Assembly: GCA_964035575.1 (NCBI GenBank) | Contig: OZ037844.1 | Span: forward strand, 434,001 to 498,000 | Origin: Rhynchopus sp. YZ270_cl-10 | Lineage: Eukaryota | Reading direction: 5' to 3' | DNA: 64,000 bases | Shown here: positions 1-64,000 of the stretch, in pieces | Position numbering within the stretch: position 1 is the stretch's first letter | How the letters are laid out: every line of letters begins with the position of its first letter | Position numbers and translations under genes: made by a program | Notes under the pieces: model-generated | Databases searched by the model: none | Told to the model about the DNA's origin: nothing | What the model saw: the letters and a program-made list of their open reading frames with translations, nothing else

Positions 1-1
1 C

Positions 2-1393
2 TCAGCCTTCAGACCGGGGTCTCTGGACCTCATTTTTTCCAACCCCAGTGTTTTTTCGTCGTCTATCTCCAGAAACATGGCACACCATCTGGACAGGTTA
101 TTGGAATACGGGGTTGTTAAACGTGTGTCAGCTCGTCAAACAGTGGTATTGCACGCATTCACCGTACCTAAGAAATCTGCGGGTGTTCGTTTTGTCGCAG
201 ATGGGCGTAAATTGAATAAGTTAATGTACCGGCCTCCTGAGATGCTTCTTCCGAAGATACCTCAGGTGATCGACAGAGTTCTGGAGTCTTCCTGGGCAGT
301 ACTTGCGGACGGCAAAAGTTGGTTTTACCAATTTGGCCTACACGAGGAAATCCAGGCTTTTTTCGGTATCAATCTGGGTCATCAGAGAGGAGATTTCATC
401 CAAACCAGACTCATTGCTATGTGCATGGGGTGGTCTTTCGCACCTTGTATTGCTCACCGCACTGCGAGGGTGCTCCTCCCTGATGACTCGGGTGTTACCT
501 GGGTGGACAACTTCATTGTTTTAGATAAGTCTCGCGAGGCTGTTACTTTTTCGTTTTCTCAGTTTTTAGCACGTTGTAAACACGTGAATGCTGTGCTAAA
601 CTTAGAAGATGAGTTTTACGGTGAACCGTTGCAAGTTTTTTGTGCCTTAGGAATTGAGTTTGATTTGGTGAATCACCGTTTTCGCGCTGAGCACAAGTGG
701 GTCACCAAGTTGTTAAACTGTGAGGAATGGGAAAAGGTCAAGTCAAATTCTTGCACTATTCGCCAATTTTTCAAAGTTTTTGGTTCTTTGGTGTGGAACT
801 CTTATTCTGTTCGTTCACCCCTTTGCTACCTTCCATCTTCCCTTTCTTTTATCCGTGATGTGGCGCGGACCACTACCCAGTCACCCGAGGCGTGGGACTT
901 ACCCCTCGATGTCAGGAGCTCTACCCTCGCCGAGCTCTCACTCCGTATGAGCGAAGTAGAGGTGAACAATTGGCAAGGGAAGCGTCCGACACAGGAGGTA
1001 ACTGTGTGGTCTGATGCGTCTCAGGAAGGGTGGGCGGCGGTTTTCGAAGGTGAGAAGGAAACGGTCGCTCAGGGTCTGTTTACAGAGAACCCCGAGTGGC
1101 ATATTTATATTAAAGAAATTTTTGCGGCGGCTAAAGCCATCCAACTTACCGCTTCCATGTTTAATAATAAAAAAGTTTTGTTGATGGTTGACAACATGGC
1201 TGCTGTGTACAGCATTCAACGGGGCCATTCGTCCAACTTCATCTCAAATACACTCTTGGCCAAATTATTTCGAATCGCTGAAGAAGCGAATTTGTATATC
1301 GTGTGCACTTGGGTATCTACTCTGGTTCAGAAGGCGGATCCCTTTTCACGGGATTCGAAAGCCAAGGATCCTATTTTATTGGATGAGTTGTAA
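2..1393 (+). CDS. Reverse transcriptase-RNase H of a tyrosine-recombinase-class retrotransposon (DIRS/Ngaro/VIPER-like), 5'-partial
   Basis: RT motifs: FTVPKK..VRFVADGRKLN, LADGKSWFYQF, MGWSFAP, WVDNF in place of YxDD, ALGIEFD. DIRS-type RNase H: WSDAS..GWAAV, HIYIKE, VDN, WV....QKADPFSR. The frame is open from base 2, so the ORF runs off the left edge. Confidence 0.9.
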   Translation, partial: SAFRPGSLDLIFSNPSVFSSSISRNMAHHLDRLLEYGVVKRVSARQTVVLHAFTVPKKSAGVRFVADGRKLNKLMYRPPEMLLPKIPQVIDRVLESSWAVLADGKSWFYQFGLHEEIQAFFGINLGHQRGDFIQTRLIAMCMGWSFAPCIAHRTARVLLPDDSGVTWVDNFIVLDKSREAVTFSFSQFLARCKHVNAVLNLEDEFYGEPLQVFCALGIEFDLVNHRFRAEHKWVTKLLNCEEWEKVKSNSCTIRQFFKVFGSLVWNSYSVRSPLCYLPSSLSFIRDVARTTTQSPEAWDLPLDVRSSTLAELSLRMSEVEVNNWQGKRPTQEVTVWSDASQEGWAAVFEGEKETVAQGLFTENPEWHIYIKEIFAAAKAIQLTASMFNNKKVLLMVDNMAAVYSIQRGHSSNFISNTLLAKLFRIAEEANLYIVCTWVSTLVQKADPFSRDSKAKDPILLDEL

Positions 1394-1577
1394 TTCTTTT
1401 TACGGACTGGTTGGTCTTTATTTGTATAACAGTTTCGCACCGTTTTGTATCTCCACCTTAATTCTTCTAATTCGTTTCGTCTATTCCCGTTAAATTTGTT
1501 GTGGGAACTTGTCTGTAAGAATTGTTTTTCTGTTTATCTGTTCGCGTGGCGTCCCTCAGGGTCCTTAGGGTCCTGGA

Positions 1578-2341
1578 GGATGCGTCCAATGAAAATCACG
1601 TCGTGTAGAAGAGTTCAAGAATGTAGGTTTTATTATTTTTGTATACAACAGACGAAGCGGTACGCGTACGGTTGTAAAGAAATAATACAGACCGAAATGT
1701 TTGGGCGTCTTCGGTTCGAATGATTGGAATTGTGTGTGTAGTTCAGACATAAATACTGGCTCTTCTATCTTGTTCTTTTATTCATTGTTTTCCTTTCATT
1801 GCCCTTTGCTTGTGCTCCCCGACTCCAATTCAACCAACACTTACAGAGGGGGGTCAAAAAGTTATTAGCGTTTTTCATTTAAAAAAAAAAAAAAAAAGAA
1901 GGAAAAGAGATAATTGGCGTTATTGTTGTTATTGGGATTTACAGTCTCACATTGTCTTTTTCGTTCGTTGTTCTATTTAGACACGTTGGGCCTAATGCGC
2001 CTGCACTGTTCGATGCTAGTATGTAAGCACAGAGCACCTAGGGTCTGACTATTACGCGCAGTACCGTCGAGGGACGTACTGTTGCAACGAACTTCACACC
2101 ATTTCTCCGACTGTTTAGGTAGCCGCTTACATACAGCTCACAGGCGTCGCATCTGGGCAGTTTTTCACGTGGCGTTCGCCCTCACTCTTTGTCTTCCGAC
2201 TCAGCAGCCATGGCGCGGGTCGTTTTACGAATTTTGAGGGAATAAGCTACAGTTTTGTTGAATTGAATTGGAGAAGGGGATGCGTCCAATGAAAATCACA
2301 TCGTGTAGAAGAGTTCAAGAATGTAGGTTTTATTATTTTTG
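1578..2341 (+). repeat. Split direct repeats at the retroelement 3' end: ~64-bp copies at 1578-1641 and 2278-2341
   Basis: GGATGCGTCCAATGAAAATCAC(G/A)TCGTGTAGAAGAGTTCAAGAATGTAGGTTTTATTATTTTTG occurs twice with one mismatch. An imperfect inverted pair (1816-1839 / 2256-2280) lies between them. Confidence 0.85.
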
Positions 2342-3055
2342 AAATCCGAAGGTCACTTCGAAGTGACCTTCGAAAAGTGCCCTAAAAAGTGACCTTCCCC
2401 TTTTTATTTTTGAAATCCGGTGTCACGAAGTGACCTCGGATGCTTAACATGCACCGGGAACACGTTGGAGGGTCCGGATTTTTTTTTCTTTTTTGCCAAG
2501 ATCAGTGGTCTGCAGGGCTGCAGGTTGCCACAATGTACATTTTAAGCGCAATTTTTTGAAATGTTGCGTACCGTGGCTTCGCCAGAAACTTTCGTTTTAG
2601 CAAAATACGTAAGTAATTTACGGAAACTGACGATAATTACCAACGACAGTGCCATTTCATGGCAACATTTTTTAGAAATGTTGGTATCGTGGCTTCGCCA
2701 GGAACCTTTGGGTGACATGACCACCGTATCTTTCGTAAATGTACTGGGATTACTGATAAGAAGGTCCCCCACTAAACATCTGCCTCTGCTGTGTTGTGTT
2801 GTTCGTGGTAAGAAGCAAAACGGTGGTACCAGACTGCGAGAACGCAAAATTGCCTTACAAAAAAAATCGTATCTAGTACTCTGTCCCTATGATACGGCGA
2901 TAACCAGCGTCCAGTGTATGTCCGAGGAATTTGCACCTTTTCAACTTTGCTGTTCCTCTGAGGGGGGAAAGTTTTTTTTTTCCCTCCCCAAAAAACGAGA
3001 AGTGACCTTGAAGTTACCATTTTAAATTTTTTTGAGAACAGCGTTAGGACCCCTG
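2332..3055 (-). mobile_element. hAT-type MITE, same family as 26855-27531, with one end displaced by the retroelement
   Basis: Reverse-complement match to 26855-27480. Intact TIR TTAGGACCCCTG at 3044-3055. About 50 bp including the other TIR is missing at the retroelement junction. Confidence 0.85.
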
Positions 3056-3651
3056 CCTCCGGCGGAATGTGAGAATTTCTCGGAGTTCGGCACTTCATTG
3101 ATATTTGCACCAGGCACACGTGGTACACGAATTATCAGTAACCTCAGTACATTTACAAAATAAACGGCAGTCATGGCAGGCATGGCACCCAAGCGAAGCC
3201 ACGGTACGCAACATTTCTAAAAATTGTCGACATAAATGTCACTGTCGTTGGAAGATTGGGAACATAGGGATTTTTGCGGAGCAAAAAAAAAATCAAACAA
3301 ATGGCGCCGCAGGCGAAAAAAAATTAGTGTACAGTGTAAAAATCTATCTTTTTACAGCACATAGTCACACACCTAACCCTTTTTTGCGGAGCAAAAAAGA
3401 GAAAATGGCGCCGCAGGCAAAAAAAAATTGAGGTACAGCCTGGATGGTGCGGTCAGCAACCCAGTTCCCCATGCTCCCGTGGTTCAACCATGATTTTTTT
3501 TTTTTTTTTTTTTTCCTGCAGGTGAGATTTCTCACCTCACTTTTTTTTTTTTGTGAGATTTCTCACCCCAAAATCTCACCGTGGGAAACACTGGGGGGGG
3601 TAAAATCAGGTGGTGTAGGCGAAAAACCGCAAAATTCGGCCGGGGCCCGGG
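3056..3651. mobile_element. Probable non-autonomous TIR element sharing internal sequence with 17656-18876
   Basis: 3263-3490 is the reverse complement of 17860-18035 plus 18625-18665 (GGCGCCGCAGGC, TTTTTGCGGAGCAAAA). The ends CCTCCGGCGGAATGTGAG and CGCAAAATTCGGCCGGGGCCCGG are imperfect inverted repeats. Confidence 0.55.
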
Positions 3652-3747
3652 CCCCGACTTAGGGGTATACCCGAGGGGGCGAGGGGAGGGGAGTGGACAA
3701 GAACGGAGCTTTTTGTTCTGGTTGTTGTTGGTCGACGCTCCCTGGCA

Positions 3748-5086
3748 TCATTCTTCTGCACCGTGCTTGAGGAGAACCTCCATCACATCTGTATGTTGTT
3801 TCTTCCTCGCATAATACAACGCAGTGAGGCCAAACATATTTCTGTGGTTCACATCCACCTTGTTCAAGCCCACAAGATAGCGCACAGTCTCGACGTCACT
3901 AAAGAGCTGCATGCATGAGAATTGCGTCACTAAAGTCGTCCACAACACGCACGTCCGCACCTGCTTCGACTAACATCTGCACAATTTCGAGTCCCCGACC
4001 CTCACAAGCAGAGCGAAGAGGTGTGACACCATGGGCTGCAGTCCTTGCATCGACGTCTGCCCCTGCATCAATCAGCATCTGCATCACATCTGGGTATTTC
4101 TGTAACACTGCGTGGTGCAGTGAATCAAGTCCCGAAATATTTGAGTGATTCACATCCACCTCAGGCATGCACAGAAGAGTACGCACAGTCTCGGTACGTC
4201 TATTGACAGCCGCAAGGCTGAGACATGTCTCCCCAAAGTTGTCTGTGACACACACGTCCGCACCTGCCTTGAGCAGCACCTCCACAACACGGAGATGCCC
4301 ATGCTTGCTCGCCACGAGGAGTGGCGAACGTCCTTGGTAGTCCTTCCCTCGATATCTGCACCTGCATCAATGAGCACCTCCACCACATCGGCATGGTTTT
4401 CCACAGCTGCAGCGAGCACCGCAGTGTAGCCATCGTTATCCTTGTGATTCACGTCCACTTGCGGAAAGCCCACAAGATAGCGCACAGTCTCGGTGTGTCC
4501 AGATCCTGCAGCCAGTCTAAGACATGTCAATCCAGCGTCGACACTGGCTCGTACTTCCGCACCTGCTTCCACCAACATCTTCACAACTGATAAGTCTCCT
4601 TCTCCTGAATAACAAACCCAGTTCAGAGGCGAATGTCCCATGTCGTTCTCCATCTCGATGTCTGCCCCTGCATCAATGAGCACCTGACACACTGCAGGGT
4701 CCTGGACAGGCAAGGTACTCCTGCCCGTGTGGGACAAACGCAACGTTGCTGCAGACTGACTTCCAATGCTGCAAGAGGACCTCCGTGCACGCAGTGTGGT
4801 CTGCGTGGACGCACTCACTCAGCAGCATCCCGAAGCCCATCTGCGTTGTCTCAACATACGGAAGAAGCAGTGCGAGGCATTCATCGTGGTTCCCTCTGCA
4901 CGCCTCGTGCACAGCATCGAAGGCAACCGTTTTGCTGTCTGTGTCTGGGCTGAGCTTCTCAAGTCCCACCCGCACGGCAGTCGTGTCGCCGTTCCTGGCA
5001 GCCTCCACCAAGACCTCGTCTGCAGAAAGCTTTCTTCTCTTTGGTGCCTTCTCGTCAGGTGTGCTGTCTGCGTGTCGCTTCGACAT
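3748..5086 (-). pseudogene. Ankyrin-repeat family copy 1, frameshifted, 3 modules
   Basis: Same MSKRHADSTPDEKAPKRRKL N-terminus and LKHGAEE C-terminus as the paralogues, but split over four ORF pieces with breaks near 4700, 4335 and 3910. Confidence 0.85.
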
Positions 5087-5947
5087 GGTTTTTGAAGATG
5101 TTGATATTCAATGTTGTTTATTTTATGCTGTTTCTTTTTGTGGAGGTTGTGAGGTGAGTGGTGGGTGTCCCTGAACTGCCTCTCACCCCTGACAAGCATA
5201 CAGCCACAGTGGAAACGGGTGGTGTGGAAGTCTCCCTCCTGAGGGTGTTGGGAATCCATCTGCCTTGAGACGAGGAGGGTGAGGGAGGGAATCTTTGTTT
5301 GTGTCCTTAATTTTTTTCAGCTTTTTCCCCCCCTTTTTTACGATAACCTACAGTGCAGGCAGGTTTAGTGCATGCACTTGGCCCTCTCTTCCCCCCTTCT
5401 GACCACATCTCCTTGCTCCACATGGGGTTCCACACCACTCAAGGCAGTGGGGGACAGTTTCCCTGTTCTTCTTCCAAGGGTATTACACAGACAGCACACA
5501 TCTCCTTCTCTCCTTTCATTGTACAATAGAACGAGTAGTTGAAACGTGCTTAAAGAGCTAAGAAGAGGGATACGTGGTTCCAATATTATGCTTATTTTCA
5601 TCCAGTCCACCTGATTTGTACCCCTGAGGACCGCACAATCAAAACCCACCCCTGTTTCCCTATATTCCCCCACAACCCGCCAAAGTCACTCTTTTTCAAG
5701 GAGAGGGAAGGAGGGTGTGTTCCGCGCACCATTCTCCTTGGGACACCTTCGACCCCGCTTTGTTCGTTTGTAGGTCGCTTTCTGGGATGACGAGATCATA
5801 CAGTGCTCACTGGGGGGTGTCGAATACAAGAACGGGTAAGAAAGCCCTGCCCCGACTTAGGGGTATACCTAAGGGAGTGAGGGGGAGGGGAGTGGACAAG
5901 AATGGAGCTTTTTGTTCTGGTTGTTGTTTGGTCGACGCTCCCTGGCA

Positions 5948-7306
5948 TCATTCTTCTGCACCGTGCTTGAGGAGAACCTGCTCCACATCTGCATGTTGTT
6001 TCTGCCTCGCATGGCACAACGCAGTGTAGCCGAACAAATTTCTGTGGTTCACATCCACCTTGTTCAAGCCCACAAGATAGCGCACAGTCTCGACGTCACT
6101 ATAAAGAGCTGCATGCAGGAGACACGTGTTACTAAAGTCGTCCACAACACGCACGTCCGCACCTGCTTCCACTAAAATCTTCACAATGTCGAGTCCCCGA
6201 CCCTCACAAGCAAAGCAAAGAGGTGTGCTTCCATTATAGTGTGCAGTCCTTGCATCGACGTCTGCCCCTGCATCAATCAGAACCTGCATCACGTCTGGGT
6301 ACTTCTGTAACACTGCGTGGTGCAGTGAATCAAGTCTCGAAAAGTTTGTGCGAGTCACGTCCACCTCAGGCATGCACAGAAGAGTACGCACAGTCTCGGT
6401 ACGTCTATTGACAGCCGCAAGGGAAAGACATGTCTCCCCAAGTTCATCTGTGACACACACGTCCGCACCTGCCTTGAGCAGCACCTCCACAACACGGAGA
6501 TGCCCATGCTTGCTTGCCACGAGGAGTGGCGAACGTCCTTGAAAATCCTTCACCTCGATGTCAGCTCCTGCATCAATGAGCACCTCCACCACATCTGCAT
6601 ATTTTTCATCAGCTGCATAGAGCACCGCAGTGCGGCCGAACCTGTCCTTGTGATTCACGTCCACTTCCGGCAAGCCCACAAGATAGTGCATAGTCTCGAT
6701 GTGCCCACATCGCGCAGCCATCATAGCATATGTTAATCCACCGTTGCCACTGGCTCGTACTTCCGCACCTGATTCAACCAACATCTTCACAACTTCGAGG
6801 GCTCCAGAATCACAAGCCCAGTGCAGAGGCGAACGTCCCATGTCGTCCCTTGCCTCGATGTCTGCCCCTGCATCAATGAGCACCTGACACACTGCAGGGT
6901 CCTCCCACATGGCTGGACAGGGTCGGTCATCTTCTTCCTCCTGCCCGTGTGGGACAAACGCAACGTTGCTGCAGACTGACTTCCAATGCTGCAAGAGGAC
7001 CTCCGTGCACGCAGTGTGGTCTGCGTGGACGCACTCACTCAGCAGCATCCCGAAGCCCATCTGCGTTGTCTCAACATACGGAAGAAGCAGTGCGAGGCAT
7101 TCATCGTGGTTCCCTCTGCATGCCTCGTGCACAGCATCGAAGGCAACCTTTTTGTTATTTGTGTCTGGGCTGAGCTTCTCAAGTCCCACCCGCACGGCAG
7201 TCGTGTCGCCGTTCCTGGCAGCCTCCACCAAGACCGAGTCTGCAGAAAGCTTTCTTCTCTTTGGTGCCTTCTCGTCAGGTGTGCTGTCTGCGTGTCGCTT
7301 CGACAT
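5948..7306 (-). CDS. Ankyrin-repeat protein copy 2 (452 aa, 3 triplet modules, N-terminal NLS-like motif)
   Basis: Repeated GxSPL/GxTCL...AGADIE ankyrin consensus; PKRRKL motif; intact ORF. Confidence 0.92.
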   Translation of the reverse strand: MSKRHADSTPDEKAPKRRKLSADSVLVEAARNGDTTAVRVGLEKLSPDTNNKKVAFDAVHEACRGNHDECLALLLPYVETTQMGFGMLLSECVHADHTACTEVLLQHWKSVCSNVAFVPHGQEEEDDRPCPAMWEDPAVCQVLIDAGADIEARDDMGRSPLHWACDSGALEVVKMLVESGAEVRASGNGGLTYAMMAARCGHIETMHYLVGLPEVDVNHKDRFGRTAVLYAADEKYADVVEVLIDAGADIEVKDFQGRSPLLVASKHGHLRVVEVLLKAGADVCVTDELGETCLSLAAVNRRTETVRTLLCMPEVDVTRTNFSRLDSLHHAVLQKYPDVMQVLIDAGADVDARTAHYNGSTPLCFACEGRGLDIVKILVEAGADVRVVDDFSNTCLLHAALYSDVETVRYLVGLNKVDVNHRNLFGYTALCHARQKQHADVEQVLLKHGAEE

Positions 7307-8105
7307 GGTTTGTGAAGATGTTGATATTCAATGTTGTGTCTTTTATGCTGTTTCTTTTTGTGGAGGTTGTGAGGTGAGTGGTGGGTGTCGAGGGGGTCTT
7401 TGTTCCACCTAAATTATATTCAGTATTTTTCTCTCCTTTTTTACGATAACCTACAGTGCAGGCAGGTTTAGTGCATGCACTTGGCCCTCTCTTCCCTCCT
7501 TCTGGCTACATCTCCTTGCTCCACATGGGGTTCCACACCACTCAAGGCAGTGGGGGACAGTTTCCCTGTTCTTCTTCCAAGGGTATTACACAGACAGCAC
7601 ACATCTCCTTCTCTCCTTTCATTGTACAATAGAACGAGTAGTTGAAACGTGCTTAAAGAGCTAAGAAGAGGGATACGTGGTTCCAATAGCATGCTTATTT
7701 TCATCCAGCCAAAAAAAAAAGAAAACAAAAAACTTCGTCCTTTTGCCCAACGTCAGAGGAGGGCAAGCAAGGAGTACTCGGGTGGCCATTTCTTCTCTTG
7801 ATGTGCGTTTTTTTTTTTTTTTTTATGCATGGGAAACCACACCCATAGCCTGGTTCAGGCTAAGAGAGATAGAGGGATGAAGCAGTAAATAAAGACCATT
7901 GTCACTCAAACCTGTTATGTATGTGTCTCATGAAAAATGGCCAGTGCATGTTGGCATAAACAGGGTTACCATCTTGACTGACACCATGTACGATGCCGGC
8001 CGCGGATGAATGCTCGCAAAAAGAATAAAAAAAGAGGGAAATATATCCGTTTCGCTTGATCAGATCTCGACCGTTTGTTGCATTGCACGCTTCCACCTGC
8101 CGACA

Positions 8106-8139
<34 letters not shown>

Positions 8140-8784
8140 AAAAAATTGATTGTTTCCAGCACACGCGGACTGTGTCAGTGTGTGATGGTATATGATTATT
8201 GCCTGAAGTACAGAAAATGGGAGTGTCGGTGGCGGAGCACAAAAGAGGTAAAATGAGAAACATATCGGGTGGGGTCTCTGATCTAATCTGTGCGACGAAT
8301 ATATTTCCCCTAACACGCCATGTTTGGCCAGGGCCTCTCCAGCGCGTCAGTTGCAAAAAAAAAAAACGGTTGGGAGGAAACTAAGCCTCTTGTGATTCGT
8401 TGTCGCGCAGCATTAGCTGCGAGGGATTCCACAAAGCGCGTTGTCAGGGATGATGTCGTTTCCCCAAACAAAAGGTTGGTAGGATGAACCTGAGCCTCAA
8501 GTACTTAGCCACCTTTTAAAATAAATATAGGAAGAATCCCGGACGCCAAGTACACCGAAAAAGGAAGCCAATAGAAGTAAGAAGAACAAGACGGATGCAC
8601 AAACATCAAAAACAGCAATAAAAAGAGAAAAGAACGAACCGTGGAAAAAAAAAAAGCTAGCCCCAAGAAGGAAACACCTTCAAAAACACAAAAAAAGGAA
8701 ACTCAAGGAGAAAAAAAAAGGTTGACTTGAAATACAAAGCCCTCTCGTGACAGTGTACCAAACAAAAAACAACACAAAAAAAAA

Positions 8785-10115
8785 CAAGTAATTGCTATCG
8801 GAAAAAAAACGGGGTGTGGTGTGGAACTCCATCCTGTAGAAATAATCTACAACACGCCCAGCATTCTGCTCTTCTGCAGGTATGCTAACGCTCTTCGTAC
8901 GCTGCCAGACCCACTGGGACGCCAGCATCTGAAACGTTCAAGAAGGGGGGCTGTCCTCTTCGTCCAGCACCATCTGCTCGATAGCGTTGTTGGACGCCCG
9001 CTCGGCAGGCTCGGCGTGGTCCAGCTCGTTTTTGCCCACAGGCTCCCCACATTGTCGTCGTCGTTGGAGCAGTGCGGAAGGAACACAGAATGCACAGACT
9101 ACAACACATCGATCACACCAGGCGCATCAGCACCTCCAGCAAATCGCCAGGATGCTACGGTGGTTTCGAAAATCGCGCGGAGTTTTCCACAGCACACCCC
9201 GCTTTTTTCTTAGCAATTACTTGTCCTTGTTGTTATTGTTGTTTTCAACCACCTTCCTTCAACCCTTGTAGGATCAGTTGTTATTTTTTTCGCGAAAACA
9301 TGAAATTACACATTTCAAGAGAACAAATTAAAAAGGGTCCTTATTTGCATTTTTGGGCTCCGCCCGTGCAGTGGTGGGGTCAATCTCGAAAATTGGACAA
9401 TTTTTTGATCACTTAAATTTTGAGAAATATGAGCCCGGTTCCTTATACGTGGGGCCCATTTTCGGCTAAAATTTTCCTCAAAATCTGGTTTTGTAAAATT
9501 GACCCTTTACTCCCCCCCCACATCGATTTCAATACTATACCTTACTTCACCTACGGTTACCCTTACAGGGGGGTGAAGGAAGGTAAGTTGAAAAAGGGTC
9601 CTTATTTGCATTTTTGGGCTCCGCCCGTGCAGTGGTGGGGTCAATCTCGAAAATTGGACAATTTTTTGATCACTTAAATTTTGAGAAATATGAGCCCGGT
9701 TCCTTATACGTGGGGCCCATTTTCGGCTAAAATTTTCCTCAAAATCTGGTTTTGTAAAATTGACCCTTTACTCCCCCCCCACATCGATTTCAATACTATA
9801 CCTTACTTCACCTACGGTTACCCTTACAGGGGGGTGAAGGAAGGTAAGTTGAAAAGGGTCCTTATTTGCATTTTTGGGCTCCGCCCGTGCAGTGGTGGGG
9901 TCAATCTCGAAAATTGGACAATTTTTTGATCACTTAAATTTTGAGAAATATGAGCCCGGTTCCTTATACGTGGGGCCCATTTTCGGCTAAAATTTTCCTC
10001 AAAATCTGGTTTTGTAAAATTGACCCTTTACTCCCCCCCCACATCGATTTCAATACTATACCTTACTTCACCTACGGTTACCCTTACAGGGGGGTGAAGG
10101 AAGGTAAGTTGAAAA
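8785..10115 (-). mobile_element. Helentron/HINE-like non-autonomous element with three ~261-bp tandem units
   Basis: ~45-bp inverted arms at 8785-8830 and 9179-9223. Subterminal IR at 9242-9272 matches the end of each unit (e.g. 10082-10115). Units start near 9331, 9592 and 9852. A-tract flanks, no TSD. Second copy at 30860-32159. The repeat structure is certain; the Helentron assignment is inference. Confidence 0.65.
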
Positions 10116-10162
10116 AACGTGGATTTACTCTCTGAATGAGCACCCCCCTTTTACGTTAACAC

Positions 10163-10882
10163 TCACTTTGCGTCCTTCCCACTCCACCGCACAACGAGCA
10201 GCGCTGCCGCCGCACCAAGGAGAACTCCCTGGTAGTTCTGAGCGACCCAACCGGAGAGGAAGGTGGTGGGGCGGGTCCAACGCCAGTGTGCGGAGTGCGG
10301 TGCCCCATCCATGCACATGCCCGCCCCAGGCAGACCGTCCAGAGAGTAGCCGTAGGCACTGAACTTCTTGAGCAGATCTGGGTCCATGTCTTCACCCATT
10401 TTGTCTGTGACTATTTTAGTCAGAGTTTCTCTGTCCTTTTCATAAGTCATCAACGGAACAGCATAACCACATGAGCTCGTGATGGTGAAGCTCTTGATCG
10501 TGATGACAGACCGACAGTGTGCAGGGTTAAGCACCGTCCAGTCAGAGAAGTTGGCCGCCACCTTCTCATCAAACTCTGCAGTGCCGTTCAAAGCTGCGCT
10601 GCCGGTCCCAAAGATGCGGACAATAAGCGGATCGCCCTGGAAGGTGCAGAACATCAGCACCACCCGTCCGTTCTCGCGGATGTGCGCTAGCGTCTCACAC
10701 CCACTCCCAAAAGATTCCAGATACTGCACCTCATTCGGGCCTGTGATCTTGAAAGTGCCGTTCAACCCCTTTGGGCTGAGGTTGACGTGCTTCCCATTGA
10801 CAGGCGCAGAGGCGGTGAACATGATGTGGCTGTTGGTGATCACCCTCTGCACGGGCTTGTCGATTGTGTCGTGGAACTTCAT
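10163..10882 (-). CDS. Pyridoxamine 5'-phosphate oxidase-like FMN-binding protein with C-terminal TM helix, copy 1
   Basis: MFTASAP..GKHVNLSPKG, GSGCETLAHIRENGR..MFC.F.G.P.I.R, SCGYAVP; hydrophobic tail. Start set at MKFHDT, which all three copies share. Confidence 0.88.
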   Translation of the reverse strand: MKFHDTIDKPVQRVITNSHIMFTASAPVNGKHVNLSPKGLNGTFKITGPNEVQYLESFGSGCETLAHIRENGRVVLMFCTFQGDPLIVRIFGTGSAALNGTAEFDEKVAANFSDWTVLNPAHCRSVITIKSFTITSSCGYAVPLMTYEKDRETLTKIVTDKMGEDMDPDLLKKFSAYGYSLDGLPGAGMCMDGAPHSAHWRWTRPTTFLSGWVAQNYQGVLLGAAAALLVVRWSGKDAK

Positions 10883-11029
10883 TGTTTGTTGTGTGTTTTT
10901 CTTGTGTAAGAACGGCGTCCTTTTTTGCAGTAATGGGGATTGAGACGAGGGAGGGGGGTGAGATGAGGACGTGGGGGAGTGTTTCTTATTTTTGAAGGAT
11001 TTTATTGTCCCTTTGACAAAATGTCTTTG

Positions 11030-11385
11030 TTTTTCTCTTTGTCTATTTTTCCTGCATTTTTTATTCTCTTCTTTGTACTTTCTTTTGTTTTGGTTGTTGT
11101 TAGATACGCTCAATCCCCTATCGAGTTCTGTGAATAGCACGGAACTCCTTTCCAGGTGTATCCATGGAAAGACAGTATCATATGTGATACCGAAATTTTT
11201 TTTGAAAGAAGGCGTCGTTAAGAAAAAAAACAAACAACGGACGCACTGTGTGAAAAAACGAGTGTTTCTCTGCGCGCGTGATATTTTGTGGGGAAGAATA
11301 AAACATTATGAACAAAGTTCGTTGCGTTCCCACTATCGTTTTCTTCATAAGTACGCAGTAAGTAGTGAGCGTAGCGAGCTACGTC
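11030..11385. repeat. Dispersed ~330-bp repeat, second copy at ~42990-43320
   Basis: Shared GTCTATTTTTCCTGCATTTTT...GTGAATAGCACGGAAC...CCATGGAAAGACAGTATCATATGTG...CCCACTATCGTTT. Confidence 0.75.
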
Positions 11386-11923
11386 TTGGGAGGTCTAGAG
11401 AATATAAATGAACGAGTCCTTATCCCCCTTGAAAAGACGACAGTCGTAAAAGGTTGGAAGGCTCATGAAAAATGGCCACTGCACATTGGCATAAACAACA
11501 GGGTTGACACCACGTACGAAGCCAGTCGCGGATGAAAGCTCGCAAAAAAGAAAGAACCAACGATTGTTAAATGAGCCAAAGAGCTTGGCCACCTTTTAAA
11601 TAAAATTAAGGACAGACCCGGACGCCGAGAACACAAATGGAAGTACAAAAAGGCCTGTCGGACACACAAAAATAGCAAAAAAGAATGTACAGTGAAACGT
11701 GGAAAAACCTAAAAAGAGCCCCAAGAAGGTACCATCTTGAAAACTGCTCAAAATAAAAAATGCGACAAAAATGGAGCACAAGAAACTCAAGGTGTAGAGA
11801 AAAAAATGTGGATTTTAGGATGACGATGCAGAGTGCAGACACAACACACAACACGACAGCACACCTCAGTGTCAGAGATGCACTCTCTGTGCCTGAGCCC
11901 CTCCCCCCCTTTAACGTTAACAC

Positions 11924-12643
11924 TCACTTTGCGTCCTTCCCACTCCACCGCACAACGAGCAGCGCTGTCGCCGCACCAAGGAGAAACGCCTGGTAGTTCT
12001 GAGCGACCCAACCGGAGAGGAAGGTGGTGGGGCGGGTCCAACGCCAGTGTGCGGTGTGCGGTGACCCATCCATGCACATGCCCGCCCCAGGCAGACCGTC
12101 CAGAGAGTAGCCGTAGGCACACAGCTTTTTGCGGAAGTCTGGGTCCATGTCTTCACCCATTTTGTCTGTGACCACTTTTGACAAAGTTTCTCTGTCCGTA
12201 TCGTATGTCATCAAAGGCACGGCCCAGCCGCAGGAGCTAGTGATGGTGAAGCTCTTGATCGTGATGACAGCCCGACAGCGTGCAGGGTTAAGCTTCGTCC
12301 AGTCAGAGAAGTTGGCTGCCACCTTCTGGTCATACTCCGCAGTGCCGTTCAAAGCTGCACTGCCGTAGCCGTAGAGACGGACAATAAGCGGATCGCCCTG
12401 GAAGGTGCAGAACATCAGCACCACCCGTCCGTTCTCGCGGATGTGCGCCAGCGTCTCACACCCACTCCCAAAAGAGTCCAAATACTGTACCTCATTTGGG
12501 CCTGTGATCTTGAAAGTGCCGTTCAATCCCTTTGGGCTGAGGTTGACGTGCTTCCCATTGACAGGCGCAGAGGCGGTGAACATGATGTGGCTGTTGGTGA
12601 TCACCCTCTGCACGGGCTTGTCGATTGTGTCGTGGAACTTCAT
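11924..12643 (-). CDS. Pyridoxamine 5'-phosphate oxidase-like protein, copy 2
   Basis: Close tandem paralogue of 10163-10882. Confidence 0.88.
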   Translation of the reverse strand: MKFHDTIDKPVQRVITNSHIMFTASAPVNGKHVNLSPKGLNGTFKITGPNEVQYLDSFGSGCETLAHIRENGRVVLMFCTFQGDPLIVRLYGYGSAALNGTAEYDQKVAANFSDWTKLNPARCRAVITIKSFTITSSCGWAVPLMTYDTDRETLSKVVTDKMGEDMDPDFRKKLCAYGYSLDGLPGAGMCMDGSPHTAHWRWTRPTTFLSGWVAQNYQAFLLGAATALLVVRWSGKDAK

Positions 12644-12749
12644 TGTTTGTTGTGTGTTTTTCTTGTGTAAGAACGGCGTCCTTTTTTGCAGTAATGGGGA
12701 TTGGGACGAGGGATCTTGAATCTGCAAGAAACGTAAAAATTATTCGCAA

Positions 12750-14663
12750 ACAAATATTTCCCCGCACCGTGCTCGAGGAGAACCTGCACCGCACCTGCGT
12801 GTTGTTCCTGCCTCGCATAGTACAACGCAGTCAGACGCAAATAAATTCTGTCATTCACGTCTACCTTGTTCAAGTCCACACGATAGCGCACAGTCTCGGT
12901 GTGCCGCAACAATAAGATGAGTTCTGATATTGTTGTTGTCCACCACACACACGTACGCACCTGCTTTGACCTTGGGTATGATTTCATCGATATCCGGTAC
13001 CTCAACCAACTGCCCCTGCATCAATGAGCACCTCCACCACATCTGCGTGCTTCTGTGCTACTGCGTGGTGTAGTGAAGTGGAGCCGCTATTATTTGACTG
13101 ATTCACGTCCACCTCAGGCATGCACAGAAGAGTACGCACAGTCTCGGTCTGTCCATTGGCAGCCGCAAGGCTGAGACATGTCTCCCCAAAGTTGTCTGTG
13201 ACACACACTCCCGCACCTGCTTTGAGCAGCGCCTCGACATCACGGAGCTTCCCACACTGGCTAGCCACGTGGAGTGGCGAACATCCGCGACCTTCATTGT
13301 ACTTAACCTCAATGTCTGCCCCTGCATCAATGAGCAGCTCCACCACATCTGAGTGCTTCTGTGCTACTGCGTGGTGCAGTGAAGTGGAGCCGCTATTATT
13401 TGATTGATTCACATCCACCTCAGGCATGCACAGAAGACTACGCACAGTCTCGGTGTGTCCATAGGCAACCGCAAGGCTGAGACATGTGAGTCCTTTGTCG
13501 TCTGTGACACACACTCCTGCGCCTGCTTTGACCAACATCTTCACAACCTGGAGATTCCCACACTCGCTCGCCTTGAGGAGTGGCGAACGTCCGTCGTTGC
13601 ATTTTGCCTCGATGTCTGCCCCTGCATCAATGAGCACCTCCATCACATCTGCACTTGCGTTCTCAACTGCTGCGAGCAACGCGGTGTAGCCATCCTCAGC
13701 CTTGTGACTCAGGTCGACCTGCGGCAAACCAACAAGATAGCGCACAGTCTCGGTGTGTCCAAATGCTGCAGCAATCATAAGACTTGTCGATCCTATATTA
13801 TGTGTGGCACGCACTTCCGCACCTGCTTCCACCAACATCTTCACAATTGGCTGACTCCCATTCTTGCAAGCATACAGCAGAGGTGTATAAGAGTCCTCAT
13901 CCCTTGTCTCGATGTCTGCACCTGCATCAATCAGGACGTTCACCACATCTGCGTGGTTTTGACCTACTGCACAGAACAACGCAGACCAGTCGTCAACACC
14001 TTTGTGATTCACATCCACATCCTTCAAACCCACAAGATAACGCACAGTCTCGGTGTGTCCATGATATGCTGCAAAGATAAGACATGTGTTTCCGAAGTTG
14101 CACGTACCACACACTCCCGCACCAGCTGCCACCAAATTTTTCATAACTGCGAGTGCTCCTGAACGACAAGCCAAGTGCAGAGGCGAACGTCCCATGTCGT
14201 CCCTTGCCTCGATGTCTGCCCCTGCATCAATGAGCACCTGACACACTGCAGAGTCCGCCCACATGGCTGGACAGTCACGGTTTTTGATGTCCTCCTGCCC
14301 GTGTGGGACACACGCAACGTTGCTGCAGACTGACTTCCAATGCTGCAAGAGGACCTCCGTGCACGCAGTGTGGTCTGCGTGGACGCACTCATTCAGCAGC
14401 ATCCCGAAGCCCATCTGCGTTGTCTCAACATACGGAAGAAGCAGTGCGAGGCATTCATCGTGGTTCCCTCTGCATGCCTCGTGCACAGCATCGAAGGCAA
14501 CCGTTTTGCTGTCTGTGTCTGGGCTGAGCTTCTCAAGTCCCACCCGCACGGCAGTCGTGTCGCCGTTCCTGGCAGCCTCCACCAAGACCTCGTCTGCAGA
14601 AAGCTTTCTTCTCTTTGGTGCCTTCTCGTCAGGTGTGCTGTCTGCGTGTTGCTCCTTCGACAT
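12750..14663 (-). CDS. Ankyrin-repeat protein copy 3 (553-aa ORF 13002-14663; fifth module degenerate at ~12750-13010)
   Basis: Four intact triplet modules, then an out-of-frame remnant HTETVRY..LNKVDVN..TALYYARQEQH..LLEHGA. Confidence 0.85.
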
Positions 14664-14692
14664 GGTTTGTGAAGATGTTGATATTCAATGTT

Positions 14693-14781
14693 TGGTGCGG
14701 CTGAAAGGGGGGGAGCATAAAGTGCTGAAAAGTGCTGAAAAAGTGCGGAAAAGTGTGAATCAGACCCCTTCAGCCACACCA
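14693..14781. mobile_element. 89-bp mini TIR element (TG...CA) with 5-bp TSD ATGTT
   Basis: TIRs TGGTGCGGCTGAAAGGGG / CCCCTTCAGCCACACCA. ATGTT at 14688-14692 and 14782-14786. The other ankyrin leaders have the empty site ATTCAATGTTGTGT. Confidence 0.85.
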
Positions 14782-15917
14782 ATGTTGTGTCTTTTATGCT
14801 GTTTCTTTTTGTGGAGGTTGTGAGGTGAGTGGTGTCCCTGAACTGCCACATTCTTCTTCCCTTGCACTGTCGTAAAGTGACTTTACGTCACGGCGTGAAA
14901 TCAAGAGTCGCTACAATTTTTCCGCCCCACTCTCAATTGTCTGGCTACCTTAATGCACTCCAATAAAAACAAAGAAAAGTTTGTAAGATCCTGAGCCTCA
15001 TCTCTCTGTTGTGTCACCCAAACAAAAATACGACATTCAACAAGCTAGTACTAGTATATGGCGAATGTGGAGGGACAAGAAAGGAATAGCTAGGAAGATG
15101 AACCGCAGCCTCTCGGGCGTGACTCAGCAACGCAAGCGTCAGCCAGAAAGAGAATCCCTTATTGCCAACGGTGCGTCTGGCCTCACAGTACTTTATCCAC
15201 CTAAAGTGTCGGTCGGGCAGATAAACAGTAAGAGGGCTTATTTGAAAAATAAAGTAGAAATTTAAATCTGTTATCAACAGTGAGGGGGTGAAAGCGCTGT
15301 TTCCCGCAGAACAACTCCAAACACCCCACCTCGTCCAGCATGCAGGGGAAAGATGAGGGTTAGAAACACCCGGCATGCTAAAGCCCTGAGTAATAACACA
15401 AACCCAGGGGGATGTTCTGTGTGGGGTTATTGTGAGTTTCTGACAAAGTATTTTATCATAATATTATATTATGCATTCAATATTGAGAGCGGAGGAGGGA
15501 TCAAACAAAAATGTTCCCATCCCTTCCTGACCAAAAAAAACACACATTTTAATTCTGTTTCACCCCCCCCAACCTACACTACTCTAAACAGTACTGTTGC
15601 AAGCATACAATGTGGCCACGTTGCACTGCGCATAATCAAAAAAAGCACGAAATACACCCTCCACAGTGTACCTTTGGTACAATGACGGGGTGGACCCCCA
15701 ATCATGTAGTCCTACCCCCATTTCAAACAACATGCAGTACGTATTGTTATGATGTGCATAGCATCAAAACTTCTCCGCTTATTGGGGCGGACCCGCAAAA
15801 TTAAGAAAAGTTTATAAGATGACCCTAAGCCTCTCATGCCTTAGCCACCTCATGAATACATGGAGAGAGTGCGCAAAACGAGACACTGTTTTCTGTACCA
15901 TTTACTACCTTGAAAGC

Positions 15918-17315
15918 TTACCTCCCGACAAGCCTCCCCTCCCTCTCGGTCAAGACGTACTCCGTTACGCGGTGCGTCGCTGCTGTGTCGGCATCGGTCT
16001 TTGTGATCTCCGCTTCACCCATCGGGTCGTCCACCACCAACCTCCACGGCTCCTTCACCAGCAGCAACGCCCCGAGGTCTCTTACTAGCTCTGCCACTGC
16101 TGCGGCAGCGTTTCCTTGCCACATCACCATTTGCATATTTTTGCGAACCTCCTCCGCATGGCACGCAATAAAGTCCTTCAACGTCCACCGCTGTCCGGAC
16201 GTCACATAGGAGCTCAACTCCAAACCCACCTTAGGCACCATGATTGCCGCCTCACGAGAGTGTGTTACACAACGCATCAGATCGGCTTCGTTTTGGACAA
16301 TCACCTCTACCCGACGTCCCTGCTTTGCCACACCAAAATCAGGTTCAGCCATTGTACCTTCATAACGTTCAAGACATGCCAAAGAGCCCTCAGGAAGGCT
16401 TTCCCGCATTTCCTTCAATTCATTGAGGTACCCCAGCTTGTCAAGAAGGTAGATAAAAGCGGTGTCAATGTCGTTCACCAAAACGTCACGTCCCCTGCCG
16501 TATCGGAGACCTACCGATTCTCCGACCGGGCGGGTGTCGAATACGACACGTGGTGCGTCGTCTGGGACTTCTTGTGGGAGAAGTGCTAATGGTGTGACGG
16601 TAAGGCTGGTTCCCACGACGAAGAGTGTGTCAACTTGGCGCATGTTGTGTTGTACTGTGGACAGTGCTTCTGGAGAGAGTTCTTCGCCATAGAGAATTAC
16701 GTTGGGGCGTACACCAGGTTTGTTGCAGGATTTGCACAGGATTTCGGTAGATTTTTGTGGCGCAGAAGCATCGGTGTTGGTGATGTCTTTGATGTTGGTT
16801 AGAATGGATGCGGCAAAGTTTTGTAATGTTTCCTCTTTCTTACAATAGTGGCAAACTGCAGAGGATAAGCTTCCATGCGCAGAGGTGACAACAGACTCTG
16901 GAAGGCCTGCAGAGATTTCCAACCCATCGATGTTCTGTGTAACGACATTGTGGATGAGATTGTGTCGATGGAGAATAGAGAGTGCACGGTGAGCAGCGCT
17001 TGGCTTCTGAAGCTTTGAAGCACAGTGTAGAATCATCCGCCTCTTGACCTCAAGAAAGCCAAGCTGTGACGCCTCGAAGCACTCCTTGCTTGCAACGATG
17101 CTAGGCTCTTCGGAAATGGAGGCCCGCATGTCTTCGGGAATGGTAAGCTTCGTCGCATCCAGCACGTCGTACAGACCTCCCTTCGAACGGTAGTCACCAA
17201 TCCCACTGTTGCGGCTGATCCCTGCACCGATGGTGACACCAATGTTCTTCACCTCACCAGAACGGATCTGATTGATAACATCATCGAAAGAGGCGATGAA
17301 GTTGGGAAGGGACAT
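15918..17315 (-). CDS. Class I-like sirtuin (NAD+-dependent deacylase) fused to a C-terminal ZPR1-like A/B domain
   Basis: Sirtuin: GAGISRNSGIGDYRS, TQNIDGLE, HG, CxxC..CxxC, RPNVILYGE, VGTSL.V.P. C-terminal: G.RVEV.V....DL.R.V..S..A.I.VP..GLE...PWRLVVDDPMG...I, which fits the ZPR1 A/B domain pattern. Confidence 0.88.
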   Translation of the reverse strand: MSLPNFIASFDDVINQIRSGEVKNIGVTIGAGISRNSGIGDYRSKGGLYDVLDATKLTIPEDMRASISEEPSIVASKECFEASQLGFLEVKRRMILHCASKLQKPSAAHRALSILHRHNLIHNVVTQNIDGLEISAGLPESVVTSAHGSLSSAVCHYCKKEETLQNFAASILTNIKDITNTDASAPQKSTEILCKSCNKPGVRPNVILYGEELSPEALSTVQHNMRQVDTLFVVGTSLTVTPLALLPQEVPDDAPRVVFDTRPVGESVGLRYGRGRDVLVNDIDTAFIYLLDKLGYLNELKEMRESLPEGSLACLERYEGTMAEPDFGVAKQGRRVEVIVQNEADLMRCVTHSREAAIMVPKVGLELSSYVTSGQRWTLKDFIACHAEEVRKNMQMVMWQGNAAAAVAELVRDLGALLLVKEPWRLVVDDPMGEAEITKTDADTAATHRVTEYVLTEREGRLVGR

Positions 17316-18035
17316 ACAGTTAGGAAAAAATGGTGTAAAAAAAATATGTAAAATCCTGGTAATTAAGTGATGTGGGTTGGAATAAATACAAAAACCGAGG
17401 GGGGGGTGAGTGCGTCTTTTTTTTGAGTTTAAATTGTTGACAACGCTTCAAACCAGATCCATCTTCTAAAAGGAAAAAAAAAAACAGGTTTTATCAGATC
17501 ACCCTAATCCGCTCTGTGCTTGGGTACCTAAAGAACCAATGACCTTTAGCTTTTGCCAGCCATCCGGATGAAAGCACAACAACTGCGGGCAACAACAAAG
17601 TGAAGTTGATAGTGCAAACGCCTCTGGGACGCAGGCACTGACACTCCAACAAAAGCAGGGTATTAGGGTGGTTAAAAAAACTGGTTTTGAAAACCAGTTT
17701 TTCCAAAAACTGGTTTTCAAAAAAAAAAAAAAAAAAAACAGAGAAATCTGGAGGGGGAAAAAAAACCGACACTTTTCACCAGGCCTTTCTGTAAATGTCG
17801 TCCCCAGATTAGGGCGGACTCGATTTTTTTCCCCGCATTTTTTCCCCGCCTGGTAGAACCGTGGTTGAACCAGGGGAGTGCCTTTGGGAAATGGCTGTTC
17901 CTTGATTTTTTTTTGCCTGCGGCGCCATTTTTCACTTTTTGCTCCGCAAAAAAGGGTTCGTTTGAGTGGCTCTGTGGTGTAAAAAGCTAGATTTTTACAC
18001 CGTACCCTCAAATTTTTTCGCCTGCGGCGCCATTT

Positions 18036-18396
18036 TATATTATTTTTCTCATATGAAAAAAAGTACTCTGAGAGATTCGTTAAGGATTCGTATGACATAA
18101 TATTAACTTTTTGTCAGCGGTGTGGCAAAAAGTGAAATTGTGTTTTTAGCCTAAAAATGGGTGGGGGAGATGTAAAAAGTACTTTTTTTTTTACTTTTTG
18201 TCACACTTGATCTGCCTTTGTTTTTGGTGGGATTTTGGCTTGGTGTGGCAAAATGTTGTGGTCTTCATGCCCAGGTCATATCCTGCTACATATTTCTCGG
18301 CATTGTGTTGGGAGTTGTGTTCAATATAATTTATGCCTTACGAATACTTATCGATCTCTCAGAGTACTTTTTTTTATATAGAGAAAAAATTATATA
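18036..18396. mobile_element. Nested element with ~65-bp imperfect TIRs and TA-rich ends
   Basis: TATATTATTTTTCTCATATGAAAAAAAGTACTCTGAGAGATTCGTTAAGGATTCGTATGACATAA versus the reverse complement of 18331-18396. Absent from the related copy at 3263-3310. Confidence 0.75.
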
Positions 18397-18617
18397 TTGA
18401 GTAAAAAGCGGACGTGTCACACTCGTGTGGTTCTCACAAATCAGTTGGTTTTTTGTATCACTCGCTTCGCTCGTGATACAAAATTCTATGTCACACTCGC
18501 TTCGCTCGTGAGACAACATAAATTACGTCACTCGCTTCGCTCGTGACGTAAAAGAACCAACTGATTTGTGAGAACCACACTCGTGTGACAAAAAGTCCAC
18601 TTTTTTTCACCTCAATA
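18395..18617 (-). repeat. Branched palindrome: long outer stem plus three CACTCGCTTCGCTCGTG hairpins
   Basis: Outer arms TGTCACACTCGTGTGGTTCTCACAAATCAGTTGGTT / AACCAACTGATTTGTGAGAACCACACTCGTGTGACA. Hairpins at 18459, 18494 and 18529. Confidence 0.9.
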
Positions 18618-19605
18618 AATAGCTATTTTTTGCTCCGCAAAAAAAAATACAGTCCCTATGTTCCCAATGTCTACCCTGGGTCAGCAGCGCCGAAAAATAT
18701 TTTGAAATCGGATTCCTGGATAAGACACTGACCCCACCCCCGAAAAACCCGAAAAAGGTGACTGTGTCCGTCAATGGTGGAGGTTTTCGCCGGAAACACT
18801 AGTTTTCGCCACCCAGGAGAGAAAACCAGAAAAACCAGTTTTTTCCGGAATTTTGGATTTTCACCCTAATACCCTGAACAAAAGGTGTAAAAAAAAAAAA
18901 AAAAAAACAAAGAAACGCTAAAAGATGCAAGGATGGTGTGATGCAGGCATCCCTCGAATGACCCCTAAGGATGAAAAGCACTATACCGTATGGCACAATA
19001 GAAAGATTGATGAATGTGCATCTGACACAACATCAATAACAAAGAGCAAACGTTGGGCTGGCCAATTCCGACACCACATCAGTGAGTGCCACGTTTTATG
19101 TTATTATTGTTTTTTTTGAAAACTTGGTTTGGATTCGTGACGCCGAGAAGGGTGAGATCCACAAAAATAGCTATTTGCCAGAAAAAGTCGTTTTCTTTGA
19201 TGAGTGTTTTCTGTGTGCACGAAATGCCGGATTTTTAAAAAAAAAATATTTTTGTACGATCTTTGATGGAAACATTCAACCCTGAGCCTTTGCTACTATG
19301 CACCTCAACAACAAAAAGCTGCCCCTCTCTCTACGATACGACCGCCAGACCTCAACAGCTTGTCCTGCACAAAGAAAACAGAGGTGTTTACGTGTCCAGA
19401 GCTTCACTTGCCTAAATGATAACTTTCTGAGTGCTCAATGGCACACAGAAGGAGGAGGGGGGGGGCGGGCTAAGGGAACACTTGCAGACGAGCACACCCC
19501 CATAAGGGGTCTGCAGAGACAGCTCTGAGAGGGCTGTGTAACAATACCTACCTAAGTAGGTGATTGGTCTTGAAAAAAAATGGTGTGTATGAGTGTAGAA
19601 CACCC

Positions 19606-19791
19606 TAGGCATGCCTAGAAGGCGAATTTCGTATTCGCCCTACATTCGGATCCGAATATAGGGCGAATATCATATTCGGCCTATATTCGGATCCGAATAC
19701 GATATTCGGATCCGAATATAGGCCGAATATGGCCCAAGAATTTTGGATCCGAATATAGCCGAATATCATATTCGCCTTCTAGGTGTGCCTA
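19606..19791. mobile_element. 186-bp palindromic MITE with TATTCGGATCCGAATA internal repeats
   Basis: TIRs TAGGCATGCCTAGAAGGCGAAT / ATTCGCCTTCTAGGTGTGCCTA. No clean TSD. Confidence 0.75.
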
Positions 19792-20399
19792 GGGGGGAGA
19801 AAAAGCAAAAATGGGCAAAACCCGCAAAAAAAAAAAAATGAAGAGAAATATGGGCGAAACTGTTAGGAAGCCTCCTCTGAATAGCGATATTGCCATACAG
19901 TGTCTCTTCACTACTCTCATTGACGAACTCAACGGGAGAGAAAAAGGGGGTATTTTTTTTCAAAAAAAAAAAAAAAGACAAGAAAATAATTTGATCGGTA
20001 TCGGGTCTGTATTTTGTTTTGTTAGTTTTATTGTATTATTGTTTTGTATGGACCCGACACAAATCAGGCGCAGGGGCACCTCGTGGAGCAAGGTTCCGAA
20101 GGTGTTGATAGAAATATAGTTAACCCCTCAACGTCAGGAGGCAACTTTTTGATAAATAATATGACCCCCCTCCGTATCTGTGAAAGTGGTCCGCATTTGG
20201 GTGTTATTCACTTTTTGTGAGGCCACTGCAAAAAAATGGAAGGTTTTTTGATTGGGTTTGTCAGACCCTTTTTGAATAGAAAAAGTGAAAAAAAAATCAA
20301 TTTCACATACTTTCCAGAGAAAGCACAGGACGTTCAAAAAAACACACACAAAAAAAACCAATTTCTTTTTCAAAATATCTGTCGTCCCACGTTTTTTTC

Positions 20400-21107
20400 C
20401 TATTGGGATCTCATCTGCCGGGAGACGAGCGTAGCAAGGAGGGACCCTACGAGAATGCCTTGGTAGTTCTGCGTGAACCATCCGGTGATGGTGGAGAGGG
20501 GACGGGCAGGACGCCAGTAGGCACCTTCCTTGCCCATTTCAACCCCAGCACCGGGGAGCCCGTCGAGAGAGTAGCCACGGATCGCGTACTTCTCGTTGTA
20601 GTCTGGCGCGTTTGTGAGCTTGCCAGGTGGTCTGGCAGTGTGGTTGTCGGAAAGCACGCGACGGTCCTGCTCAAATGTCATCAACGGAACAGCATAACCA
20701 CATGAGCTCGTGATGGTGAAGCTTTTGATCGTGATGACAGACCGGAACGCAGATTTGTCCAAAGCCGTGTCCCCAAAGTTTGCCACCTTCTCATCAAACT
20801 CTGCAGTGCCGTTTAAAGCTGCGCTGCCGGTCCCAAAGATGCGGACAATAAGCGGATCGCCCTGGAAGGTGCAGAACATCAGCGTCACCCGTCCGTTCTC
20901 GCGGATGTGCGCCAGCGTCTCACACCCACTCCCAAAGGTGTCCAAATACTGCACCTCGTTTGGCCCTGTTACCTTGAAGGTGCCGTTCATTCCCTTTGGG
21001 CTGAGATTGACGTGCTTCCCATTGACAGGCGCAGAGGCGATGAACATGATATGGCTGTTGGTGATCACCCTCTGCACGGGCTTGTCGATTGTGTCGTGGA
21101 ACTTCAT
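20400..21107 (-). CDS. Pyridoxamine 5'-phosphate oxidase-like protein, copy 3 (divergent C-terminal third)
   Basis: Same core motifs as copies 1 and 2; diverges after VPLMT; TM tail retained. Confidence 0.88.
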   Translation of the reverse strand: MKFHDTIDKPVQRVITNSHIMFIASAPVNGKHVNLSPKGMNGTFKVTGPNEVQYLDTFGSGCETLAHIRENGRVTLMFCTFQGDPLIVRIFGTGSAALNGTAEFDEKVANFGDTALDKSAFRSVITIKSFTITSSCGYAVPLMTFEQDRRVLSDNHTARPPGKLTNAPDYNEKYAIRGYSLDGLPGAGVEMGKEGAYWRPARPLSTITGWFTQNYQGILVGSLLATLVSRQMRSQ

Positions 21108-24100
21108 TGTTTGTTGTGTTGTGGGTTGTTGCACGTCCTGTATTGTGGTGTGTGTTGTGTTGGGGGGGGGGGGGGGAGGAAATGCGTGGAAGAGCGCAGA
21201 ATCAACCAATCACCTGCTGCGGTGTTATGGGGGGAATGTCTTTACCCTGAAAACCTTTTGATGTTTTGCGGATTTATACGAGGTGATGACAGTCCAGGAC
21301 AGCAACAAAAGTGACACTATCTTTTTTGGTATTTTTTTGTTATCCTGACAAATCACACTAGGCGTACTCTCACTTGCCACCTGATTAGGGCCTGAGGCAA
21401 AGTACATATCGACAGCACAACCCCAACCCCCCTCTCGAGTGCGGCAGAGATGAGACGAATGCAGCAAACTCAGTTCTGACTTTATTCTTTTTCATTTTTC
21501 TATTTTTTTTGAAAACAAAAAATGTCCATAGCAATAGAAGCACCGTCGAAGGAGTGCGTTTTTTTTTTTTCTTCTTCTTCATCTCTTTCGTCTCTGTTCC
21601 GAAGGGGTTTGACAGTTACTGAGTATAGATTTATTTCCCCCCAAAAAACCCGGTTTGGGGTTTAAAAAAAAATCCGTTTGGGCAACAAAAGCGAATTTCG
21701 AGCTTTCTCTTTTCCCGGTTTTTCACAACCGGCATATACTATTAAACTCTTCTGCTCTGAAGCAGTGTTTCTTACTAATTTTTTTGTTTTGTGAAAACTT
21801 GGTTGTTTTAGTGTAGACACCCCGAAGATGAACTCCACTACACTACACGCTTCTAGGTAATGCCCGAGAATTGCTCCAGTTTTGTTTTCACCTATCGGTA
21901 CACAGTCGACCTACCCACTACCTGCCACACAACAATACGACTAACCAAGTCTTTTTCATTTGTTGGATTAACACGACACACACTCGCACAAAAAAATATG
22001 ACAAAGGTGTTTGCAGCCCCTCTTAAGCTTCAGCTCCTTCAAAACACACATAACAACAAAATAGAGAATATCGGACACAGCGTAGGGGTAGGGGGTGACG
22101 TCAAAAAAAAAAAGTGAAGTTGATAGTGCAAACGCCTCCGGGAAGCAGGCACTGGAAAAAGAAAAAAAAAAAGAAAACAAACAAACAAACAAAAACGCCT
22201 CTCTACAAATACAAATAAACACACGACGAGGCAAAACAACTCTCTTTGCAAGAAACTACACAAAACAAACCAGAAAAAAGAAAATAAAAGAACGGCAGTC
22301 AAATTGATGCACACCCCCCTTAGATGCCAAACAAGATGAAAACCACAAAAACCACAGGACACCCTGAAAAGATGACCACGTTTTCTTTTCTTGCACAAGA
22401 AAAGTTGGTAACATTGCCTGCTGTCCTCCTCTGTGTTGAACTAGAAACACGGCCATGGGTTCACCCTGGGTAACATGAAATGAACTGACATGCGTTGCCA
22501 CGCTACAAACCTATTCCAAACTTTTATGCAAAAAAAAAAGCATTTTTACGTTTGAGGAATATAGCATGAAACCCGGGGTCACATGGTCACCTTACAACCT
22601 ATAAAAAAACACCTCCCCTGGATGTGTGTGTCAGACCACAAAAATACGTGAAAATACCCTTTGGTTGATTACACGATGGTTTGAAGTAAATGAATTGTGG
22701 TTTTCCACGTTGACTTGCAACGGAATCCGCTGAAACTTCAATTCATGCAAGATATTTACTTCACCGTTGTGACACTCGTAAGGCCCTCACCCGCAACATC
22801 AAATACTGGAAACTTTTTTTTTTGAAAGCAAAACACATCATTTGTTGCGTTCTTCTCTTTATAAAAAAAAGACATAATTTCCGAGCGTTTAATTCGCTGT
22901 GAGGGCTGTAAAAAGTTGAGAATGGAGTGGGAGAGCGTTTACGCTAAAAATATTAAACACATAAACAAAAAGAACTATGTCTCCCTCCTCTCCAGTCCCC
23001 CCCTCACCCGGAAGAGTGCGGTCTGTGAATCACTGCACAATCCAAAGAAAACAAAAATACCCCTAAAATCGCAAAATCTCATCTGTTTTCAAGAGTTAGA
23101 TGAGAAATTGGGAAACACTGAAAAAAAAAATCATAAAAGCAAGAGGCAGTACCAGTGGCGCGGCTACCGATAAGTACCGCGTAGTCAGCGTCACGTCTAC
23201 CATGGTAGGTTACAGTGAAAAAAAAAGCTTCGACGCTTCCCACGTCATACGCAAAATAAATAAAACGTTTTGCTGGAAAAAATGGGGAAAAAAACGTGGA
23301 AATGAATGGGTCTCACCGCCACGTAGCTTAAGAATAAAAAGGAAAAAAGAGAAAAATTAAGATGGACACAAGCCCCGGTTTCTTACCCACCCTTTTAAAA
23401 AGGAGGAATCATAGAAACAACGAGGGGTGTGTGTTTGTGTTCGGAATAAGAAGTGGTCATAACACCTCACTGGGGGGAAAAAATGGGAATAAAATAAAAC
23501 TGTAGTTGTTGATGCAGGCACCGACTGACGCTGCCAGCCCCTGAAAGCACAAAGTACCCTGCGGCCAACAACAGAAGATGTAAAAAGGAAACCTAATGAC
23601 TGGCCCGTACCGTAAGAGAACGAGGGCGGTTCACAACCGCTCGACAGCCGGCGGCCCATCTTCCGTTGTAGAGATGTGAGTTTACAGGTACCCAACTCGT
23701 AGTGAACAATAGTAAATAAAATGTTCTTCGTTTCGTTCCTCTCGCCAATACCTTTTTTTCTTTTTGGCATGTTTCTTCCAAAAATATTTTTATTGTAAAA
23801 ATACATGAGACACCATGCGTTTTCCTTTTTAAGACACTCAAAAACCAAAAACAAAAATCTTGATGAAAATGCCTTGCATGCACACATCGTAAAAAAAAAA
23901 AATGTTTATAAGGTGAACCTTAGCATTGCAGATTCACCTTCACATTCGTTGTTGTACAAAAAAAAAATTTAACGTACAAAATAATGCAACAAAACACACT
24001 CAATCCATACATAGTCTGGACTCTGACCAACCAATGTATGTCAATCAAAACGGATATTTTTTCAAAACAAAACAGAATTTTCAAAAAAAAAAAAAAAAAA

Positions 24101-24109
24101 AAAAACAGA

Positions 24110-25390
24110 TCACCTACGCTCTGTTTGTGTCCAGTCGACGTGGTGGGTTTCATCTCCATCCTCTTTTGCTTTCTTCTCCAACGCCCGCTTTCTGAGCGAT
24201 ATTCTCGTTGTAAAATGCTGCAATGCGAGACCAAAGATGACTGTCGAGTAGGTCACTGCGAGAAGCTGCTCGAGGGTGACGCACATTACCGCGTACCAAC
24301 GCTTTGGCGTAATATCTCCAAACCCACAACCGGTCATTACAGTACACGAAAAGTAAAACATATGCATCAAAAGCTGCACCTGATGACTCGGGTCTGTCTC
24401 CGTAACAGTCTTGTCTATGGGAGCTTCGTTCGGCCATTTGGCATGAATCCCTTCGAACGCTGTAGTATCAATCGCCATAAACAAAAAGTACACCCCCGCC
24501 ATTGCCGTAATCGTACTCAGATAGGACTGCAGAAGGGTTTCCAGGGAGATGGTGTGGTGCGCGATTTGCATTCCGATTTTATACATTATGGCGATTGTCA
24601 TGAAGACGTGGCATAATTGGAAGAGCGCTAAGGCACCGAGAATGAGGTTTACTAATTTTCTGTCTCCTTGCCCCCAAACCTGAGACAACCCCATGAACAA
24701 CGAAAGCGAGAGAATCTGCCAAATGAACCCTGCTGCGGCAAGCCAACGAATCATTCTGCGCGTAAAACGCGGCTTTTTCTTGATACGCCCACCTCTGGCT
24801 GTGACAAGATAGTCGTTAGAGTTGTGTGAATTGCGGGACATAATGCTCATCCTCCTCGATGCACGCGATGGTTCATTCAATGCACCCGCTGGTGCAAACG
24901 TCGGTGTAACCGGGGTAACCATTCCGTCCCTCTCCCTCATTTCATTCTGTGACTGCGCATGGGCCATCCCCTGCCTCGACATCAACGCGATAGCATCAAA
25001 AGGGTTGGCATTCGAGTCGCGTCTGTTGTTCGTCTCGGCCTTCTGCTCCTCCTGTTCATGCGCTGCAACCGAAATGGTTTCCTCAATTCTTGTCAGATTG
25101 TCGGCGCAAAAGACGAGGTTCGCCACCACATCGTGCACCTCGCTTTCACGAACGAGAGGCTCCGTGTCTTCCTCATCTTCTAAAAAGGCGACAAGCTTTT
25201 CGACCAGCTCAGAGGTCGCTTCTAAAGTGGTGATGAAGTTCTCCCTTGTGGAGGAGTTTCGCGGGGGCTGGGCCATGGAGGAGTTGGCCGTGGCGTATCC
25301 AGCTGCGTTGCGGGAGAAGCTTCTGCGCATGTTGCTTGCGGTTGATATTAAAGGATCCCCTTCGCGTGGAGTTTCGCCTTCGGGGGACAT
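24110..25390 (-). CDS. Potassium-channel-family protein (Ion_trans_2-like pore) with long cytosolic N-terminus
   Basis: Several hydrophobic helices; pore helix and filter MFYFSCTVMTGCGFGDITPK; inner helix follows. Confidence 0.85.
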   Translation of the reverse strand: MSPEGETPREGDPLISTASNMRRSFSRNAAGYATANSSMAQPPRNSSTRENFITTLEATSELVEKLVAFLEDEEDTEPLVRESEVHDVVANLVFCADNLTRIEETISVAAHEQEEQKAETNNRRDSNANPFDAIALMSRQGMAHAQSQNEMRERDGMVTPVTPTFAPAGALNEPSRASRRMSIMSRNSHNSNDYLVTARGGRIKKKPRFTRRMIRWLAAAGFIWQILSLSLFMGLSQVWGQGDRKLVNLILGALALFQLCHVFMTIAIMYKIGMQIAHHTISLETLLQSYLSTITAMAGVYFLFMAIDTTAFEGIHAKWPNEAPIDKTVTETDPSHQVQLLMHMFYFSCTVMTGCGFGDITPKRWYAVMCVTLEQLLAVTYSTVIFGLALQHFTTRISLRKRALEKKAKEDGDETHHVDWTQTERR

Positions 25391-26854
25391 TGCAGAGGAG
25401 GGGAAAGAATGAAGAAAAAGGAGAGAAGAGAAGAGAAGAGAGAGACGAAGAAGTGAAGTTGTGTTTTTCTGTGGAGAAAAAATGGGGGGAGAAAAAAATA
25501 CCCCGGGGTGTTGTCCCTGTTCGAGTTGATTAAAAAAAACGCTTTGTTTTTTTGCGCAAATTCTCTGTTTTCTGTTTTTTTTTCAAGCCGGTTCTTCAGG
25601 CATTTTTTGGACGGATGATGGAGGGGGAGGGTGGAGGGAGGGTGGAGAGAGGTGGAGGGGAGTTTGGTTGGTTTCTTTTTTGACACGTGGTCACCTTTTT
25701 TTGTGTCCACATTACCGAAAGTACCTACCATGGGTGGCAAGAGTCTGTAATCAATGTTGCTTCGTACTTTTTTTTTCTAAAAAAAAAAAACTGTAAACCT
25801 CCAATGTTGGCGTGACGCTGACTAACCGGTAGTTTTCAGTAGTCGCTCCACAAGCCTCTCTTGCTTGACTTTTTGTTTGAAAAAATAAACCCTTTTTTGT
25901 GTTGTTGACAAAAATTACGCTACAGCGTATAATTTTCCGCTCACTCGAATTTCGACGAAAAACCGCATTTTCTTTTGTTCTTTTTACTTAATACACAGCC
26001 TCTCATGGCTGTGTAACTTCAGCATCTTCACAAATAGTAGAAAAAAATCATCGCATTCTTGCAAAACCAATAAAGAGAAACATATGAATTGCCTCTCGTA
26101 TACGCACATAACAAAAAACAAAAAAAAAATAAACAACACCCACAGGTGGCAGAGTGCATACTGCACTCCTCCGTTCCGTGTAGGAATTCCCCCTTGTCTC
26201 TTTATTTATTCTATGTGACACTTAGACTGTCAAATCTGCTAGATCTGGCAGTATCAGTGTATTAATTTTTTTTGAATAGTTTGGTAGCCACCTGGTTTTT
26301 GATACCATGTTTGCCGGCGTTTGTGGAGCGCTTGCCGGTGTTCAATGGATGGCAAACGGCTGGCAAACACCGGAAAAGATGGGTCAAAATCAAGTGGCGT
26401 AGACTGCAAAACCCAGAGGAGAATCGCGCTGTCCACTAATACCTTGTGTTCAATTAAATAAAAAAAACCGGGGGCATAAAAGGTTAGGGGGCGTGCAAAA
26501 AAAATGAATAAAAAAAGGGCTCTGGTAGATGACAGCCTCGTGTTGGTCACTGCGAAATAAAAGAGTAGTTGAAAACGTGCTAAAAATGCAGCTCAGTTGA
26601 GCTCGGGGTACTGGGGAGGGGAAAAAACATAACTTATTTTTTTTTAGAGAAACTGAGTCCGTAAATATCATATATCAGGCAGTGTTCAGCCCTGAGGAAT
26701 TACCCGGTATTTGCTTTTCAAATGGGGAAAATCCAACATGACAAACATGTCCAAGTATTCACTCTTCAATGTGATAAACTAGTATTTCGTGTGGAGCCAC
26801 ATGGGGGAAGGGAAGCAAAAAAAAAAAACAAAATGAAAAAAGAAGTGTTACACA

Positions 26855-27531
26855 CAGGGGTCCTAACGCTGTTCTCAAAAAAATTAAAAATGGTAACTTC
26901 AAGGTCACTTCTCGTTTTTTGGGGAGGGAAAAAAAAAACTTTCCCCCCTCAGAGGAACAACAAAAGTGAGGTCGAAAAGGTGCAAATTCCTCGGACATAC
27001 ACCGGACGTTGGTTATCGCCGTATCATAGGGACAGAGTACTAGATACGATTTTTTTTTTGTGAGGCAATTTCGCGGTGTCGCAGTCTGATGCCACCGTTA
27101 TGCTTTTTACCACGAACAACACAACACAGCCATAGGCAGATGTTTTGGCAGATGTTTAGTGGGTGTCAGCCTTCTTATCAGTAACCTCAGTACATTAATA
27201 AAAGAAACGGCGGTCATGTCACCCAAAGGTTCCTGGCGAAGCCACGGTACGCAACATTTCTAAAAAATGCGCTTAAAATTGTGGCAACCTGCAGCCCTGC
27301 AGACCCCTGATCTTGGCAAAAAAGAAAAAAAATTCCCGGACCCTCCAACGTGTTCCCGGTGTATGTTAAGCATCCGAGGTCACTTCGTGACACCGGATTT
27401 CAAAAAATAAAAATAAAAAGGTCACTTTTTAGGGCACTTTTCGAAGGTCACTTCGAAGTGACCTTCGGATTTCAAAAAAATAAAAAAGGTCACTTCAGAA
27501 GTGGTAAAAGTTACCACTCTTAGGACCCCTG
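26855..27531 (+). mobile_element. Complete 677-bp hAT-type MITE, 12-bp TIR, 8-bp TSD
   Basis: CAGGGGTCCTAA / TTAGGACCCCTG. GTTACACA at 26847-26854 and 27532-27539. Subterminal AGGTCACTT/AAGTGACCT repeats. Confidence 0.93.
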
Positions 27532-30373
27532 GTTACACAGTGCATCTTGCAAGTTCTTTTTTGGTGCAAGGTGTTTGGTTAAAGAGCAAAAAAAAAAAAA
27601 GAGATTTTTTTTGTGTAACGTCATCACCAGAGGGTCTACGCTGAAGCACTCAAATCAGATGAGCGAAAAGGAAAAAAAAACCCCCCTCCTTTTGCTGAAA
27701 AGAAATCTTGAAGTCATGAAATGTGAACACTGTTAACGCACACCTTTCTTTATATGAAAGGCGTCACGATAAGTGGGTCGTGGGATGTGGTTGGTGGACA
27801 ATCAACTAAACCGGGGAATATCCGAAAATAGAAAAATTTGGTGAGAATAAAATCCCAAACCTCCGTGAAATAGCACTAAAAAAAATGTAAAAAATGGGAA
27901 ACTTGTCAAATGGATCTCTCTTGCACAACCGAGACTTTAAAAAAAAAACGCAACTAGACTGATGGGAACGGTAGGAGAAACTGAACGGGGCAAATGAACG
28001 GGCAATCTAAAATAAAACTGTGGTTGTTGATGCAGGCACCTCCAACCGACCCACGTACGATGCCAGCCATCCGGATGAAAGCACAAGTACCCTGCGGCCT
28101 ACAACAGAAGATGTAAAAAGGAAACCTAATGACTGGCCCGTACCTAAATAAAATAAAGTGAAGCTGATAGTGCAAAGCGCCTCTGGGACGCAGGCACTGC
28201 TACTCTACCGGAGATGTGTGCTCTTGGCGAGTCCGACGACCGCATTGCGGACAACGGGCTCACCTATTTATGGGTCGAGATCTCGTTCGTTAACGGATGC
28301 AACCAAGACAAAATCACCCGAATATCACATTTTATGAAAGGACCTGCAAGGTGAAGTAAATGACTTGACCTGTGGTTTTACTTGTCCTAATTCACCGTTG
28401 TTAGCCAACGGCGAAAACACAAATAAAACCAGTGTTTAACCACAAGTCATTTCCTTTATTGCGCAAGGTCTGCAGATATCATCCAATCCCTAAGAGCGTG
28501 GCAACAACGAAGCCTATTTGATGCATCAACGTCACCGCCCCACCAGAGAGGTGGGGTTCTGGCGACTCAAAACATCGCATGTTAAGGCTATTTGTAGGCG
28601 TGTCCATTCCTCAATGTCAATGTTATCTTTTGAAGAAAAAACAGAGAAGTTGAAAGTGCAAAACGCCAGAAAAATTCCCATATTTTTTATTTTTGCAGCC
28701 AAGATCGGGTGACTAAAAAAAAAACACAACAGAACAGATGACAGAGAATGTAGAACAGCAAAAAGGGGGAAGGGGGAAAAAAGAGGGATTTTGCGAAAGA
28801 TGAAGAAAGTGGCACAGTGGATCTGTGCATGAAGTTTTTTTTTTTTTTGAAATCTTGGTTGTATTAGTGTAGCCACCCTAGAGTGTGCTCCACTATTTTT
28901 TGTCCATCATCTGGAAAAAATAATAATCTTTGAAAATAGTAAATGTGTTGTTCTCGTGCACATTTCTTATTAGAGAAAATTTCATACCCCACACACACAC
29001 ACCCCTCTAAGCATAAACTCGATGATACCCCCCCTCAAAAAGCCTGAAAGAAGAGCTCGACAGAAACGAACCGTAAAACAGAACAAAAAAATAAAATAAA
29101 AATAAACCACATGGTGCAGTGCCCCACTGCATGCCACCCTAGGTACCCGCCCCCCACCACCACCACCACCACCCTTATCCCAACCGTTTTTGGCATCCAG
29201 ATTCAACTTTATTGTGTAGGAATCCAACCATGCCTCTATTCTCTCGTTTTTTTTCCTTTTTTTTGAAAGTCAAAATATATTTTTTTTTTTGAAAACTGAT
29301 TTCATGGATGTACAAAGTACTTCCCTTTTTTTCACAATCATGTAGGGGGGGTCTGAGACCCAATATTACGACGAAGTGTGGCATTTATCTTTTAAATTTG
29401 ATACATCCCGCAAACGGAGAAGTTATTTGAAAACCGGTTGCAAACAGAACGGTTCAAGCTCTGCACCGACCATGCCCCGCTGTCGTGCGTGCCCCGATAC
29501 CCCTAAAGTTTTGCGAAACATCTCGTCGGTCGTCTGTCACTCCCAACGGCGGAAAGGCAGACAAATCATCAGTGTCGCATTTACTAGGCGCGCCCCATGC
29601 TGCCTTGCCGTCACCGTGTCCAAGAAACCCAAGCCAAGCCTGAAGGGGGTAGTGTGTAATGATATAGACAACGTGGTCGTGATGCTACCTCTCTGAGCAG
29701 CGTGTTGGGTGTGTATGTGATGTATGAAAAAAGGACACTACTAACGATTTGCGCATTCAGAACACAAGGAGTGTTCTAACAGAAAAAAAGTCGACGATCA
29801 GGTCAGCGCTGGATGCACTGCCTTGCACTTCACAGTATTGCGGCATTGTCTATATGGGCAAGCGAAGGACATTATTGCACTCCTGACAGCGCTGTTGCAC
29901 GCAAGACCGCACAGAGCAGAGTTGAAAACTCTGGCTCCGACCTTCACACGAAAAAAGCTAGGAACATCAGGAAACGGGGAAGAGACATTGAGTGGCGATG
30001 CACAAAAAGCGTGTTGCAAGGCAGGAGGCGGATCACAGCTCTACCAAATGTGAGGCAGAGAGAGGGAAGGAGAATGAGAAGTGGCAAGCTTGGTCAGGGT
30101 CACGTCCATTTGAGAACGTTTGGAAAAAGAGGAAAAATAGAAAAACGACGTTCAGGATATGACAGTTAAAATAAAGAAAACACCTTTTCGTTTGTCGCAC
30201 CGCAAAAGGTTGTGTGTTTTTCACCGATGAACGTACGTTGTGAGTGAGGTGTGTCAGTGGAAAAAACAATACGCTAAAGCGCGTCGTTTTCCATTTCTAA
30301 TTCAATGCTTGATAACATAAGATAACAAACGGAAAAATATGAGCAGATGAACACAAAAAAAAAAGGGCCATAC

Positions 30374-30490
30374 CCCCTTGCTGTTAGCACAGCCACGAGC
30401 ATTTGCATGGCTGGTCAGCTTCTCGCTCATCTTCCGGCGCCCCTGCTCCTCCACCCGCTTGCGTTTGTCAGCTTCGAAGTCCATCACCAT
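30374..30490 (-). CDS. Probable exon 2 of the MAPKK gene
   Basis: CAG|ATGGTG acceptor and GGG|GTATGG donor. In frame (phase 0) with donor AAG|GTGTGT at 32282/32281. Encodes MVMDFEADKRKRVEEQGRRKMSEKLTSHANARGCANSKG. Confidence 0.65.
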
Positions 30491-30578
30491 CTGCGCATTT
30501 AATTTTTTTTTGTAATTATTTCCTCCCCCCATACCCTACCACGAAGTTGCCTCCCACTTATGCCACTTTTTTTCTTAA

Positions 30579-30837
30579 AGGGGGGGGAGGGATAATTGTA
30601 GAATGGCGGATAAAATAAAAAATATCGCCAGTTTTTTCTTCTCAAAAAATGGGGGATAGTTGTAGTGGGGGATAAAAAAAAAATATCTCTCTTTTTTCCC
30701 ACCTGAATATCCCCATCCCAAGGAAAATCCACACCAAAAACGCGGTGTGGGAAGTGGGGGATAACTGTAGTGGGGGATAAAATAAAATAAAATGGGGGAG
30801 AAAAACGGGGGATAATTGTTTTATCCCCCACCCCCCT
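30579..30837. mobile_element. Kolobok-like MITE with GGGGGATAA repeats
   Basis: TTAA|AGGGGGGGGAGGGATAA ... TTATCCCCCACCCCCCT|TTAC; internal GGGGGATA(A/G)(T/C)TGTAGTGGGGGATAA repeats. Confidence 0.55.
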
Positions 30838-30859
30838 TTACAAAACATCAAAAAAAAAA

Positions 30860-32159
30860 CAAGTAATTGCTATCGGAAAAAAAACGGGGTGTGCTGTGGA
30901 ACTCCATCCTGTAGAAATAATCTACAACACGCCCAGCATTCTGCTCTTCTACTGCGGAGCTTTCCACAGCACACCCCGCTTTTTTCTTAGCAATTAGTTG
31001 TTCTTGTTGTTATTGTTATTTTCAACCACCTTCCTTCAACCCTTGTAGGGATCAGTTGCCATTTTTTTCGCGAAAACATGAAATTATACATTTCAAGAGA
31101 ACAAATTAAAAAGGGTCCTTATTTGCATTTTTGGGCTCCGCCCGTGCAGTGGTGGGGTCAATCTCGAAAATTGGACAATTTTTTGACCACTTAAATTTTG
31201 AGAAATATGAGCCCGGTTGCTTATACGTGGGGCCCATTTTCGGCTAAAATTTTCCTCAAAATCTGGTTTTGTAAAATTGACCCTTTACTCCCCCCCCACA
31301 TCGATTTCAATACTATACCTTACTTCACCTACGGTTGCCCTTACAGGGGGGTGAAGGAAGGTAAGTTGATAAAAAGGGTCCTTATTTGCATTTTTGGGCT
31401 CCGCCCGTGCAGTGGTGGGGTCAATCTCGAAAATTGGACAATTTTTTGACCACTAAAATTTTGAGAAATATGAGCCCGGTTGCTTATACGTGGGGCCCAT
31501 TTTCGGCTAAAATTTTCCTCAAAATCTGGTTTTGTAAAATTGACCCTTTACTCCCCCCCCACATCGATTTCAATACTATACCTTACTTCACCTACGGTTG
31601 CCCTTACAGGGGGGTGAAGGAAGGTAAGTTGAAAAAGGGTCCTTATTTGCATTTTTGGGCTCCGCCCGTGCAGTGGTGGGGTCAATCTCGAAAATTGGAC
31701 AATTTTTTGACCACTTAAATTTTGAGAAATATGAGCCCGGTTGCTTATACGTGGGGCCCATTTTCGGCTAAAATTTTCCTCAAAATCTGGTTTTGTAAAA
31801 TTGACCCTTTACTCCCCCCCCACATCGATTTCAATACTATACCTTACTTCACCTACGGTTGCCCTTACAGGGGGGTGAAGGAAGGTAAGTTGATAAAAAG
31901 GGTCCTTATTTGCATTTTTGGGCTCCGCCCGTGCAGTGGTGGGGTCAATCTCGAAAATTGGACAATTTTTTGACCACTAAAATTTTGAGAAATATGAGCC
32001 CGGTTGCTTATACGTGGGGCCCATTTTCGGCTAAAATTTTCCTCAAAATCTGGTTTTGTAAAATTGACCCTTTACTCCCCCCCCACATCGATTTCAATAC
32101 TATACCTTACTTCACCTACGGTTGCCCTTACAGGGGGGTGAAGGAAGGTAAGTTGAAAA
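30860..32159 (-). mobile_element. Helentron/HINE-like element, copy 2, with four ~262-bp tandem units
   Basis: Same inverted arms (30860-31000, short loop), same subterminal IR and unit as 8785-10115. Units alternate A/B with a 524-bp period. Confidence 0.65.
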
Positions 32160-32281
32160 CTAAACTAATATTGTGCCACTTGATTTGTCCTCACTAATCT
32201 ACTGAGTCAAAAGCGTGACTAATTTACCGTTGGCTTATCTAGTTCAGTTTCTAATAACAGTGTAAGAAGAAAAAAACACAC

Positions 32282-34492
32282 CTTCGCCCAGTCGCCCAGC
32301 TTATGTGTTTCGGATAGCTCCGGAAAGTCGAAGGCAGCGTGCTGTAAGAGCTCCTCTGCAGACCCACGCCGTTCAGGCGACATCTCGAGACACTGCATGA
32401 TCAGGTCTTGGAAGTCTGCCGACACTTCTTCTTGCGGCCAGACGAGTTTGTCTAGTGTGTAGAAATTCTCCTGCATCATCCACGTTGTGACCACCGACGT
32501 CTTCAAGCTCGGAAACGGATGACATCCACTGGCCAACTCCAACAACGAGACACCCAACGCCCATATGTCTGCTGCGCTGGTGTATTCAGTTGTGTTCCCA
32601 TTCATTCGCTCTGGCGCCATGTACGCAGAGGTGCCTACGTTTAGGGGAGTCGCTGCGACCGCCCCGCAGGAATCCATGAAGGAGACGCACCCAAAATCGC
32701 AGATTTTGACCTTCCCCTGTTTGTTCATCAATATATTCGCGGGTTTGATGTCCTTATGCACGACCCCGCTTGCAGCCCCGTTCCCGTACTCCATATTGTG
32801 GAGATACGCAAGCCCCTGCAGAATCTGATGTCCGATCATTAATACCACCTTCTCGGGCATTGCAGTTCCGGGCCGTCGTTGCGGTTTTTTGGGTTTTGGG
32901 CTTTTTTTGGAGGGAGGGGAGGAAAGCGGGGAGGAGGTATGGGTTGTGGTTGTGGACAGAGGTGTTGCGACAGACATTGGCGCAGTAGGGGTGGCCGTTG
33001 TAGGGGTAGATGCAGTGGAGAAGGAGGAGTCGGTGGACATAACAGAGGCGGTACGGTGCGCTTCCTTAAAAGACATAGAGCTGCTGGAACTCTCCCTGAA
33101 GGAGGCCTCCTTGAAGACAAGGGGCTCCTTGAACTCCTTCTGCTTTTGATGGTCCCGCAACTTTTTTTTGTGATTTTTTGGAGTCCCCGCGGGGGTGATC
33201 TTGCCCTTCGTGATCCCCATCATTTTGTCATATGGTATAGTCGCCACCGCCTCGCCAATGCCGCTCAAGCTCCAGTCCATATATTCAAACAAAATCAACA
33301 AACAGTTTGATCTGTAAAACGCATTGTACGACTTCACAATGTAATCCGAATCGTGATGAACAAATAACATCGATAATTCTCGTTGAATTTGCTTAAGTTG
33401 CGCCTGAACGTGAGCTTCATCCTTTTTGTATAAATTCAAATCAATCTTTTTGAGCGCCAAGGGACGCCCGGTAATTCTATGAGCACATCGTAGAACACAA
33501 CCTTGCGCACCCTTCCCGATCATATCAGTGGTAATCGCAAGGTCCTCATATTGAATGCCTGGTGAGTCCGAATGCTCCTCCCAGCTTCCGGTGTAGGCAG
33601 GGATAGGGGAAATATCGGAGGACGCAGTCTTGATCGACAAATACGCCCTTTGCTCTGCCCCCGAAGAGCCTACAGTGAACTGCGGTCTCAAAGAGTCTTC
33701 CCCTTCCCAGGCTTGCACGAAAGGGTCAAAGAGGAGGTCTTTTTCTTCTTCAGGGTCCATTGGAGCTCCGTCAGGTTTGGGGTTTGTCACCATAAGTTTT
33801 GATCCATCTGATGGAAACGAATCTGGCCGGTATTTTCCACGGCGTCGTCGTCTCTTCCATGTCTGCGCGCTTACTGCGTTGATGAGCAGTCCAAACCCTC
33901 CGTCTCCTTCCGTTACAATCTGAAATCCAGGAATGTCTGTCTCCTTAGGAAGGGAAGACGCAACGATTGCGATACAACCTGCAATCATCACTTCAGCAGA
34001 GGATGGGCACGGAGACGGCGGGCTGCTCTTTGCATCTGTCGTCGGAGAATCGGTTAAATCGAATGAAGGCAGAGAGGATGACTTCGGCACCATCCTCTTC
34101 CTCATCTGCGGCGCCCCTTCATCCATTGTAGGAATCGCAGCAGGCTTTGGTGCAGGCTTTCTCCTTCTCGGGACCTCATTGAACGAACTCCCTGCTGCAA
34201 CGATAACCGGTTTTTCTGCTCCCCCAGGCGCAGCTATATTCGTTTCCAACCCTTCGCAGGTATATGTCGACAATGCATCAGCCTTTGGTGGAGGGGCCTT
34301 CCTTTTCGGAAGGAAAAACCCCCCTAATGTTATGATAGGTGTCGGTGGCTTCTCCGGTGGAGGAGGAATCGCTTCAGGAACAACACGCATGACCGTTTTT
34401 TTCTTAGGGAGGGCATCCAGAGGGCTGGTGGTAGATGAGACCTTACCAGCCGGCTTGGATGGCCTCCTACGAGTAGGACGACCGGCAGTCAT
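32282..34492 (-). CDS. STE7/MAP kinase kinase family protein kinase, exon 1
   Basis: IGKGAQGCV, LALKKI, QIQREL, YIVKSYNAFY, EYMD, HKDIKPANIL, KICDFG, VGTSAYMAPERM, ADIWALG. Long basic/Pro-rich N-terminus and a long Ser/Thr/Pro insert inside the kinase domain. Confidence 0.9.
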
Positions 34493-35273
34493 TTTTCAAA
34501 AAAAAAAAGATCAAAATAAAAAAAAAACTTCAGAAAAAAAGCGAGAAGGAGAAGGAGAGAGAGAGAGGAGAGAAAAAAGGAGTGGAAAGAGGGAAGGGTA
34601 TCCCCTCTTGTGTTATCGCCCCGTTGCAGCAAAGGGGGGGGAGGTGGGGGAAGTGGTTTTTTTTTTGAAGTTTTGAAGAGAAACAAAGAAACACTAAGAA
34701 AAGACGGATGGTTCTGAGGGTGGGAGGAGGTTGGGTGTGAGAAGGGGAAAGAATGGGGGTAATTTTGTAAGTCAATGTGCGAAAGGGTTGAAAAAAAAAA
34801 AGGGGGTGTGAGGATTTACGGAGAATGTCAAAAAATGTTTTGAAAAAAAAAAAAATATGAAAAATGAAAAACAAAAACATAAGAGAGAATATCTTGTTCG
34901 ACCTGATAAAGGAAAACAAGATGCAATAAAGCAAACCCGGCAGTTTCACAACATAGTTGTGCAAACCTTTGTGCTAGAGAGATGTGGTTTTTTTTCTTTC
35001 CGAGTCTCGACAAAATGTGAAATGAAATTTCGATATTTTCAAAATCTATTTCGACATCTCAATATTCCCGCTTGAGAAGAATAATATAGAAACCGACTTC
35101 AGGCACGAGAGAAGTATAAAAAAAAAGACGAGCAAGGAGGGAACTGACTTTTATTGTTCGCCGCTCCGCAATCCGCAACTGTTTGTGTCTTTTATTTCCA
35201 CACTATACGGTGCTGATTATGGCAACAGAATAGTTTATACGAACCCACGCCCTCTGCTTCGTCTTCTTATGCA

Positions 35274-35543
35274 CAGCATCAGCATCAGCATCAGCATCAG
35301 CATCAGCATCAGCATCAGCATCAGCATCAGCATCAGCATCAGCATCAGCATCAGCATCAGCATCAGCATCAGCATCAGCATCAGCATCAGCATCAGCATC
35401 AGCATCAGCATCAGCATCAGCATCAGCATCAGCATCAGCATCAGCATCAGCATCAGCATCAGCATCAGCATCAGCATCAGCATCAGCATCAGCATCAGCA
35501 TCAGCATCAGCATCAGCATCAGCATCAGCATCAGCATCAGCAT
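35274..35543. repeat. Perfect (CAGCAT)45 microsatellite
   Basis: 270 bp of uninterrupted hexamer, ending 65 bp past the stop of the minus-strand gene at 35609. Confidence 0.97.
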
Positions 35544-35608
35544 CAGCAGCACACTCACCACATGCATGAGGCAGCCTGACTCTAGCAATGTCGCCACACA
35601 CCCTGCCT

Positions 35609-36859
35609 TCACGAACACACACACCCACTGCAGCATGACTCCGTTGCCACAACAGTTCGCTTCAAGGGAAGGGGAAGGGGACGAGGGGGCACGACCTCTG
35701 CTGGGGGATCATGCTGCAGGTCCGCCTGCTCTGAATCCGATACCTGCATGTTGATAGCAGCTATGTCGAGCACCGAGGTGACGTTTCCGACAACTAGCAA
35801 CTTACGCCCGTCTGTCGAGGCATGCACAGACCACGCGTGGTCTACGTAGGTGCGTCTCATGGGGGCTCCACTGCGTGCGTCCCACTGCTGCACACTACTG
35901 GTAAAGGCCGTGAAGAGGTACCGCGAGCGGGCACAGAAGCAGGCACCATGTATAGCGTCCCCGCGATCGCGCAGTGTGCAGAGGGCCTGCCCGGAGACGA
36001 TGTCGATGGTGCGGACTGAGGTTGAGCTGCGCTTACCGCGCTTGCTGCCACAGCTCAACACTGCAAGGCTTGCGTCGGGCGAGAACGACGGCCGCAAATA
36101 GAACGACACACCCAGCCCTGTGTCCACACGGTGCACCAGACGCAGCTCAGGGGTGTCCAGACGGTACACCCCAACAGTCGGATATCCATTGCTCAAGAAC
36201 AGCGTCTCGCAGGGTGACACTGCAAAGGAATAACCACACTCATCAATGGTACGCATCTTCACCCCGTCGCAGGAGTACTGTACGATCTGCTTACTGGTCC
36301 CAATCAGCACCGTCTCGGTGACCCGCATGGCCACAAGCCTCTCAACCTCGCGTGCCATAAGGACCACAACCTCTGCACTGTTGTCCCGTGGTCTAAAGTA
36401 CACAGCATTGCTCTGCGCACGACAGCAGACGATGTAGTGTGGCATGAGAACCACCTTGAACCGAGGTCCGCCACTGAACGGGAGAGGTGTGACCTCGGTG
36501 GTGGCGAGGTTGATGGTGACGGCGTGTTTGCCACCCAACACGAGTGTGTCCTCGCATACGTCTCCGACGGAGGCTCTCACAGTATAACGCCTCGGCACCC
36601 ACTCACCACTGTCCTGCTTCCTTCTGCTCACATAGACAGTCCCGCCTGCGCACAGTGCGGTGTGGGCAATCAGAACCTCCGGTGCCAGCACCTCACCATC
36701 AGCATCGTCAACGCACAGCTCCACTGCCTCGGCCGACACCACGCTCTGTGGGTACAACACCGCAACAGCGCGCTCCTGCAGATCTGCAGCACTGCAACCC
36801 TCCCCCACCTCTGCAGCACAGCGTTGTCCAGATGTTGTGCATTCAAACCATATATCCAT
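35609..36859 (-). CDS. Ubiquitin-like N-terminus + WD40/beta-propeller-like domain + Cys-rich C-terminal tail
   Basis: First ATG gives MDIWF with a beta-beta-alpha Ubl-like pattern. Propeller motifs: [28 protein letters not shown]. Ends SCCSGCVCS. Confidence 0.7.
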
Positions 36860-38343
36860 TGTGTGGTCACTGTCTGAGAGAGATCTGGAAGAAGCAGGGT
36901 AGAGCTCTGAGTGCCTGGGGGATGTTTGAGTGAGTGAAACAAAGGTTGCTTTTGTAACATGAATGCTCACCTCCTATCTTTACGACCTGCAGAGTGATAC
37001 AGCATAGAGCTAGGTTGATTGAGGTCGAAATGGGTTAGGGTATTTTTGCTGGTGTTTGTTTTGTATTCTTGTTTCAACAATCTTATTCCCTACCCTATGC
37101 ACCGTGGTGGGTGACTTACTGTGAAAGCTAAATGCGAATGTGTTGTGCATCAGGAAGAAAAGAGACAGAGGGGAAAAAGGAGAATTTTTTTTTTGTAAGA
37201 TAAACCTAAGTAACTTTAAAGTTCTTGCAAAAGTGTTTTGCCTATCAAAGAAAGAGCGCTGCTGGAAAGCAAACGCTTTCTTTTTTTCTTCTTTTATTTT
37301 TTTTGTGGGGGACGACAAAAAAAATTGCATGTTCAAAAAGTTATTGTGGATGATGCATATTAGCAATGCTTTGTACGAAGTCCTATCCACTGTTTATTTA
37401 TTTTCCCCCCAGAAAACTCAGAATCCGTATCTGTATGGACACACAGATTGGGGACGTGGTAATTACCCTTTTCAGCTATTTCTTTAGTTCAAACAAAAAA
37501 CCCCGTCACCTACTGAAGGGTTGGCACACACCAACACCTTTATTTGAAAACATGGTTGTATTAGTGTAGCCACCCTGTGTGTTGTTCCACTATTAATTCA
37601 TTTCCCCACCTCCCCCAAGCAGTGTTGGATTTCGGCTAAAGGGGGGACAGTTACTATTTGCTATTTTTATGAGCGAATGACAACCCGGGATGCAAATAGT
37701 AAAATGAAAATCAAATAATAAATTTAACATCCCTTTCGCCCTGCACCGTGATAACCCAACACCACCCAACATTCTTAAAGGAGCCCCCCATTTTTTAGTA
37801 ATTGTTGCAACCCTCCATTGTTCTTTGTGTAAAACGTCGGAATGCAATAATCACATACAAAGTTTTGTCTTTTCTGCAAAAGCGTGCCCTCCGTTCCGCC
37901 CCCATACCACTAATTTTGTTGGATCGACGATCGGCGAAAAAAATAATCTTAGCAAACGTCTTCCAGGAGACGTTAAAAGGAGGGGGTGGTGTTCTTCCCT
38001 TACCCATTCAGTGTCAGGCTGTAGAATTCCTTCGTAATTGCTGTAAAGGCGTTTATTTTCAGAAGTCTTCAAGATGGCCATTTGAATCGATAAAATTTGT
38101 GTATCACAACACCAAAACTAACACTAAAAAGTTTGACTTTAAAACAACAAACTGAGTTACTCTCTCTTTTTATTCGCAGGGAGGCACCTAAACCATATCA
38201 ATAATTAGCCTCCCCTCAATATGGCGGGTAGAAGTGAGAGGTGGGCTATACTCCGTGCAGGCGTTACCCACTCTAAATATGTTATCAAACACACCACAAG
38301 CCTTTGTACCTTGGTATGGCATCAAAAAAAATATCGCACACAC

Positions 38344-38529
38344 CTTGAAATTCGACGGGATATTCAGAAGTGGAGGTGGGGCCCGTCGTTTGTAGATTAG
38401 TGTTGATATCGGCGTCTCTTCGTCGCTGGCATTGTCGTGTCCACACACACCCCCAGCCACGTGGTACGGGGCAAACGATGGGGGTGCCGAGTCGCGAGGG
38501 CTGTCTAGGTTTGAACAGCAAAGACCCAT
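38344..38529 (-). CDS. Small protein or first exon with an N-myristoylation/palmitoylation motif
   Basis: Starts MGLCCS. Plausible donor AAG|GTGTGT at 38344/38343; otherwise the ORF runs to 38188. Confidence 0.5.
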
Positions 38530-39563
38530 TTAGTACTCTATCTGTTCAGCCTTTTTACCTTTTTGTTGAAATGGGGTCAAAAAAAAATGAGAGGAAATTA
38601 AAGGAAAGAATTGTCCCTCCAAAAAATCCTGAAAAATCCTGAAAGGTCGAACATTAGTACGGTCGATAATTTGTACGAATACGGTACCTCCTGGGATATG
38701 CCAGTGATCACACGGCCGACTATGGGTGGGTCGCTTGAGCACCATCCATTTTCGGGACAGGTTCATTCGGCAGGTGAGTTGTTACACACTCATTATCTCT
38801 AGAGACGCAAAAGGGTGGGAATTGAGTTAAGGAAATTGTTAGAGAAAAAAAAATGATGGGCGCTATTTTTTTTGTACCAATGAAAAAAAGGGCAAGGCAA
38901 AGGCAGTCTCTGGCACCTTCTCGTTTTATGTTTGCAAAAAAGAAACGAGAGCAGGGGGAGGGGAAGTGAGGAATGGGTAGTGACAAATAAACGTACATCC
39001 ACTGGACCATGCATGTCATTAATTTTTTTTTTTTTGAGCGAGAGTACAAACTAACAAACTCTCCTGTTTTCGTTTCCCGTTTTTCCTATGTGGGTGAAGA
39101 TAGGCCTTCATCATAGCTATTGACACTGTAGTATTTGTTTGTACAACTGCTTTTTGGCACCTGTGAAGGCCGCCAAGAAGACAGCGAGAGACTGCTATTT
39201 TAAAATATACATTTTTTGGCGGAAAAAAAAATTGGTCCGACAGACCCCACGACTGCCCCGGAAGAAAGAAAAACTAGCAAGAAAAAAAAAACAAAAAGTC
39301 TGCAAAGTAAATGACAGATCGTTTGAACAGCAGGGCAGAGGGGAGCCGAAGGGGGCAAAAAAGGGGCAAAAAACAAAAAAGATCCAGTTCCCAGAGTTTT
39401 TACATCGGGGATCTAACAACAGGGTCAGGCGAAACCCACTACAAGAATAAAGTGTAAATTGGATGAAAAAAACAGCGGGGAACTTTGGAGGGAAACAAAA
39501 AAAAAGAGACGAAGATGAACCTAAGCTGATCTTTATATAAGTTTTTTCCATCACACCCCTATT

Positions 39564-40712
39564 CTACACACAAACTTCCCCTATTTTGCGTTTTAGCGTT
39601 TGCAGGTTTTGTTCTGAAACCTCATACGTCTCTGGGGACTCTGTGTGTTTTCCGCGTACAGTGAGGCGGTCATTGTGTATCATGGGGGATTGTGTGATGA
39701 GGGGGGAAACTGCGCCAAAGGTGACCCGATCACTTTTTGCGGCCACTCCTTCGAAGTGAGCTGAGCGTTGCTGAAGGAGGATGTCATGCCGTTCAGCTAC
39801 CTGGGCTTGGCACTGCCCCTTTGCTCGCGCCTGAGCCTTGACAGACGCTATCCTCCCGAGACGGTGTTCCTTCGCCCGCCTCGCCCGCTCCTCTGACAAA
39901 CTCAGCCAATCAAATCTCTCGACAGGCGCCTTCCCACCCCTCCCCAACGACACCAACTTCGGCGCCCCTACACCACCGCACTTCCCCATCTCGTGCAGCA
40001 CCCCACTCCCCCAAGACTCCCCTTGCTGTGCGACCTCCAACACATGCTTCACCTTAGATTTATGCAAAACAATTCCATGGTTTTCTGGACAATTAAACAG
40101 CCGTTTATACTGGCAAGGTACAGCGGAGGACCCTGCGGCGGAAGGCGCCATCGACCCGGGAGGGGTCGACGACCTCCCCCCCGCAGACGCGTTCCTCAGC
40201 GACGGAATGCTTCGTTTGATAGACGAACGGCGCTGCTGTGGGGGGTGCTCTTCGGGTTGGGGTGGTGGTGGGTGTGTTCCTGTTGTGTTGCCTCGCGGCT
40301 CGCACAGTACGACTCCGATATGGGTCTGTCGACTCCCATGTGGTCGTCCCACCCACGCTACAACGCCTCTACCATGCGCAGCAGTGTCCACCACCTGCCC
40401 GACCCGAAAGACCACCCCACAGGAGTTCTTAATCTGCCTCTGCCGTTGCGTCTCCGAGCAGCCAATGCGGTAGCGCAGCACCTCGCAGATGTGGTTGCTG
40501 TGTTCGTTGCGTGCACGGTCATAAAGTCTATGTTGGTTGGTATTCGCTTCACGAACAGACCCAGGGGCGCTGGACCAGACCGTGGTGTGTGTGGTGGCCG
40601 TGGTCGTGCTTGTCAGAGGACCAGGGTGGTATTCGTACGGATACGTCTGTCGATTGGTAGTTGTGTCCTGTAGGTATCCTTCATCAGGGCGAGGGGGAGG
40701 CAGTGGGTCCAT
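39564..40712 (-). CDS. CAP-Gly domain protein
   Basis: FRVGQVV....GRGVVAWVG......HIGVVLCEPRGNTTGT...KRLFNCPENHGIVL. The 3' end may be spliced (GAA|GTTTGT). Confidence 0.8.
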   Translation of the reverse strand: MDPLPPPRPDEGYLQDTTTNRQTYPYEYHPGPLTSTTTATTHTTVWSSAPGSVREANTNQHRLYDRARNEHSNHICEVLRYRIGCSETQRQRQIKNSCGVVFRVGQVVDTAAHGRGVVAWVGRPHGSRQTHIGVVLCEPRGNTTGTHPPPPQPEEHPPQQRRSSIKRSIPSLRNASAGGRSSTPPGSMAPSAAGSSAVPCQYKRLFNCPENHGIVLHKSKVKHVLEVAQQGESWGSGVLHEMGKCGGVGAPKLVSLGRGGKAPVERFDWLSLSEERARRAKEHRLGRIASVKAQARAKGQCQAQVAERHDILLQQRSAHFEGVAAKSDRVTFGAVSPLITQSPMIHNDRLTVRGKHTESPETYEVSEQNLQTLKRKIGEVCV

Positions 40713-41278
40713 ATGTGTCTGCAGCGTTTAAGAAGTGGGGTCGGGGGGGAGAAAGTTGGTGAGGGGATGATATGGTGGGAATCAGAACGGTGTACAGAAG
40801 GAAAAGAGAAAGAAATAGAAAGAGTGTAAGGTGAGTGGTGGGTGGTCCCCTGAACTGCCTTCCCCTGAACAGCCACAGTGGAAAATGGGTGGTTGTGGAA
40901 GTCTCCCTCCTGAGGGTGGTGGTGGGAATCTATCTGAGACGAGGAGGTGAGGGAGGGGGGTCTGTAAAGATAAAAACATCAGTCTTGTTCATGTTCATAA
41001 TGTATTTGCGTACCCCAACCCTCTATCAAAGAAATAAGTTTACGTACGGTGCAGAGGAGAAAACACACGTTCTCTTATCGACTGATTCTTCTCGTACTCA
41101 CGTCAGATATCAGGGACGAGTAGTGGAAGTGCTCGTACCCCATACTGCCGTCGACGCCTCCAAATAGGCTTTCTGGACCAATCTGCGCATTAGGCAGGCT
41201 TGCTTGCACCTTCGACTGAGCTGGTGTCAACCTTCCTCTGAAGTCTGTTCACCAAATGTGGTCGACGCGTCCACAGCA

Positions 41279-42616
41279 TCATTCTTCTGCACCGCGCTTG
41301 AGGAGAACCTGCTCCACATCTGTATGTTGTTTCTTCCTCGCCCAGTACAACGCAGTGTGGCCCAACAAATTTCTGTAGTTCACATTCACCTTGTTCAAGC
41401 CCACAAGATATCGCACAGTCTCGGTGTGTCCTTTTTGTGCCGCAAGGGTAAGACATGTGTTTCCGGGGTTGTTGTCTGCCACACTCACGTCCGCACCGGC
41501 GTTCACCAACATCTTCACAATGTCGAGTTCCCCACCCGCACAAGCATAGTGAAGAGGTGTGCATCCCCGTCCATTGTAGAAATGTACATTCTTTGCATCG
41601 ATGTCTGCACCTGCATCAATGAGCAGCTGCACCACATCTAGGTGCTGCCGCATCGCTGCGTGGTGCAGTGGAGTGTTGCCGCTGTTATCTGACTGATTCA
41701 CGTCCACCTCAGGCATGCACAGAAGAGTACGCACAGTCTCGGTGTGTCCAAAGGTGGCTGCAAGCATAAGGCATGTGAGTCCTTTGTCGTCTGTGACACA
41801 CACTCCCGCACCTGCTCTGGCCAACACCTCCACAACACGGAGATGCCCAAAGCTGCTCGCCGCGAGGAGTGGCGAACCGTCCTCATTCACCTCGATATCA
41901 GCCCCTGCATCAATGAGCACCTCCACCACATCTGCATGGTTTCGAAGCAGATTTCGACGACGTGCGACACGGAACAACGCGTGTTCAGCTTTGTGATTCA
42001 CGTCCACATCCTTCAAGCCCACAAGATAGCGCACAATCTCGGTGTGTCCAAAATAGGCAGCAAGATTAAGACATGTGCAGTCACACACGGTGACACGTAC
42101 TGCCGCACCTGCTTCCACCAACATCTTCACAACTGCGAGTGCTCCTGAACAGCAAGACCAGTGCAGAGGCGGACGTCCCATGCCGTCTTCTATCTCGATG
42201 TCTGCCCCTGCATCAATGAGCACCTGACACACTGCAGGGTCCTTCCACATGGCTGGACAGGCACGGTGCTCCTGCCCGTGTGGGACATACGCATCTTTGC
42301 TGCAGACTGACTTCCAATGCTGCAAGAGGACCTCCGTGCACGCAGTGTGGTCTGCGTGGATGCACTCACTCAGCAGCATCCCGAAGCCCATCTGCGTTGT
42401 CTCAACATACGGAAGAAGCAGTGCGAGGCATTCATCGTGGTTCCCTCTGCATGCCTCGTGCACAGCATCGAAGGCAACCGTTTTGCTGTCTGTGTCTGGG
42501 CTGAGCTTCTTAAGTCCCGCCCGCACGGCAGTCGTGTCGCCGTTCCTGGCAGCCTTCACCAAGACCGTGTGCGCGCGTTGTTTCGACGAGGTGAGACCCA
42601 TGGAGTAAATGGTCAA
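41279..42616 (-). CDS. Ankyrin-repeat protein copy 4 (3 modules; different N-terminus, likely start MGLTSS at 42601)
   Basis: Family core present; the NLS-like leader is replaced. Confidence 0.88.
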   Translation of the reverse strand: MTIYSMGLTSSKQRAHTVLVKAARNGDTTAVRAGLKKLSPDTDSKTVAFDAVHEACRGNHDECLALLLPYVETTQMGFGMLLSECIHADHTACTEVLLQHWKSVCSKDAYVPHGQEHRACPAMWKDPAVCQVLIDAGADIEIEDGMGRPPLHWSCCSGALAVVKMLVEAGAAVRVTVCDCTCLNLAAYFGHTEIVRYLVGLKDVDVNHKAEHALFRVARRRNLLRNHADVVEVLIDAGADIEVNEDGSPLLAASSFGHLRVVEVLARAGAGVCVTDDKGLTCLMLAATFGHTETVRTLLCMPEVDVNQSDNSGNTPLHHAAMRQHLDVVQLLIDAGADIDAKNVHFYNGRGCTPLHYACAGGELDIVKMLVNAGADVSVADNNPGNTCLTLAAQKGHTETVRYLVGLNKVNVNYRNLLGHTALYWARKKQHTDVEQVLLKRGAEE

Positions 42617-43351
42617 GCTGACGTGAGTGTTGGAGGTGAGGCAGGTCAGATGTCAGATAAAAACATAAGCCAGTCTTGTTCCTGATCACTACTTGGTATT
42701 GGTGCTCCTGAAAACCCCATTTTGCGTGCCACTCTTTTTTTGTTCTATCCAGAGTAAACCCGGAACCGTGTCCCGGTTGGTGCCGTTTTTCACATCTAGG
42801 ACGTGCGGGTTGCCGTTAAACGGAGGTCACCTCCCCGTTGTTGCTACACAGGGTATACAGACAGCACACCTCAGGGTGTGGCAGCATCGTTTAGGACACT
42901 GGCCTGACTTCAATAGTGGAAACCCTAAAATAAAAGGTCCCCGCGATCAGCTGTTATGCTGGTCGGTGTGTTCGCTAGTAGTTTTCTTTTCAAAATGTTT
43001 CTCTTTCTTTGTCTCGTCTATTTTTCCTGCATTTTTTATTCTCTTCTTTGTACTTTCTTTTGTTTTGGTTGTTAGATACACTCAATCGCCTATCGAGTTT
43101 CTGTGAATAGCACGGAACCCCTTTTATGTGTATCCATGGAAAGACAGTATCATATGTGCTACCGGGGGCAAAAAAAAAAAATTGAAAAAGGTGTCGAGAA
43201 AAAACAAACAACGGACGCACCGTGGTTTCTCTGCGACTGATATTTTGTGGGAGGGGGAGAATAACACATTATGAATAAGCTGCGTTCCCCACTATCGTTT
43301 CCGCTGCGCTCTCACTACGTCACTCCATTCGGTTTTCTCTTGCGACGTAAT

Positions 43352-44357
43352 TAATCATGGGGGGTGAAACATCTTTTCAGATGATGTGGAATCTTTTCAT
43401 CTTTTTCACATCTTGTCACGTCGTGAAAAAAGGAAAAAAAAAAAAAAAAAAAAAAGTGCTCGCACACGATCTGCAGCAGGTCTACTCAATATTTTTTCAG
43501 ATGAGTCACCACCACGGTTCGCACGGATCGCGATCCGTCAATTGCGGTACTTTTCCGGGAAAAACAAAAAAAAAAAAAAGTGGGGTGCGCACGGGGGTCG
43601 CGCTACGCGCCTACCGACTACCGTGGATTTTTGACGATTTTGCTCGGTACGTTTTTCCTTACTAAAACCAGAATCTCATATTTCATAGTAAGAGTATTTC
43701 GGAGTGTTTTTGCACACACACATGTGACCCCACCGTGGAGAGCAATCGGCTCGCGCAATCAAAAGAAAGCAGAGAAAAGGGAAAAAGAAAAAAGACAAAA
43801 GTTGGGTACCGTGCGCCTGCGGCGCTACTGTGTTCCCACTCGATACACCACAATTTCATCTGAAGTTAGGTTTTCAAACCTGAAAATGACCCTTGTTTAC
43901 GAGTATGGGTTCATATTTTGCAAAAATTTAAGTCAATAAAATTTTGTCCATTTTTCCAAAATGACCCCATCACTTTCTGCAATCGCACCGAATCGGACGA
44001 TGCGATCGACAAAAACGCCCAAAAACGGACCCCACACCCCCTTTTTGTGCGTGATTTTGGTCAAAATCACGTGATCTGGGAACATGCTTGTTTTTGACCA
44101 AAGAAAAAAAATTTCTTTGCCCTAAATCGGGCGTGGTAGGTGATACAATGGCCCAAAAAATCTAAAGAAAATCTCAGATTGACTTTTTCTGGAAAAAAAT
44201 TTTCAAGTCAAAATTTCAGCCAAAAATACGGTCATTTTCACCTGATTTTTTTTTTTTTTTTTTTTCACGACGTTTTTTTTTTCACGATCAAGAAACGAAG
44301 TTGTGAGAGATTTCCGAAATTTTAGATCGTGATAAGATCTTTTACCCCCCATGACTA
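43352..44357. mobile_element. ~1-kb non-autonomous TIR element
   Basis: TAATCATGGGGGGTGAAACATCTT / AAGATCTTTTACCCCCCATGACTA; subterminal CGTCGTGAAAAA / TTTTTCACGACG. No clear TSD. Confidence 0.7.
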
Positions 44358-44522
44358 ATAAGCTTCAAAGATGAGCAGTTCGGTGCTCAACACAAAATGG
44401 TGCGAAAACATGTTTCCAGCAAGCAGAGGAGAAAGTCTTGATGCATAAAATATAGGTACTGTGATGCCGTCGAAATATCCTCTGAAGACTGTTCACCAAA
44501 TATGGTCGACGCGTCCACAGCA

Positions 44523-46166
44523 TCATTCTTTTGCACCGTGATCGAGGAGAACGTGCACCACATCCATATGTTTATGCTGTTTCTGCCTCGCATGTTGCAA
44601 CGCTGTGTGGCCGAACAAATTCTTCTGATTCACGTCCACCTCCGGCAAGCCCGCAAGATAGCGCACAGTCTCGGTGTATCCATAACTCACTGCAAGGATA
44701 AGACACGTCCGTCCGTGGTCGTCCTGCACACTCACGTCCGCTCCTGCTTTGACCAACATCTTCACAGTGTCGAGTTCCCCACGCACAGTACAAGCACAGT
44801 GAAGAGCTCCTGCATCGATGTCTGCCCCTGCATCAATGAGCACCTGCACCACATCTGAGTGCTTATGTGCCACTGCGCGGTGCAGTGGAGTGAAGCCTTG
44901 CGTATTTGACTGATTCACGTCCACCCCCTTAACTCCAACAAGATAGCGCACAATCTGAGTGCGTCCATATTTAGCAGCAACATTGAGGCATGATACCCTC
45001 TTGTCGTCCACCGCACACACGTCCGCACCAGCAGCCAACAACATCTGCACAATTTCGAGTTCTGGTTCCTCACAAGCACAATGAAGAGGTGTGCTTCCTC
45101 TATCATCCTTTGCATCGATGTCTGCCCCTGCATCAATGAGCAACTTCGACACATCTGAGTGCTTCTGTAACACTGCGTGGTGCAGTGAAGAGCCGCTCCT
45201 GTTATTTGACTGATTCACATCCACCTCAGGCATGCACAGAAGAGCACGCACAGTCTTGGTGTGTCCGTAATGCGCCGCAAGGGAAAGACATGTGTCCGCT
45301 CTGTTGTCTGCGACACACACCCCCGCACCTGCTCTGACCAACGTCTTCACAATCGGGAGATGCCCAAACTCGCTCGCCACGAGGAGTGGCGAAAGTCCGT
45401 GCTTATCCTTCACCTCGATGTCTGCACCTGCATCAATGAGCACCTCCACCACATCGGGATGGCCTTCCTCAGCTGCATGGAGCAACGCAGTGTAGCCATC
45501 GGTATCCTTGTGGTTCACATCCACCTTGTTCAAGCCCACAAGATAGCGCACAGTCTCGGTGTGTCCAGATCCTGCAGCCAGACGAAGACGCGTGCTTCCT
45601 TCCTTTGCTGTGGCACACACTCCCGCACCTGATTCGACCAACATCTTCACAACATCGAGTGCTCCTGAACAGCAAGACCAGTGCAGAGGCGAATGTCCCA
45701 TGTCATCCTTTGTCTCGATGTCTGCCCCTGCATCAATGAGCACCTGACACACTGCAGGGTCCTCCCACATGGCTGGACAGGGTCGGTCTTTCTTGTCCTC
45801 CTGCCCGTGTGGGACAAACGCAACGTTGCTGCAGACTGACTTCCAATGCTGCAAGAGGACCTCCGTGCACGCAGTGTGGTCTGCGTGGATGCACTCACTC
45901 AGCAGCATCCCGAAGCCCATCTGCGTTGTCTCAACATACGGAAGAAGCAGTGCGAGGCATTCATCGTGGTCCCCTCTGCATGCCTCGTGCACAGCATCGA
46001 AGGCAACCGTTTCGCTGTCTGTGTCTGGGCTGAGCTTCTCAAGTCCCACCCGCACGGCAGTCGTGTCGCCGTTCCTGGCAGCCTCCACCAAGACCTCATC
46101 TGCAGAAAGTGTTGTGCTGTGTGGTGTCTTCTCGTCAGGTGTGCTGTCTGCGTGTCGCTTCGACAT
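44523..46166 (-). CDS. Ankyrin-repeat protein copy 5 (547 aa, 4 modules; PHSTTL replaces PKRRKL)
   Basis: Ankyrin consensus; intact ORF. Confidence 0.92.
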   Translation of the reverse strand: MSKRHADSTPDEKTPHSTTLSADEVLVEAARNGDTTAVRVGLEKLSPDTDSETVAFDAVHEACRGDHDECLALLLPYVETTQMGFGMLLSECIHADHTACTEVLLQHWKSVCSNVAFVPHGQEDKKDRPCPAMWEDPAVCQVLIDAGADIETKDDMGHSPLHWSCCSGALDVVKMLVESGAGVCATAKEGSTRLRLAAGSGHTETVRYLVGLNKVDVNHKDTDGYTALLHAAEEGHPDVVEVLIDAGADIEVKDKHGLSPLLVASEFGHLPIVKTLVRAGAGVCVADNRADTCLSLAAHYGHTKTVRALLCMPEVDVNQSNNRSGSSLHHAVLQKHSDVSKLLIDAGADIDAKDDRGSTPLHCACEEPELEIVQMLLAAGADVCAVDDKRVSCLNVAAKYGRTQIVRYLVGVKGVDVNQSNTQGFTPLHRAVAHKHSDVVQVLIDAGADIDAGALHCACTVRGELDTVKMLVKAGADVSVQDDHGRTCLILAVSYGYTETVRYLAGLPEVDVNQKNLFGHTALQHARQKQHKHMDVVHVLLDHGAKE

Positions 46167-46510
46167 GGTTTGTGAAGATGTTGATATTCAATGTTGTGTC
46201 TTTTATGCTGTTTCTTTTTGTGGAGGTTGTGAGGTGAGTGTGGGTGTCCCTGAACTGCCTCCCACCCCAGACAAGCACAGCCACAGTGGAAACGGGGTGG
46301 TGTGGAAGTCTCCCTCCTGAGGGTGGTGGTGGGTATCTATCTTGCTTGAGACGAGGGGGTGAGGGAGGGGGTCTGTAAGATAAAAACGTGTTTCAGGTCA
46401 TTGCACAGTAGTATTCAAAAGGGTAGACATTATCAATCATTCTCCTATTCATGGCGTGGATCTTGTGTACCTTCCTCTGAAGACTGTTCATAGTCGACGC
46501 GTCCACAGCA

Positions 46511-47887
46511 TCATTCTTCTGCACCGTGCTTGAGGAGAACCTGCTCCACATCTGTATGTTGTTTCTGCCTCGCATCGTGCAACGCAGTGTGGCCCAACAA
46601 ATTCCTCCGGTTCACATCCACCTTGTTCAAGCCCGCAAGATAGCGCACAGTCTCAGTGTGTCCAACGTCAGCCGCAAGGCTGAGACATGTGCCCCCAGTT
46701 TCGTCCGCCGCACTCACATCCGCACCTGCTTCGACTAACATCTGCACATTTTCGAGTTCCCCAACCTCACAAGCATAGTGAAGAGGTGTCCTTCCGTGTG
46801 TATTCTCCCATGTAGGTCCCGTGCAATTCTTTCCCTCGATGTCTGCCCCTGCATCAATGAGCACCTGCACCACATCTGGGTGCTTCTGTGACACTGCGTG
46901 GTGCAGTGAAGTAGTGCCGCTGGTATTTGACTGATTCACATCCACCTCAGGCATGCACAGAAGAGTACGCACAGTCTCAGTGTGATTATAAGTAGTCGCA
47001 AGGGTAAGACATGTCTCCTCAAGGTTATCTGTGACACACATTCCCGCACCTGCCTTGAGCAACACCTCCACAACACGGAGATGCCCAAACCTGCTCGCCA
47101 CGAGGAGTGGCGAACGTCCTTGCTCATCCTTCACCTCGATGTCTGCACCTGCATCAATGAGCACCTCCACCACACCTGCATGGTTTTGAAGTACTGCACA
47201 GAACAACGCAGACAAGTCCTCAGCTTCGTGATTCACGTCCACATCCTTCAAACGCAACAGATAGCGCACAGTCTCGGTGTGTCCATAGCATGCCGCAAAC
47301 ATAAGACATGTGTTTCCGAAGTTGCAGGTAACACGCACATCTGCACCTGCCTTGACCAACATCTTCACAACATCGAGTGCTCCTGAACAGCAAGACCAGT
47401 GCAGAGGTGAACGTCCGTCCTCATCCTTTGTCTCGATGTCTGCCCCTGCATCAATGAGCACCTGACACACTGCAGGGTCCTCCCACATGGCTGGACAGGG
47501 TCGCCTATATATGACCTCCTGCCCGTGTGGGACACACGCATCGTTGCTGCAGACTGACTTCCAATGCTGCAAGAGGACCTCCGTGCACGCAGTGTGGTCT
47601 GCGTGGATGCACTCACTCAGCAGCATCCCGAAGCCCATCTGCGTTGTCTCAACATACGGAAGAAGCAGTGCGAGGCATTCATCGTGGTTCCCTCTGCATG
47701 CCTCGTGCACAGCATCGAAGGAAACTGTTTTGCTGTCTGTGTCTGGGCTGAGCTTCTCAAGTCCCGCCCGCACGGCAGTCGTGTCGCCGTTCCTGGCAGC
47801 CTCCACCAAGACCGAGTCTGCAGAAAGCTTTCTTCTCTTTGGTGCCTTCTCGTCAGGTGTGCTGTCTGCGTGTTGCTCCTTCGACAT
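46511..47887 (-). CDS. Ankyrin-repeat protein copy 6 (458 aa, 3 modules)
   Basis: Ankyrin consensus; intact ORF. Confidence 0.92.
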   Translation of the reverse strand: MSKEQHADSTPDEKAPKRRKLSADSVLVEAARNGDTTAVRAGLEKLSPDTDSKTVSFDAVHEACRGNHDECLALLLPYVETTQMGFGMLLSECIHADHTACTEVLLQHWKSVCSNDACVPHGQEVIYRRPCPAMWEDPAVCQVLIDAGADIETKDEDGRSPLHWSCCSGALDVVKMLVKAGADVRVTCNFGNTCLMFAACYGHTETVRYLLRLKDVDVNHEAEDLSALFCAVLQNHAGVVEVLIDAGADIEVKDEQGRSPLLVASRFGHLRVVEVLLKAGAGMCVTDNLEETCLTLATTYNHTETVRTLLCMPEVDVNQSNTSGTTSLHHAVSQKHPDVVQVLIDAGADIEGKNCTGPTWENTHGRTPLHYACEVGELENVQMLVEAGADVSAADETGGTCLSLAADVGHTETVRYLAGLNKVDVNRRNLLGHTALHDARQKQHTDVEQVLLKHGAEE

Positions 47888-48737
47888 GGTTTGTGAAGAT
47901 GTTGATATTCAATGTTGTGTCATTTATGCTGTTTCTTTTTGTGGAGGTTGTGAGGTGAGTGGTGGGTGTCCCTGCACTGCCTTCCCACCCCAGACAAGCA
48001 CAGCCACAGTGGAAACGGGGTGGTGTGGAAGTCCCCCTCCTGAGGGTGGTGGTGGGAATCTATCTGCCTTGAGACGAGGAGGTGAGGGAGGGGGTCTGTA
48101 AGAGAAACACATCATCCAGTCTTGTTCATGTTGGTAATGAAATCTTAACGCACAGGCTCTGTTGATTCTAAAAAACGGGGGGTAAAAGATCGCGAATGGA
48201 AAAATGGGGAAGAGGTTGAAATGTTAAAACGCTTCCTCACCCCAGATCACACTAAAATACAAAGGTTTGGCTTTCAATGGTCTTCTGAAGATGAAAAAGC
48301 CTTCTTCTTTCTTCTTCTTTTTGTCGGTTTTTTTATTTTTTGAAGAATATAAAAACTTATCTCGAAATGGTCAGTTCAAGATCGAACAGAGAGAATGAAG
48401 CAACCCGAAACCCTCCAAGGCCAAATGGTCTAATGTTGTATTGACATAGTGTGGGGGAGAAGTGAGGAGGGCGAGAATCGTTCACGAAGACTAAAAGATT
48501 TCCTAAGATATATCACAGTGTCCCCCATGTCCCCAAATATCTGCGTACCCCAACCCTCCATCAACAAAAGAGCGCATGGAGAGGAAGGCAATACGGCTGA
48601 AGAACTTGACTTTGAAAGAGAAGTTGTGACAGAGAAACGCCTCCCCATGCATCTTTACCTGTTAACGTCCAACCCCGTACAGTCGAGAATGGTCGTCTGA
48701 AGACTGTTCACCAAATGTAGTCGACGCGTCCACAGCG

Positions 48738-50996
48738 TCATTCTTCTGCACCGTGCTTGAGGAGAACCTGCTCCACATCTGTTTGTTGTTCCTGCCTCGC
48801 CTCGTGCAACGCAGTGTGGCCAAACAAATCCCTGTGGTTCACATCCACCTTGTTCAAGCCCACAAGATAGCGCACAGTCTCAGTGTGTCCATAACCCGCT
48901 GCAAAGATAAGACATGTGCGTCCGTGATCGTCTGCCTCACACACGCCCGCACCTGCTTTGACCAACATCCTCACAATGTCGAGCTCCCCACCCTCACAAG
49001 CACAGTGAAGAGGTGTGCTTCCTCTATCATCCTTTGCATCGATGTCTGCCCCTGCATCAATTAGCACCTCCACCACATCTGAGTGCTTCTGTGACACTGC
49101 GCGGTGCAGTGAAGCGCGGCCGCTATTATTTGAGTGATTCACATCCACCTCAGGCATGCACAGAAGAGTACGAACAGTCTCAGTACATCCTTTGGCAGCC
49201 GCGAGTGTAAGACACGTGTCTCCTTCATAGTCTGTGACACACACGTCCGCACCTGCCCTGACCAACACCTTCACATCCCCCACCTTCCAAACCTCGCTCG
49301 CCACGAGGAGTGGCGAACGTCCTTGGTGTTGCTTCACCTCGATGTCTGCCCCTGCATCAATCAACAGCTCCATCAAACCGTTGCGATGTGCATGTACTCG
49401 CCAAGCTGCATGGAGCAACGCAGTGCAGCCGTCATTATCCTTGTGATCCACGTCCACCTCTGGCAAGCCCACAAGATAGCGCACAGTCTCGGTGTGTCCA
49501 AGATATACCGCAAGGCTGAGACATGTGTCCCCGTGGTTGGCTACCGCACACACGTCCGCACCTGCTTTGATCAACTTCTCCGCAATTTCGAGTTGCCCAC
49601 CCTCACAAGCACAGTGAAAAGGTGTCCTTCCTGTGATAGTGTTGGCCTCAATGTCTGCCCCTGCATCAATGAGTACCTCCACCACAGCTAAGTTCCCCTG
49701 TGTTGCTGCGCAGTGCAGCGAAGTGGAGCCACTGCTATTTGCCTGATTCACGTCCACATCAGGCATGCACAGAAGAGTACGCACAGTCTCGGTGCGTCCA
49801 CAAGCAGAGGCAAGGGTAAGACATGTCTCCCCAAGGTTGTCTGTGACACACACGTCCGCACCTGCTTCGATCAACACCTTCACAACACGGAGGTTCCCAC
49901 ACTTACTCGCCACGAGGAGTGGCGAACGTCCTCGCTTTTCCTTGGCCTCGATGTCTGCCCCTGCATTAATGAGCACCTTCACCACATCTGCATGGTTTTG
50001 CTCAGATACAGCGAGTAACACAGTGGAGCCGTACCTACCGTTGTGATTCACGTCCACCTCCTTCGAGCCAACGAGATAGCGCACAGTCTCGGTGTGTCCA
50101 TGATATGCCGCAAATATAAGACATGTGTGACCAGCGTTGTCCGCGACACACACTCCCGCACCTGCTTCGACCAAGACTTTCACAATTGCTAATTCTCCTG
50201 AACGACAAGCCCAATGCAGAGGCGAACGTCCCATGTCGTTCTTTGCCTCGATGTCTGCCCCTGCAATGAGCAGCTGCACCACACCTGAGCGCTTCTTAAA
50301 CACTGCGCAGTGTAGTGGAGTGTTGCCCCTGTTATCTGACTGATTCACGTCCACCTCAGGCATGCACAGAAGAGTACGCACAGTCTCAGTGTGTCCCTTC
50401 GCAGCCGCATAGAAAAGACAGGTTTTCCCTTTGTTGTCTGTGACACACACTCCTGCACCTGCGTCGACCAACATCTTCACAACATCGAGTGCTCCTGAAC
50501 GACAAGCAAAGTGCAGAGGCGAACGTCCCATGCCGTCCTTTGTCTCGATGTCTGACCCTGCATCAATGAGCACCTGACACACTGCAGGGCCCTCCCACAT
50601 GGCTGGACAAACACGGTTATTGGTGCCCTTGTACCCGTGTGGGACAAACGCAACGTTGCTGCAGACTAACTTCCAATGCTGCAAGAGGACCTCCGTGCAC
50701 GCAGTGTGGTCTGCGTGGACGCACTCACTCAGCAGCATCCCAAAGCCCATCTGCGTTGTCTCAACATACGGAAGAAGCAGTGCGAGGCATTCATCGTGAT
50801 TCCCTCTGCATGCCTCGTGCACAGCATCGAAGGAAACCGTTTCGCTGTCTGTGTCTGGGCTGAGCTTCTCAAGTCCCGCCCGCACGGCAGTCGTGTCGCC
50901 GTTCCTGGCAGCCTCCACCAAGACCTTGTCTGCAGAAAGCTTTCTTCTCTTTGGTGCCTTCTCGTCAGGTGTGCTGTCTGCGTGTCGCTTCGACAT
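48738..50996 (-). CDS. Ankyrin-repeat protein copy 7 (752 aa, 6 modules)
   Basis: Ankyrin consensus; intact ORF. Confidence 0.92.
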   Translation of the reverse strand: MSKRHADSTPDEKAPKRRKLSADKVLVEAARNGDTTAVRAGLEKLSPDTDSETVSFDAVHEACRGNHDECLALLLPYVETTQMGFGMLLSECVHADHTACTEVLLQHWKLVCSNVAFVPHGYKGTNNRVCPAMWEGPAVCQVLIDAGSDIETKDGMGRSPLHFACRSGALDVVKMLVDAGAGVCVTDNKGKTCLFYAAAKGHTETVRTLLCMPEVDVNQSDNRGNTPLHCAVFKKRSGVVQLLIAGADIEAKNDMGRSPLHWACRSGELAIVKVLVEAGAGVCVADNAGHTCLIFAAYHGHTETVRYLVGSKEVDVNHNGRYGSTVLLAVSEQNHADVVKVLINAGADIEAKEKRGRSPLLVASKCGNLRVVKVLIEAGADVCVTDNLGETCLTLASACGRTETVRTLLCMPDVDVNQANSSGSTSLHCAATQGNLAVVEVLIDAGADIEANTITGRTPFHCACEGGQLEIAEKLIKAGADVCAVANHGDTCLSLAVYLGHTETVRYLVGLPEVDVDHKDNDGCTALLHAAWRVHAHRNGLMELLIDAGADIEVKQHQGRSPLLVASEVWKVGDVKVLVRAGADVCVTDYEGDTCLTLAAAKGCTETVRTLLCMPEVDVNHSNNSGRASLHRAVSQKHSDVVEVLIDAGADIDAKDDRGSTPLHCACEGGELDIVRMLVKAGAGVCEADDHGRTCLIFAAGYGHTETVRYLVGLNKVDVNHRDLFGHTALHEARQEQQTDVEQVLLKHGAEE

Positions 50997-51775
50997 GGTT
51001 TGTGAAGATGTTGATATTCAATGTTGTGTCTTTTATGCTGTTTCTTTTTGTGGAGGTTGTGAGGTGAGTGTGGGTGTCCCTGAAGGAATCTATCTGGCTT
51101 GAGACGAGGAGGTGAGGGAGGGGGTCTGTAAGAGAAACACATCATCCAGTCTTGTTCATGTTCGTAATGAAATCTTAACGCACAGGCCTCTGCCGATTCT
51201 AAAAAACGGGGGTAAAAGATCGCGAATGGAAAAATGGGGAAGAGGTTGAAATGTTAAAACGCTTCCTCACCCCAGATCACACTAAAATACAAAGGTTTGG
51301 CTTTCAATGGGGTGGGTTCTTCTTCTGAAGATGAAAAAGCCTTCTTCTTTCTTCTTATTTTTGTCTGTTTTTTTATTTTTTGAAGAATATAAAAACTGAT
51401 CTCGAAATGGTTCAAGATCGAACAGAGAGAATGAAGCAACCCGAAACCCTCCAAGGCCAAACGGTCTAATGTTGTATTGACATAGTGTGAGGGAGAAGTG
51501 AGGAGCACGAGAATCGTCTTCACGAAGACTAAAAGATTTACTAAGATATATCACAGTGTCCCCCATGTCCCCAAATATCTGCGCACCCCAACCCTCCATC
51601 CACAAAAGAGCGCAGGCAGAGGAAGGCAAAACGGCTGAAGAACTTGACTTTGAAAGAGAAGTTGTGACAGAGAAACGCCTCCCCATGCATCTTTACCTGG
51701 TAACGTCCAACCCCGTACAGTCGAGAATGGTCGTCTGAAGACTGTTCACCAAATGTAGTGGACGCGTCCACAGCA

Positions 51776-54037
51776 TCATTCTTCTGCACCGTGCTTGAGG
51801 AGAACCTGCACCACATCTGCATGTTGTTCCTGCCTCGCATGGTGCAACGCAGTGTGGCCCAACAAATCCCTCTGGTTCACATCCACCTTGTTCAAGCCCA
51901 CAAGATAGCGCACAGTCTCAGTGTGTCCATACTGTGCCGCAAACATAAGACATGTGTGTCTGTTGATTGCCTCACACACGTCCGCACCTGCTTTGACCAA
52001 CATCTGCACAATGTCGAGTTCCCCACCCTTGCAAGCACAGTGAAGAGGTGTGCTTCCTCTATCATCCTTTGCATCGATGTCTGCCCCTGCATCAATGAGC
52101 ACCTGCACCACATCTGAGTGCTTCTGTGACACTGCGCGGTGCAGTGAAGCGCGGCCGCTATTATTTGAGTGATTCACATCCACCTCAGGCATGCACAGAA
52201 GAGTTCGCACAGTCTCAGTACATCCTTTGGCAGCCGCGAGTGCAAGACAGGAGGCTCCTTCATTGTCTGTGACACACACGTCCGCACCTGCCCTGACCAA
52301 CACCTTCACATCCCCCACCTTCCAAACCTCGCTCGCCACGAGGAGTGCCGAACGTCCTTGGTGTTCCTTCACCTCGATGTCTGCACCTGCATCAATGAGC
52401 ACCTCCACCACACCTATATGTACTCGCCCAGCTGCGACGAGCACCGCAGTGTTGCCATAGTTATCCTTACGATTCACGTCCACCCCTGGCAAGCCAGCAA
52501 GATAGCGCACCGTCTCGGTGTGTCCAAAATAGGCAGCAATGATGAGACATGTGTCCCCGTGGTTGGCTACCGCACACACGTCCGCACCTGCTTCGACCAA
52601 CATCTTCACAAGACGGAGGTTCCCACATTTACTCGCCACGAGGAGTGGCGAACGTCCTCGCTTTTCCCTCGCCTCGATGTCTGCCCCTGCATTAATGAGC
52701 ACCTTCACCACATCTGCATGGTTTTTCTCAGCTACAACAAGCAACGCAGTGTAGCCGTACCTACCGTTATGATTCACGTCCACTCCCTTCAATCCAACGA
52801 GATAGCGCACAGTCTCGATGTGCCCACAGGTTGCAGCCAGCGTAAGACACGTGCGTCCTTTGTTGTCTGTTACAAGTACATCCGCACCTGCTTCGACCAA
52901 CATCTTCACAATAGGGAGTTCCCCTTTCGAGCAAGATAAGTGTAGAGGTGTACGTGAGTCCTTATCCTTTGCCTCTATGTCTGCCCCTGCATCAATAAGC
53001 ACCTGCACCACATCGGCATGATTTTTACGCACTGCACAACACAACGCAGACAAGTGGTCGTCAGCTTTCTGATTTACTATCTTCGACGCAGTGTGGTCCA
53101 CGTCCACAAGATAGCGCACAGTCTCGGTGTATCCATGATACGCCGCAAATATAAGACATGTGTGACCAGCGTTGTCCGCGACACACACTCCCGCACCTGC
53201 TTCGACCAAGACTTTCACAATTGCTAATTCTCCTAAACGACAAGCCCAGTGTAGAGGCGAACGTCCCATGTCGTTCTTTGCATCGATGTCTGCACCTGCA
53301 TCAATGAGCAGCTGCACCACATTTGAGTGCTGCTGTGAAACTGCGCCGTGCAGTGAAGTGGAGCCACTGGTATTTGCCTGATTCACATCCACCTCAGGCA
53401 TGCACAGAAGAGTACGCACAGTCTCGGTGTGTCCATAGGCGGTTGCTAGGGTACGACATGTCTCCCCAAGGTTGTCTGTGACACACACTCCTGCACCTGC
53501 TTCGACTAACATCTTCACAACATCGAGTGCTCCTGAACGACAAGCACAGTGCAGAGGAGAACGTCCCATGTCGTCCTTTGTCTCGATGTCTGCCCCTGCA
53601 TCAATGAGCACCTGACACACTGCAGGGTCCGCCCACATGGCTGGACAGTCACGGTTATTGATGTCCCTGCGCCCGTGTGGGACAAACGCAACGTTGCTGC
53701 AGACAGACTTCCAATGCTGCAAGAGGACCTCCGTGCACGCAGTGTGGTCTGCGTGGACGCACTCACTCAGCAGAATCCCGAAGCCCATCTGCGTTGTCTC
53801 AACATACGGAAGAAGCAGTGCGAGGCATTCATCGTGGTTCCCTCTGCATGCCTCGTGCACAGCATCGAAGGAAACCGTTTCGCTGTCTGTGTCTGGGCTG
53901 AGCTTCTCAAGTCCCGCCCGCACGGCAGTCGTGTCGCCGTTCCTGGCAGCCTCCACCAAGACCTCGTCTGCAGAAAGCTTTCTTCTCTTTGGTGCCTTCT
54001 CGTCAGGTGTGCTGTCTGCGTGTTGCTCCTTCGACAT
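51776..54037 (-). CDS. Ankyrin-repeat protein copy 8 (753 aa, 6 modules)
   Basis: Ankyrin consensus; intact ORF. Confidence 0.92.
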   Translation of the reverse strand: MSKEQHADSTPDEKAPKRRKLSADEVLVEAARNGDTTAVRAGLEKLSPDTDSETVSFDAVHEACRGNHDECLALLLPYVETTQMGFGILLSECVHADHTACTEVLLQHWKSVCSNVAFVPHGRRDINNRDCPAMWADPAVCQVLIDAGADIETKDDMGRSPLHCACRSGALDVVKMLVEAGAGVCVTDNLGETCRTLATAYGHTETVRTLLCMPEVDVNQANTSGSTSLHGAVSQQHSNVVQLLIDAGADIDAKNDMGRSPLHWACRLGELAIVKVLVEAGAGVCVADNAGHTCLIFAAYHGYTETVRYLVDVDHTASKIVNQKADDHLSALCCAVRKNHADVVQVLIDAGADIEAKDKDSRTPLHLSCSKGELPIVKMLVEAGADVLVTDNKGRTCLTLAATCGHIETVRYLVGLKGVDVNHNGRYGYTALLVVAEKNHADVVKVLINAGADIEAREKRGRSPLLVASKCGNLRLVKMLVEAGADVCAVANHGDTCLIIAAYFGHTETVRYLAGLPGVDVNRKDNYGNTAVLVAAGRVHIGVVEVLIDAGADIEVKEHQGRSALLVASEVWKVGDVKVLVRAGADVCVTDNEGASCLALAAAKGCTETVRTLLCMPEVDVNHSNNSGRASLHRAVSQKHSDVVQVLIDAGADIDAKDDRGSTPLHCACKGGELDIVQMLVKAGADVCEAINRHTCLMFAAQYGHTETVRYLVGLNKVDVNQRDLLGHTALHHARQEQHADVVQVLLKHGAEE

Positions 54038-54628
54038 GGTTTGTGAAGATGTTGATATTCAATGTTGTGTCTTTTATGCTGTTTCTTTTTGTGGAGGTTG
54101 TGAGGTGAGTGTGGGTGTCCCTGAAGGAATCTATCTGGCTTGAGACGAGGAGGTGAGGGAGGGGTCTGTAAGAAAAAAACATCATCCAGTCTTGTTCATG
54201 TTCATAATGAAATATTAACGCACAAGCTCTGCCGATTCTAAAAAACGGGGGTAAAAGATCGCGAATGGAAAAATGGGGAAGAGGTTGAAAGAAAAAATGT
54301 TAAAACGCTTCCTCACCCCAGATCACACTAAAATACAAAGGTTTGGCTTTCGATGGGGTGGGTTCTTCTTCTGACGATGAAAAAGCCTTCTTCTTTCTTC
54401 TTCTTTTCGTCTGTTTTTTTATTTTTGAAGAATATAAAAACTTATCTCGAAATGGTCAGTTCAAGATCGAACAGAGAGAATGAAGCAACCCGAAACCCTC
54501 CAAGGCCAAATGGTCTAATGTTGTATTGACATAGTGTGGGGGAGAAGTGAGGAGGGCGAGAATCGTCTTCACAAAGACTAAAAGATTTCCTAGACTGTTC
54601 ACCAAATGTGGTCGACGCGTCCACAGCA

Positions 54629-56277
54629 TCATTCTTCTGCACCGTGCTTGAGGAGAACCTGCTCCACATCTGCACGTTGTTCCTGCCTCGCATCGTGCAA
54701 CGCAGTGTGGCCAAACAAATCCCTGTGGTTCACATCCACCTTGTTCAAGCCCACAAGATAGCGCACAGTCTCAGTGTGTCCATAACCCGCTGCAAAGATA
54801 AGACATGTGCGTCCGTGATCGTCTGCCTCACACACGCCCGCACCTGCTTTGACCAACATCTTCACAATGTCGAGCTCCCCACCCTCACAAGCCCAGTGAA
54901 GAGGTGTGCTTCCTCTATCATCCTTTGCATCGATGTCTGCCCCTGCATCAATTAGCACCTCCACCACATCTGAGTGCTTCTGTGACACTGCGCGGTGCAG
55001 TGAAGCGCGGCCGCTATTATTTGAGTGATTCACATCCACCTCAGGCATGCACAGAAGAGTACGCACAGTCTCGGTGTGTCCACAATAAGCTGCAATAGTA
55101 AGACATGTGTTACCTTCATTGTCTGTGACACACACGTCCGCACCTGCCCTGACCAACACCTTCACATCCCCCACCTTCCAAAACTCGCTCGCCACGAGGA
55201 GTGCCGAACATCCTCGGTTGGCTCCCTTCACCTCGATGTCTGCCCCTGCAGCAATGAGCACCTCCAAACCACACCTATATGCACTCGCTCAGCTGCGACG
55301 AGCACCGCAGTGTTGCCATCGTTATCCTTACGATTCACGTCCACCCCTGGCAAGCCAGCAAGATAGCGCACAGTCTCAGTGTGCGCAAAAGCAGCCGCAT
55401 AGCTGAGACATGTATCCCCGCGGTTGTCTACTGCACACACGTCTGCACCTGCTTTGAGCAACACCTTCGCAATTTCGAGTTTTCCATTATGACAAGCACA
55501 ATGAAGAGGTGTGATTCGTCTCATTGTCTCAGCCTCGATGTCAGCCCCTGCAGCTATGAGTACCTCCACCACAGCTAAGATGTCCTGTGTCGCTGCGCAG
55601 TGCAGTGAAGTTGAGCCGCTGTTATTTGACTGATTCACGTCCACCTTAGGCATGCACAGAAGAGCGCGCACAGTCTCGGTGTGTCCATGATATGCTCCAA
55701 ACATAAGACCAGTGATACCAGCATTGTCTGTGACACACACTCCCGCACCTGCTTCGACCAACATCTTCACAACATCGAGTGCTCCTGAACGACAAGCAAA
55801 GTGCAGAGGCGAACGTCCGTAGTCATCTTTTGTCTCGGTGTCTGCCCCTGCATCAATGAGCACCTGACACACTGCAGGGTCCTCCCACATGGCTGGACAG
55901 GCACGGTGCTCCTGCCCGTGTGGGACAAACGCAACGTTGCTGCAGATTGACTTCCAATGCTGCAAGAGGACCTCCGTGCACGCAGTGTGGTCTGCGTGGA
56001 TGCACTCACTCAGCAGAATCCCGAAGCCCATCTGCGTTGTCTCAACATACGGAAGAAGCAGTGCGAGGCATTCATCGTGGTTCCCTCTGCATGCCTCGTG
56101 CACAGCATCGAAGGCAACCGTTTTGCTGTCTGTGTCTGGGCTGAGCTTCTCAAGTCCCGCCCGCACGGCAGTCGTGTCGCCGTTCCTGGCAGCCTCCACC
56201 AAGACCTTGTCTGCAGAAAGCTTTCTTCTCTTTGGTGCCTTCTCGTCAGGTGTGCTGTCTGCGTGTCGCTTCGACAT
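54629..56277 (-). pseudogene. Ankyrin-repeat family copy 9 (4 modules; single +2 frameshift near 55266)
   Basis: CCTCCAAACCACACCT here versus CCTCCACCACACCT in copy 8. Could be an assembly error. Confidence 0.8.
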
Positions 56278-56945
56278 GGTTTGTGAAGATGTTGATATTC
56301 AATGTTGTGTCTTTTATGCTGTTTCTATTTGTGGAGGTTGTGAGGTGAGTGGTGGGTGTCCCTGCACTGCCTTCCCACCCCTGACAAGCATAGCCACAGT
56401 GGAAACGGGTGGTTGTGGAAGTTTCCCTCCTGAGGGTGGTGGTGGGAATCCATCTGCCTTGAGACGAGGAGGTGGTCTGCAAGATAAAAACATCATTCAG
56501 GTCATTGCACAGTACTATTCATAAGGATAGACATGCAATTCTCCTTATCATGTTGGGTGAGTGACAATGTTCTGTGTTGATTGGTGGGGAAACGCACATA
56601 AAATCAAGAAAGTCTTTTTTTTCTTCATTACATGGGCGGGAAGAGTTTTTGGGCTCGGTTCGTATATTCAGAATCAGAATTTCAGAGGAGCAAAAACTGA
56701 AAGCGAGTGGACAACACTGGCCTAATTCATTGGTGATGACTGTTCTGGGAGGTTGCCACGTTGCAAATATGAAGGTGGCATCTTGCTGTTTGCATCCTTA
56801 TCAGAGTCGCATGGAAGTGCTAGTACCCCATAATAGGCTTTCTGGACCAATGCGCATTAGGCAGGCTTGCTTGTACCTTCGACTGAGCTGGTGTCAACCT
56901 TCCTCTGAAGTCTGTTCACCAAATGTGGTCGACGCGTCCACAGCA

Positions 56946-58592
56946 TCATTCTTCTGCACCGTGCTTGAGGAGAACCTGCTCCACATCTGTATGTTGTTTC
57001 TTCCTCGCATAGTGCAACGCAGTGTGGCCCAACAAATTTCTGTGGTTTACATCCACCTCCCGCAAGCCCACAAGATAGCGCACAGTCTCGGTGTGTCCAT
57101 GATCTGCTGCAATGATAAGACATGTGTTACTCTTGTTGTCTACCTCACACACGTCCGCTCCTGCTTTGACCAACATCAGCACAATTTCGAGTTCTGGTTC
57201 CGCACAAGCCCAGTGAAGAGGTGTGCATCCACCTTCCTTTGCATCGATGTCTGCCCCTGCATCAATGAGAACCTCCACCACATCTGAGTGCTTCTGTGAA
57301 ACTGCGCGGTGCAGTGAAGTGGAGCCGCTATTATTTGAGTGATTCACGTCCACCTCAGGCATGCACAGAAGAGCACGCACAGTCTCAGTGTGTCCAAAAT
57401 GTGCTGCAAGCATAAGGCATGTGTCTCCTTCGTCGTCTGTGACACACACGTCCGCACCTGCTCTGACCAACACCTCCACAACTCCCAGTTTCCTCGCCAA
57501 GAGGAGTGGCGAACGACCTACGTTATCCTTGACCTCGATGTCTGCCCCTGCATCAATGAGCACCTCCATTGTACCTGGATGTGTTAGCTCAGCTGCGTAG
57601 ATCACCACAGTGTTGCCATACTTATCCACGTGACTCATGTCCACATCCGGCAAGGACACAAGAAAACGTACCGTCTCAGTGTGTCCGTATACCGCAGCCA
57701 GAACGAGACAAGCGTATCCGTATTTGTCTATGGCGCGCACCTCTGCACCTGCTTCCACCAACATCTTCACAATAGGGAGATTGCCTTTCTCGCAAGATAG
57801 TACGAGAGGTGTACGTGAGTCCTTATCTCTTGTCTCAATATCAGCCCCTGCATCAATAAGTACCTTCACCAGATCGGCGTGATTTTGACGTACTGCACAG
57901 AACAACGCAGACAGGTGGCCATCAGATTTGTGATTCATTATCTTCGACGCAGTGTCGTCCACGTCCACAAGATATCGCACAGTCTCGGAGTATCCATGAT
58001 ATGCCGCACACATAAGACATGTGTTTCCGTAGTTGTCTGTGACACACACTCCCGCACCTGCTTCGACCAACATCTTCACAACATCGAGTGCTCCTGAACG
58101 ACAAGACCAGTGCAGAGGGGAACGTCCCATTTCATCCTTTGTCTCGATGTCTGCCCCTGCATCAATGAACACCTGACACACTGCAGGGTCCGCCCACATG
58201 GCTGGACAGGGTCGAGGTTTCGTGTTGCTCCCGTGTGGGACAAACGCATCGTTGCTGCAGAGTGACTTCCAATGCTGCAAGAGGACCTCCGTGCACGCAG
58301 TGTGGTCTGCGTGGATGCACTCACTCAGCAGCATCCCGAAGCCCATCTGCGTTGTCTCAACATACGGAAGAAGCAGTGCGAGGCATTCATCGTGGTTCCC
58401 TCTGCATGCCTCGTGCACAGCATCGAAGGCAACCGTTTTGCTGTCTGTGTCTGGGCTGAGCTTCTCAAGTCCCGCCCGCACGGCAGTCGTGTCGCCGTTC
58501 CTGGCAGCCTCCACCAAGACCGAGTTTGCAGAAAGTGTTGTGCTGTTTGGTGCCTTCTCGTCAGGTGTGCTGTCTGCGTGTCGCTTCGACAT
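56946..58592 (-). CDS. Ankyrin-repeat protein copy 10 (548 aa, 4 modules; PNSTTL replaces PKRRKL)
   Basis: Ankyrin consensus; intact ORF. Confidence 0.92.
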   Translation of the reverse strand: MSKRHADSTPDEKAPNSTTLSANSVLVEAARNGDTTAVRAGLEKLSPDTDSKTVAFDAVHEACRGNHDECLALLLPYVETTQMGFGMLLSECIHADHTACTEVLLQHWKSLCSNDAFVPHGSNTKPRPCPAMWADPAVCQVFIDAGADIETKDEMGRSPLHWSCRSGALDVVKMLVEAGAGVCVTDNYGNTCLMCAAYHGYSETVRYLVDVDDTASKIMNHKSDGHLSALFCAVRQNHADLVKVLIDAGADIETRDKDSRTPLVLSCEKGNLPIVKMLVEAGAEVRAIDKYGYACLVLAAVYGHTETVRFLVSLPDVDMSHVDKYGNTVVIYAAELTHPGTMEVLIDAGADIEVKDNVGRSPLLLARKLGVVEVLVRAGADVCVTDDEGDTCLMLAAHFGHTETVRALLCMPEVDVNHSNNSGSTSLHRAVSQKHSDVVEVLIDAGADIDAKEGGCTPLHWACAEPELEIVLMLVKAGADVCEVDNKSNTCLIIAADHGHTETVRYLVGLREVDVNHRNLLGHTALHYARKKQHTDVEQVLLKHGAEE

Positions 58593-60980
58593 GGTTTTTG
58601 AAGATGTTGATATTCAATGTTGTGTCTTTTATGCTGTTTCTTTTTGTGGAGGTTGTGAGGTGAGTGGTGGGTGTCCCTGAACTGCCTCCCACCCCTGACA
58701 AGCACAGCCACAGTACCAGGAGTAAATCAAACTGACATGAGTCTTGGAGGTGAGGAGGTGAGGGAAGTCTGCAAGATAAAAACATCACCCAGTCTTTGTT
58801 CATCTTCATAATGTATTTGCGTACCCCAACCCTCCATCAAAGTTTATGTACGGTGATAAAGAATACGAGATAATGTGAAGTTATTTGATACAGGTACCGT
58901 ACGATGCCCGCACCTGAAAGCGCATTGATGTGCTAACGCCGGGCTTAGAAAAAAAAAATCGAAAACATGAACGTTCCCTACATACTTAAACACATCTGAA
59001 TATTCAGTAAAGGCTACACCGGCGCTTTGCCATGTTTAAACCAACAAAACAAAACGGGGAAAGATGCACGAGACTCGCACGTGGTCCGCAACAGAACATG
59101 CCACTTACATCTTCTTGAAAAAATAAAAGTGTGCGCTCTCATTTTTGGCGTCTGATGATTTTGGCGTCTTGTCCCTGGACACGAAGCAAAAAGACGTTGA
59201 AGGTTCAACGCCTCCAGAGATCTCCTCAGTGCTGTGGACAAATATGACAAAGGGGCAGTGTTGTTGGGGATACTGTGACACAGCAAAACAGCGCAACTGT
59301 AAAACGGGTCGCACGATGTGCGACCATTTAATCTGTATGTGTTGTCTCTGTCGTTGCACTATCACCCTCCAACATTGCACCATACGAGCTATTATCAGAG
59401 CAATGAAAGCAAAAAAAAAAAAAAAAAAAAAAAAGCAGAACTTAAAAGATGCATGTATCCTTTGCACACACATCTGAAAAATGGGGCAGTTGATGACGTG
59501 AACGCGCGCAAAAGATAGAGAAAAGATGCGGACGAAACACACACGAGCAACCTGGAGAACGTATTCTTTTTTATTGACATAAAAAAAAATAGCCTCGTAG
59601 GCCTTCAACGAAAGAACAAAAAAAAACGAGAGAGAAAAATGGTAGTTGCTAATGCAGGCACACCTCCGTCTGACCCACGTATGATGCCAGCCATCTGGAT
59701 GAAAGCACAAAAAATGACGATCGACAAAAATCGATCTTACGATCGTACCCACGATAGTTTTTGGGTACGATCGTAAAATATCGTACAATCGTAGGCAACC
59801 CGTGAAAAAAAAAGTCAGATTGGAAGTGCAAGCACCGCAGACGTAGCATCGAATCAAGGAATGAAAAAAAATCTTGTAAGATGAATGTGGCTCACGTGCA
59901 CACACATCTTTCATCAAGACATGGAAAGATGAATGTGTACTCCCCCCTGTGTGCACATACGCCGGCAAAAACGAAAACAAAACATAATTAGTAAATATCA
60001 TCTGAAACATTTGGCAATGCCGTCAAGCCATCTTTTATGGTGGCTGATCGTGTTCAGATTATTAAAAAGGGGGTATTTTTTTGTCAACTATTTAGCTGAG
60101 TGCAATGGTTAGGATTTTTTTCCCCAATGCCTCTGAAGCTGATTCCCAAGCTATTGGCTCTCGTTTCTTCCCAAGCGAAGCCACGGGACAAGAGAGGAAA
60201 GAAGAGAGGCAACAAAGGAGCCATTTCGAGACATATGCAAAAATATGCAAAAAAAAAAAAAAAAATGGGGGGCAGGAAGTTGGTAGCTACGCCTCTGTGG
60301 ACGGCAGACACCAAAAAAAAAGAGGGGACGAACCGAACTCTTGAGGATCACGTCTTCCGAAGAATGCGCGTGTTAAAAAAACGAAACAAAAAGTATAAAA
60401 GAAAGAAACGTTGAGAAGATGAACCTAAGCCTCGTTGTGCTTATTCACCAAACATTTGACTCCGTAGTGAACCTCGTTTGAGGTTGTGCAAAGTCCTAAG
60501 TCAGGCCAGAGAGCAACCTCAAAGGATCAGTAAAAAAAACGGGACAGAAAAAACACTTGGAAAAAAAAAATGCAATTTTATTTGCATTTCCAAACGCGCG
60601 ATCTTTCCCAAAAAAAGACACAAAAAAGGTTGAAAATTATTTTTCTGTGCGTAACAACCCCTAAGAGGTGCACCGCCATACTTGCTATTAGTCTGCTTGT
60701 CGACTATCACCATCACACCAAAAGGCGGGTTCTGAACATCACTCCAAAAACACCCAAGAGGGCCAGGACTCTGACAGAACGACACACCTTAAAAAATGTA
60801 TAGCGATACAAAAAAAGTGGGGAAAAAAAACGACTGTTTTTCTTTTTGTTTGCTATTTCGACAATCCACTAAAAGAAGTCTTGACTCATTATCACCTCAA
60901 AAAAAATTGGGAAAACACCATTTCATTTCACGATTTTCAAAAAAAAAAATTGACATAAAAACACACCCCCTTCACTCTTT

Positions 60981-63610
60981 TCAATCAACCAACCGAGCCT
61001 TTTGCGTTAACTGCGTGCGTCTTATCTTCACTAAATATTCTGGATAGACACGTGACCTGTCATACACCACAAACTCCCGCGGTTTATTTTGCAGTTCTGC
61101 TAGGATGCTGTCCGTTGATACGTGCTCCTCTTTGCAGGACACATGACCTTCGACACAGGGTGGGCGTCGCGCTGCTTGCTCCTCCTCTGTTGTTCGTGTG
61201 GTCCGGATGTGTGGTGCGCCCATCAGGACACGGCATATAAATAGATCACAAAGACCGTCTGCATCCTCTGTCATATATTCATCTGATTTGCTTGAATTTT
61301 CTGCAAAGTACAGCCCCGCTCCGTTTAGCCCCCAGGAGCACACCCTTTCATCCATGCCTTGAGATACGATGAGATTCGCCCATTTGCGTTGCGTTCCGTG
61401 AAAGAGATGGGTTTCATTAACCGAGGCGCTAAGAAGCTCTGTGCCAAGACCTGGCGTGACGCAGCAGGGTGTTATATTAGGAAGGTCCTGCCGTGACAGC
61501 CGTTCATGCATCTGACGGCGTTGTAGGGTATACGCCTCCCATAGATCAGTATGCTCGACCCGCAGCACCTGAACCACCTCCAGACCACTATGGGTTTCGC
61601 CTCTCCTATTATTCCGCCCCAACCCCAACGGGGTGGTGCACGACTTTGTTACCATCTCCTGCACCGCATCCTTCACTGATGCTGTCACATCAACGACTTC
61701 CCCTCTCGCTTCACGGTTATGCCATGAAACCGGAGTACATATCGCTGTTGTCCTTGCCACCGGATTTCCTCTAAAAAACACGGAATGACTGACCTGCTCC
61801 GCGGACGGACGCTTCTCCGGATCCTCCTCAAGCATCGCGGAGAGGAGTGTATACGCATCCTTTGGTACATTGTGGGGTAGCACCTCGGGGACAGCTTCTG
61901 AGATGGTGCGTGGGGATGTGCTGACCGCATCGTATATCATCAACCCAAACGAAAACACATCCGACGCACAACTAGGTGCGCCACCTGCAAGCACCTCTGG
62001 GGCTATATACCCTTTTGTCCCCCGAACCCCTGCCATGGTTGGCGCCATGGTTGCGGTAACAGTTGAAGTGTCCTTGCTTATATCAAAATCACCGAGACGC
62101 GCCCCGCCGTCACTCCCTATGAATACATTTTCTGGTTTAATATCGCAGTGGACTATACCGTTTTGGTGGATACACGTTAACGCTAATGAGACATCGTGAA
62201 GGTATCTGGTGGTCCCTTCGGGACCGTTTTTTGTGATATGCGCTGCAAGGTCGCCGCCAGAGTAGTAGGGCATTTCCATATACCAGAAGCTGTCGCGGAA
62301 GACGCAGGTTACTTCGGTGATGCAGGGGTGGTTGAGGCGTTGGAGGGCTCGAGCCTCGCGGAGGAGACGGGTGGTGCCGTCCTGCTCGGAGGAGCTGAAC
62401 TGCTTGAGGACAACCATCGCTCCATCGGCCCGTCGCGCACGGCATACGGCATGGCGTCCCTTCGCTAGGACCTCTAGGTCGCTGTACTCTTTGAGTTGTC
62501 TATGCCGCACCAGCCCACCCCACAGCCGCAGCTCTTCGTCAATCGCAAGCTCTGGGTAGTATTTTATGCATGCTTCTGCGACCTTCTGTTCGTGTCCCTC
62601 CAATTCCCGTTGTGTCTTCCCAAAGTGGCGTCGCGCGGTTTTTAGTGCTTCTTGCAAATCGAAAAGGTGGGAATCATCTTTCTTTCGTTGTGCCCGCTTT
62701 AATGCGGTAGTGGCGTCTTCCAGTCGGTCTTCTGCAGTGGAAACCTCGCTGGCAAGAGAATGCAGGGTTTGCATAAGACCCTCTTTAGCAGGTCGTGCTG
62801 CGCCGTCTTCGAGAACCCTCAGTAATGTCTTTTCACTTCCCGCAGCGCTTCGAAGCAGGCTGAGCTGTGTACAGACAAACCCGCCTACCTGCCGAGACAC
62901 CTCTGATAGATGCTCCTGAAGCGCAGTGTGGGTGCGGTGCACGGCAGCTTCGCTTGCAATTAGATCAGAGCATAGTGCTTCCAACCCCTCTTTGTTTGCA
63001 GATAAGACGGACCTCGAGAAGCGAAGATACTCCACAGCTGCGGCATCTGCCTCTGCCTGAAGGATCTCTGCTGTGTCGCGGAGTGTGGCCAATGGTGTGT
63101 TGCATTCGAAAGTAGTGTGTTCTGCTGGTTCAAATGGTAGGAGTTGTGACAGTCTTCCCGGCACAATGTTGTGCACAAAGTGTAGAGCACGTTCCGCTGC
63201 AGCAAGGTGTGCAATGTGTGCAGCATCGCGGGCTTCCATGCGTGCAGTGCAGCTCCTGTGTGTCCTCGCCTCCGTCATGGCTGCTGTCAACACCGCTCTT
63301 GCAGATGACACTTCGTCCAGGACGTTGCACTCATTGTCTGCATCTACCAGGTCAAGGAGAGCCCCTACCTTGCCTTGGGATTCTCGAATCTGAAGGACCT
63401 TGTGCAACACCGAGATGACGTCGTTGCTTGCCAAGGATGCCTCCGTCTGGGAGCAAGCGGTGGTGTGTGCGGGAAGGTGATTGGCGGTTTGTGGTGGGGG
63501 TGTGTTGGTGTTGTGGTTGTTGGTCTGTGGCTCGCTGTGGGCGCCGGTGTGGTATTGCTCGAGGAGGGTTGCGATGTTGCTGTTTCGGACGAACTGTGCT
63601 GGGGATTCTC
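60981..63610 (-). CDS. Last exon of an ankyrin / coiled-coil / Ser-Thr kinase / PARP-catalytic fusion protein
   Basis: Acceptor CATACAG|GA at 63611/63610. Kinase: VVLK, REARAL, HCDIKPEN, GDFDISK, GTKGYIAPE, DVFSFG. PARP: LFHGT, GAGLYFAENSSKSDEY, CRVLMG, REFVVYD...YPEYLV (H-Y-E triad intact). Confidence 0.92.
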
Positions 63611-63783
63611 CTGTATGTGTTTTTTTTTGTAGTTTTGAAAATCGCAAAATAAGTTATCCGATTGAAGCCAAGAATCCCCCACCTTGACGACTAAAAAACT
63701 GGACATTGAACAATGTGGGCCGAACGGTAATTGACATTAAGGGTCGAAGCCAAATGTGTGAAGCCTCGTAGGATGGAGCATAC

Positions 63784-63882
63784 CCTTTTTGTTCTGTGCA
63801 TAGAGGTCCGCACCTAAGTCCAAGAGAGTCTTCACTGCGTGGGGCTGCTTGTGTATGCATGCTATGTGCAGGGCTGTGCAAC
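63784..63882 (-). CDS. 99-nt exon encoding exactly one ankyrin repeat of the kinase-PARP gene
   Basis: CTACAG|GT TGC ACA GCC CTG CAC ... AAA AAG G|GTATG translates to (G)CTALHIACIHKQPHAVKTLLDLGADLYAQNKK(G). Phase 1 at both ends and in frame with the exon starting at 63610. Confidence 0.85.
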
Positions 63883-64000
63883 CTGTAGTGCATTGGGAAA
63901 AGGGTTGAAATCGCATTGTTTTGTGCCTAAAAATATCACAATCATGTGCAAATCGTCACCACCCCTTTATTCGATTGCATTCTCTGACGGAGTCGGGCCA

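What the first reader, a model, noticed from the sequence alone, without database searches (positions are those of the whole stretch)
15918..17315. Sirtuin fused to a zinc-finger-less ZPR1 A/B domain
Seen: after a complete sirtuin core, the last ~135 aa read QGRRVEVIVQNEADLMRCVTHSREAAIMVPKVGLEL...SGQRWTLKDFI...KEPWRLVVDDPMGEAEI...EYVLTEREGRLVG. Known: the ZPR1 A/B domain pattern is approximately G.RI.L.V....DLNR.VVKS..A.I.IPEL.LEI...G..TTVEG.L...PFTLILDDP.GNS.I...Y.RT.EQ...LG, and Zpr1 is a dedicated eEF1A chaperone. The C4 finger that normally precedes this domain is missing. Inference: a deacylase targeted to eEF1A or translation. I know of no described sirtuin-ZPR1 fusion.
Basis: partly seen in the sequence, partly recalled or inferred. 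Interest (0 to 1): 0.8.

Follow-up and report, generated by a model that had tools for sequence, protein, structure and literature searches.

The report
Sirtuin fused to finger-less ZPR1 domain
A protist gene encodes an intact sirtuin (an NAD-dependent protein deacylase) joined to one zinc-finger-less copy of the domain that builds ZPR1, the chaperone of translation factor eEF1A; I found no paper describing this combination, and it likely steers the enzyme to that factor or a close relative of it.

Summary
ORF 15918-17315 (minus strand, 465 aa) has a complete class-I sirtuin core (residues 9-304; GAGIS, QNID, H147, two CxxC pairs). An unconserved 25-residue linker follows, then one ZPR1 jelly-roll domain (about 331-465) that keeps its helical hairpin. 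Pfam scores the domain above its curated cut-off. An exhaustive phmmer search of 1.84 billion proteins with the C-terminus alone returned the query, three proteins of the same fusion architecture, and 82 others; the 18 of those 82 scanned with Pfam all carry jr-ZPR1, and the best has E 4e-17. The only significant PDB match, by sequence or fold, is ZPR1 (2qkd; VIA Z 17.9, next 4.0). No ZPR1 zinc ribbon is present. The fusion recurs in four proteins 42-47% identical, one from a single transcript of the diplonemid Sulcionema specki. The added domain is as conserved as the catalytic core. The functional reading, a deacylase aimed at eEF1A, remains an untested inference. By passages read in two papers, yeast Zpr1 uses its zinc finger plus the hairpin for eEF1A. 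The three diplonemids surveyed carry EFL instead of EF-1alpha. The domain cannot be assigned to the A or B type. Verdict: a real, rare, apparently undescribed architecture whose mechanism is plausible but open.

The parts
15918..17315 (-). Whole coding sequence, 465 codons plus stop: sirtuin fused to a jr-ZPR1 domain
   Evidence: The N-termini align from residue 1, starting MSLP / MTLP / MSLP / MPLL in the four family members.
16404..17291 (-). Class-I sirtuin catalytic core, residues 9-304 (Pfam SIR2 covers 30-242)
   Evidence: Pfam E 1.4e-35. phmmer against the PDB: SIRT3 6iso_A E 1.6e-24 over query 9-304, then Hst2 and SIRT2. Foldseek of the full model: SIRT2 6nr0_A E 1.3e-21, SIRT3 4bv3 TMt 0.88, rmsd 2.4.
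17214..17228 (-). GAGIS NAD-binding motif, residues 30-34
   Evidence: aligned to GAGIS of SIRT3; invariant in all four family members.
16875..16877 (-). H147 in the motif AHG, the position of the sirtuin catalytic histidine
   Evidence: Aligned to AHG of SIRT3; H invariant in the family. That this histidine is the catalytic base is recalled knowledge.
16725..16853 (-). Sirtuin zinc module, C155-x2-C158 to C194-x2-C197, with a 15-residue insertion relative to SIRT3
   Evidence: both CxxC pairs are kept in all four members.
16326..16403 (-). Linker, residues 305-330; contains a predicted helix at 309-320
   Evidence: 0 of 25 columns invariant, pairwise identity 0.23. The only cysteine is C314. 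pLDDT is 96-97 for 301-320 and 74 for 321-330.
15921..16325 (-). ZPR1-type jelly-roll (double-stranded beta-helix) domain, residues 331-465, with no zinc ribbon
   Evidence: Pfam PF22794 31.4 bits against 27. phmmer against 1.84e9 proteins. PDB 2qkd_A E 5.7e-10. AF2 pLDDT 87.4. Foldseek 2qkd E 1.8e-11, TMq 0.75. VIA Z 17.9.
16059..16181 (-). Helical hairpin inserted in the jelly-roll, residues 379-419 (helices 379-397 and 401-419)
   Evidence: DSSP on both models. The first helix has 6 of 19 invariant columns, the second 2 of 19.

Best explanation
The gene encodes an intact class-I sirtuin whose C-terminus is a single ZPR1-type jelly-roll domain with its helical hairpin but without the zinc ribbon, and this added domain likely works as a built-in docking module that would bring the deacylase to a translation-elongation GTPase of the eEF1A family (eEF1A, or EFL in this lineage). 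Shown: the two domains lie in one ORF; the catalytic motifs are intact; the C-terminal domain is homologous to ZPR1 in sequence and predicted fold; the zinc ribbon is absent; the architecture is conserved in four proteins; the added domain is as conserved as the catalytic core. Inferred: the enzyme is an active NAD-dependent lysine deacylase; it is cytosolic, because no N-terminal extension precedes the core; the jelly-roll and hairpin bind an elongation factor; and the sirtuin then removes acyl groups from that factor or from proteins bound to it.
For: Architecture. Sirtuin integrity: GAGIS, QNID, H147 and two CxxC pairs align to SIRT3 and are invariant in the family; the fold matches SIRT2/SIRT3 with TMt 0.85-0.88. 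ZPR1 homology: one search gave 86 hits, namely the query, 3 fusion relatives and 82 others (best E 4.3e-17), of which all 18 scanned with Pfam carry jr-ZPR1. One search found 2qkd_A only, E 5.7e-10. One search found 1 match at E<=0.001, 2qkd. One search found 1 of 48,161 chains at Z>=5: 2qkd_A, Z 17.9, chain residues 85-234, which is the A-domain region, with the next best at 4.0. Selection on the added domain: 36 of 135 columns invariant and pairwise identity 0.45, against 75 of 305 and 0.44 for the sirtuin core and 0 of 25 and 0.23 for the linker. [quoted passage not shown] Two secondary sources say the A domain binds eEF1A (PMC13350734; preprint 10.1101/2024.02.27.582196). The hairpin is kept, and its first helix is among the best conserved stretches of the domain.
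Against: The zinc finger, one of the two Zpr1 elements reported to act on eEF1A, is missing. The domain is divergent: 31.4 bits on Pfam, 21-28% identity to canonical ZPR1, and the canonical DDP-x-GNS motif reads DDP-xx-E. It scores the same on A-type and B-type profiles (P0001: 62.7 against 63.5 bits), whereas canonical A and B domains differ by about 60 bits, so the eEF1A-linked A identity is not established. The three diplonemids surveyed by PCR or EST carry EFL, and no EF-1alpha was found in them, so the classical client may be absent. The full-length model has pTM 0.82, which also fits a domain packed on the sirtuin for an internal role. No binding, co-fold or expression data exist for this gene.
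Confidence: 0.35

Rival explanations
1. The jelly-roll domain recruits a different partner. ZPR1 is also reported to bind the SMN complex through its B domain, receptor kinase domains and other proteins. The sirtuin would then act in a pathway unrelated to elongation factors.
For: The domain is equidistant from the A and B types. A review states that the B domain is required for SMN binding. The fusion-specific conserved motifs (HSREA; E/Q-V-x-x-N-M/L-Q-M on hairpin helix 1) differ from canonical ZPR1, as expected after a change of partner. The lineage may lack eEF1A.
Against: No alternative partner is indicated by any result here. The best-documented role of this fold is in eEF1A biogenesis. 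The structural alignment and the pairwise phmmer lean slightly to the A domain (chain 85-234; 24.4 against 16.0 bits).
Confidence: 0.3
2. The jelly-roll is an internal regulatory or structural domain. It would pack on the sirtuin, for example against its zinc module in the way a ZPR1 jelly-roll is paired with its own zinc ribbon, and would tune activity or stability rather than recruit a client.
For: The full-length AF2 model has mean pLDDT 92.0 and pTM 0.82 for a two-domain protein, and a confident linker helix at 309-320. This suggests a fixed relative position.
Against: pTM is indirect, and I could not read the coordinates or the inter-domain error. The linker is not conserved (0 of 25 columns). 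The jelly-roll is conserved across the whole domain, including the hairpin.
Confidence: 0.2
3. The fusion is an artefact: two neighbouring genes joined by an assembly or gene-calling error, or a decaying pseudogene tail.
For: None found. No RNA run was available for this gene.
Against: It is a single uninterrupted 465-codon frame. The same end-to-end architecture occurs in three other proteins 42-47% identical, one from a single transcript. Contigs of four public runs from two studies cover 15812-17583 with no listed differences inside the ORF (tables 3, 4, 8). The domain is as conserved as the catalytic core.
Confidence: 0.02

Closest known systems
Human SIRT2 / SIRT3 and yeast Hst2 (class-I sirtuins)
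   Same: Catalytic core of about 300 residues with GAGIS, QNID, the AHG histidine and a Cys4 zinc module. Best PDB sequence hits: SIRT3 E 1.6e-24, Hst2 5.3e-20, SIRT2 6.8e-20. Best fold hits have TMt 0.85-0.88.
   Different: None of these carries a ZPR1 domain. This protein has a 15-residue insertion in the zinc module relative to SIRT3 and a 135-residue jelly-roll at the C-terminus.
ZPR1 / Zpr1, the eEF1A chaperone (PDB 2qkd, tandem ZPR1 domains)
   Same: Jelly-roll (double-stranded beta-helix) with an inserted helical hairpin. It is the only significant PDB match by sequence (E 5.7e-10), by Foldseek (E 1.8e-11) and by VIA (Z 17.9).
   Different: Canonical ZPR1 is zinc ribbon-A-zinc ribbon-B. 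All 12 proteins of 319 aa or more among the 18 canonical hits scanned had the zinc ribbon. 59 canonical proteins had two complete jelly-rolls by my criteria. Here there is one jelly-roll, no ribbon, 21-28% identity, and it follows an enzyme.
Leishmania infantum SIR2RP1 (PDB 5ol0), a euglenozoan class-I sirtuin
   Same: Same sirtuin class and, by taxonomy of the one named relative, the same phylum. PDB sequence hit E 1.2e-21; Foldseek E 6.8e-21.
   Different: Only the catalytic core of this protein aligns to it (query residues 12-265); nothing matches the jelly-roll.
Protist SIRT2-like sirtuins with other accessory domains (EF-hand, zf-UBP, ZZ)
   Same: These are the closest sirtuin cores outside the family, 33-39% identical over the core, and share the zinc-module insertion IKDI-x-N/G-x-D-x-x-AP. 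Like the fusion, they add a partner-binding module to the core.
   Different: Their extra domains are N-terminal where I read the sequences (P0009, P0011, P0013) and unrelated: PF13405/PF13499, PF02148, PF00569. None has PF22794: 2 of 120 listed and 3 of 92 carry it, and all of those are family members.

Membership tests
Sirtuin (SIR2 family, class I) | Match to the SIR2 profile above the curated cut-off | tested here: met
   PF02146, 123.3 bits against 24, E 1.4e-35, profile 1-180 of 180.
Sirtuin (SIR2 family, class I) | NAD-binding and catalytic motifs: GAGxS, QNxD, catalytic His | tested here: met
   GAGIS 30-34, QNID 127-130 and H147 align to the same motifs of SIRT3; GAGIS, the asparagine and aspartate of QNxD and H147 are invariant in the four family members, while position 127 reads T in P0122.
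Sirtuin (SIR2 family, class I) | Cys4 zinc-binding module | tested here: met
   C155/C158 and C194/C197 align to the CxxC pairs of SIRT3.
Sirtuin (SIR2 family, class I) | Sirtuin fold closest to class-I members | tested here: met
   The model has pLDDT 92. The top Foldseek hits are SIRT2 and SIRT3, E about 1e-21, TMt 0.85-0.88.
Sirtuin (SIR2 family, class I) | NAD-dependent lysine deacylase activity | not testable with these tools
   Needs a recombinant enzyme assay.
ZPR1 family (canonical eEF1A chaperone) | ZPR1 jelly-roll (A/B) domain | tested here: met
   PF22794, 31.4 bits against 27. 2qkd is the only significant PDB match.
ZPR1 family (canonical eEF1A chaperone) | C4 zinc ribbon (PF03367) preceding each jelly-roll | tested here: not met
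   No PF03367 hit at E<=10. No CxxC pair after residue 197. The ribbon is absent in all four family members.
ZPR1 family (canonical eEF1A chaperone) | Tandem duplication (ZnF-A-ZnF-B) | tested here: not met
   One jelly-roll stretch per fusion protein, against two in canonical proteins.
ZPR1 family (canonical eEF1A chaperone) | Helical hairpin inserted in the jelly-roll | tested here: met
   Helices 379-397 and 401-419 in both models.
ZPR1 family (canonical eEF1A chaperone) | Assignable to the A type (eEF1A-linked) or the B type | tested here: inconclusive
   A-HMM against B-HMM scores: 62.7/63.5, 59.5/53.4, 55.6/61.7 and 54.5/49.2 bits for the four members. Canonical domains differ by +59 or -63 bits on average (the canonical domains were scored on profiles that include them). 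VIA and pairwise phmmer lean to A.
ZPR1 family (canonical eEF1A chaperone) | Binds eEF1A | not tested
   No elongation factor of this organism was available, because no genome is held. The one complex job was not folded.

The most novel reading that the evidence does not exclude
This is a Rosetta-stone fusion. A diplonemid-lineage sirtuin has captured the client-binding jelly-roll and hairpin of the eEF1A chaperone ZPR1. The sirtuin's own zinc module stands in for the lost ZPR1 zinc ribbon. The protein docks on the lineage's elongation GTPase (EFL or eEF1A) and erases lysine acylation from it. That would reveal acylation control of elongation-factor folding or activity, and a ZPR1-type recognition of EFL.
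Probability: 0.2. Interest if true: 0.8.

Novelty: new variant of a known kind. Interest (0 to 1): 0.55.

Why it matters
Domain fusions often record a functional link between two pathways. This one would tie NAD-dependent lysine deacylation to the ZPR1 and elongation-factor system, a connection I found in no paper. It also offers a natural test of what a ZPR1 jelly-roll with its hairpin can do without its zinc finger. And it raises the question of whether ZPR1-type recognition extends to EFL, the factor that replaces EF-1alpha in the diplonemids surveyed. The family is very small: 4 clusters among 1.84 billion representatives. The direct impact is therefore on protist biology and on the mechanism of eEF1A-family recognition, not on a widespread system.

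Tried and rejected
- Own genome: none is held. I could not look for eEF1A, EFL, canonical ZPR1 or an Aim29 homologue in this organism.
- Complex prediction of the jelly-roll (alignment A2) with an archaeal EF1A reference as stand-in: not folded, because the tool does not pair a eukaryote chain with a microbial one. It gives no evidence either way, and I did not pursue it further.
- RNA evidence: no RNA holder is listed. The four runs laid behave like DNA, with summed contig depth about 80-420 over both the ORF and the unique intergenic DNA. They say nothing on expression, ends or splicing.
- A 'joint' 15835 to 17597 (table 5) has only 22 letters on its shorter side and lies in high-copy repeats. 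I treat it as repeat cross-talk, not as a deletion form.
- Word-indexed search with residues 320-465 found only the query among 1376 candidates. This was a sensitivity limit that the exhaustive search overcame.
- ESM Atlas with residues 321-465 (one search failed, answered): best score 0.79, below the level of chance hits.
- Weak Pfam Stc1 hit (E 0.011, 16.7 bits against 24.8) over the sirtuin zinc module: rejected as a cysteine-pattern match.
- Papers: the primary Zpr1 papers (PMC10016025, PMC10528422) and the 2qkd structure paper (PMC1955815) are not held. What I say about the zinc finger, hairpin and A domain comes from passages in citing papers.
- Earlier findings of this scan: nothing by place, sequence or words.
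- Two flanking-sequence patterns searched in the window each matched only themselves.

Full report
**What is there.** The minus strand carries one uninterrupted ORF, 15918..17315, with an ATG start and 465 codons. Pfam finds two domains above their curated cut-offs. SIR2 (PF02146) covers residues 30-242 and the full profile, with E 1.4e-35. The ZPR1 jelly-roll domain (PF22794) covers residues 345-457 and profile positions 2-117 of 125, with 31.4 bits against a cut-off of 27 and E 2e-7. No ZPR1 zinc-ribbon profile (PF03367) matched even at E<=10. The protein's nine cysteines are at 79, 98, 155, 158, 194, 197, 314, 349 and 385. The only CxxC pairs are therefore the sirtuin's own.

**The sirtuin half is complete.**
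- phmmer against PDB sequences aligns residues 9-304 to SIRT3 (E 1.6e-24), followed by L. infantum SIR2RP1, Hst2 and SIRT2; 103 distinct sequences matched at E<=0.01.
- In that alignment GAGIS (30-34), QNID (127-130), H147 in AHG, and the cysteine pairs C155/C158 and C194/C197 sit on the matching SIRT3 motifs.
- These motifs are conserved in the four family members: GAGIS, H147 and both CxxC pairs in all four, QNxD with T for Q in P0122.
- The full-length AlphaFold2 model (24-row alignment) has mean pLDDT 92.0 and pTM 0.82.
- Its best Foldseek matches are SIRT2 and SIRT3, with E about 1e-21 and TMt 0.85-0.88.
- Calling this a class-I sirtuin rests on these nearest neighbours. Enzymatic activity is inferred.

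**The C-terminal half is a true ZPR1-type domain.**
- I searched 1.84 billion cluster representatives exhaustively with the last 145 residues alone. There were 86 hits at E<=1e-3.
- Those hits are the query, three proteins of 451-465 aa matched once at their C-termini (P0121 7e-27, P0122 1e-25, P0002 1.4e-24; 45-47% identity), and 82 others. Most of the 82 matched in two stretches; the best is P0123, E 4.3e-17.
- Pfam on 21 of the 86 showed SIR2 plus jr-ZPR1 and no zinc ribbon in the three relatives.
- Of the other 18, 15 had jr-ZPR1 with a Zn_ribbon_ZPR1 match. In two short proteins (170 and 182 aa) that match was a partial one just below the cut-off.
- The remaining three (133, 155 and 252 aa) had jr-ZPR1 only.
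- phmmer of the last 160 residues against the PDB listed two sequences at E<=10. Only 2qkd_A (ZPR1) was significant, at E 5.7e-10. It aligned to both the A domain (24.4 bits) and the B domain (16.0 bits).
- A model of residues 306-465 (17-row alignment, pLDDT 87.4) shows strands interrupted by two long helices, 379-397 and 401-419 in full-length numbering.
- Foldseek found one match at E<=0.001: 2qkd, E 1.8e-11, TMq 0.75, rmsd 2.4 over 136 columns. The next best had E 0.4.
- An independent all-against-representatives search aligned 48,161 chains. One had Z>=5: 2qkd_A, Z 17.9, rmsd 5.7, 146 residues aligned, chain residues 85-234. The next best Z was 4.0.
- The model's alignment contains ZPR1 proteins, so the fold result is not independent of the sequence result. 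The sequence result stands on its own.

**The fusion is conserved and rare.**
- The four proteins align end to end. P0001 against P0002 is 42% identical over 470 columns, E 2e-117. The four-way alignment has 111 invariant columns of 487.
- P0002 is EukProt EP00755, Sulcionema specki, from a single assembled transcript of 1742 nt. S. specki belongs to Euglenozoa, class Diplonemea.
- The other two relatives come from unnamed ENA contigs of 3.3 Mb and 675 kb.
- In the word-indexed collection, PF22794 occurs with SIR2 in 2 of the 120 proteins listed for the single query and in 3 of the 92 found with the family profile. All of these are family members. P0121 was not among the capped candidates.
- A Diplonema papillatum sirtuin in that list (P0240, 589 aa, 31% identity) has no ZPR1 domain.
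- The jelly-roll is as conserved as the catalytic core: 36 of 135 invariant columns and pairwise identity 0.45, against 75 of 305 and 0.44. The linker (305-330) has 0 of 25 invariant columns and identity 0.23.
- Two well-conserved domains joined by a free-drifting linker is the pattern of a functional fusion, not of a decaying tail or a gene-calling error.

**Context.**
- No whole genome is held for the window.
- 18 of the 19 long ORFs I scanned lie on the minus strand. Nine encode ankyrin-repeat proteins and two encode kinases, one of them fused to a PARP catalytic domain.
- Polypyrimidine tracts followed by AG lie upstream of the start codon.
- This same-strand array, together with the diplonemid relative, suggests a euglenozoan-type genome. 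That is an inference, and I did not try to identify the record.
- Contigs of four public runs from two studies cover 15812-17583 with no listed differences inside the ORF. Their depth is the same over the ORF and the unique intergenic DNA, so they look like DNA and say nothing on expression.

**How it most likely works.**
- From passages I read, Zpr1 is a dedicated chaperone of eEF1A. It acts through its zinc finger and its alpha-helical hairpin, and release is driven by the client's GTP hydrolysis and by Aim29 (PMC11790920; PMC10869706).
- A review and a preprint state that the A domain binds eEF1A and that the B domain is needed for SMN binding (eEF1A only). [quoted passage not shown]
- I could not read the primary Zpr1 papers or the structure paper.
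- The fusion keeps the beta-helix and the hairpin. Hairpin helix 1 carries a family-specific conserved motif, with 6 of 19 columns invariant.
- The simplest reading is that the domain is a docking module that would place the deacylase on an eEF1A-family GTPase. I give this 0.35.

**What weakens that reading.**
- The zinc finger is the missing part.
- Profiles built from 59 canonical A domains and 59 canonical B domains score the four fusion domains about equally: 62.7/63.5, 59.5/53.4, 55.6/61.7 and 54.5/49.2 bits. Canonical domains differ by +59 bits (range 32 to 81) or -63 bits (range -83 to -34). The canonical domains were scored on profiles that include them, which inflates that gap.
- In the one survey I read (section 10 of PMC2664479), the three diplonemids examined had EFL, and no EF-1alpha was found in them. 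The target, if it is an elongation factor, may therefore be EFL.
- The pTM of 0.82 for a two-domain protein suggests a fixed arrangement. That also fits an internal regulatory role, or a jelly-roll packed on the sirtuin's own zinc module. I could not inspect the coordinates.

**Rivals.** A different partner (0.3); an internal regulatory or structural domain (0.2); an artefact (0.02). These and the main reading sum to 0.87; the remaining 0.13 is left for readings I have not named. The one complex job, with an archaeal EF1A stand-in, was not folded by the tool and gives no evidence.

**Comparison and novelty.** As a sirtuin, the protein meets every sequence and fold criterion I could test. As a ZPR1-family member it fails two defining features, the zinc ribbon and the tandem duplication. 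It should therefore be described as a sirtuin carrying a ZPR1-homologous domain, not as a ZPR1. Its closest sirtuin cores outside the family, 33-39% identical, are protist enzymes with other add-on modules: EF-hand, zf-UBP and ZZ. Modular targeting thus seems usual in this subfamily, and the ZPR1 module is the new variant. Full-text searches for sirtuin with ZPR1 (13 papers), Diplonema with sirtuin (5 papers), and ZPR1 with domain architecture, fusion or jelly-roll (84 papers at three of four terms, 8 listed) showed nothing on such a fusion in the titles and abstract openings listed. Automatic database annotations could not be checked.

**Verdict.** The finding is a real, conserved and very rare architecture. 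It is a new variant of known kinds. Its mechanism is plausible and testable but unproven. Interest 0.55.

Noticed in passing
window 60981-63647 (-): An 888-aa ORF combines a protein kinase domain (residues 397-625, E 6e-37) with a PARP catalytic domain (680-876, E 1.9e-18). This is another NAD-using enzyme fused to a signalling domain in the same gene array.
   Followed up: no
window 5948-7306, 13002-14663, 41279-42616, 44523-46166, 46511-47887, 48738-50996, 51776-54037, 55228-56277, 56946-58592 (all -): Nine paralogous ankyrin-repeat genes lie on the same strand. A 300-nt block near their 5' ends occurs in 10 copies, each 92-98% identical to the reference copy (family D19). This points to a recently expanded or homogenised gene family.
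   Followed up: partly
window 15656-15839 and 17496-18047: The DNA flanking the sirtuin gene belongs to extremely high-copy repeats. Summed contig depth there is about 1e5 to 1.5e6, against about 80-420 over the ORF, in all four runs laid.
   Followed up: partly
window 10163-11233, 11924-12727, 20400-21209 (all -): Three ORFs have weak pyridoxamine-5'-phosphate-oxidase-like (PNPOx_N) matches at 22.0, 24.4 and 28.2 bits against a cut-off of 28.1. They look like a small paralogous family.
   Followed up: no
window 35202-35645: A tandem array of a 12-nt unit, about 37 copies and largely perfect in its centre, lies just downstream of the ORF at 35609-36970 (-) (family D17).
   Followed up: no
protein P0193 (168 aa, unnamed Logan contigs): This is a stand-alone jelly-roll protein with no aligned zinc-ribbon segment. 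It scores equally on the A and B profiles (34.4 and 33.5 bits) and shares some fusion-like residues. It may be a free-standing relative of the captured domain.
   Followed up: partly
window 2328-3055 and 26855-27486: There are five inverted-repeat pairs of 81-115 nt, 90-97% complementary, with their arms about 24 kb apart (I1, I2, I3, I5, I6). They look like two copies of one element in opposite orientation.
   Followed up: no

Follow-up and report, generated by a model that had tools for sequence, protein, structure and literature searches.

Large families of ankyrin (ANK) repeat proteins are known from protists, an example being the 21.1 proteins of Giardia. In engineered DARPins, Binz et al. 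reportedly randomized repeat positions 2, 3, 5, 13, 14 and 33, in work dated to 2003. ANK is the second-largest family in Symbiodinium according to an extract of its source (PMC4083563), and the corresponding extract on Bodo saltans virus reports 148 ANK copies with 4 to 17 repeats, described as a 'genomic accordion' (PMC5871332). Fungal NLRs, e.g. the Podospora HNWD family, carry sensor domains made of highly internally conserved WD40, ANK or TPR repeats, as described in excerpts of two further sources (PMC2873952; PMC13449251).

In a window of 64,000 nucleotides from Rhynchopus sp. YZ270_cl-10, i.e. the whole stretch of DNA analyzed here, we found ten co-oriented, intronless ANK paralogues. 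All are on the minus strand, with seven at 41279-58592 and three at 3748-14663, the same number and distribution as given in a preliminary description of this DNA. AARNGD, a motif of the N-block, is present ten times, always on the minus strand (58508, 56193, 53950, 50912, 47800, 46082, 42553, 14576, 7222 and 5002), and ten genes were located, while the C-cap motif was counted nine times in the window. These genes probably belong to a putatively lineage-specific, tandem ANK-only family of likely intracellular, mostly nuclear binding proteins, with a contact face predicted to diversify on a preserved fold. Searches of the literature on kinetoplastid ANK families, on tandem ANK arrays in intronless protists and on concerted evolution of ANK repeats yielded no description of the family.

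Each gene follows the same plan, namely an N-block of ~150 aa, then strictly ordered triplets of three repeat types (A-B-C modules; 3, 4 or 6 of them), and then a C-cap. Segmentation of the nine readable genes gave 37 modules, all in strict A-B-C order (4, 4, 6, 6, 3, 4, 3, 4 and 3 per gene), and Tandem Repeats Finder (TRF) independently detected a period of 297-306 nt within the genes. The copies thus differ by whole 300-nt modules and the protein lengths step by ~100 aa, so the triplets and length steps that had been proposed earlier hold. Seven of the ten ORFs are intact: g58 (56946-58592; 548 aa, N-block plus four A-B-C modules of which the last C is the cap; Ank_2 E 4.9e-85), g54 (51776-54037; 753 aa, six modules; Ank_2 E 6.5e-123), g50 (48738-50996; 752 aa, six modules; TRF period 300, 5.4 copies), g47 (46511-47887; 458 aa, three modules), g46 (44523-46166; 547 aa, four modules), g42 (41279-42601; three modules, 440 aa from an ATG or 445 from a TTG) and g07 (5948-7306; 452 aa, three modules). 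The other three are damaged. In g56 (54629-56277; four modules), a 2-nt insertion in the C repeat of module 2, near 55267, disrupts the reading frame. In g14 (12760-14663), an ORF of 553 aa with four modules (13002-14663) stops before the cap, and remnants of a decayed fifth module and of the cap are found in other frames at ~12760-13000. The third, g05 (3748-5089; three modules), is a pseudogene with at least three frameshifts and two in-frame stops. A third copy with five modules, the last one broken, had been proposed; this does not apply to 54629-56277, where the break is in module 2 of four, but it does fit 13002-14663.

The surroundings of the array are cellular in character (~48% GC), with kinase, sirtuin and channel genes nearby. 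One neighbor, a protein with SIR2 and ZPR1-jelly-roll domains, had its best outside match at 42% identity in a EukProt transcriptome, and none of its matches carried a kinetoplastid name, which lends no support to a kinetoplastid lineage. The array region abounds in repeats and duplications. Scanning the window for Rfam families and tRNAs gave zero matches, as did a search for a dinoflagellate spliced-leader motif.

A highly repeated family of this kind could in principle arise from mis-assembly or repeat collapse, which would account for the array or for its near-identical 5' blocks. Short-read contigs from four independent sequencing runs indeed break within the genes, and the g56 insertion lies in a stretch (55264-55341) without any covering contig at 99% likeness. 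The same contigs, from two studies, nevertheless match unique intergenic stretches (e.g. 56425-56868 and 44345-44655) with 0-3 differences at ~100x. They resemble ~100x DNA assemblies that cover the intergenic DNA too, and both module sequences and flanks differ from copy to copy. We therefore consider an artefact extremely unlikely.

Ankyrin membership was defined by the gathering score for the Pfam clan Ank (PF00023, PF12796, PF13637), and the three members submitted to Pfam scored well above it, with ANK families only (Ank_2 226-402 bits against a cut-off of 27.3; Ank 212-380 bits). Residues 27-111 of the N-block also match Ank_2 (E 4.3e-6, 27.6 bits). The AlphaFold model of g47 (pLDDT 85.9, pTM 0.78) contains 25 helices, i.e. 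12 pairs plus an unpaired helix at 138-146, with disorder at 1-20 and 118-131, and takes the stacked helix-turn-helix solenoid form by which ankyrin proteins are recognized. The extended DARPin 6mol_A was the best Foldseek match (TM 0.72, 34% identity), followed by ankyrin-1 (8cs9_A) and AnkB (4rlv), the three together spanning TM 0.72-0.74. As modeled, the protein is one continuous ANK solenoid, consisting of a disordered basic leader of ~20 aa, the N-block, a variable loop and (A-B-C)n; the N-block corresponds to three degenerate ANK-like helix pairs and the cap to the last C. Sequence entropy is highest at repeat positions 4, 5, 7, 12, 15 and 16 (own numbering), which form the beta-turn and helix 1 in the model. 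Variation is thus focused on the canonical ANK binding face, as first proposed.

At least 303 proteins in public data share the N-block. At E <= 0.001 there were 275 matches of 251-802 aa and another 28 of 803-2290 aa. Repeat types in these proteins were assigned with HMMs for A, B and C, which replaced a noisy regex classification, and the cyclic order A>B>C>A was kept in 1753 out of 1813 successive repeats (1171 of 1213 in 120 proteins, 582 of 600 in the 28 longer ones). Exactly C?(ABC)n was found in 86 of the 120 relatives, which contain 1-6 modules and measure close to 450, 552, 652 and 752 aa. ANK families dominate the Pfam annotation of the best 120 of the 275 matches and of all 28 longer proteins, with few other accessions present. 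Neither in these two sets nor in the three members from the window was a NACHT/NB-ARC or effector domain found. Pfam likewise gave no signaling, secretion or membrane domain, and no signal peptide or membrane segment was visible by eye. The proteins had been called possible receptors or decoys, labels to which an ANK-only architecture, extending to the 28 long members, lends no support. When the ESM Atlas was queried with the N-block, only generic ANK clusters were returned. An origin as a viral array, with host-range or decoy functions, was considered and rejected: Pfam identifies ANK only, the neighbors are cellular, and the scan of viral contigs gave no close relative, its single match being generic and 28 residues long.

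The leader carries a basic KRRK motif in seven of the ten window copies. NSTT takes its place in g58 and HSTT in g46, while the leader of g42 instead begins MGLTSSK. The motif, judged by eye, suggests nuclear proteins, and it may direct most members to the nucleus, with the NSTT-type variants going elsewhere. Such a signal could also serve ANK effectors exported by a parasite or symbiont into the nucleus of its host, a use to which viral and intracellular-bacterial ANK arrays are put according to the extract on the former (PMC5871332). We find this very improbable, as the N-termini show neither a signal peptide nor another export signal by eye, the genes sit among ordinary cellular genes, and the viral contigs held no close relative.

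The N-block had been described as almost invariant, and near-identical it is: a 5' core of ~250 nt shows 96-100% nucleotide identity across all ten copies. In g58, this core lies at 58260-58510 on the minus strand (alignment columns 1051-1300, with the ATG at column 969) and includes 15-codon windows with a pS of 0. Selection at the protein level does not explain this, however, since the pooled dS of the N-block is only 0.048, against 0.472, 0.266 and 0.220 for the first, penultimate and last modules, respectively, and its own dN/dS is ~1.3. GC3 reaches 0.71 in the core, compared with 0.525 for the modules. The genes are also mosaics, because modules that are positional homologues in different genes show incongruent divergence: between g56 and g50, dS is 0.286 for the first module and 0.008 for the last, and between g54 and g50 it is 0.126 for the last module and 0.057 for the penultimate one. 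Most nucleotide distances between nearest modules fall within 0.09-0.30, and successive 300-nt modules match by 66-85% according to TRF. The lack of variation extends to the synonymous sites of the N-block, and in combination with the elevated GC3 and the mosaic copies it speaks for concerted evolution through gene conversion and not for constraint on the protein. The very low dS could alternatively reflect some function at the nucleotide level, but a universal DNA constraint is disfavored because N-blocks from other contigs share no more than 74-94% protein identity. Birth-and-death evolution, as originally suggested, agrees with the three damaged copies out of ten and with the varying module number; concerted evolution, on the other hand, is absent from a pure birth-and-death process.

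Selection was analyzed on 18 codons fixed a priori as the binding face, the remainder being scaffold. All-against-all NG86 comparisons were saturated at the face codons (pS and pN ~0.55-0.6), and 14 independent nearest pairs were used instead. These gave an omega of 1.07 for the face (bootstrap 0.74-1.56, an interval that includes 1) and 0.49 for the scaffold (0.37-0.66). Maximum likelihood codon models, run with our own code and with topology and relative branch lengths kept constant, gave an omega_face of 2.68 versus 0.62 with one synonymous rate (LRT against 1 = 144), and 2.06 versus 0.59 within clades (LRT 70). M2a was favored over M1a (LRT 202), with 13 of the 18 sites at P > 0.8 being a-priori face codons and five lying outside the set. 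When the face was given a separate synonymous rate, this rate was 1.5-2.2 times that of the scaffold and omega_face fell to 1.29 (p 0.09), 1.36 (p 0.03) and 1.40 (p 0.03). Amino acid change at the face thus does exceed that of the scaffold (omega 0.4-0.7 across analyses) in every analysis, and the dN/dS is not uniform as it would be without any excess at the binding face. An omega above 1, however, depends on the model and is marginal with a separate synonymous rate for the face (p 0.03-0.09). Of the diversifying face originally suggested, the excess over the scaffold therefore stands, while positive selection proper is only marginally indicated.

Because the separate-rate estimates are 1.29-1.40 and counting gives 1.07, there is room for neutral drift of the face. 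The family could accordingly be a passively amplifying set of largely dispensable ANK genes, in which fold residues alone are constrained, the surface drifts and copies decay, so that the library-like appearance would be that of any ANK repeat under weak selection. Besides the counting and separate-rate results, the high scaffold omega, the proportion of damaged copies, ANK as the sole domain and a region rich in repeats and duplications are what such a process would leave behind. Set against it are the single-rate estimates relative to the gene-wide synonymous rate, as simulations with a true omega_face of 1 never exceeded 1.13 and gave an LRT of at most 3 in 18 out of 18 replicates (nine with shuffled segment genealogies, the one kind of recombination simulated). 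Furthermore, beta is below alpha at 23 of the 99 codons, and the A-B-C grammar is retained family-wide. Random point change of 5-10% left the repeat part free of stops in only 0.5-24% of trials, and seven of ten copies nonetheless retain intact ORFs, with as many as 753 codons, at module dS values of 0.2-0.5, which argues that the ORFs are maintained. We regard relaxed constraint as possible, if rather doubtful.

Under the preferred reading of a diversifying family of binders, unequal crossing-over in the 300-nt register would change the module number. With the near-identical 5' block and the conserved cap at the 3' end as seeds, gene conversion would homogenize the ends and shuffle the modules, and selection, or at least absent constraint, would let residues of the concave face alter binding specificity. 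The ANK family is real, tidy and, putatively, lineage-specific, and judging from its sequences it probably comprises fast-diversifying intracellular binding proteins with a predicted face changing at or above the neutral rate. A bolder reading, which we think unlikely, is that of a natural germline counterpart of a DARPin library, i.e. several hundred mostly nuclear ANK binders with a three-repeat cassette between conversion-homogenized ends, in which adaptive face change and cassette shuffling would serve a protist in intracellular recognition of viruses, mobile elements or symbionts, without an NTPase or signaling domain. Should the face be under diversifying selection and the genes be expressed, the family would be a clean natural case of engineer-style repeat-protein specificity, with constant caps, cassettes and variable contacts. 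Gene conversion would then maintain the handles for recombination and at the same time shuffle the cassettes, an ANK-only, NTPase-free repertoire would join the diversity-enhancing repeat systems (fungal NLRs and lamprey VLRs), and hundreds of natural framework/paratope combinations would be at hand for studies of how ANK proteins fold and bind. Should the face prove to be neutral instead, the array would still be a useful though ordinary case of mosaic concerted evolution in a multigene family.

Compared by description only, the family resembles those of Symbiodinium and Giardia in its hundreds of lineage-specific, co-oriented ANK genes; those families are not known to share one homogenized N-block or a fixed three-repeat grammar. 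With ANK arrays of giant viruses and poxviruses, as excerpted (PMC5871332), it shares directional tandem genes, variable repeat number, recent duplications and broken copies; it differs in its cellular context and neighbors, in having no PRANC or F-box, and in having no fused fragments of other genes. Like the fungal NLRs, as far as the extracts of their sources go (PMC2873952; PMC13449251), it has superstructure-forming repeats, each with a small number of hypervariable positions on the binding surface; repeats would be gained, lost and shuffled as paralogues recombine internally or with one another, and evolution is likewise concerted. For diversifying selection on the surface, another trait of NLRs, the estimates of omega_face here differ by method, with 2.1-2.7 for a single rate, 1.3-1.4 for a separate rate (p 0.03-0.09) and 1.07 by counting. 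Unlike the NLRs, the family comes without a NACHT/NB-ARC NTPase and without an effector domain, its exchanged unit is the A-B-C super-repeat, DNA likeness among the repeats within a gene is just 66-85% (80-100% conservation in the NLR extracts), and the homogenized part is the 5' block and not the repeat array. Compared with DARPins, it is natural and germline-encoded, its internal repeats are of three fixed, ordered types, its scaffold positions vary, and its N-block of ~150 aa includes a leader and a disordered loop. Entropy and omega do peak at the DARPin position set, yet the framework varies too (omega 0.4-0.7) and five of the 18 M2a sites fall outside. In common with DARPins, as portrayed in the excerpt of PMC8683736, are the constant N- and C-terminal capping units around a variable number of consensus-like internal repeats; the number of modules ranges from 3 to 6 in the window and, for 86 of the 120 relatives, from 1 to 6. 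The beta-turn and helix-1 positions at which variation peaks are the same in both, and it is an extended DARPin, at 34% identity, that the model resembles most.

By counting motifs on the minus strand of the window, we found ten N-block and nine C-cap motifs, in agreement with the ten paralogues sharing an N-terminal block that a preliminary description had recognized (seven at 41279-58592 and three at 3748-14663). Nine of these ankyrin (ANK) genes are readable and together carry 37 modules, i.e. repeat triplets of about 100 aa (4, 4, 6, 6, 3, 4, 3, 4 and 3 per gene). In all nine the A-B-C series after the N-block is strict, with the last C repeat forming the cap, which bears out the ordered triplets reported earlier, and Tandem Repeats Finder independently identified a period of 297-306 nt within the genes. 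The length classes also proved correct. What had been called copy 3, with five modules of which the last is broken, fits the gene at 13002-14663, but this is not the third copy of the range 41279-58592. It ends ahead of the cap, and a decayed fifth module and cap remnants follow downstream in other frames. Two more copies are damaged, namely the one at 54629-56277, with a 2-nt insertion near 55267 as judged against the closest paralogous repeat (no contig in the independent runs covers this insertion), and the one at 3748-5089, with at least three frameshifts and two stops. The remaining seven of the ten copies retain intact ORFs of 440-753 aa. In simulated trials, the repeat part escaped stop codons under unconstrained point change of 5-10% in only 0.5-24% of cases, depending on length, while nearest modules mostly differ by 9-30%. 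This intactness despite divergence, together with beta < alpha at 23 of 99 codons in a site-by-site test, speaks against a family that is simply decaying, though repair by conversion with intact donors could also keep the ORFs open.

Beyond the window, an N-block search (E <= 0.001) retrieved 275 proteins of 251-802 aa and another 28 of 803-2290 aa, all from ENA records and located on contigs spanning 0.2-2.7 Mb. By hand count, 37 of the best 120 of the 275 are located on the window's own contig (584,333 bases) and 46 on a contig of 2,712,987 bases. HMMs for A, B and C, built from the window repeats, were applied to these best 120 and to all 28 long proteins, and the order A>B>C>A was followed by 1171 of 1213 successive repeats in the former and 582 of 600 in the latter. 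Exactly C?(ABC)n was found in 86 of the best 120, with one to six modules in 2, 8, 33, 33, 8 and 2 proteins, respectively, and the lengths of these proteins cluster near 450, 552, 652 and 752 aa. In the long proteins, the number of modules rises to about 10-11. According to precomputed Pfam columns, every listed member has ANK families and a few have other accessions. A subset of relatives on other contigs (P0001-P0014 and P0241) shows an 'ACC' prefix ahead of the regular ABC series. Furthermore, P0241 contains two N-block motifs, and in P0003 and P0014 the motif lies 263-276 residues from the start, reflecting either N-block duplication or neighboring genes fused in the gene models.

The N-block is itself a degenerate ANK region, since its residues 27-111 match Pfam Ank_2 just over the cut-off. 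An AlphaFold model of a 458-aa copy (27-sequence alignment; pLDDT 85.9, pTM 0.78) consists of a disordered leader (1-20), three helix pairs (23-113), a disordered loop (118-131), a helix (138-146) and nine regular ANK repeats. Its best Foldseek matches are an extended DARPin (6mol_A, TM 0.72, 34% identity), ankyrin-1 (8cs9_A) and AnkB (4rlv). The leader comes in variants: KRRK, a putative nuclear-localisation signal, in seven of the ten window copies, NSTT or HSTT in two (58520-58535 and 46095-46110), and an MGLTSSK start in one. Copies with these leaders are predicted to be nuclear (KRRK), non-nuclear (NSTT type) and membrane-located (MGLTSSK). Between KRRK (AAG AGA AGA AAG) and NSTT/HSTT (AAC/CAC AGC ACA ACA) there are five changes in 12 nt and no silent changes nearby. 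Among the best 120 of the 275 relatives, a regular expression identified 14 N-x-T-T variants, in addition to NGTT and NNTT forms. This pattern and its recurrence among relatives suggest that two leader classes are maintained.

The N-block is homogenized and not merely conserved. Pooled over the nine readable copies, dS is 0.048 in the N-block, compared with 0.472 in the first module, 0.266 in the penultimate and 0.220 in the last; several 15-codon windows within the N-block lack synonymous differences (pS = 0), and dN/dS for the block is about 1.3. About 250 nt of it are 96-100% identical at the DNA level in all ten copies. Over roughly 200 nt upstream of the ATG, identity is about 80%, and the last 150 nt of the gene and some 50 nt past the stop are conserved; outside these upstream and post-stop limits identity collapses. 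GC3 is 0.71 in the core versus 0.525 in the modules, as GC-biased gene conversion would give. A universal nucleotide-level function could also account for such identity, but is unlikely given that N-blocks from other contigs show only 74-94% protein identity, which favors local concerted evolution as the explanation. Moreover, the genes are mosaics. For almost every module, the closest relative is the positional counterpart in another gene rather than a neighbor in the same gene, and divergence between two genes differs along their length: dS between the copies at 54629-56277 and 48738-50996 is 0.008 in the last module and 0.286 in the first, while between those at 51776-54037 and 48738-50996 it is 0.057 in the penultimate module and 0.126 in the last.

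Within the modules, entropy peaks at repeat positions 4, 5, 7, 12, 15 and 16, which in the model form the turn ahead of helix 1 and the second half of that helix. Before any codon test, the binding face was fixed as six positions per repeat (18 codons per module), i.e. those randomised in DARPins, in a numbering reportedly that of Binz et al. 2003. The randomised positions are described as forming the DARPin paratope (PMC8683736). All-against-all Nei-Gojobori counting was saturated and set aside. For 14 phylogenetically independent nearest pairs, the same method gave omega (dN/dS) of 1.07 (bootstrap 0.74-1.56) at the face and 0.49 (0.37-0.66) at the codons outside it. Maximum-likelihood codon models were then fitted with our own code to 36 modules of 99 codons on an IQ-TREE topology. 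When a single synonymous rate was applied to the whole tree, omega was 2.68 at the face against 0.62 at the scaffold (LRT against 1 = 144). M2a was preferred to M1a (LRT 202), and 13 of the 18 sites with P > 0.8 belong to the a priori face set. Within four well-supported clades, by which deep saturated branches were avoided, the single-rate values were 2.06 and 0.59 (LRT 70).

A separate synonymous rate for the face, estimated at 1.5-2.2 times that of the scaffold, improved the fit (2 delta lnL, by subtraction, about 25 for the whole tree and 6.9 within clades) and lowered omega at the face to 1.29 (p 0.09), 1.36 (p 0.03) and 1.40 (p 0.03). Where true omega at the face was simulated as 1, in nine replicates without and nine with genealogies shuffled per repeat segment, estimates were 0.85-1.13 with LRT <=3 in all 18. 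The code is thus unbiased, and recombination of the simulated kind is not the source of the signal. Consequently, the excess of amino-acid change at the face relative to the scaffold, which the preliminary description had anticipated and which appears in both counting and likelihood models, is robust, and dN/dS is therefore not uniform across the modules. With the gene-wide silent rate as reference, omega above 1 is supported; measured against the silent rate of the face codons themselves, it is only marginal. The elevation of the latter rate would be produced by linked diversity maintained against conversion, by multi-nucleotide replacement in conversion patches, or by local mutation bias. 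Evolution of the binding face is neutral or faster.

The window is eukaryotic DNA, with a GC content of about 0.41-0.54 that is higher in coding-rich stretches. The long ORFs between 3.7 and 63.6 kb are all on the minus strand and none requires an intron. tRNA and Rfam scans of the 64 kb gave no matches, and a dinoflagellate spliced-leader motif was absent. The four sequencing runs are DNA-like, covering intergenic DNA too. According to Pfam, the neighbors of the ANK genes are ordinary cellular genes, including potassium-channel-like and CAP-Gly proteins and two protein kinases. One of these two kinases, directly upstream of the array at 60981-63278 (minus strand), is a fusion of a protein kinase domain (E 4.7e-37) and a PARP catalytic domain (E 1.4e-18). 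A SIR2 domain is fused to a ZPR1 jelly-roll domain at 15918-17315 (minus strand); the best outside match of this protein, from a EukProt transcriptome, is 42% identical and the sole one sharing the architecture, and kinetoplastid-named matches were absent from its outside matches. The only long plus-strand ORF is an open-ended, retroelement-like one of 463 aa at 2-1393, by eye resembling a reverse transcriptase with an RNase H-like part behind it; Pfam gave no family for this ORF. Three minus-strand copies of a PNPOx_N-like gene (pyridoxamine 5'-phosphate oxidase; a weak match under the cut-off, E 1.1e-4) occur at 10163-10900, 11924-12727 and 20400-21107, the first two in tandem between ANK copies. 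A satellite of 261-263 nt, whose copies are 99% identical, forms arrays at 9330-10116 (3.0 copies) and 31107-32156 (4.0 copies), and a (CAGCAT)n microsatellite (35274-35548; 45.8 copies, 100% matches) lies just upstream of the ORF at 35609-36859. A very high-copy genome repeat occupies 43404-44004, in the intergenic stretch separating the ANK copies at 41279-42601 and 44523-46166, with poly-T/poly-A tracts close by; its summed contig depth is about 160,000-590,000 in the four runs versus about 100-400 for single unique contigs.

Taken together, the finding is real and was well described. The genes form an apparently lineage-specific family of ANK-only proteins built on a fixed grammar of three-repeat cassettes, in which cassette number varies, genes are mosaic and the 5' block is kept identical by concerted evolution. 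The proteins may plausibly act as a diversifying set of intracellular binders, while 'receptor' or 'decoy' functions have no direct support. No description of this particular family was found in the literature on ANK families, nor were any close relatives found among viral contigs. Large ANK families have been reported in protists, e.g. Symbiodinium (PMC4083563). By mechanism, the nearest system is found in fungal NLRs, whose repeat sensor domains show high internal conservation. There, diversifying selection acts on a small number of hypervariable positions in each WD40, ANK or TPR repeat, and recombination leads to gain, loss and shuffling of repeats (PMC2873952; PMC13449251). The present family, unlike fungal NLRs, is without NTPase, effector domains and high internal conservation, and membership in that group is therefore rejected. 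The closest genomic analogue is found in Bodo saltans virus, whose tandem ANK arrays (148 copies, 4-17 repeats) are described as a 'genomic accordion' (PMC5871332) and are, unlike the window genes, viral; the closest analogue in design is the DARPin library.

Follow-up and report, generated by a model that had tools for sequence, protein, structure and literature searches.

A kinase-PARP fusion gene of an unnamed protist family, with a likely spliced ankyrin exon, in Rhynchopus sp.

The minus-strand stretch 60981-63610 of the window, i.e. of the whole 64,000-nucleotide stretch of Rhynchopus sp. YZ270_cl-10 DNA analysed here, is a genuine gene whose product joins a protein kinase to a PARP-type ADP-ribosyltransferase. 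We read it as the final exon, a large one, of a gene in an unnamed kinase-PARP family, onto which a 99-base ankyrin exon is likely spliced, and we give this reading a probability of roughly 0.6. The locus is an ordinary member of that family, which is widespread among protists and uncharacterized. The gene model is incomplete at the front, where it rests on a predicted intron. The features are listed in Table 1.

Table 1. Features of the kinase-PARP locus (window positions; residues are those of the protein P0001)
Feature	Position	Strand	Details	Basis
Large terminal exon	60981..63610	-	includes TGA stop, 60981-60983	open frame; similarity to P0003 from the codon right behind the acceptor
Alternative acceptor (second AG)	exon start 63607	-	3 bases further in	acceptor list
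Conserved N-terminal segment of the long exon	63552..63610	-	residues 15-34	kept in P0003
Helical region	62562..63449	-	residues 69-364; eight predicted helices	AlphaFold2 secondary structure
Protein kinase domain	61773..62459	-	residues 399-627	Pfam PF00069
PARP catalytic domain	61020..61610	-	residues 682-878 (Pfam span)	Pfam PF00644
Cys-His-Cys-His cluster in the PARP domain	61122..61157	-	C833, H837, C840, H844	kept in 5 of 5 close relatives
Predicted GT..AG intron	63611..63783	-	173 bases	GC 0.41; splice dinucleotides
Candidate exon, one ankyrin repeat	63784..63882	-	99 bases; phase 1 at both ends	Pfam Ank; geometry
AG, possible acceptor of a further upstream intron	63883..63884	-	alternative to the ATG start	sequence reading
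In-frame ATG upstream of the ankyrin piece	63914..63916	-	possible start if the piece is the first coding exon	open frame after intron removal

The long open frame runs uninterrupted over 890 codons (60981-63653, minus strand), and of all frames only the coding one has a positive codon score. Its product, P0001, has a full-length relative, P0003, that is 64% identical to it and has the same N-terminal boundary; four further relatives were found. The first in-frame ATG is codon 126, yet the protein sequence of P0001 is conserved in P0003 over residues 15-125, and the start codon must thus come from upstream. The AlphaFold2 model predicts, with low confidence, two short helices in the conserved segment at the very front of the exon. 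The lack of an early ATG would also fit a 5'-truncated, decaying pseudogene with no start codon and nothing spliced on, and genes do decay at this locus: of the ten neighbouring ankyrin genes, two contain frameshifts. However, the length of the uninterrupted frame, its codon score, the intact catalytic residues of both the kinase and the PARP domain and the full-length identity to P0003 up to a common N-terminal boundary make such a relic very unlikely.

The kinase called in the original prediction is well founded. PF00069 matches far above its cut-off (127.9 bits against 31.7, E 6e-37), and the catalytic residues are present (K417, E433, H502-C503-D504, N509, D522-F523-D524 and E553). The best solved relatives of this domain are generic Ser/Thr kinases (E 2e-21), and a search of the ESM Atlas returned only generic kinase clusters. 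As its glycine-rich loop reads as degenerate in the sequence and its DFG motif reads DFD, the predicted kinase activity is not certain. The PARP domain is matched by PF00644 with 67.1 bits (cut-off 26.7, E 1.9e-18), and the alignments bear out the intact H-Y-E triad that had been claimed for it (H752, Y782 and E860), with Y793 also present. It had been described as tankyrase-like, which holds for its motifs, while in overall similarity the domain is no closer to tankyrase than to PARP12: among solved structures in the PDB, PARP12 matches at E 7.5e-12 and tankyrase-2 at E 2.2e-10. Both the kinase and the PARP domain are predicted to be active enzymes. The PARP domain also harbours a cluster of two Cys and two His residues, a possible zinc site; family-wide, the first Cys is found in 23 of the 41 aligned members and the last His in 20.

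Between the N-terminal segment and the kinase, the product was originally proposed to form a long helical coiled coil. The helical character stands, albeit in an AlphaFold2 model of low confidence (mean pLDDT 56.6). The analysis supports amphipathic helices rather than a coiled coil as such, five of the eight having an amphipathic periodicity above that of shuffled sequences (p under 0.05). This region may mediate self-association.

Directly upstream of the long frame and on the same strand lies the ankyrin piece. The original account of it as an exon with phase 1 at both ends proved accurate: it is flanked by AG (63884-63883) and by GT after the end of the repeat (63783-63782), and Pfam Ank (PF00023) matches the enclosing 72-codon frame (E 1.1e-7, 32.2 bits, cut-off 21.1). 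Its GC content is 0.525, against 0.41 in the interval that separates it from the long exon. The length of that interval and its GT and AG ends are likewise as had been described, and once it is excised, the ankyrin frame continues into the long frame without meeting a stop. Both GC content and codon score fall within the interval; none of its frames has a positive codon score, and the continuing frame contains stops. The interval contains 36 GT-AG pairs, of which 13 can be joined in frame and stop-free, so frame agreement is weak support for this intron. Towards its 3' end, the predicted intron is rich in A instead of pyrimidines, which speaks against it. The intron is favoured by two features of the sequence, namely the conserved N-terminus that has no start of its own and the similarity to P0003, as the BLASTP alignment starts precisely at the codon where the predicted acceptor lies. 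The ankyrin exon is likely spliced onto the kinase-PARP frame across this intron.

Two fronts can be envisaged: either there are several cassette exons, the ankyrin exon being one of them, or coding begins in the ankyrin exon, from the ATG at 63916. From that ATG, a single open frame extends down to the stop at 60981 once 63611-63783 is removed, and one of the window's own gene calls, P0291 (59 aa), starts there. When we searched for a counterpart of the ankyrin frame, this 59-residue call was all that was returned. Regarding cassette exons, a pyrimidine-rich run lies 9-21 bases upstream of the AG at 63883..63884, and this AG and the acceptor at 63611/63610 each split a Gly codon at the same position of the repeat. 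The distance from the Gly that opens the repeat to the Gly at the junction is 33 residues, i.e. one ankyrin period. Within P0171, a relative with ankyrin repeats, the best match of the ankyrin piece is the repeat just before the last one. For this gene, Pfam detects one ankyrin repeat inside the window, which ends at 64000.

A second, capping-like repeat had been proposed at the start of the long exon. It was seen neither by Pfam across the junction at E up to 10 nor by an ankyrin profile that we made from the ankyrin genes of the window, which revealed no second domain in any of the 13 joins that stay in frame. Scored against that profile or against a profile of leucine-rich repeat (LRR)-like repeats, the start of the long exon did no better than 200 shuffled sequences. 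The 33-residue spacing is the sole support for this second repeat.

The ankyrin piece might instead be absent from this mRNA, being a relic or a separate small gene, with the true upstream exon, perhaps LRR-like, beyond the window edge. Several observations point that way. The nearest clade of relatives has LRR-like repeats in front, MAFFT aligns the start of the long exon with the repeat helices of two of its members, P0005 and P0006, and the ankyrin profile fails to see a second repeat. Furthermore, a stray ankyrin fragment would be unsurprising in a window full of ankyrin genes. Nevertheless, no DNA similarity was found between the ankyrin piece and the neighbouring ankyrin gene array, and their protein identity is only about 40%. 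The LRR-like profile also misses the start of the long exon, and canonical GT and AG dinucleotides sit exactly at the repeat boundaries, with the 33-residue register kept. On balance, we consider an ankyrin-free transcript possible but doubtful, and we retain the spliced ankyrin exon as the preferred reading.

The other genes of the window, the ten ankyrin genes among them, are intronless and consist of one open frame each, which speaks against an intron here. No Rfam match was found in the window, and a 10-base spliced-leader core motif occurs in it at chance level. Five public runs contain the locus; none of them is recorded as RNA, and no joints were reported in any of the five. In runs X3 and X4, all independent contig breaks fall at GATC or GANTC sites (60884, 61244/61247, 61544, 61820, 63063, 63382, 63605/63607 and 63827), and GATC is also found where three loose ends join. 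From these break sites we take both runs to be proximity-ligation DNA libraries, and the gaps and breaks near the acceptor are therefore uninformative on splicing. Runs X1, X2 and X5 yielded contigs of 36-66 kb, which we read as DNA libraries, and only a 38-base paralogous piece was matched in them.

We searched for relatives among 1.84 billion representative proteins and collected 248 representatives at E 1e-30 or better. A kinase and a PARP domain occur together in 38 of the 46 relatives that were scanned, and ankyrin repeats precede both in two of these 46, P0171 and P0203. The architecture, originally put forward as unrecognized, is thus not unique to this locus. On the other hand, the original prediction would have fallen had the family already been named and characterized, and no paper doing so was found in the literature searched. 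Kinase-PARP proteins are present in several protist lineages (ancyromonad, choanoflagellate and prokinetoplastid), and their N-terminal modules include ankyrin, LRR, WD40, DUF4116, WWE and FYVE domains.

The catalytic residues are well conserved in an alignment of 41 sequences: the kinase Lys and catalytic Asp are each found in 37, and the PARP His, Tyr and Glu in 40, 41 and 37, respectively. H-C-D replaces H-R-D in 27 members and D-F-D replaces D-F-G in 34, P0001 being among them in both cases. Most rows of the alignment also contain a pre-kinase helix with the motif [HYF]-x-P-E-L. In a tree of the shared module, built with no outgroup and hence showing placement within the family only, P0001 and P0003 are sisters (100/100) inside a clade supported at 99/99. 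The members of the closest clade, P0145, P0146, P0005 and P0006, have LRR-like repeats of 32 residues in front, a label based on the repeat consensus and our reading of it; the N-terminal repeats of P0146, P0005 and P0006 have no Pfam match even at E up to 1. Members with ankyrin repeats fall into a different clade from P0001. Given these positions, an ankyrin front on P0001 would need a module swap.

Should the gene model hold, a single polypeptide would unite a binding repeat with two enzymes, a kinase and an ADP-ribosyltransferase. Removal of the intron would join the ankyrin exon to the long exon, and the N-terminal repeat of the resulting protein would hold a binding partner. The predicted kinase and PARP activities could then phosphorylate and ADP-ribosylate that partner or the protein itself, with the variable N-terminal module selecting the target. 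The family, more than this copy, is a reasonable target for a first biochemistry of coupled phosphorylation and ADP-ribosylation. This copy is one data point, and a different front module in close relatives is the expected look of module swapping. A bolder, improbable proposal is that kinase-PARP proteins form a eukaryote-wide sensor-effector class, part of an innate-immunity or conflict system. In such a system, a swappable repeat module, supplied here by ankyrin cassette exons, in the sister proteins by LRR-like repeats and elsewhere by WD40, DUF4116 or WWE, would detect a ligand or an invader, and a non-RD kinase and an H-Y-E PARP would write two marks simultaneously; the sensor would have been exchanged here by exon shuffling within one clade.

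Among known PARPs, tankyrases 1 and 2 (PARP5a/b, clade 4) share with this protein an ankyrin region, here a predicted exon, that precedes a PARP domain with H-Y-E. The sequence motifs surrounding the NAD-binding Tyr closely resemble those of tankyrase-2, as does the C-terminal YPEY-type motif. The ankyrin repeats of tankyrases number 15-18, and a SAM domain is also present (PMC2964712). These repeats form a long array of five clusters, compared with one repeat in the window here. No SAM domain was detected in the long frame by Pfam at E up to 0.01, and the position it occupies in tankyrases is taken here by the 300-residue helical region and the kinase, largely as had been predicted. The alignment shows no counterpart of the Cys/His-bearing segment that follows the Tyr motif in tankyrase-2, which we take to be the tankyrase zinc motif; the Cys-His-Cys-His cluster of P0001 differs from it and is located further on. 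The shared motifs and the ankyrin repeat in front might suggest a protist orthologue of tankyrase in which a coiled coil and a kinase have replaced the SAM domain. However, PARP12 scores slightly better than tankyrase, both the SAM domain and the Cys/His segment are missing, P0001 groups with kinase-PARP proteins in the tree, and true tankyrases are described as restricted to animals (Citarelli et al. 2010, PMC2964712). We consider tankyrase orthology extremely unlikely.

PARP12, a clade-3 PARP like PARP10, 14 and 15, provides the best-scoring solved catalytic domain. The WGR and PRD regulatory domains are absent from P0001 as they are from these PARPs, but PARP12 has Ile where P0001 has Glu 860, so that P0001 keeps the full H-Y-E triad, and the accessory domains of clade-3 PARPs are different. 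The ankyrin-WGR-PRD-PARP proteins of clade 1A, known in Dictyostelium, ciliates and fungi (Citarelli et al. 2010, PMC2964712; Perina et al. 2014, PMC4245714), are similar in being non-animal PARPs with ankyrin repeats in front. Their catalytic domain is PARP1-like and they have WGR and PRD domains, in contrast with P0001, in which Pfam found none of these. Combinations of ankyrin and PARP are also listed in Naegleria and Monosiga (Perina et al. 2014, PMC4245714). The searched portions of PMC2964712 and PMC4245714 make no mention of a kinase domain.

The closest counterparts in architecture are other members of the unnamed family: P0203, a EukProt transcript, and P0171 (both ankyrin, kinase and PARP), P0161 of Ancyromonas sigmoides (LRR_6, kinase and PARP), P0164 of Apiculatamorpha spiralis (DUF4116 repeats, kinase and PARP) and P0177 of Salpingoeca punica. 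Their identity to P0001 is only about 33-46% and their N-terminal modules vary. Nevertheless, all five share with it the helix with the P-E-L motif, the H-C-D/D-F-D kinase and an H-Y-E PARP domain at the very C-terminus.

All but one of the large open frames in the window lie on the minus strand, and the kinase-PARP locus occupies its right end. The original prediction had placed a hidden ankyrin exon and a 173-base GT-AG interval ahead of the long open frame, and both sets of coordinates proved exact when checked against the sequence. Excising the interval fuses the ankyrin frame to the long frame with no stop codon. The locus is a real gene; its front end depends on a plausible predicted intron and is truncated at the edge of the window.

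Features of the kinase-PARP locus (residue numbers refer to P0001, the protein of the 890-codon frame)
Feature	Position	Strand	Basis or remark
890-codon open frame	63653 to TGA at 60981-60983	minus	open-frame reading
72-codon frame with one ankyrin repeat	63737-63955	minus, upstream of the long frame	Pfam Ank, E 1.1e-7
Ankyrin piece (99 bases)	63784-63882	minus	AG before, GT after
Predicted intron (173 bases)	63611-63783	minus	GT to AG
In-frame ATG	63916-63914	minus	start of gene call P0291
Protein kinase domain	residues 399-627	minus	Pfam, E 6e-37, 127.9 bits
PARP catalytic domain	residues 682-878	minus	Pfam, E 1.9e-18, 67.1 bits
Cys-His-Cys-His cluster	residues 833-844; 61122-61157	minus	inside the PARP domain

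The long frame has its earliest in-frame ATG at codon 126, and protein-level conservation with a relative, P0003 (916 residues, 64% identical), covers residues 15-125; the start codon must therefore lie further upstream. The BLASTP alignment of the two proteins opens exactly at the codon of the predicted acceptor. GC content goes from 0.525 in the ankyrin exon to 0.41 in the interval and 0.57 in the long exon, and the codon score is positive in none of the interval's frames. The acceptors at 63883/63882 and 63611/63610 each split a Gly codon at the matching repeat position, and 33 residues, one ankyrin repeat period, separate the repeat-opening Gly from the junction Gly. Several observations count against an intron: of the 36 GT-AG pairs in the interval, 13 preserve the reading frame with no stop codon, its 3' end is rich in A, and introns are absent from the window's other genes. 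On balance, we estimate the probability that the intron is real at roughly 0.8; that the ankyrin piece is its upstream exon is also probable, with less confidence. As the first coding exon from the in-frame ATG, this piece would allow a self-contained gene model. The predicted acceptor has two AG dinucleotides with a spacing of three bases (63607-63612, minus strand); the second gives an exon start at 63607, and its use would allow two in-frame products one Gly apart.

The start of the long exon had also been read as a capping repeat, a proposal that was not confirmed: Pfam recognized none at E up to 10. Neither an ankyrin profile made from the window's own ankyrin genes nor one made from the sister proteins' LRR-like repeat (described below) matched this segment, with scores not above those of 200 shuffles. 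These results, too, count against the intron.

Five public sequencing runs contain the locus, none of which is on record as RNA. In two of them, X3 and X4, contigs end within a few bases of the predicted acceptor. This was considered as a splice signal and rejected, the breaks being GATC or GANTC sites. In X3 and X4, all independent contig breaks coincide with such sites, and three loose ends have a GATC at the junction. We therefore interpret the two runs as DNA libraries made by proximity ligation, in which the breaks reflect restriction cutting. In the remaining three runs, whose contigs measure 36-66 kb, the sole match at the locus is a 38-base paralogous piece. This piece (61287-61324, the PARP Tyr motif) occurs in all five runs as a separate contig with three differences and unlike flanks, so that the source organisms probably have one or more additional PARP genes of the same type.

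The one-directional gene cluster and the few introns of the window fit polycistronic transcription. In the passages matched, diplonemid genes are described as co-transcribed in groups, 41% of them carrying introns, mostly GT-AG (Valach et al. 2023, PMC10161547), and cis-introns as almost absent from kinetoplastids (Tikhonenkov et al. 2021, PMC7859406). A cis-intron would be notable in its own right in a kinetoplastid host. The window also has ten ankyrin-repeat genes of 457-760 codons, paralogous and intronless, at 3748-58613 (minus strand), eight of them within 41279-58613. Most open with an identical 20-residue N-terminus and a basic KRRK motif, and two copies (3748-5086 and 54629-56277) contain frameshifts. 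A 261-263-base tandem unit with no Rfam match or evident function is present in three copies at 9330-10116 and four at 31107-32156 (99% matches, 21 kb apart), and a perfect CAGCAT hexamer repeat (35274-35548, 45.8 copies) separates two minus-strand genes. By Pfam, the minus-strand gene at 15921-17447 joins a Sir2-family deacetylase to a ZPR1 jelly-roll domain; its best named match, a EukProt transcript with 42% identity, has the same pairing. Three minus-strand frames (10166-11305, 11927-12739 and 20403-21209) are paralogous; Pfam matches two of them weakly to PNPOx_N, and a hydrophobic C-terminal tail is common to the first two.

The predicted kinase was confirmed by Pfam. By sequence it is a generic Ser/Thr kinase (closest solved relative, E 2e-21) with the catalytic Lys, Glu, Asp, Asn and Asp all present, H-C-D in place of H-R-D, D-F-D in place of D-F-G and a degenerate glycine-rich loop. 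The proposed coiled coil is putative, as is self-association: a low-confidence model (mean pLDDT 56.6) predicts eight helices in residues 69-364, five of which have amphipathic periodicity above shuffles.

Of the 1.84 billion representative proteins searched, 248 matched at E 1e-30 or better. Among 46 relatives chosen non-randomly from 150 listed, as long or matching across both domains, 38 have both Pkinase and PARP (22/26 and 16/20), and P0171 and P0203 also have ankyrin repeats. The architecture, initially thought unrecognized, is thus not unique, and P0001 is a new member of an uncharacterized but widespread family, with members named from Ancyromonas sigmoides, Salpingoeca punica and Apiculatamorpha spiralis. 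Besides Ank in those two proteins, the N-terminal domains recognized by Pfam are LRR_6 (P0161, P0177), DUF4116 (P0164, P0202), FYVE, WWE, SNase and WD40 (one each) and a weak DUF4210 (P0145); the remaining kinase-PARP relatives have none. Two of the 46 are kinase-only fragments, and six have PARP without kinase, preceded by TIG, fn3 or PIF1 domains or as a five-fold PARP repeat. Four relatives of 1600-3600 residues (P0216, P0220, P0290 and P0243), with TIG, fn3, pentaxin or TRP-channel-like parts, end in a PARP domain of the same type without a kinase and resemble PARP proteins of a receptor type.

Across 41 aligned members, the kinase Lys and catalytic Asp are each kept in 37, D-F-D in 34 and H-C-D in 27, with Arg at that position in only two; the PARP His, Tyr and Glu are kept in 40, 41 and 37, respectively. 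A maximum-likelihood tree built on the shared module, rooted at the midpoint with no outgroup and with seven of its long branches flagged, groups P0001 with P0003 (100/100) within a 99/99 clade with P0145, P0146, P0004, P0005 and P0006, and places both ankyrin-bearing members in another clade (100/98). Four of five sister proteins contain many copies of a 32-residue Cys-Pro repeat unrecognized by Pfam, which we read as putatively LRR-like, and P0004, whose transcript is marked as complete, lacks a repeat module. If the ankyrin exon is part of the gene, its front module is unlike that of the sister proteins.

As the most likely mechanism, we propose that a partner would be selected by the N-terminal repeat module, that the helical region would act as a scaffold or self-associate, and that the kinase and PARP domains would then modify the partner or one another. 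Non-RD (Arg-less) kinases are tied to pattern-recognition receptors in plants and animals. This link and the swappable repeat modules suggest, speculatively, a sensor-effector role for the kinase-PARP proteins.

In literature searches limited to matched passages, we found no paper describing the kinase-PARP fusion family, and supplements could list such architectures. The matched text of Citarelli et al. 2010 (PMC2964712) has 'kinase' confined to the reference list, and that of a 2026 preprint on fungal PARPs only in a reference. Matched passages of Perina et al. 2014 (PMC4245714) contain neither 'kinase domain' nor 'protein kinase', and report ankyrin and PARP combinations in Naegleria and Monosiga.

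The solved structures closest to the PARP domain are PARP12 (E 7.5e-12) and tankyrase-2 (2.2e-10), then PARP15, 14 and 10. As predicted, the H-Y-E residues are retained in alignments (H752, Y782 and E860), whereas PARP12 has Ile at the position of Glu 860. Alignment with tankyrase-2 bore out the tankyrase-like motifs, both near the Tyr and C-terminal. The SAM domain of tankyrases is lacking, as noted at the outset: Pfam found no SAM, WGR or PRD domain in P0001 and nothing beyond Pkinase and PARP. All five close relatives and roughly half of the 41 family members retain the Cys-His-Cys-His cluster, a possible zinc site. The cluster sits elsewhere than the Cys/His segment of tankyrase, which has no counterpart in the aligned PARP domain of P0001, and the kinase-PARP protein is not a tankyrase.
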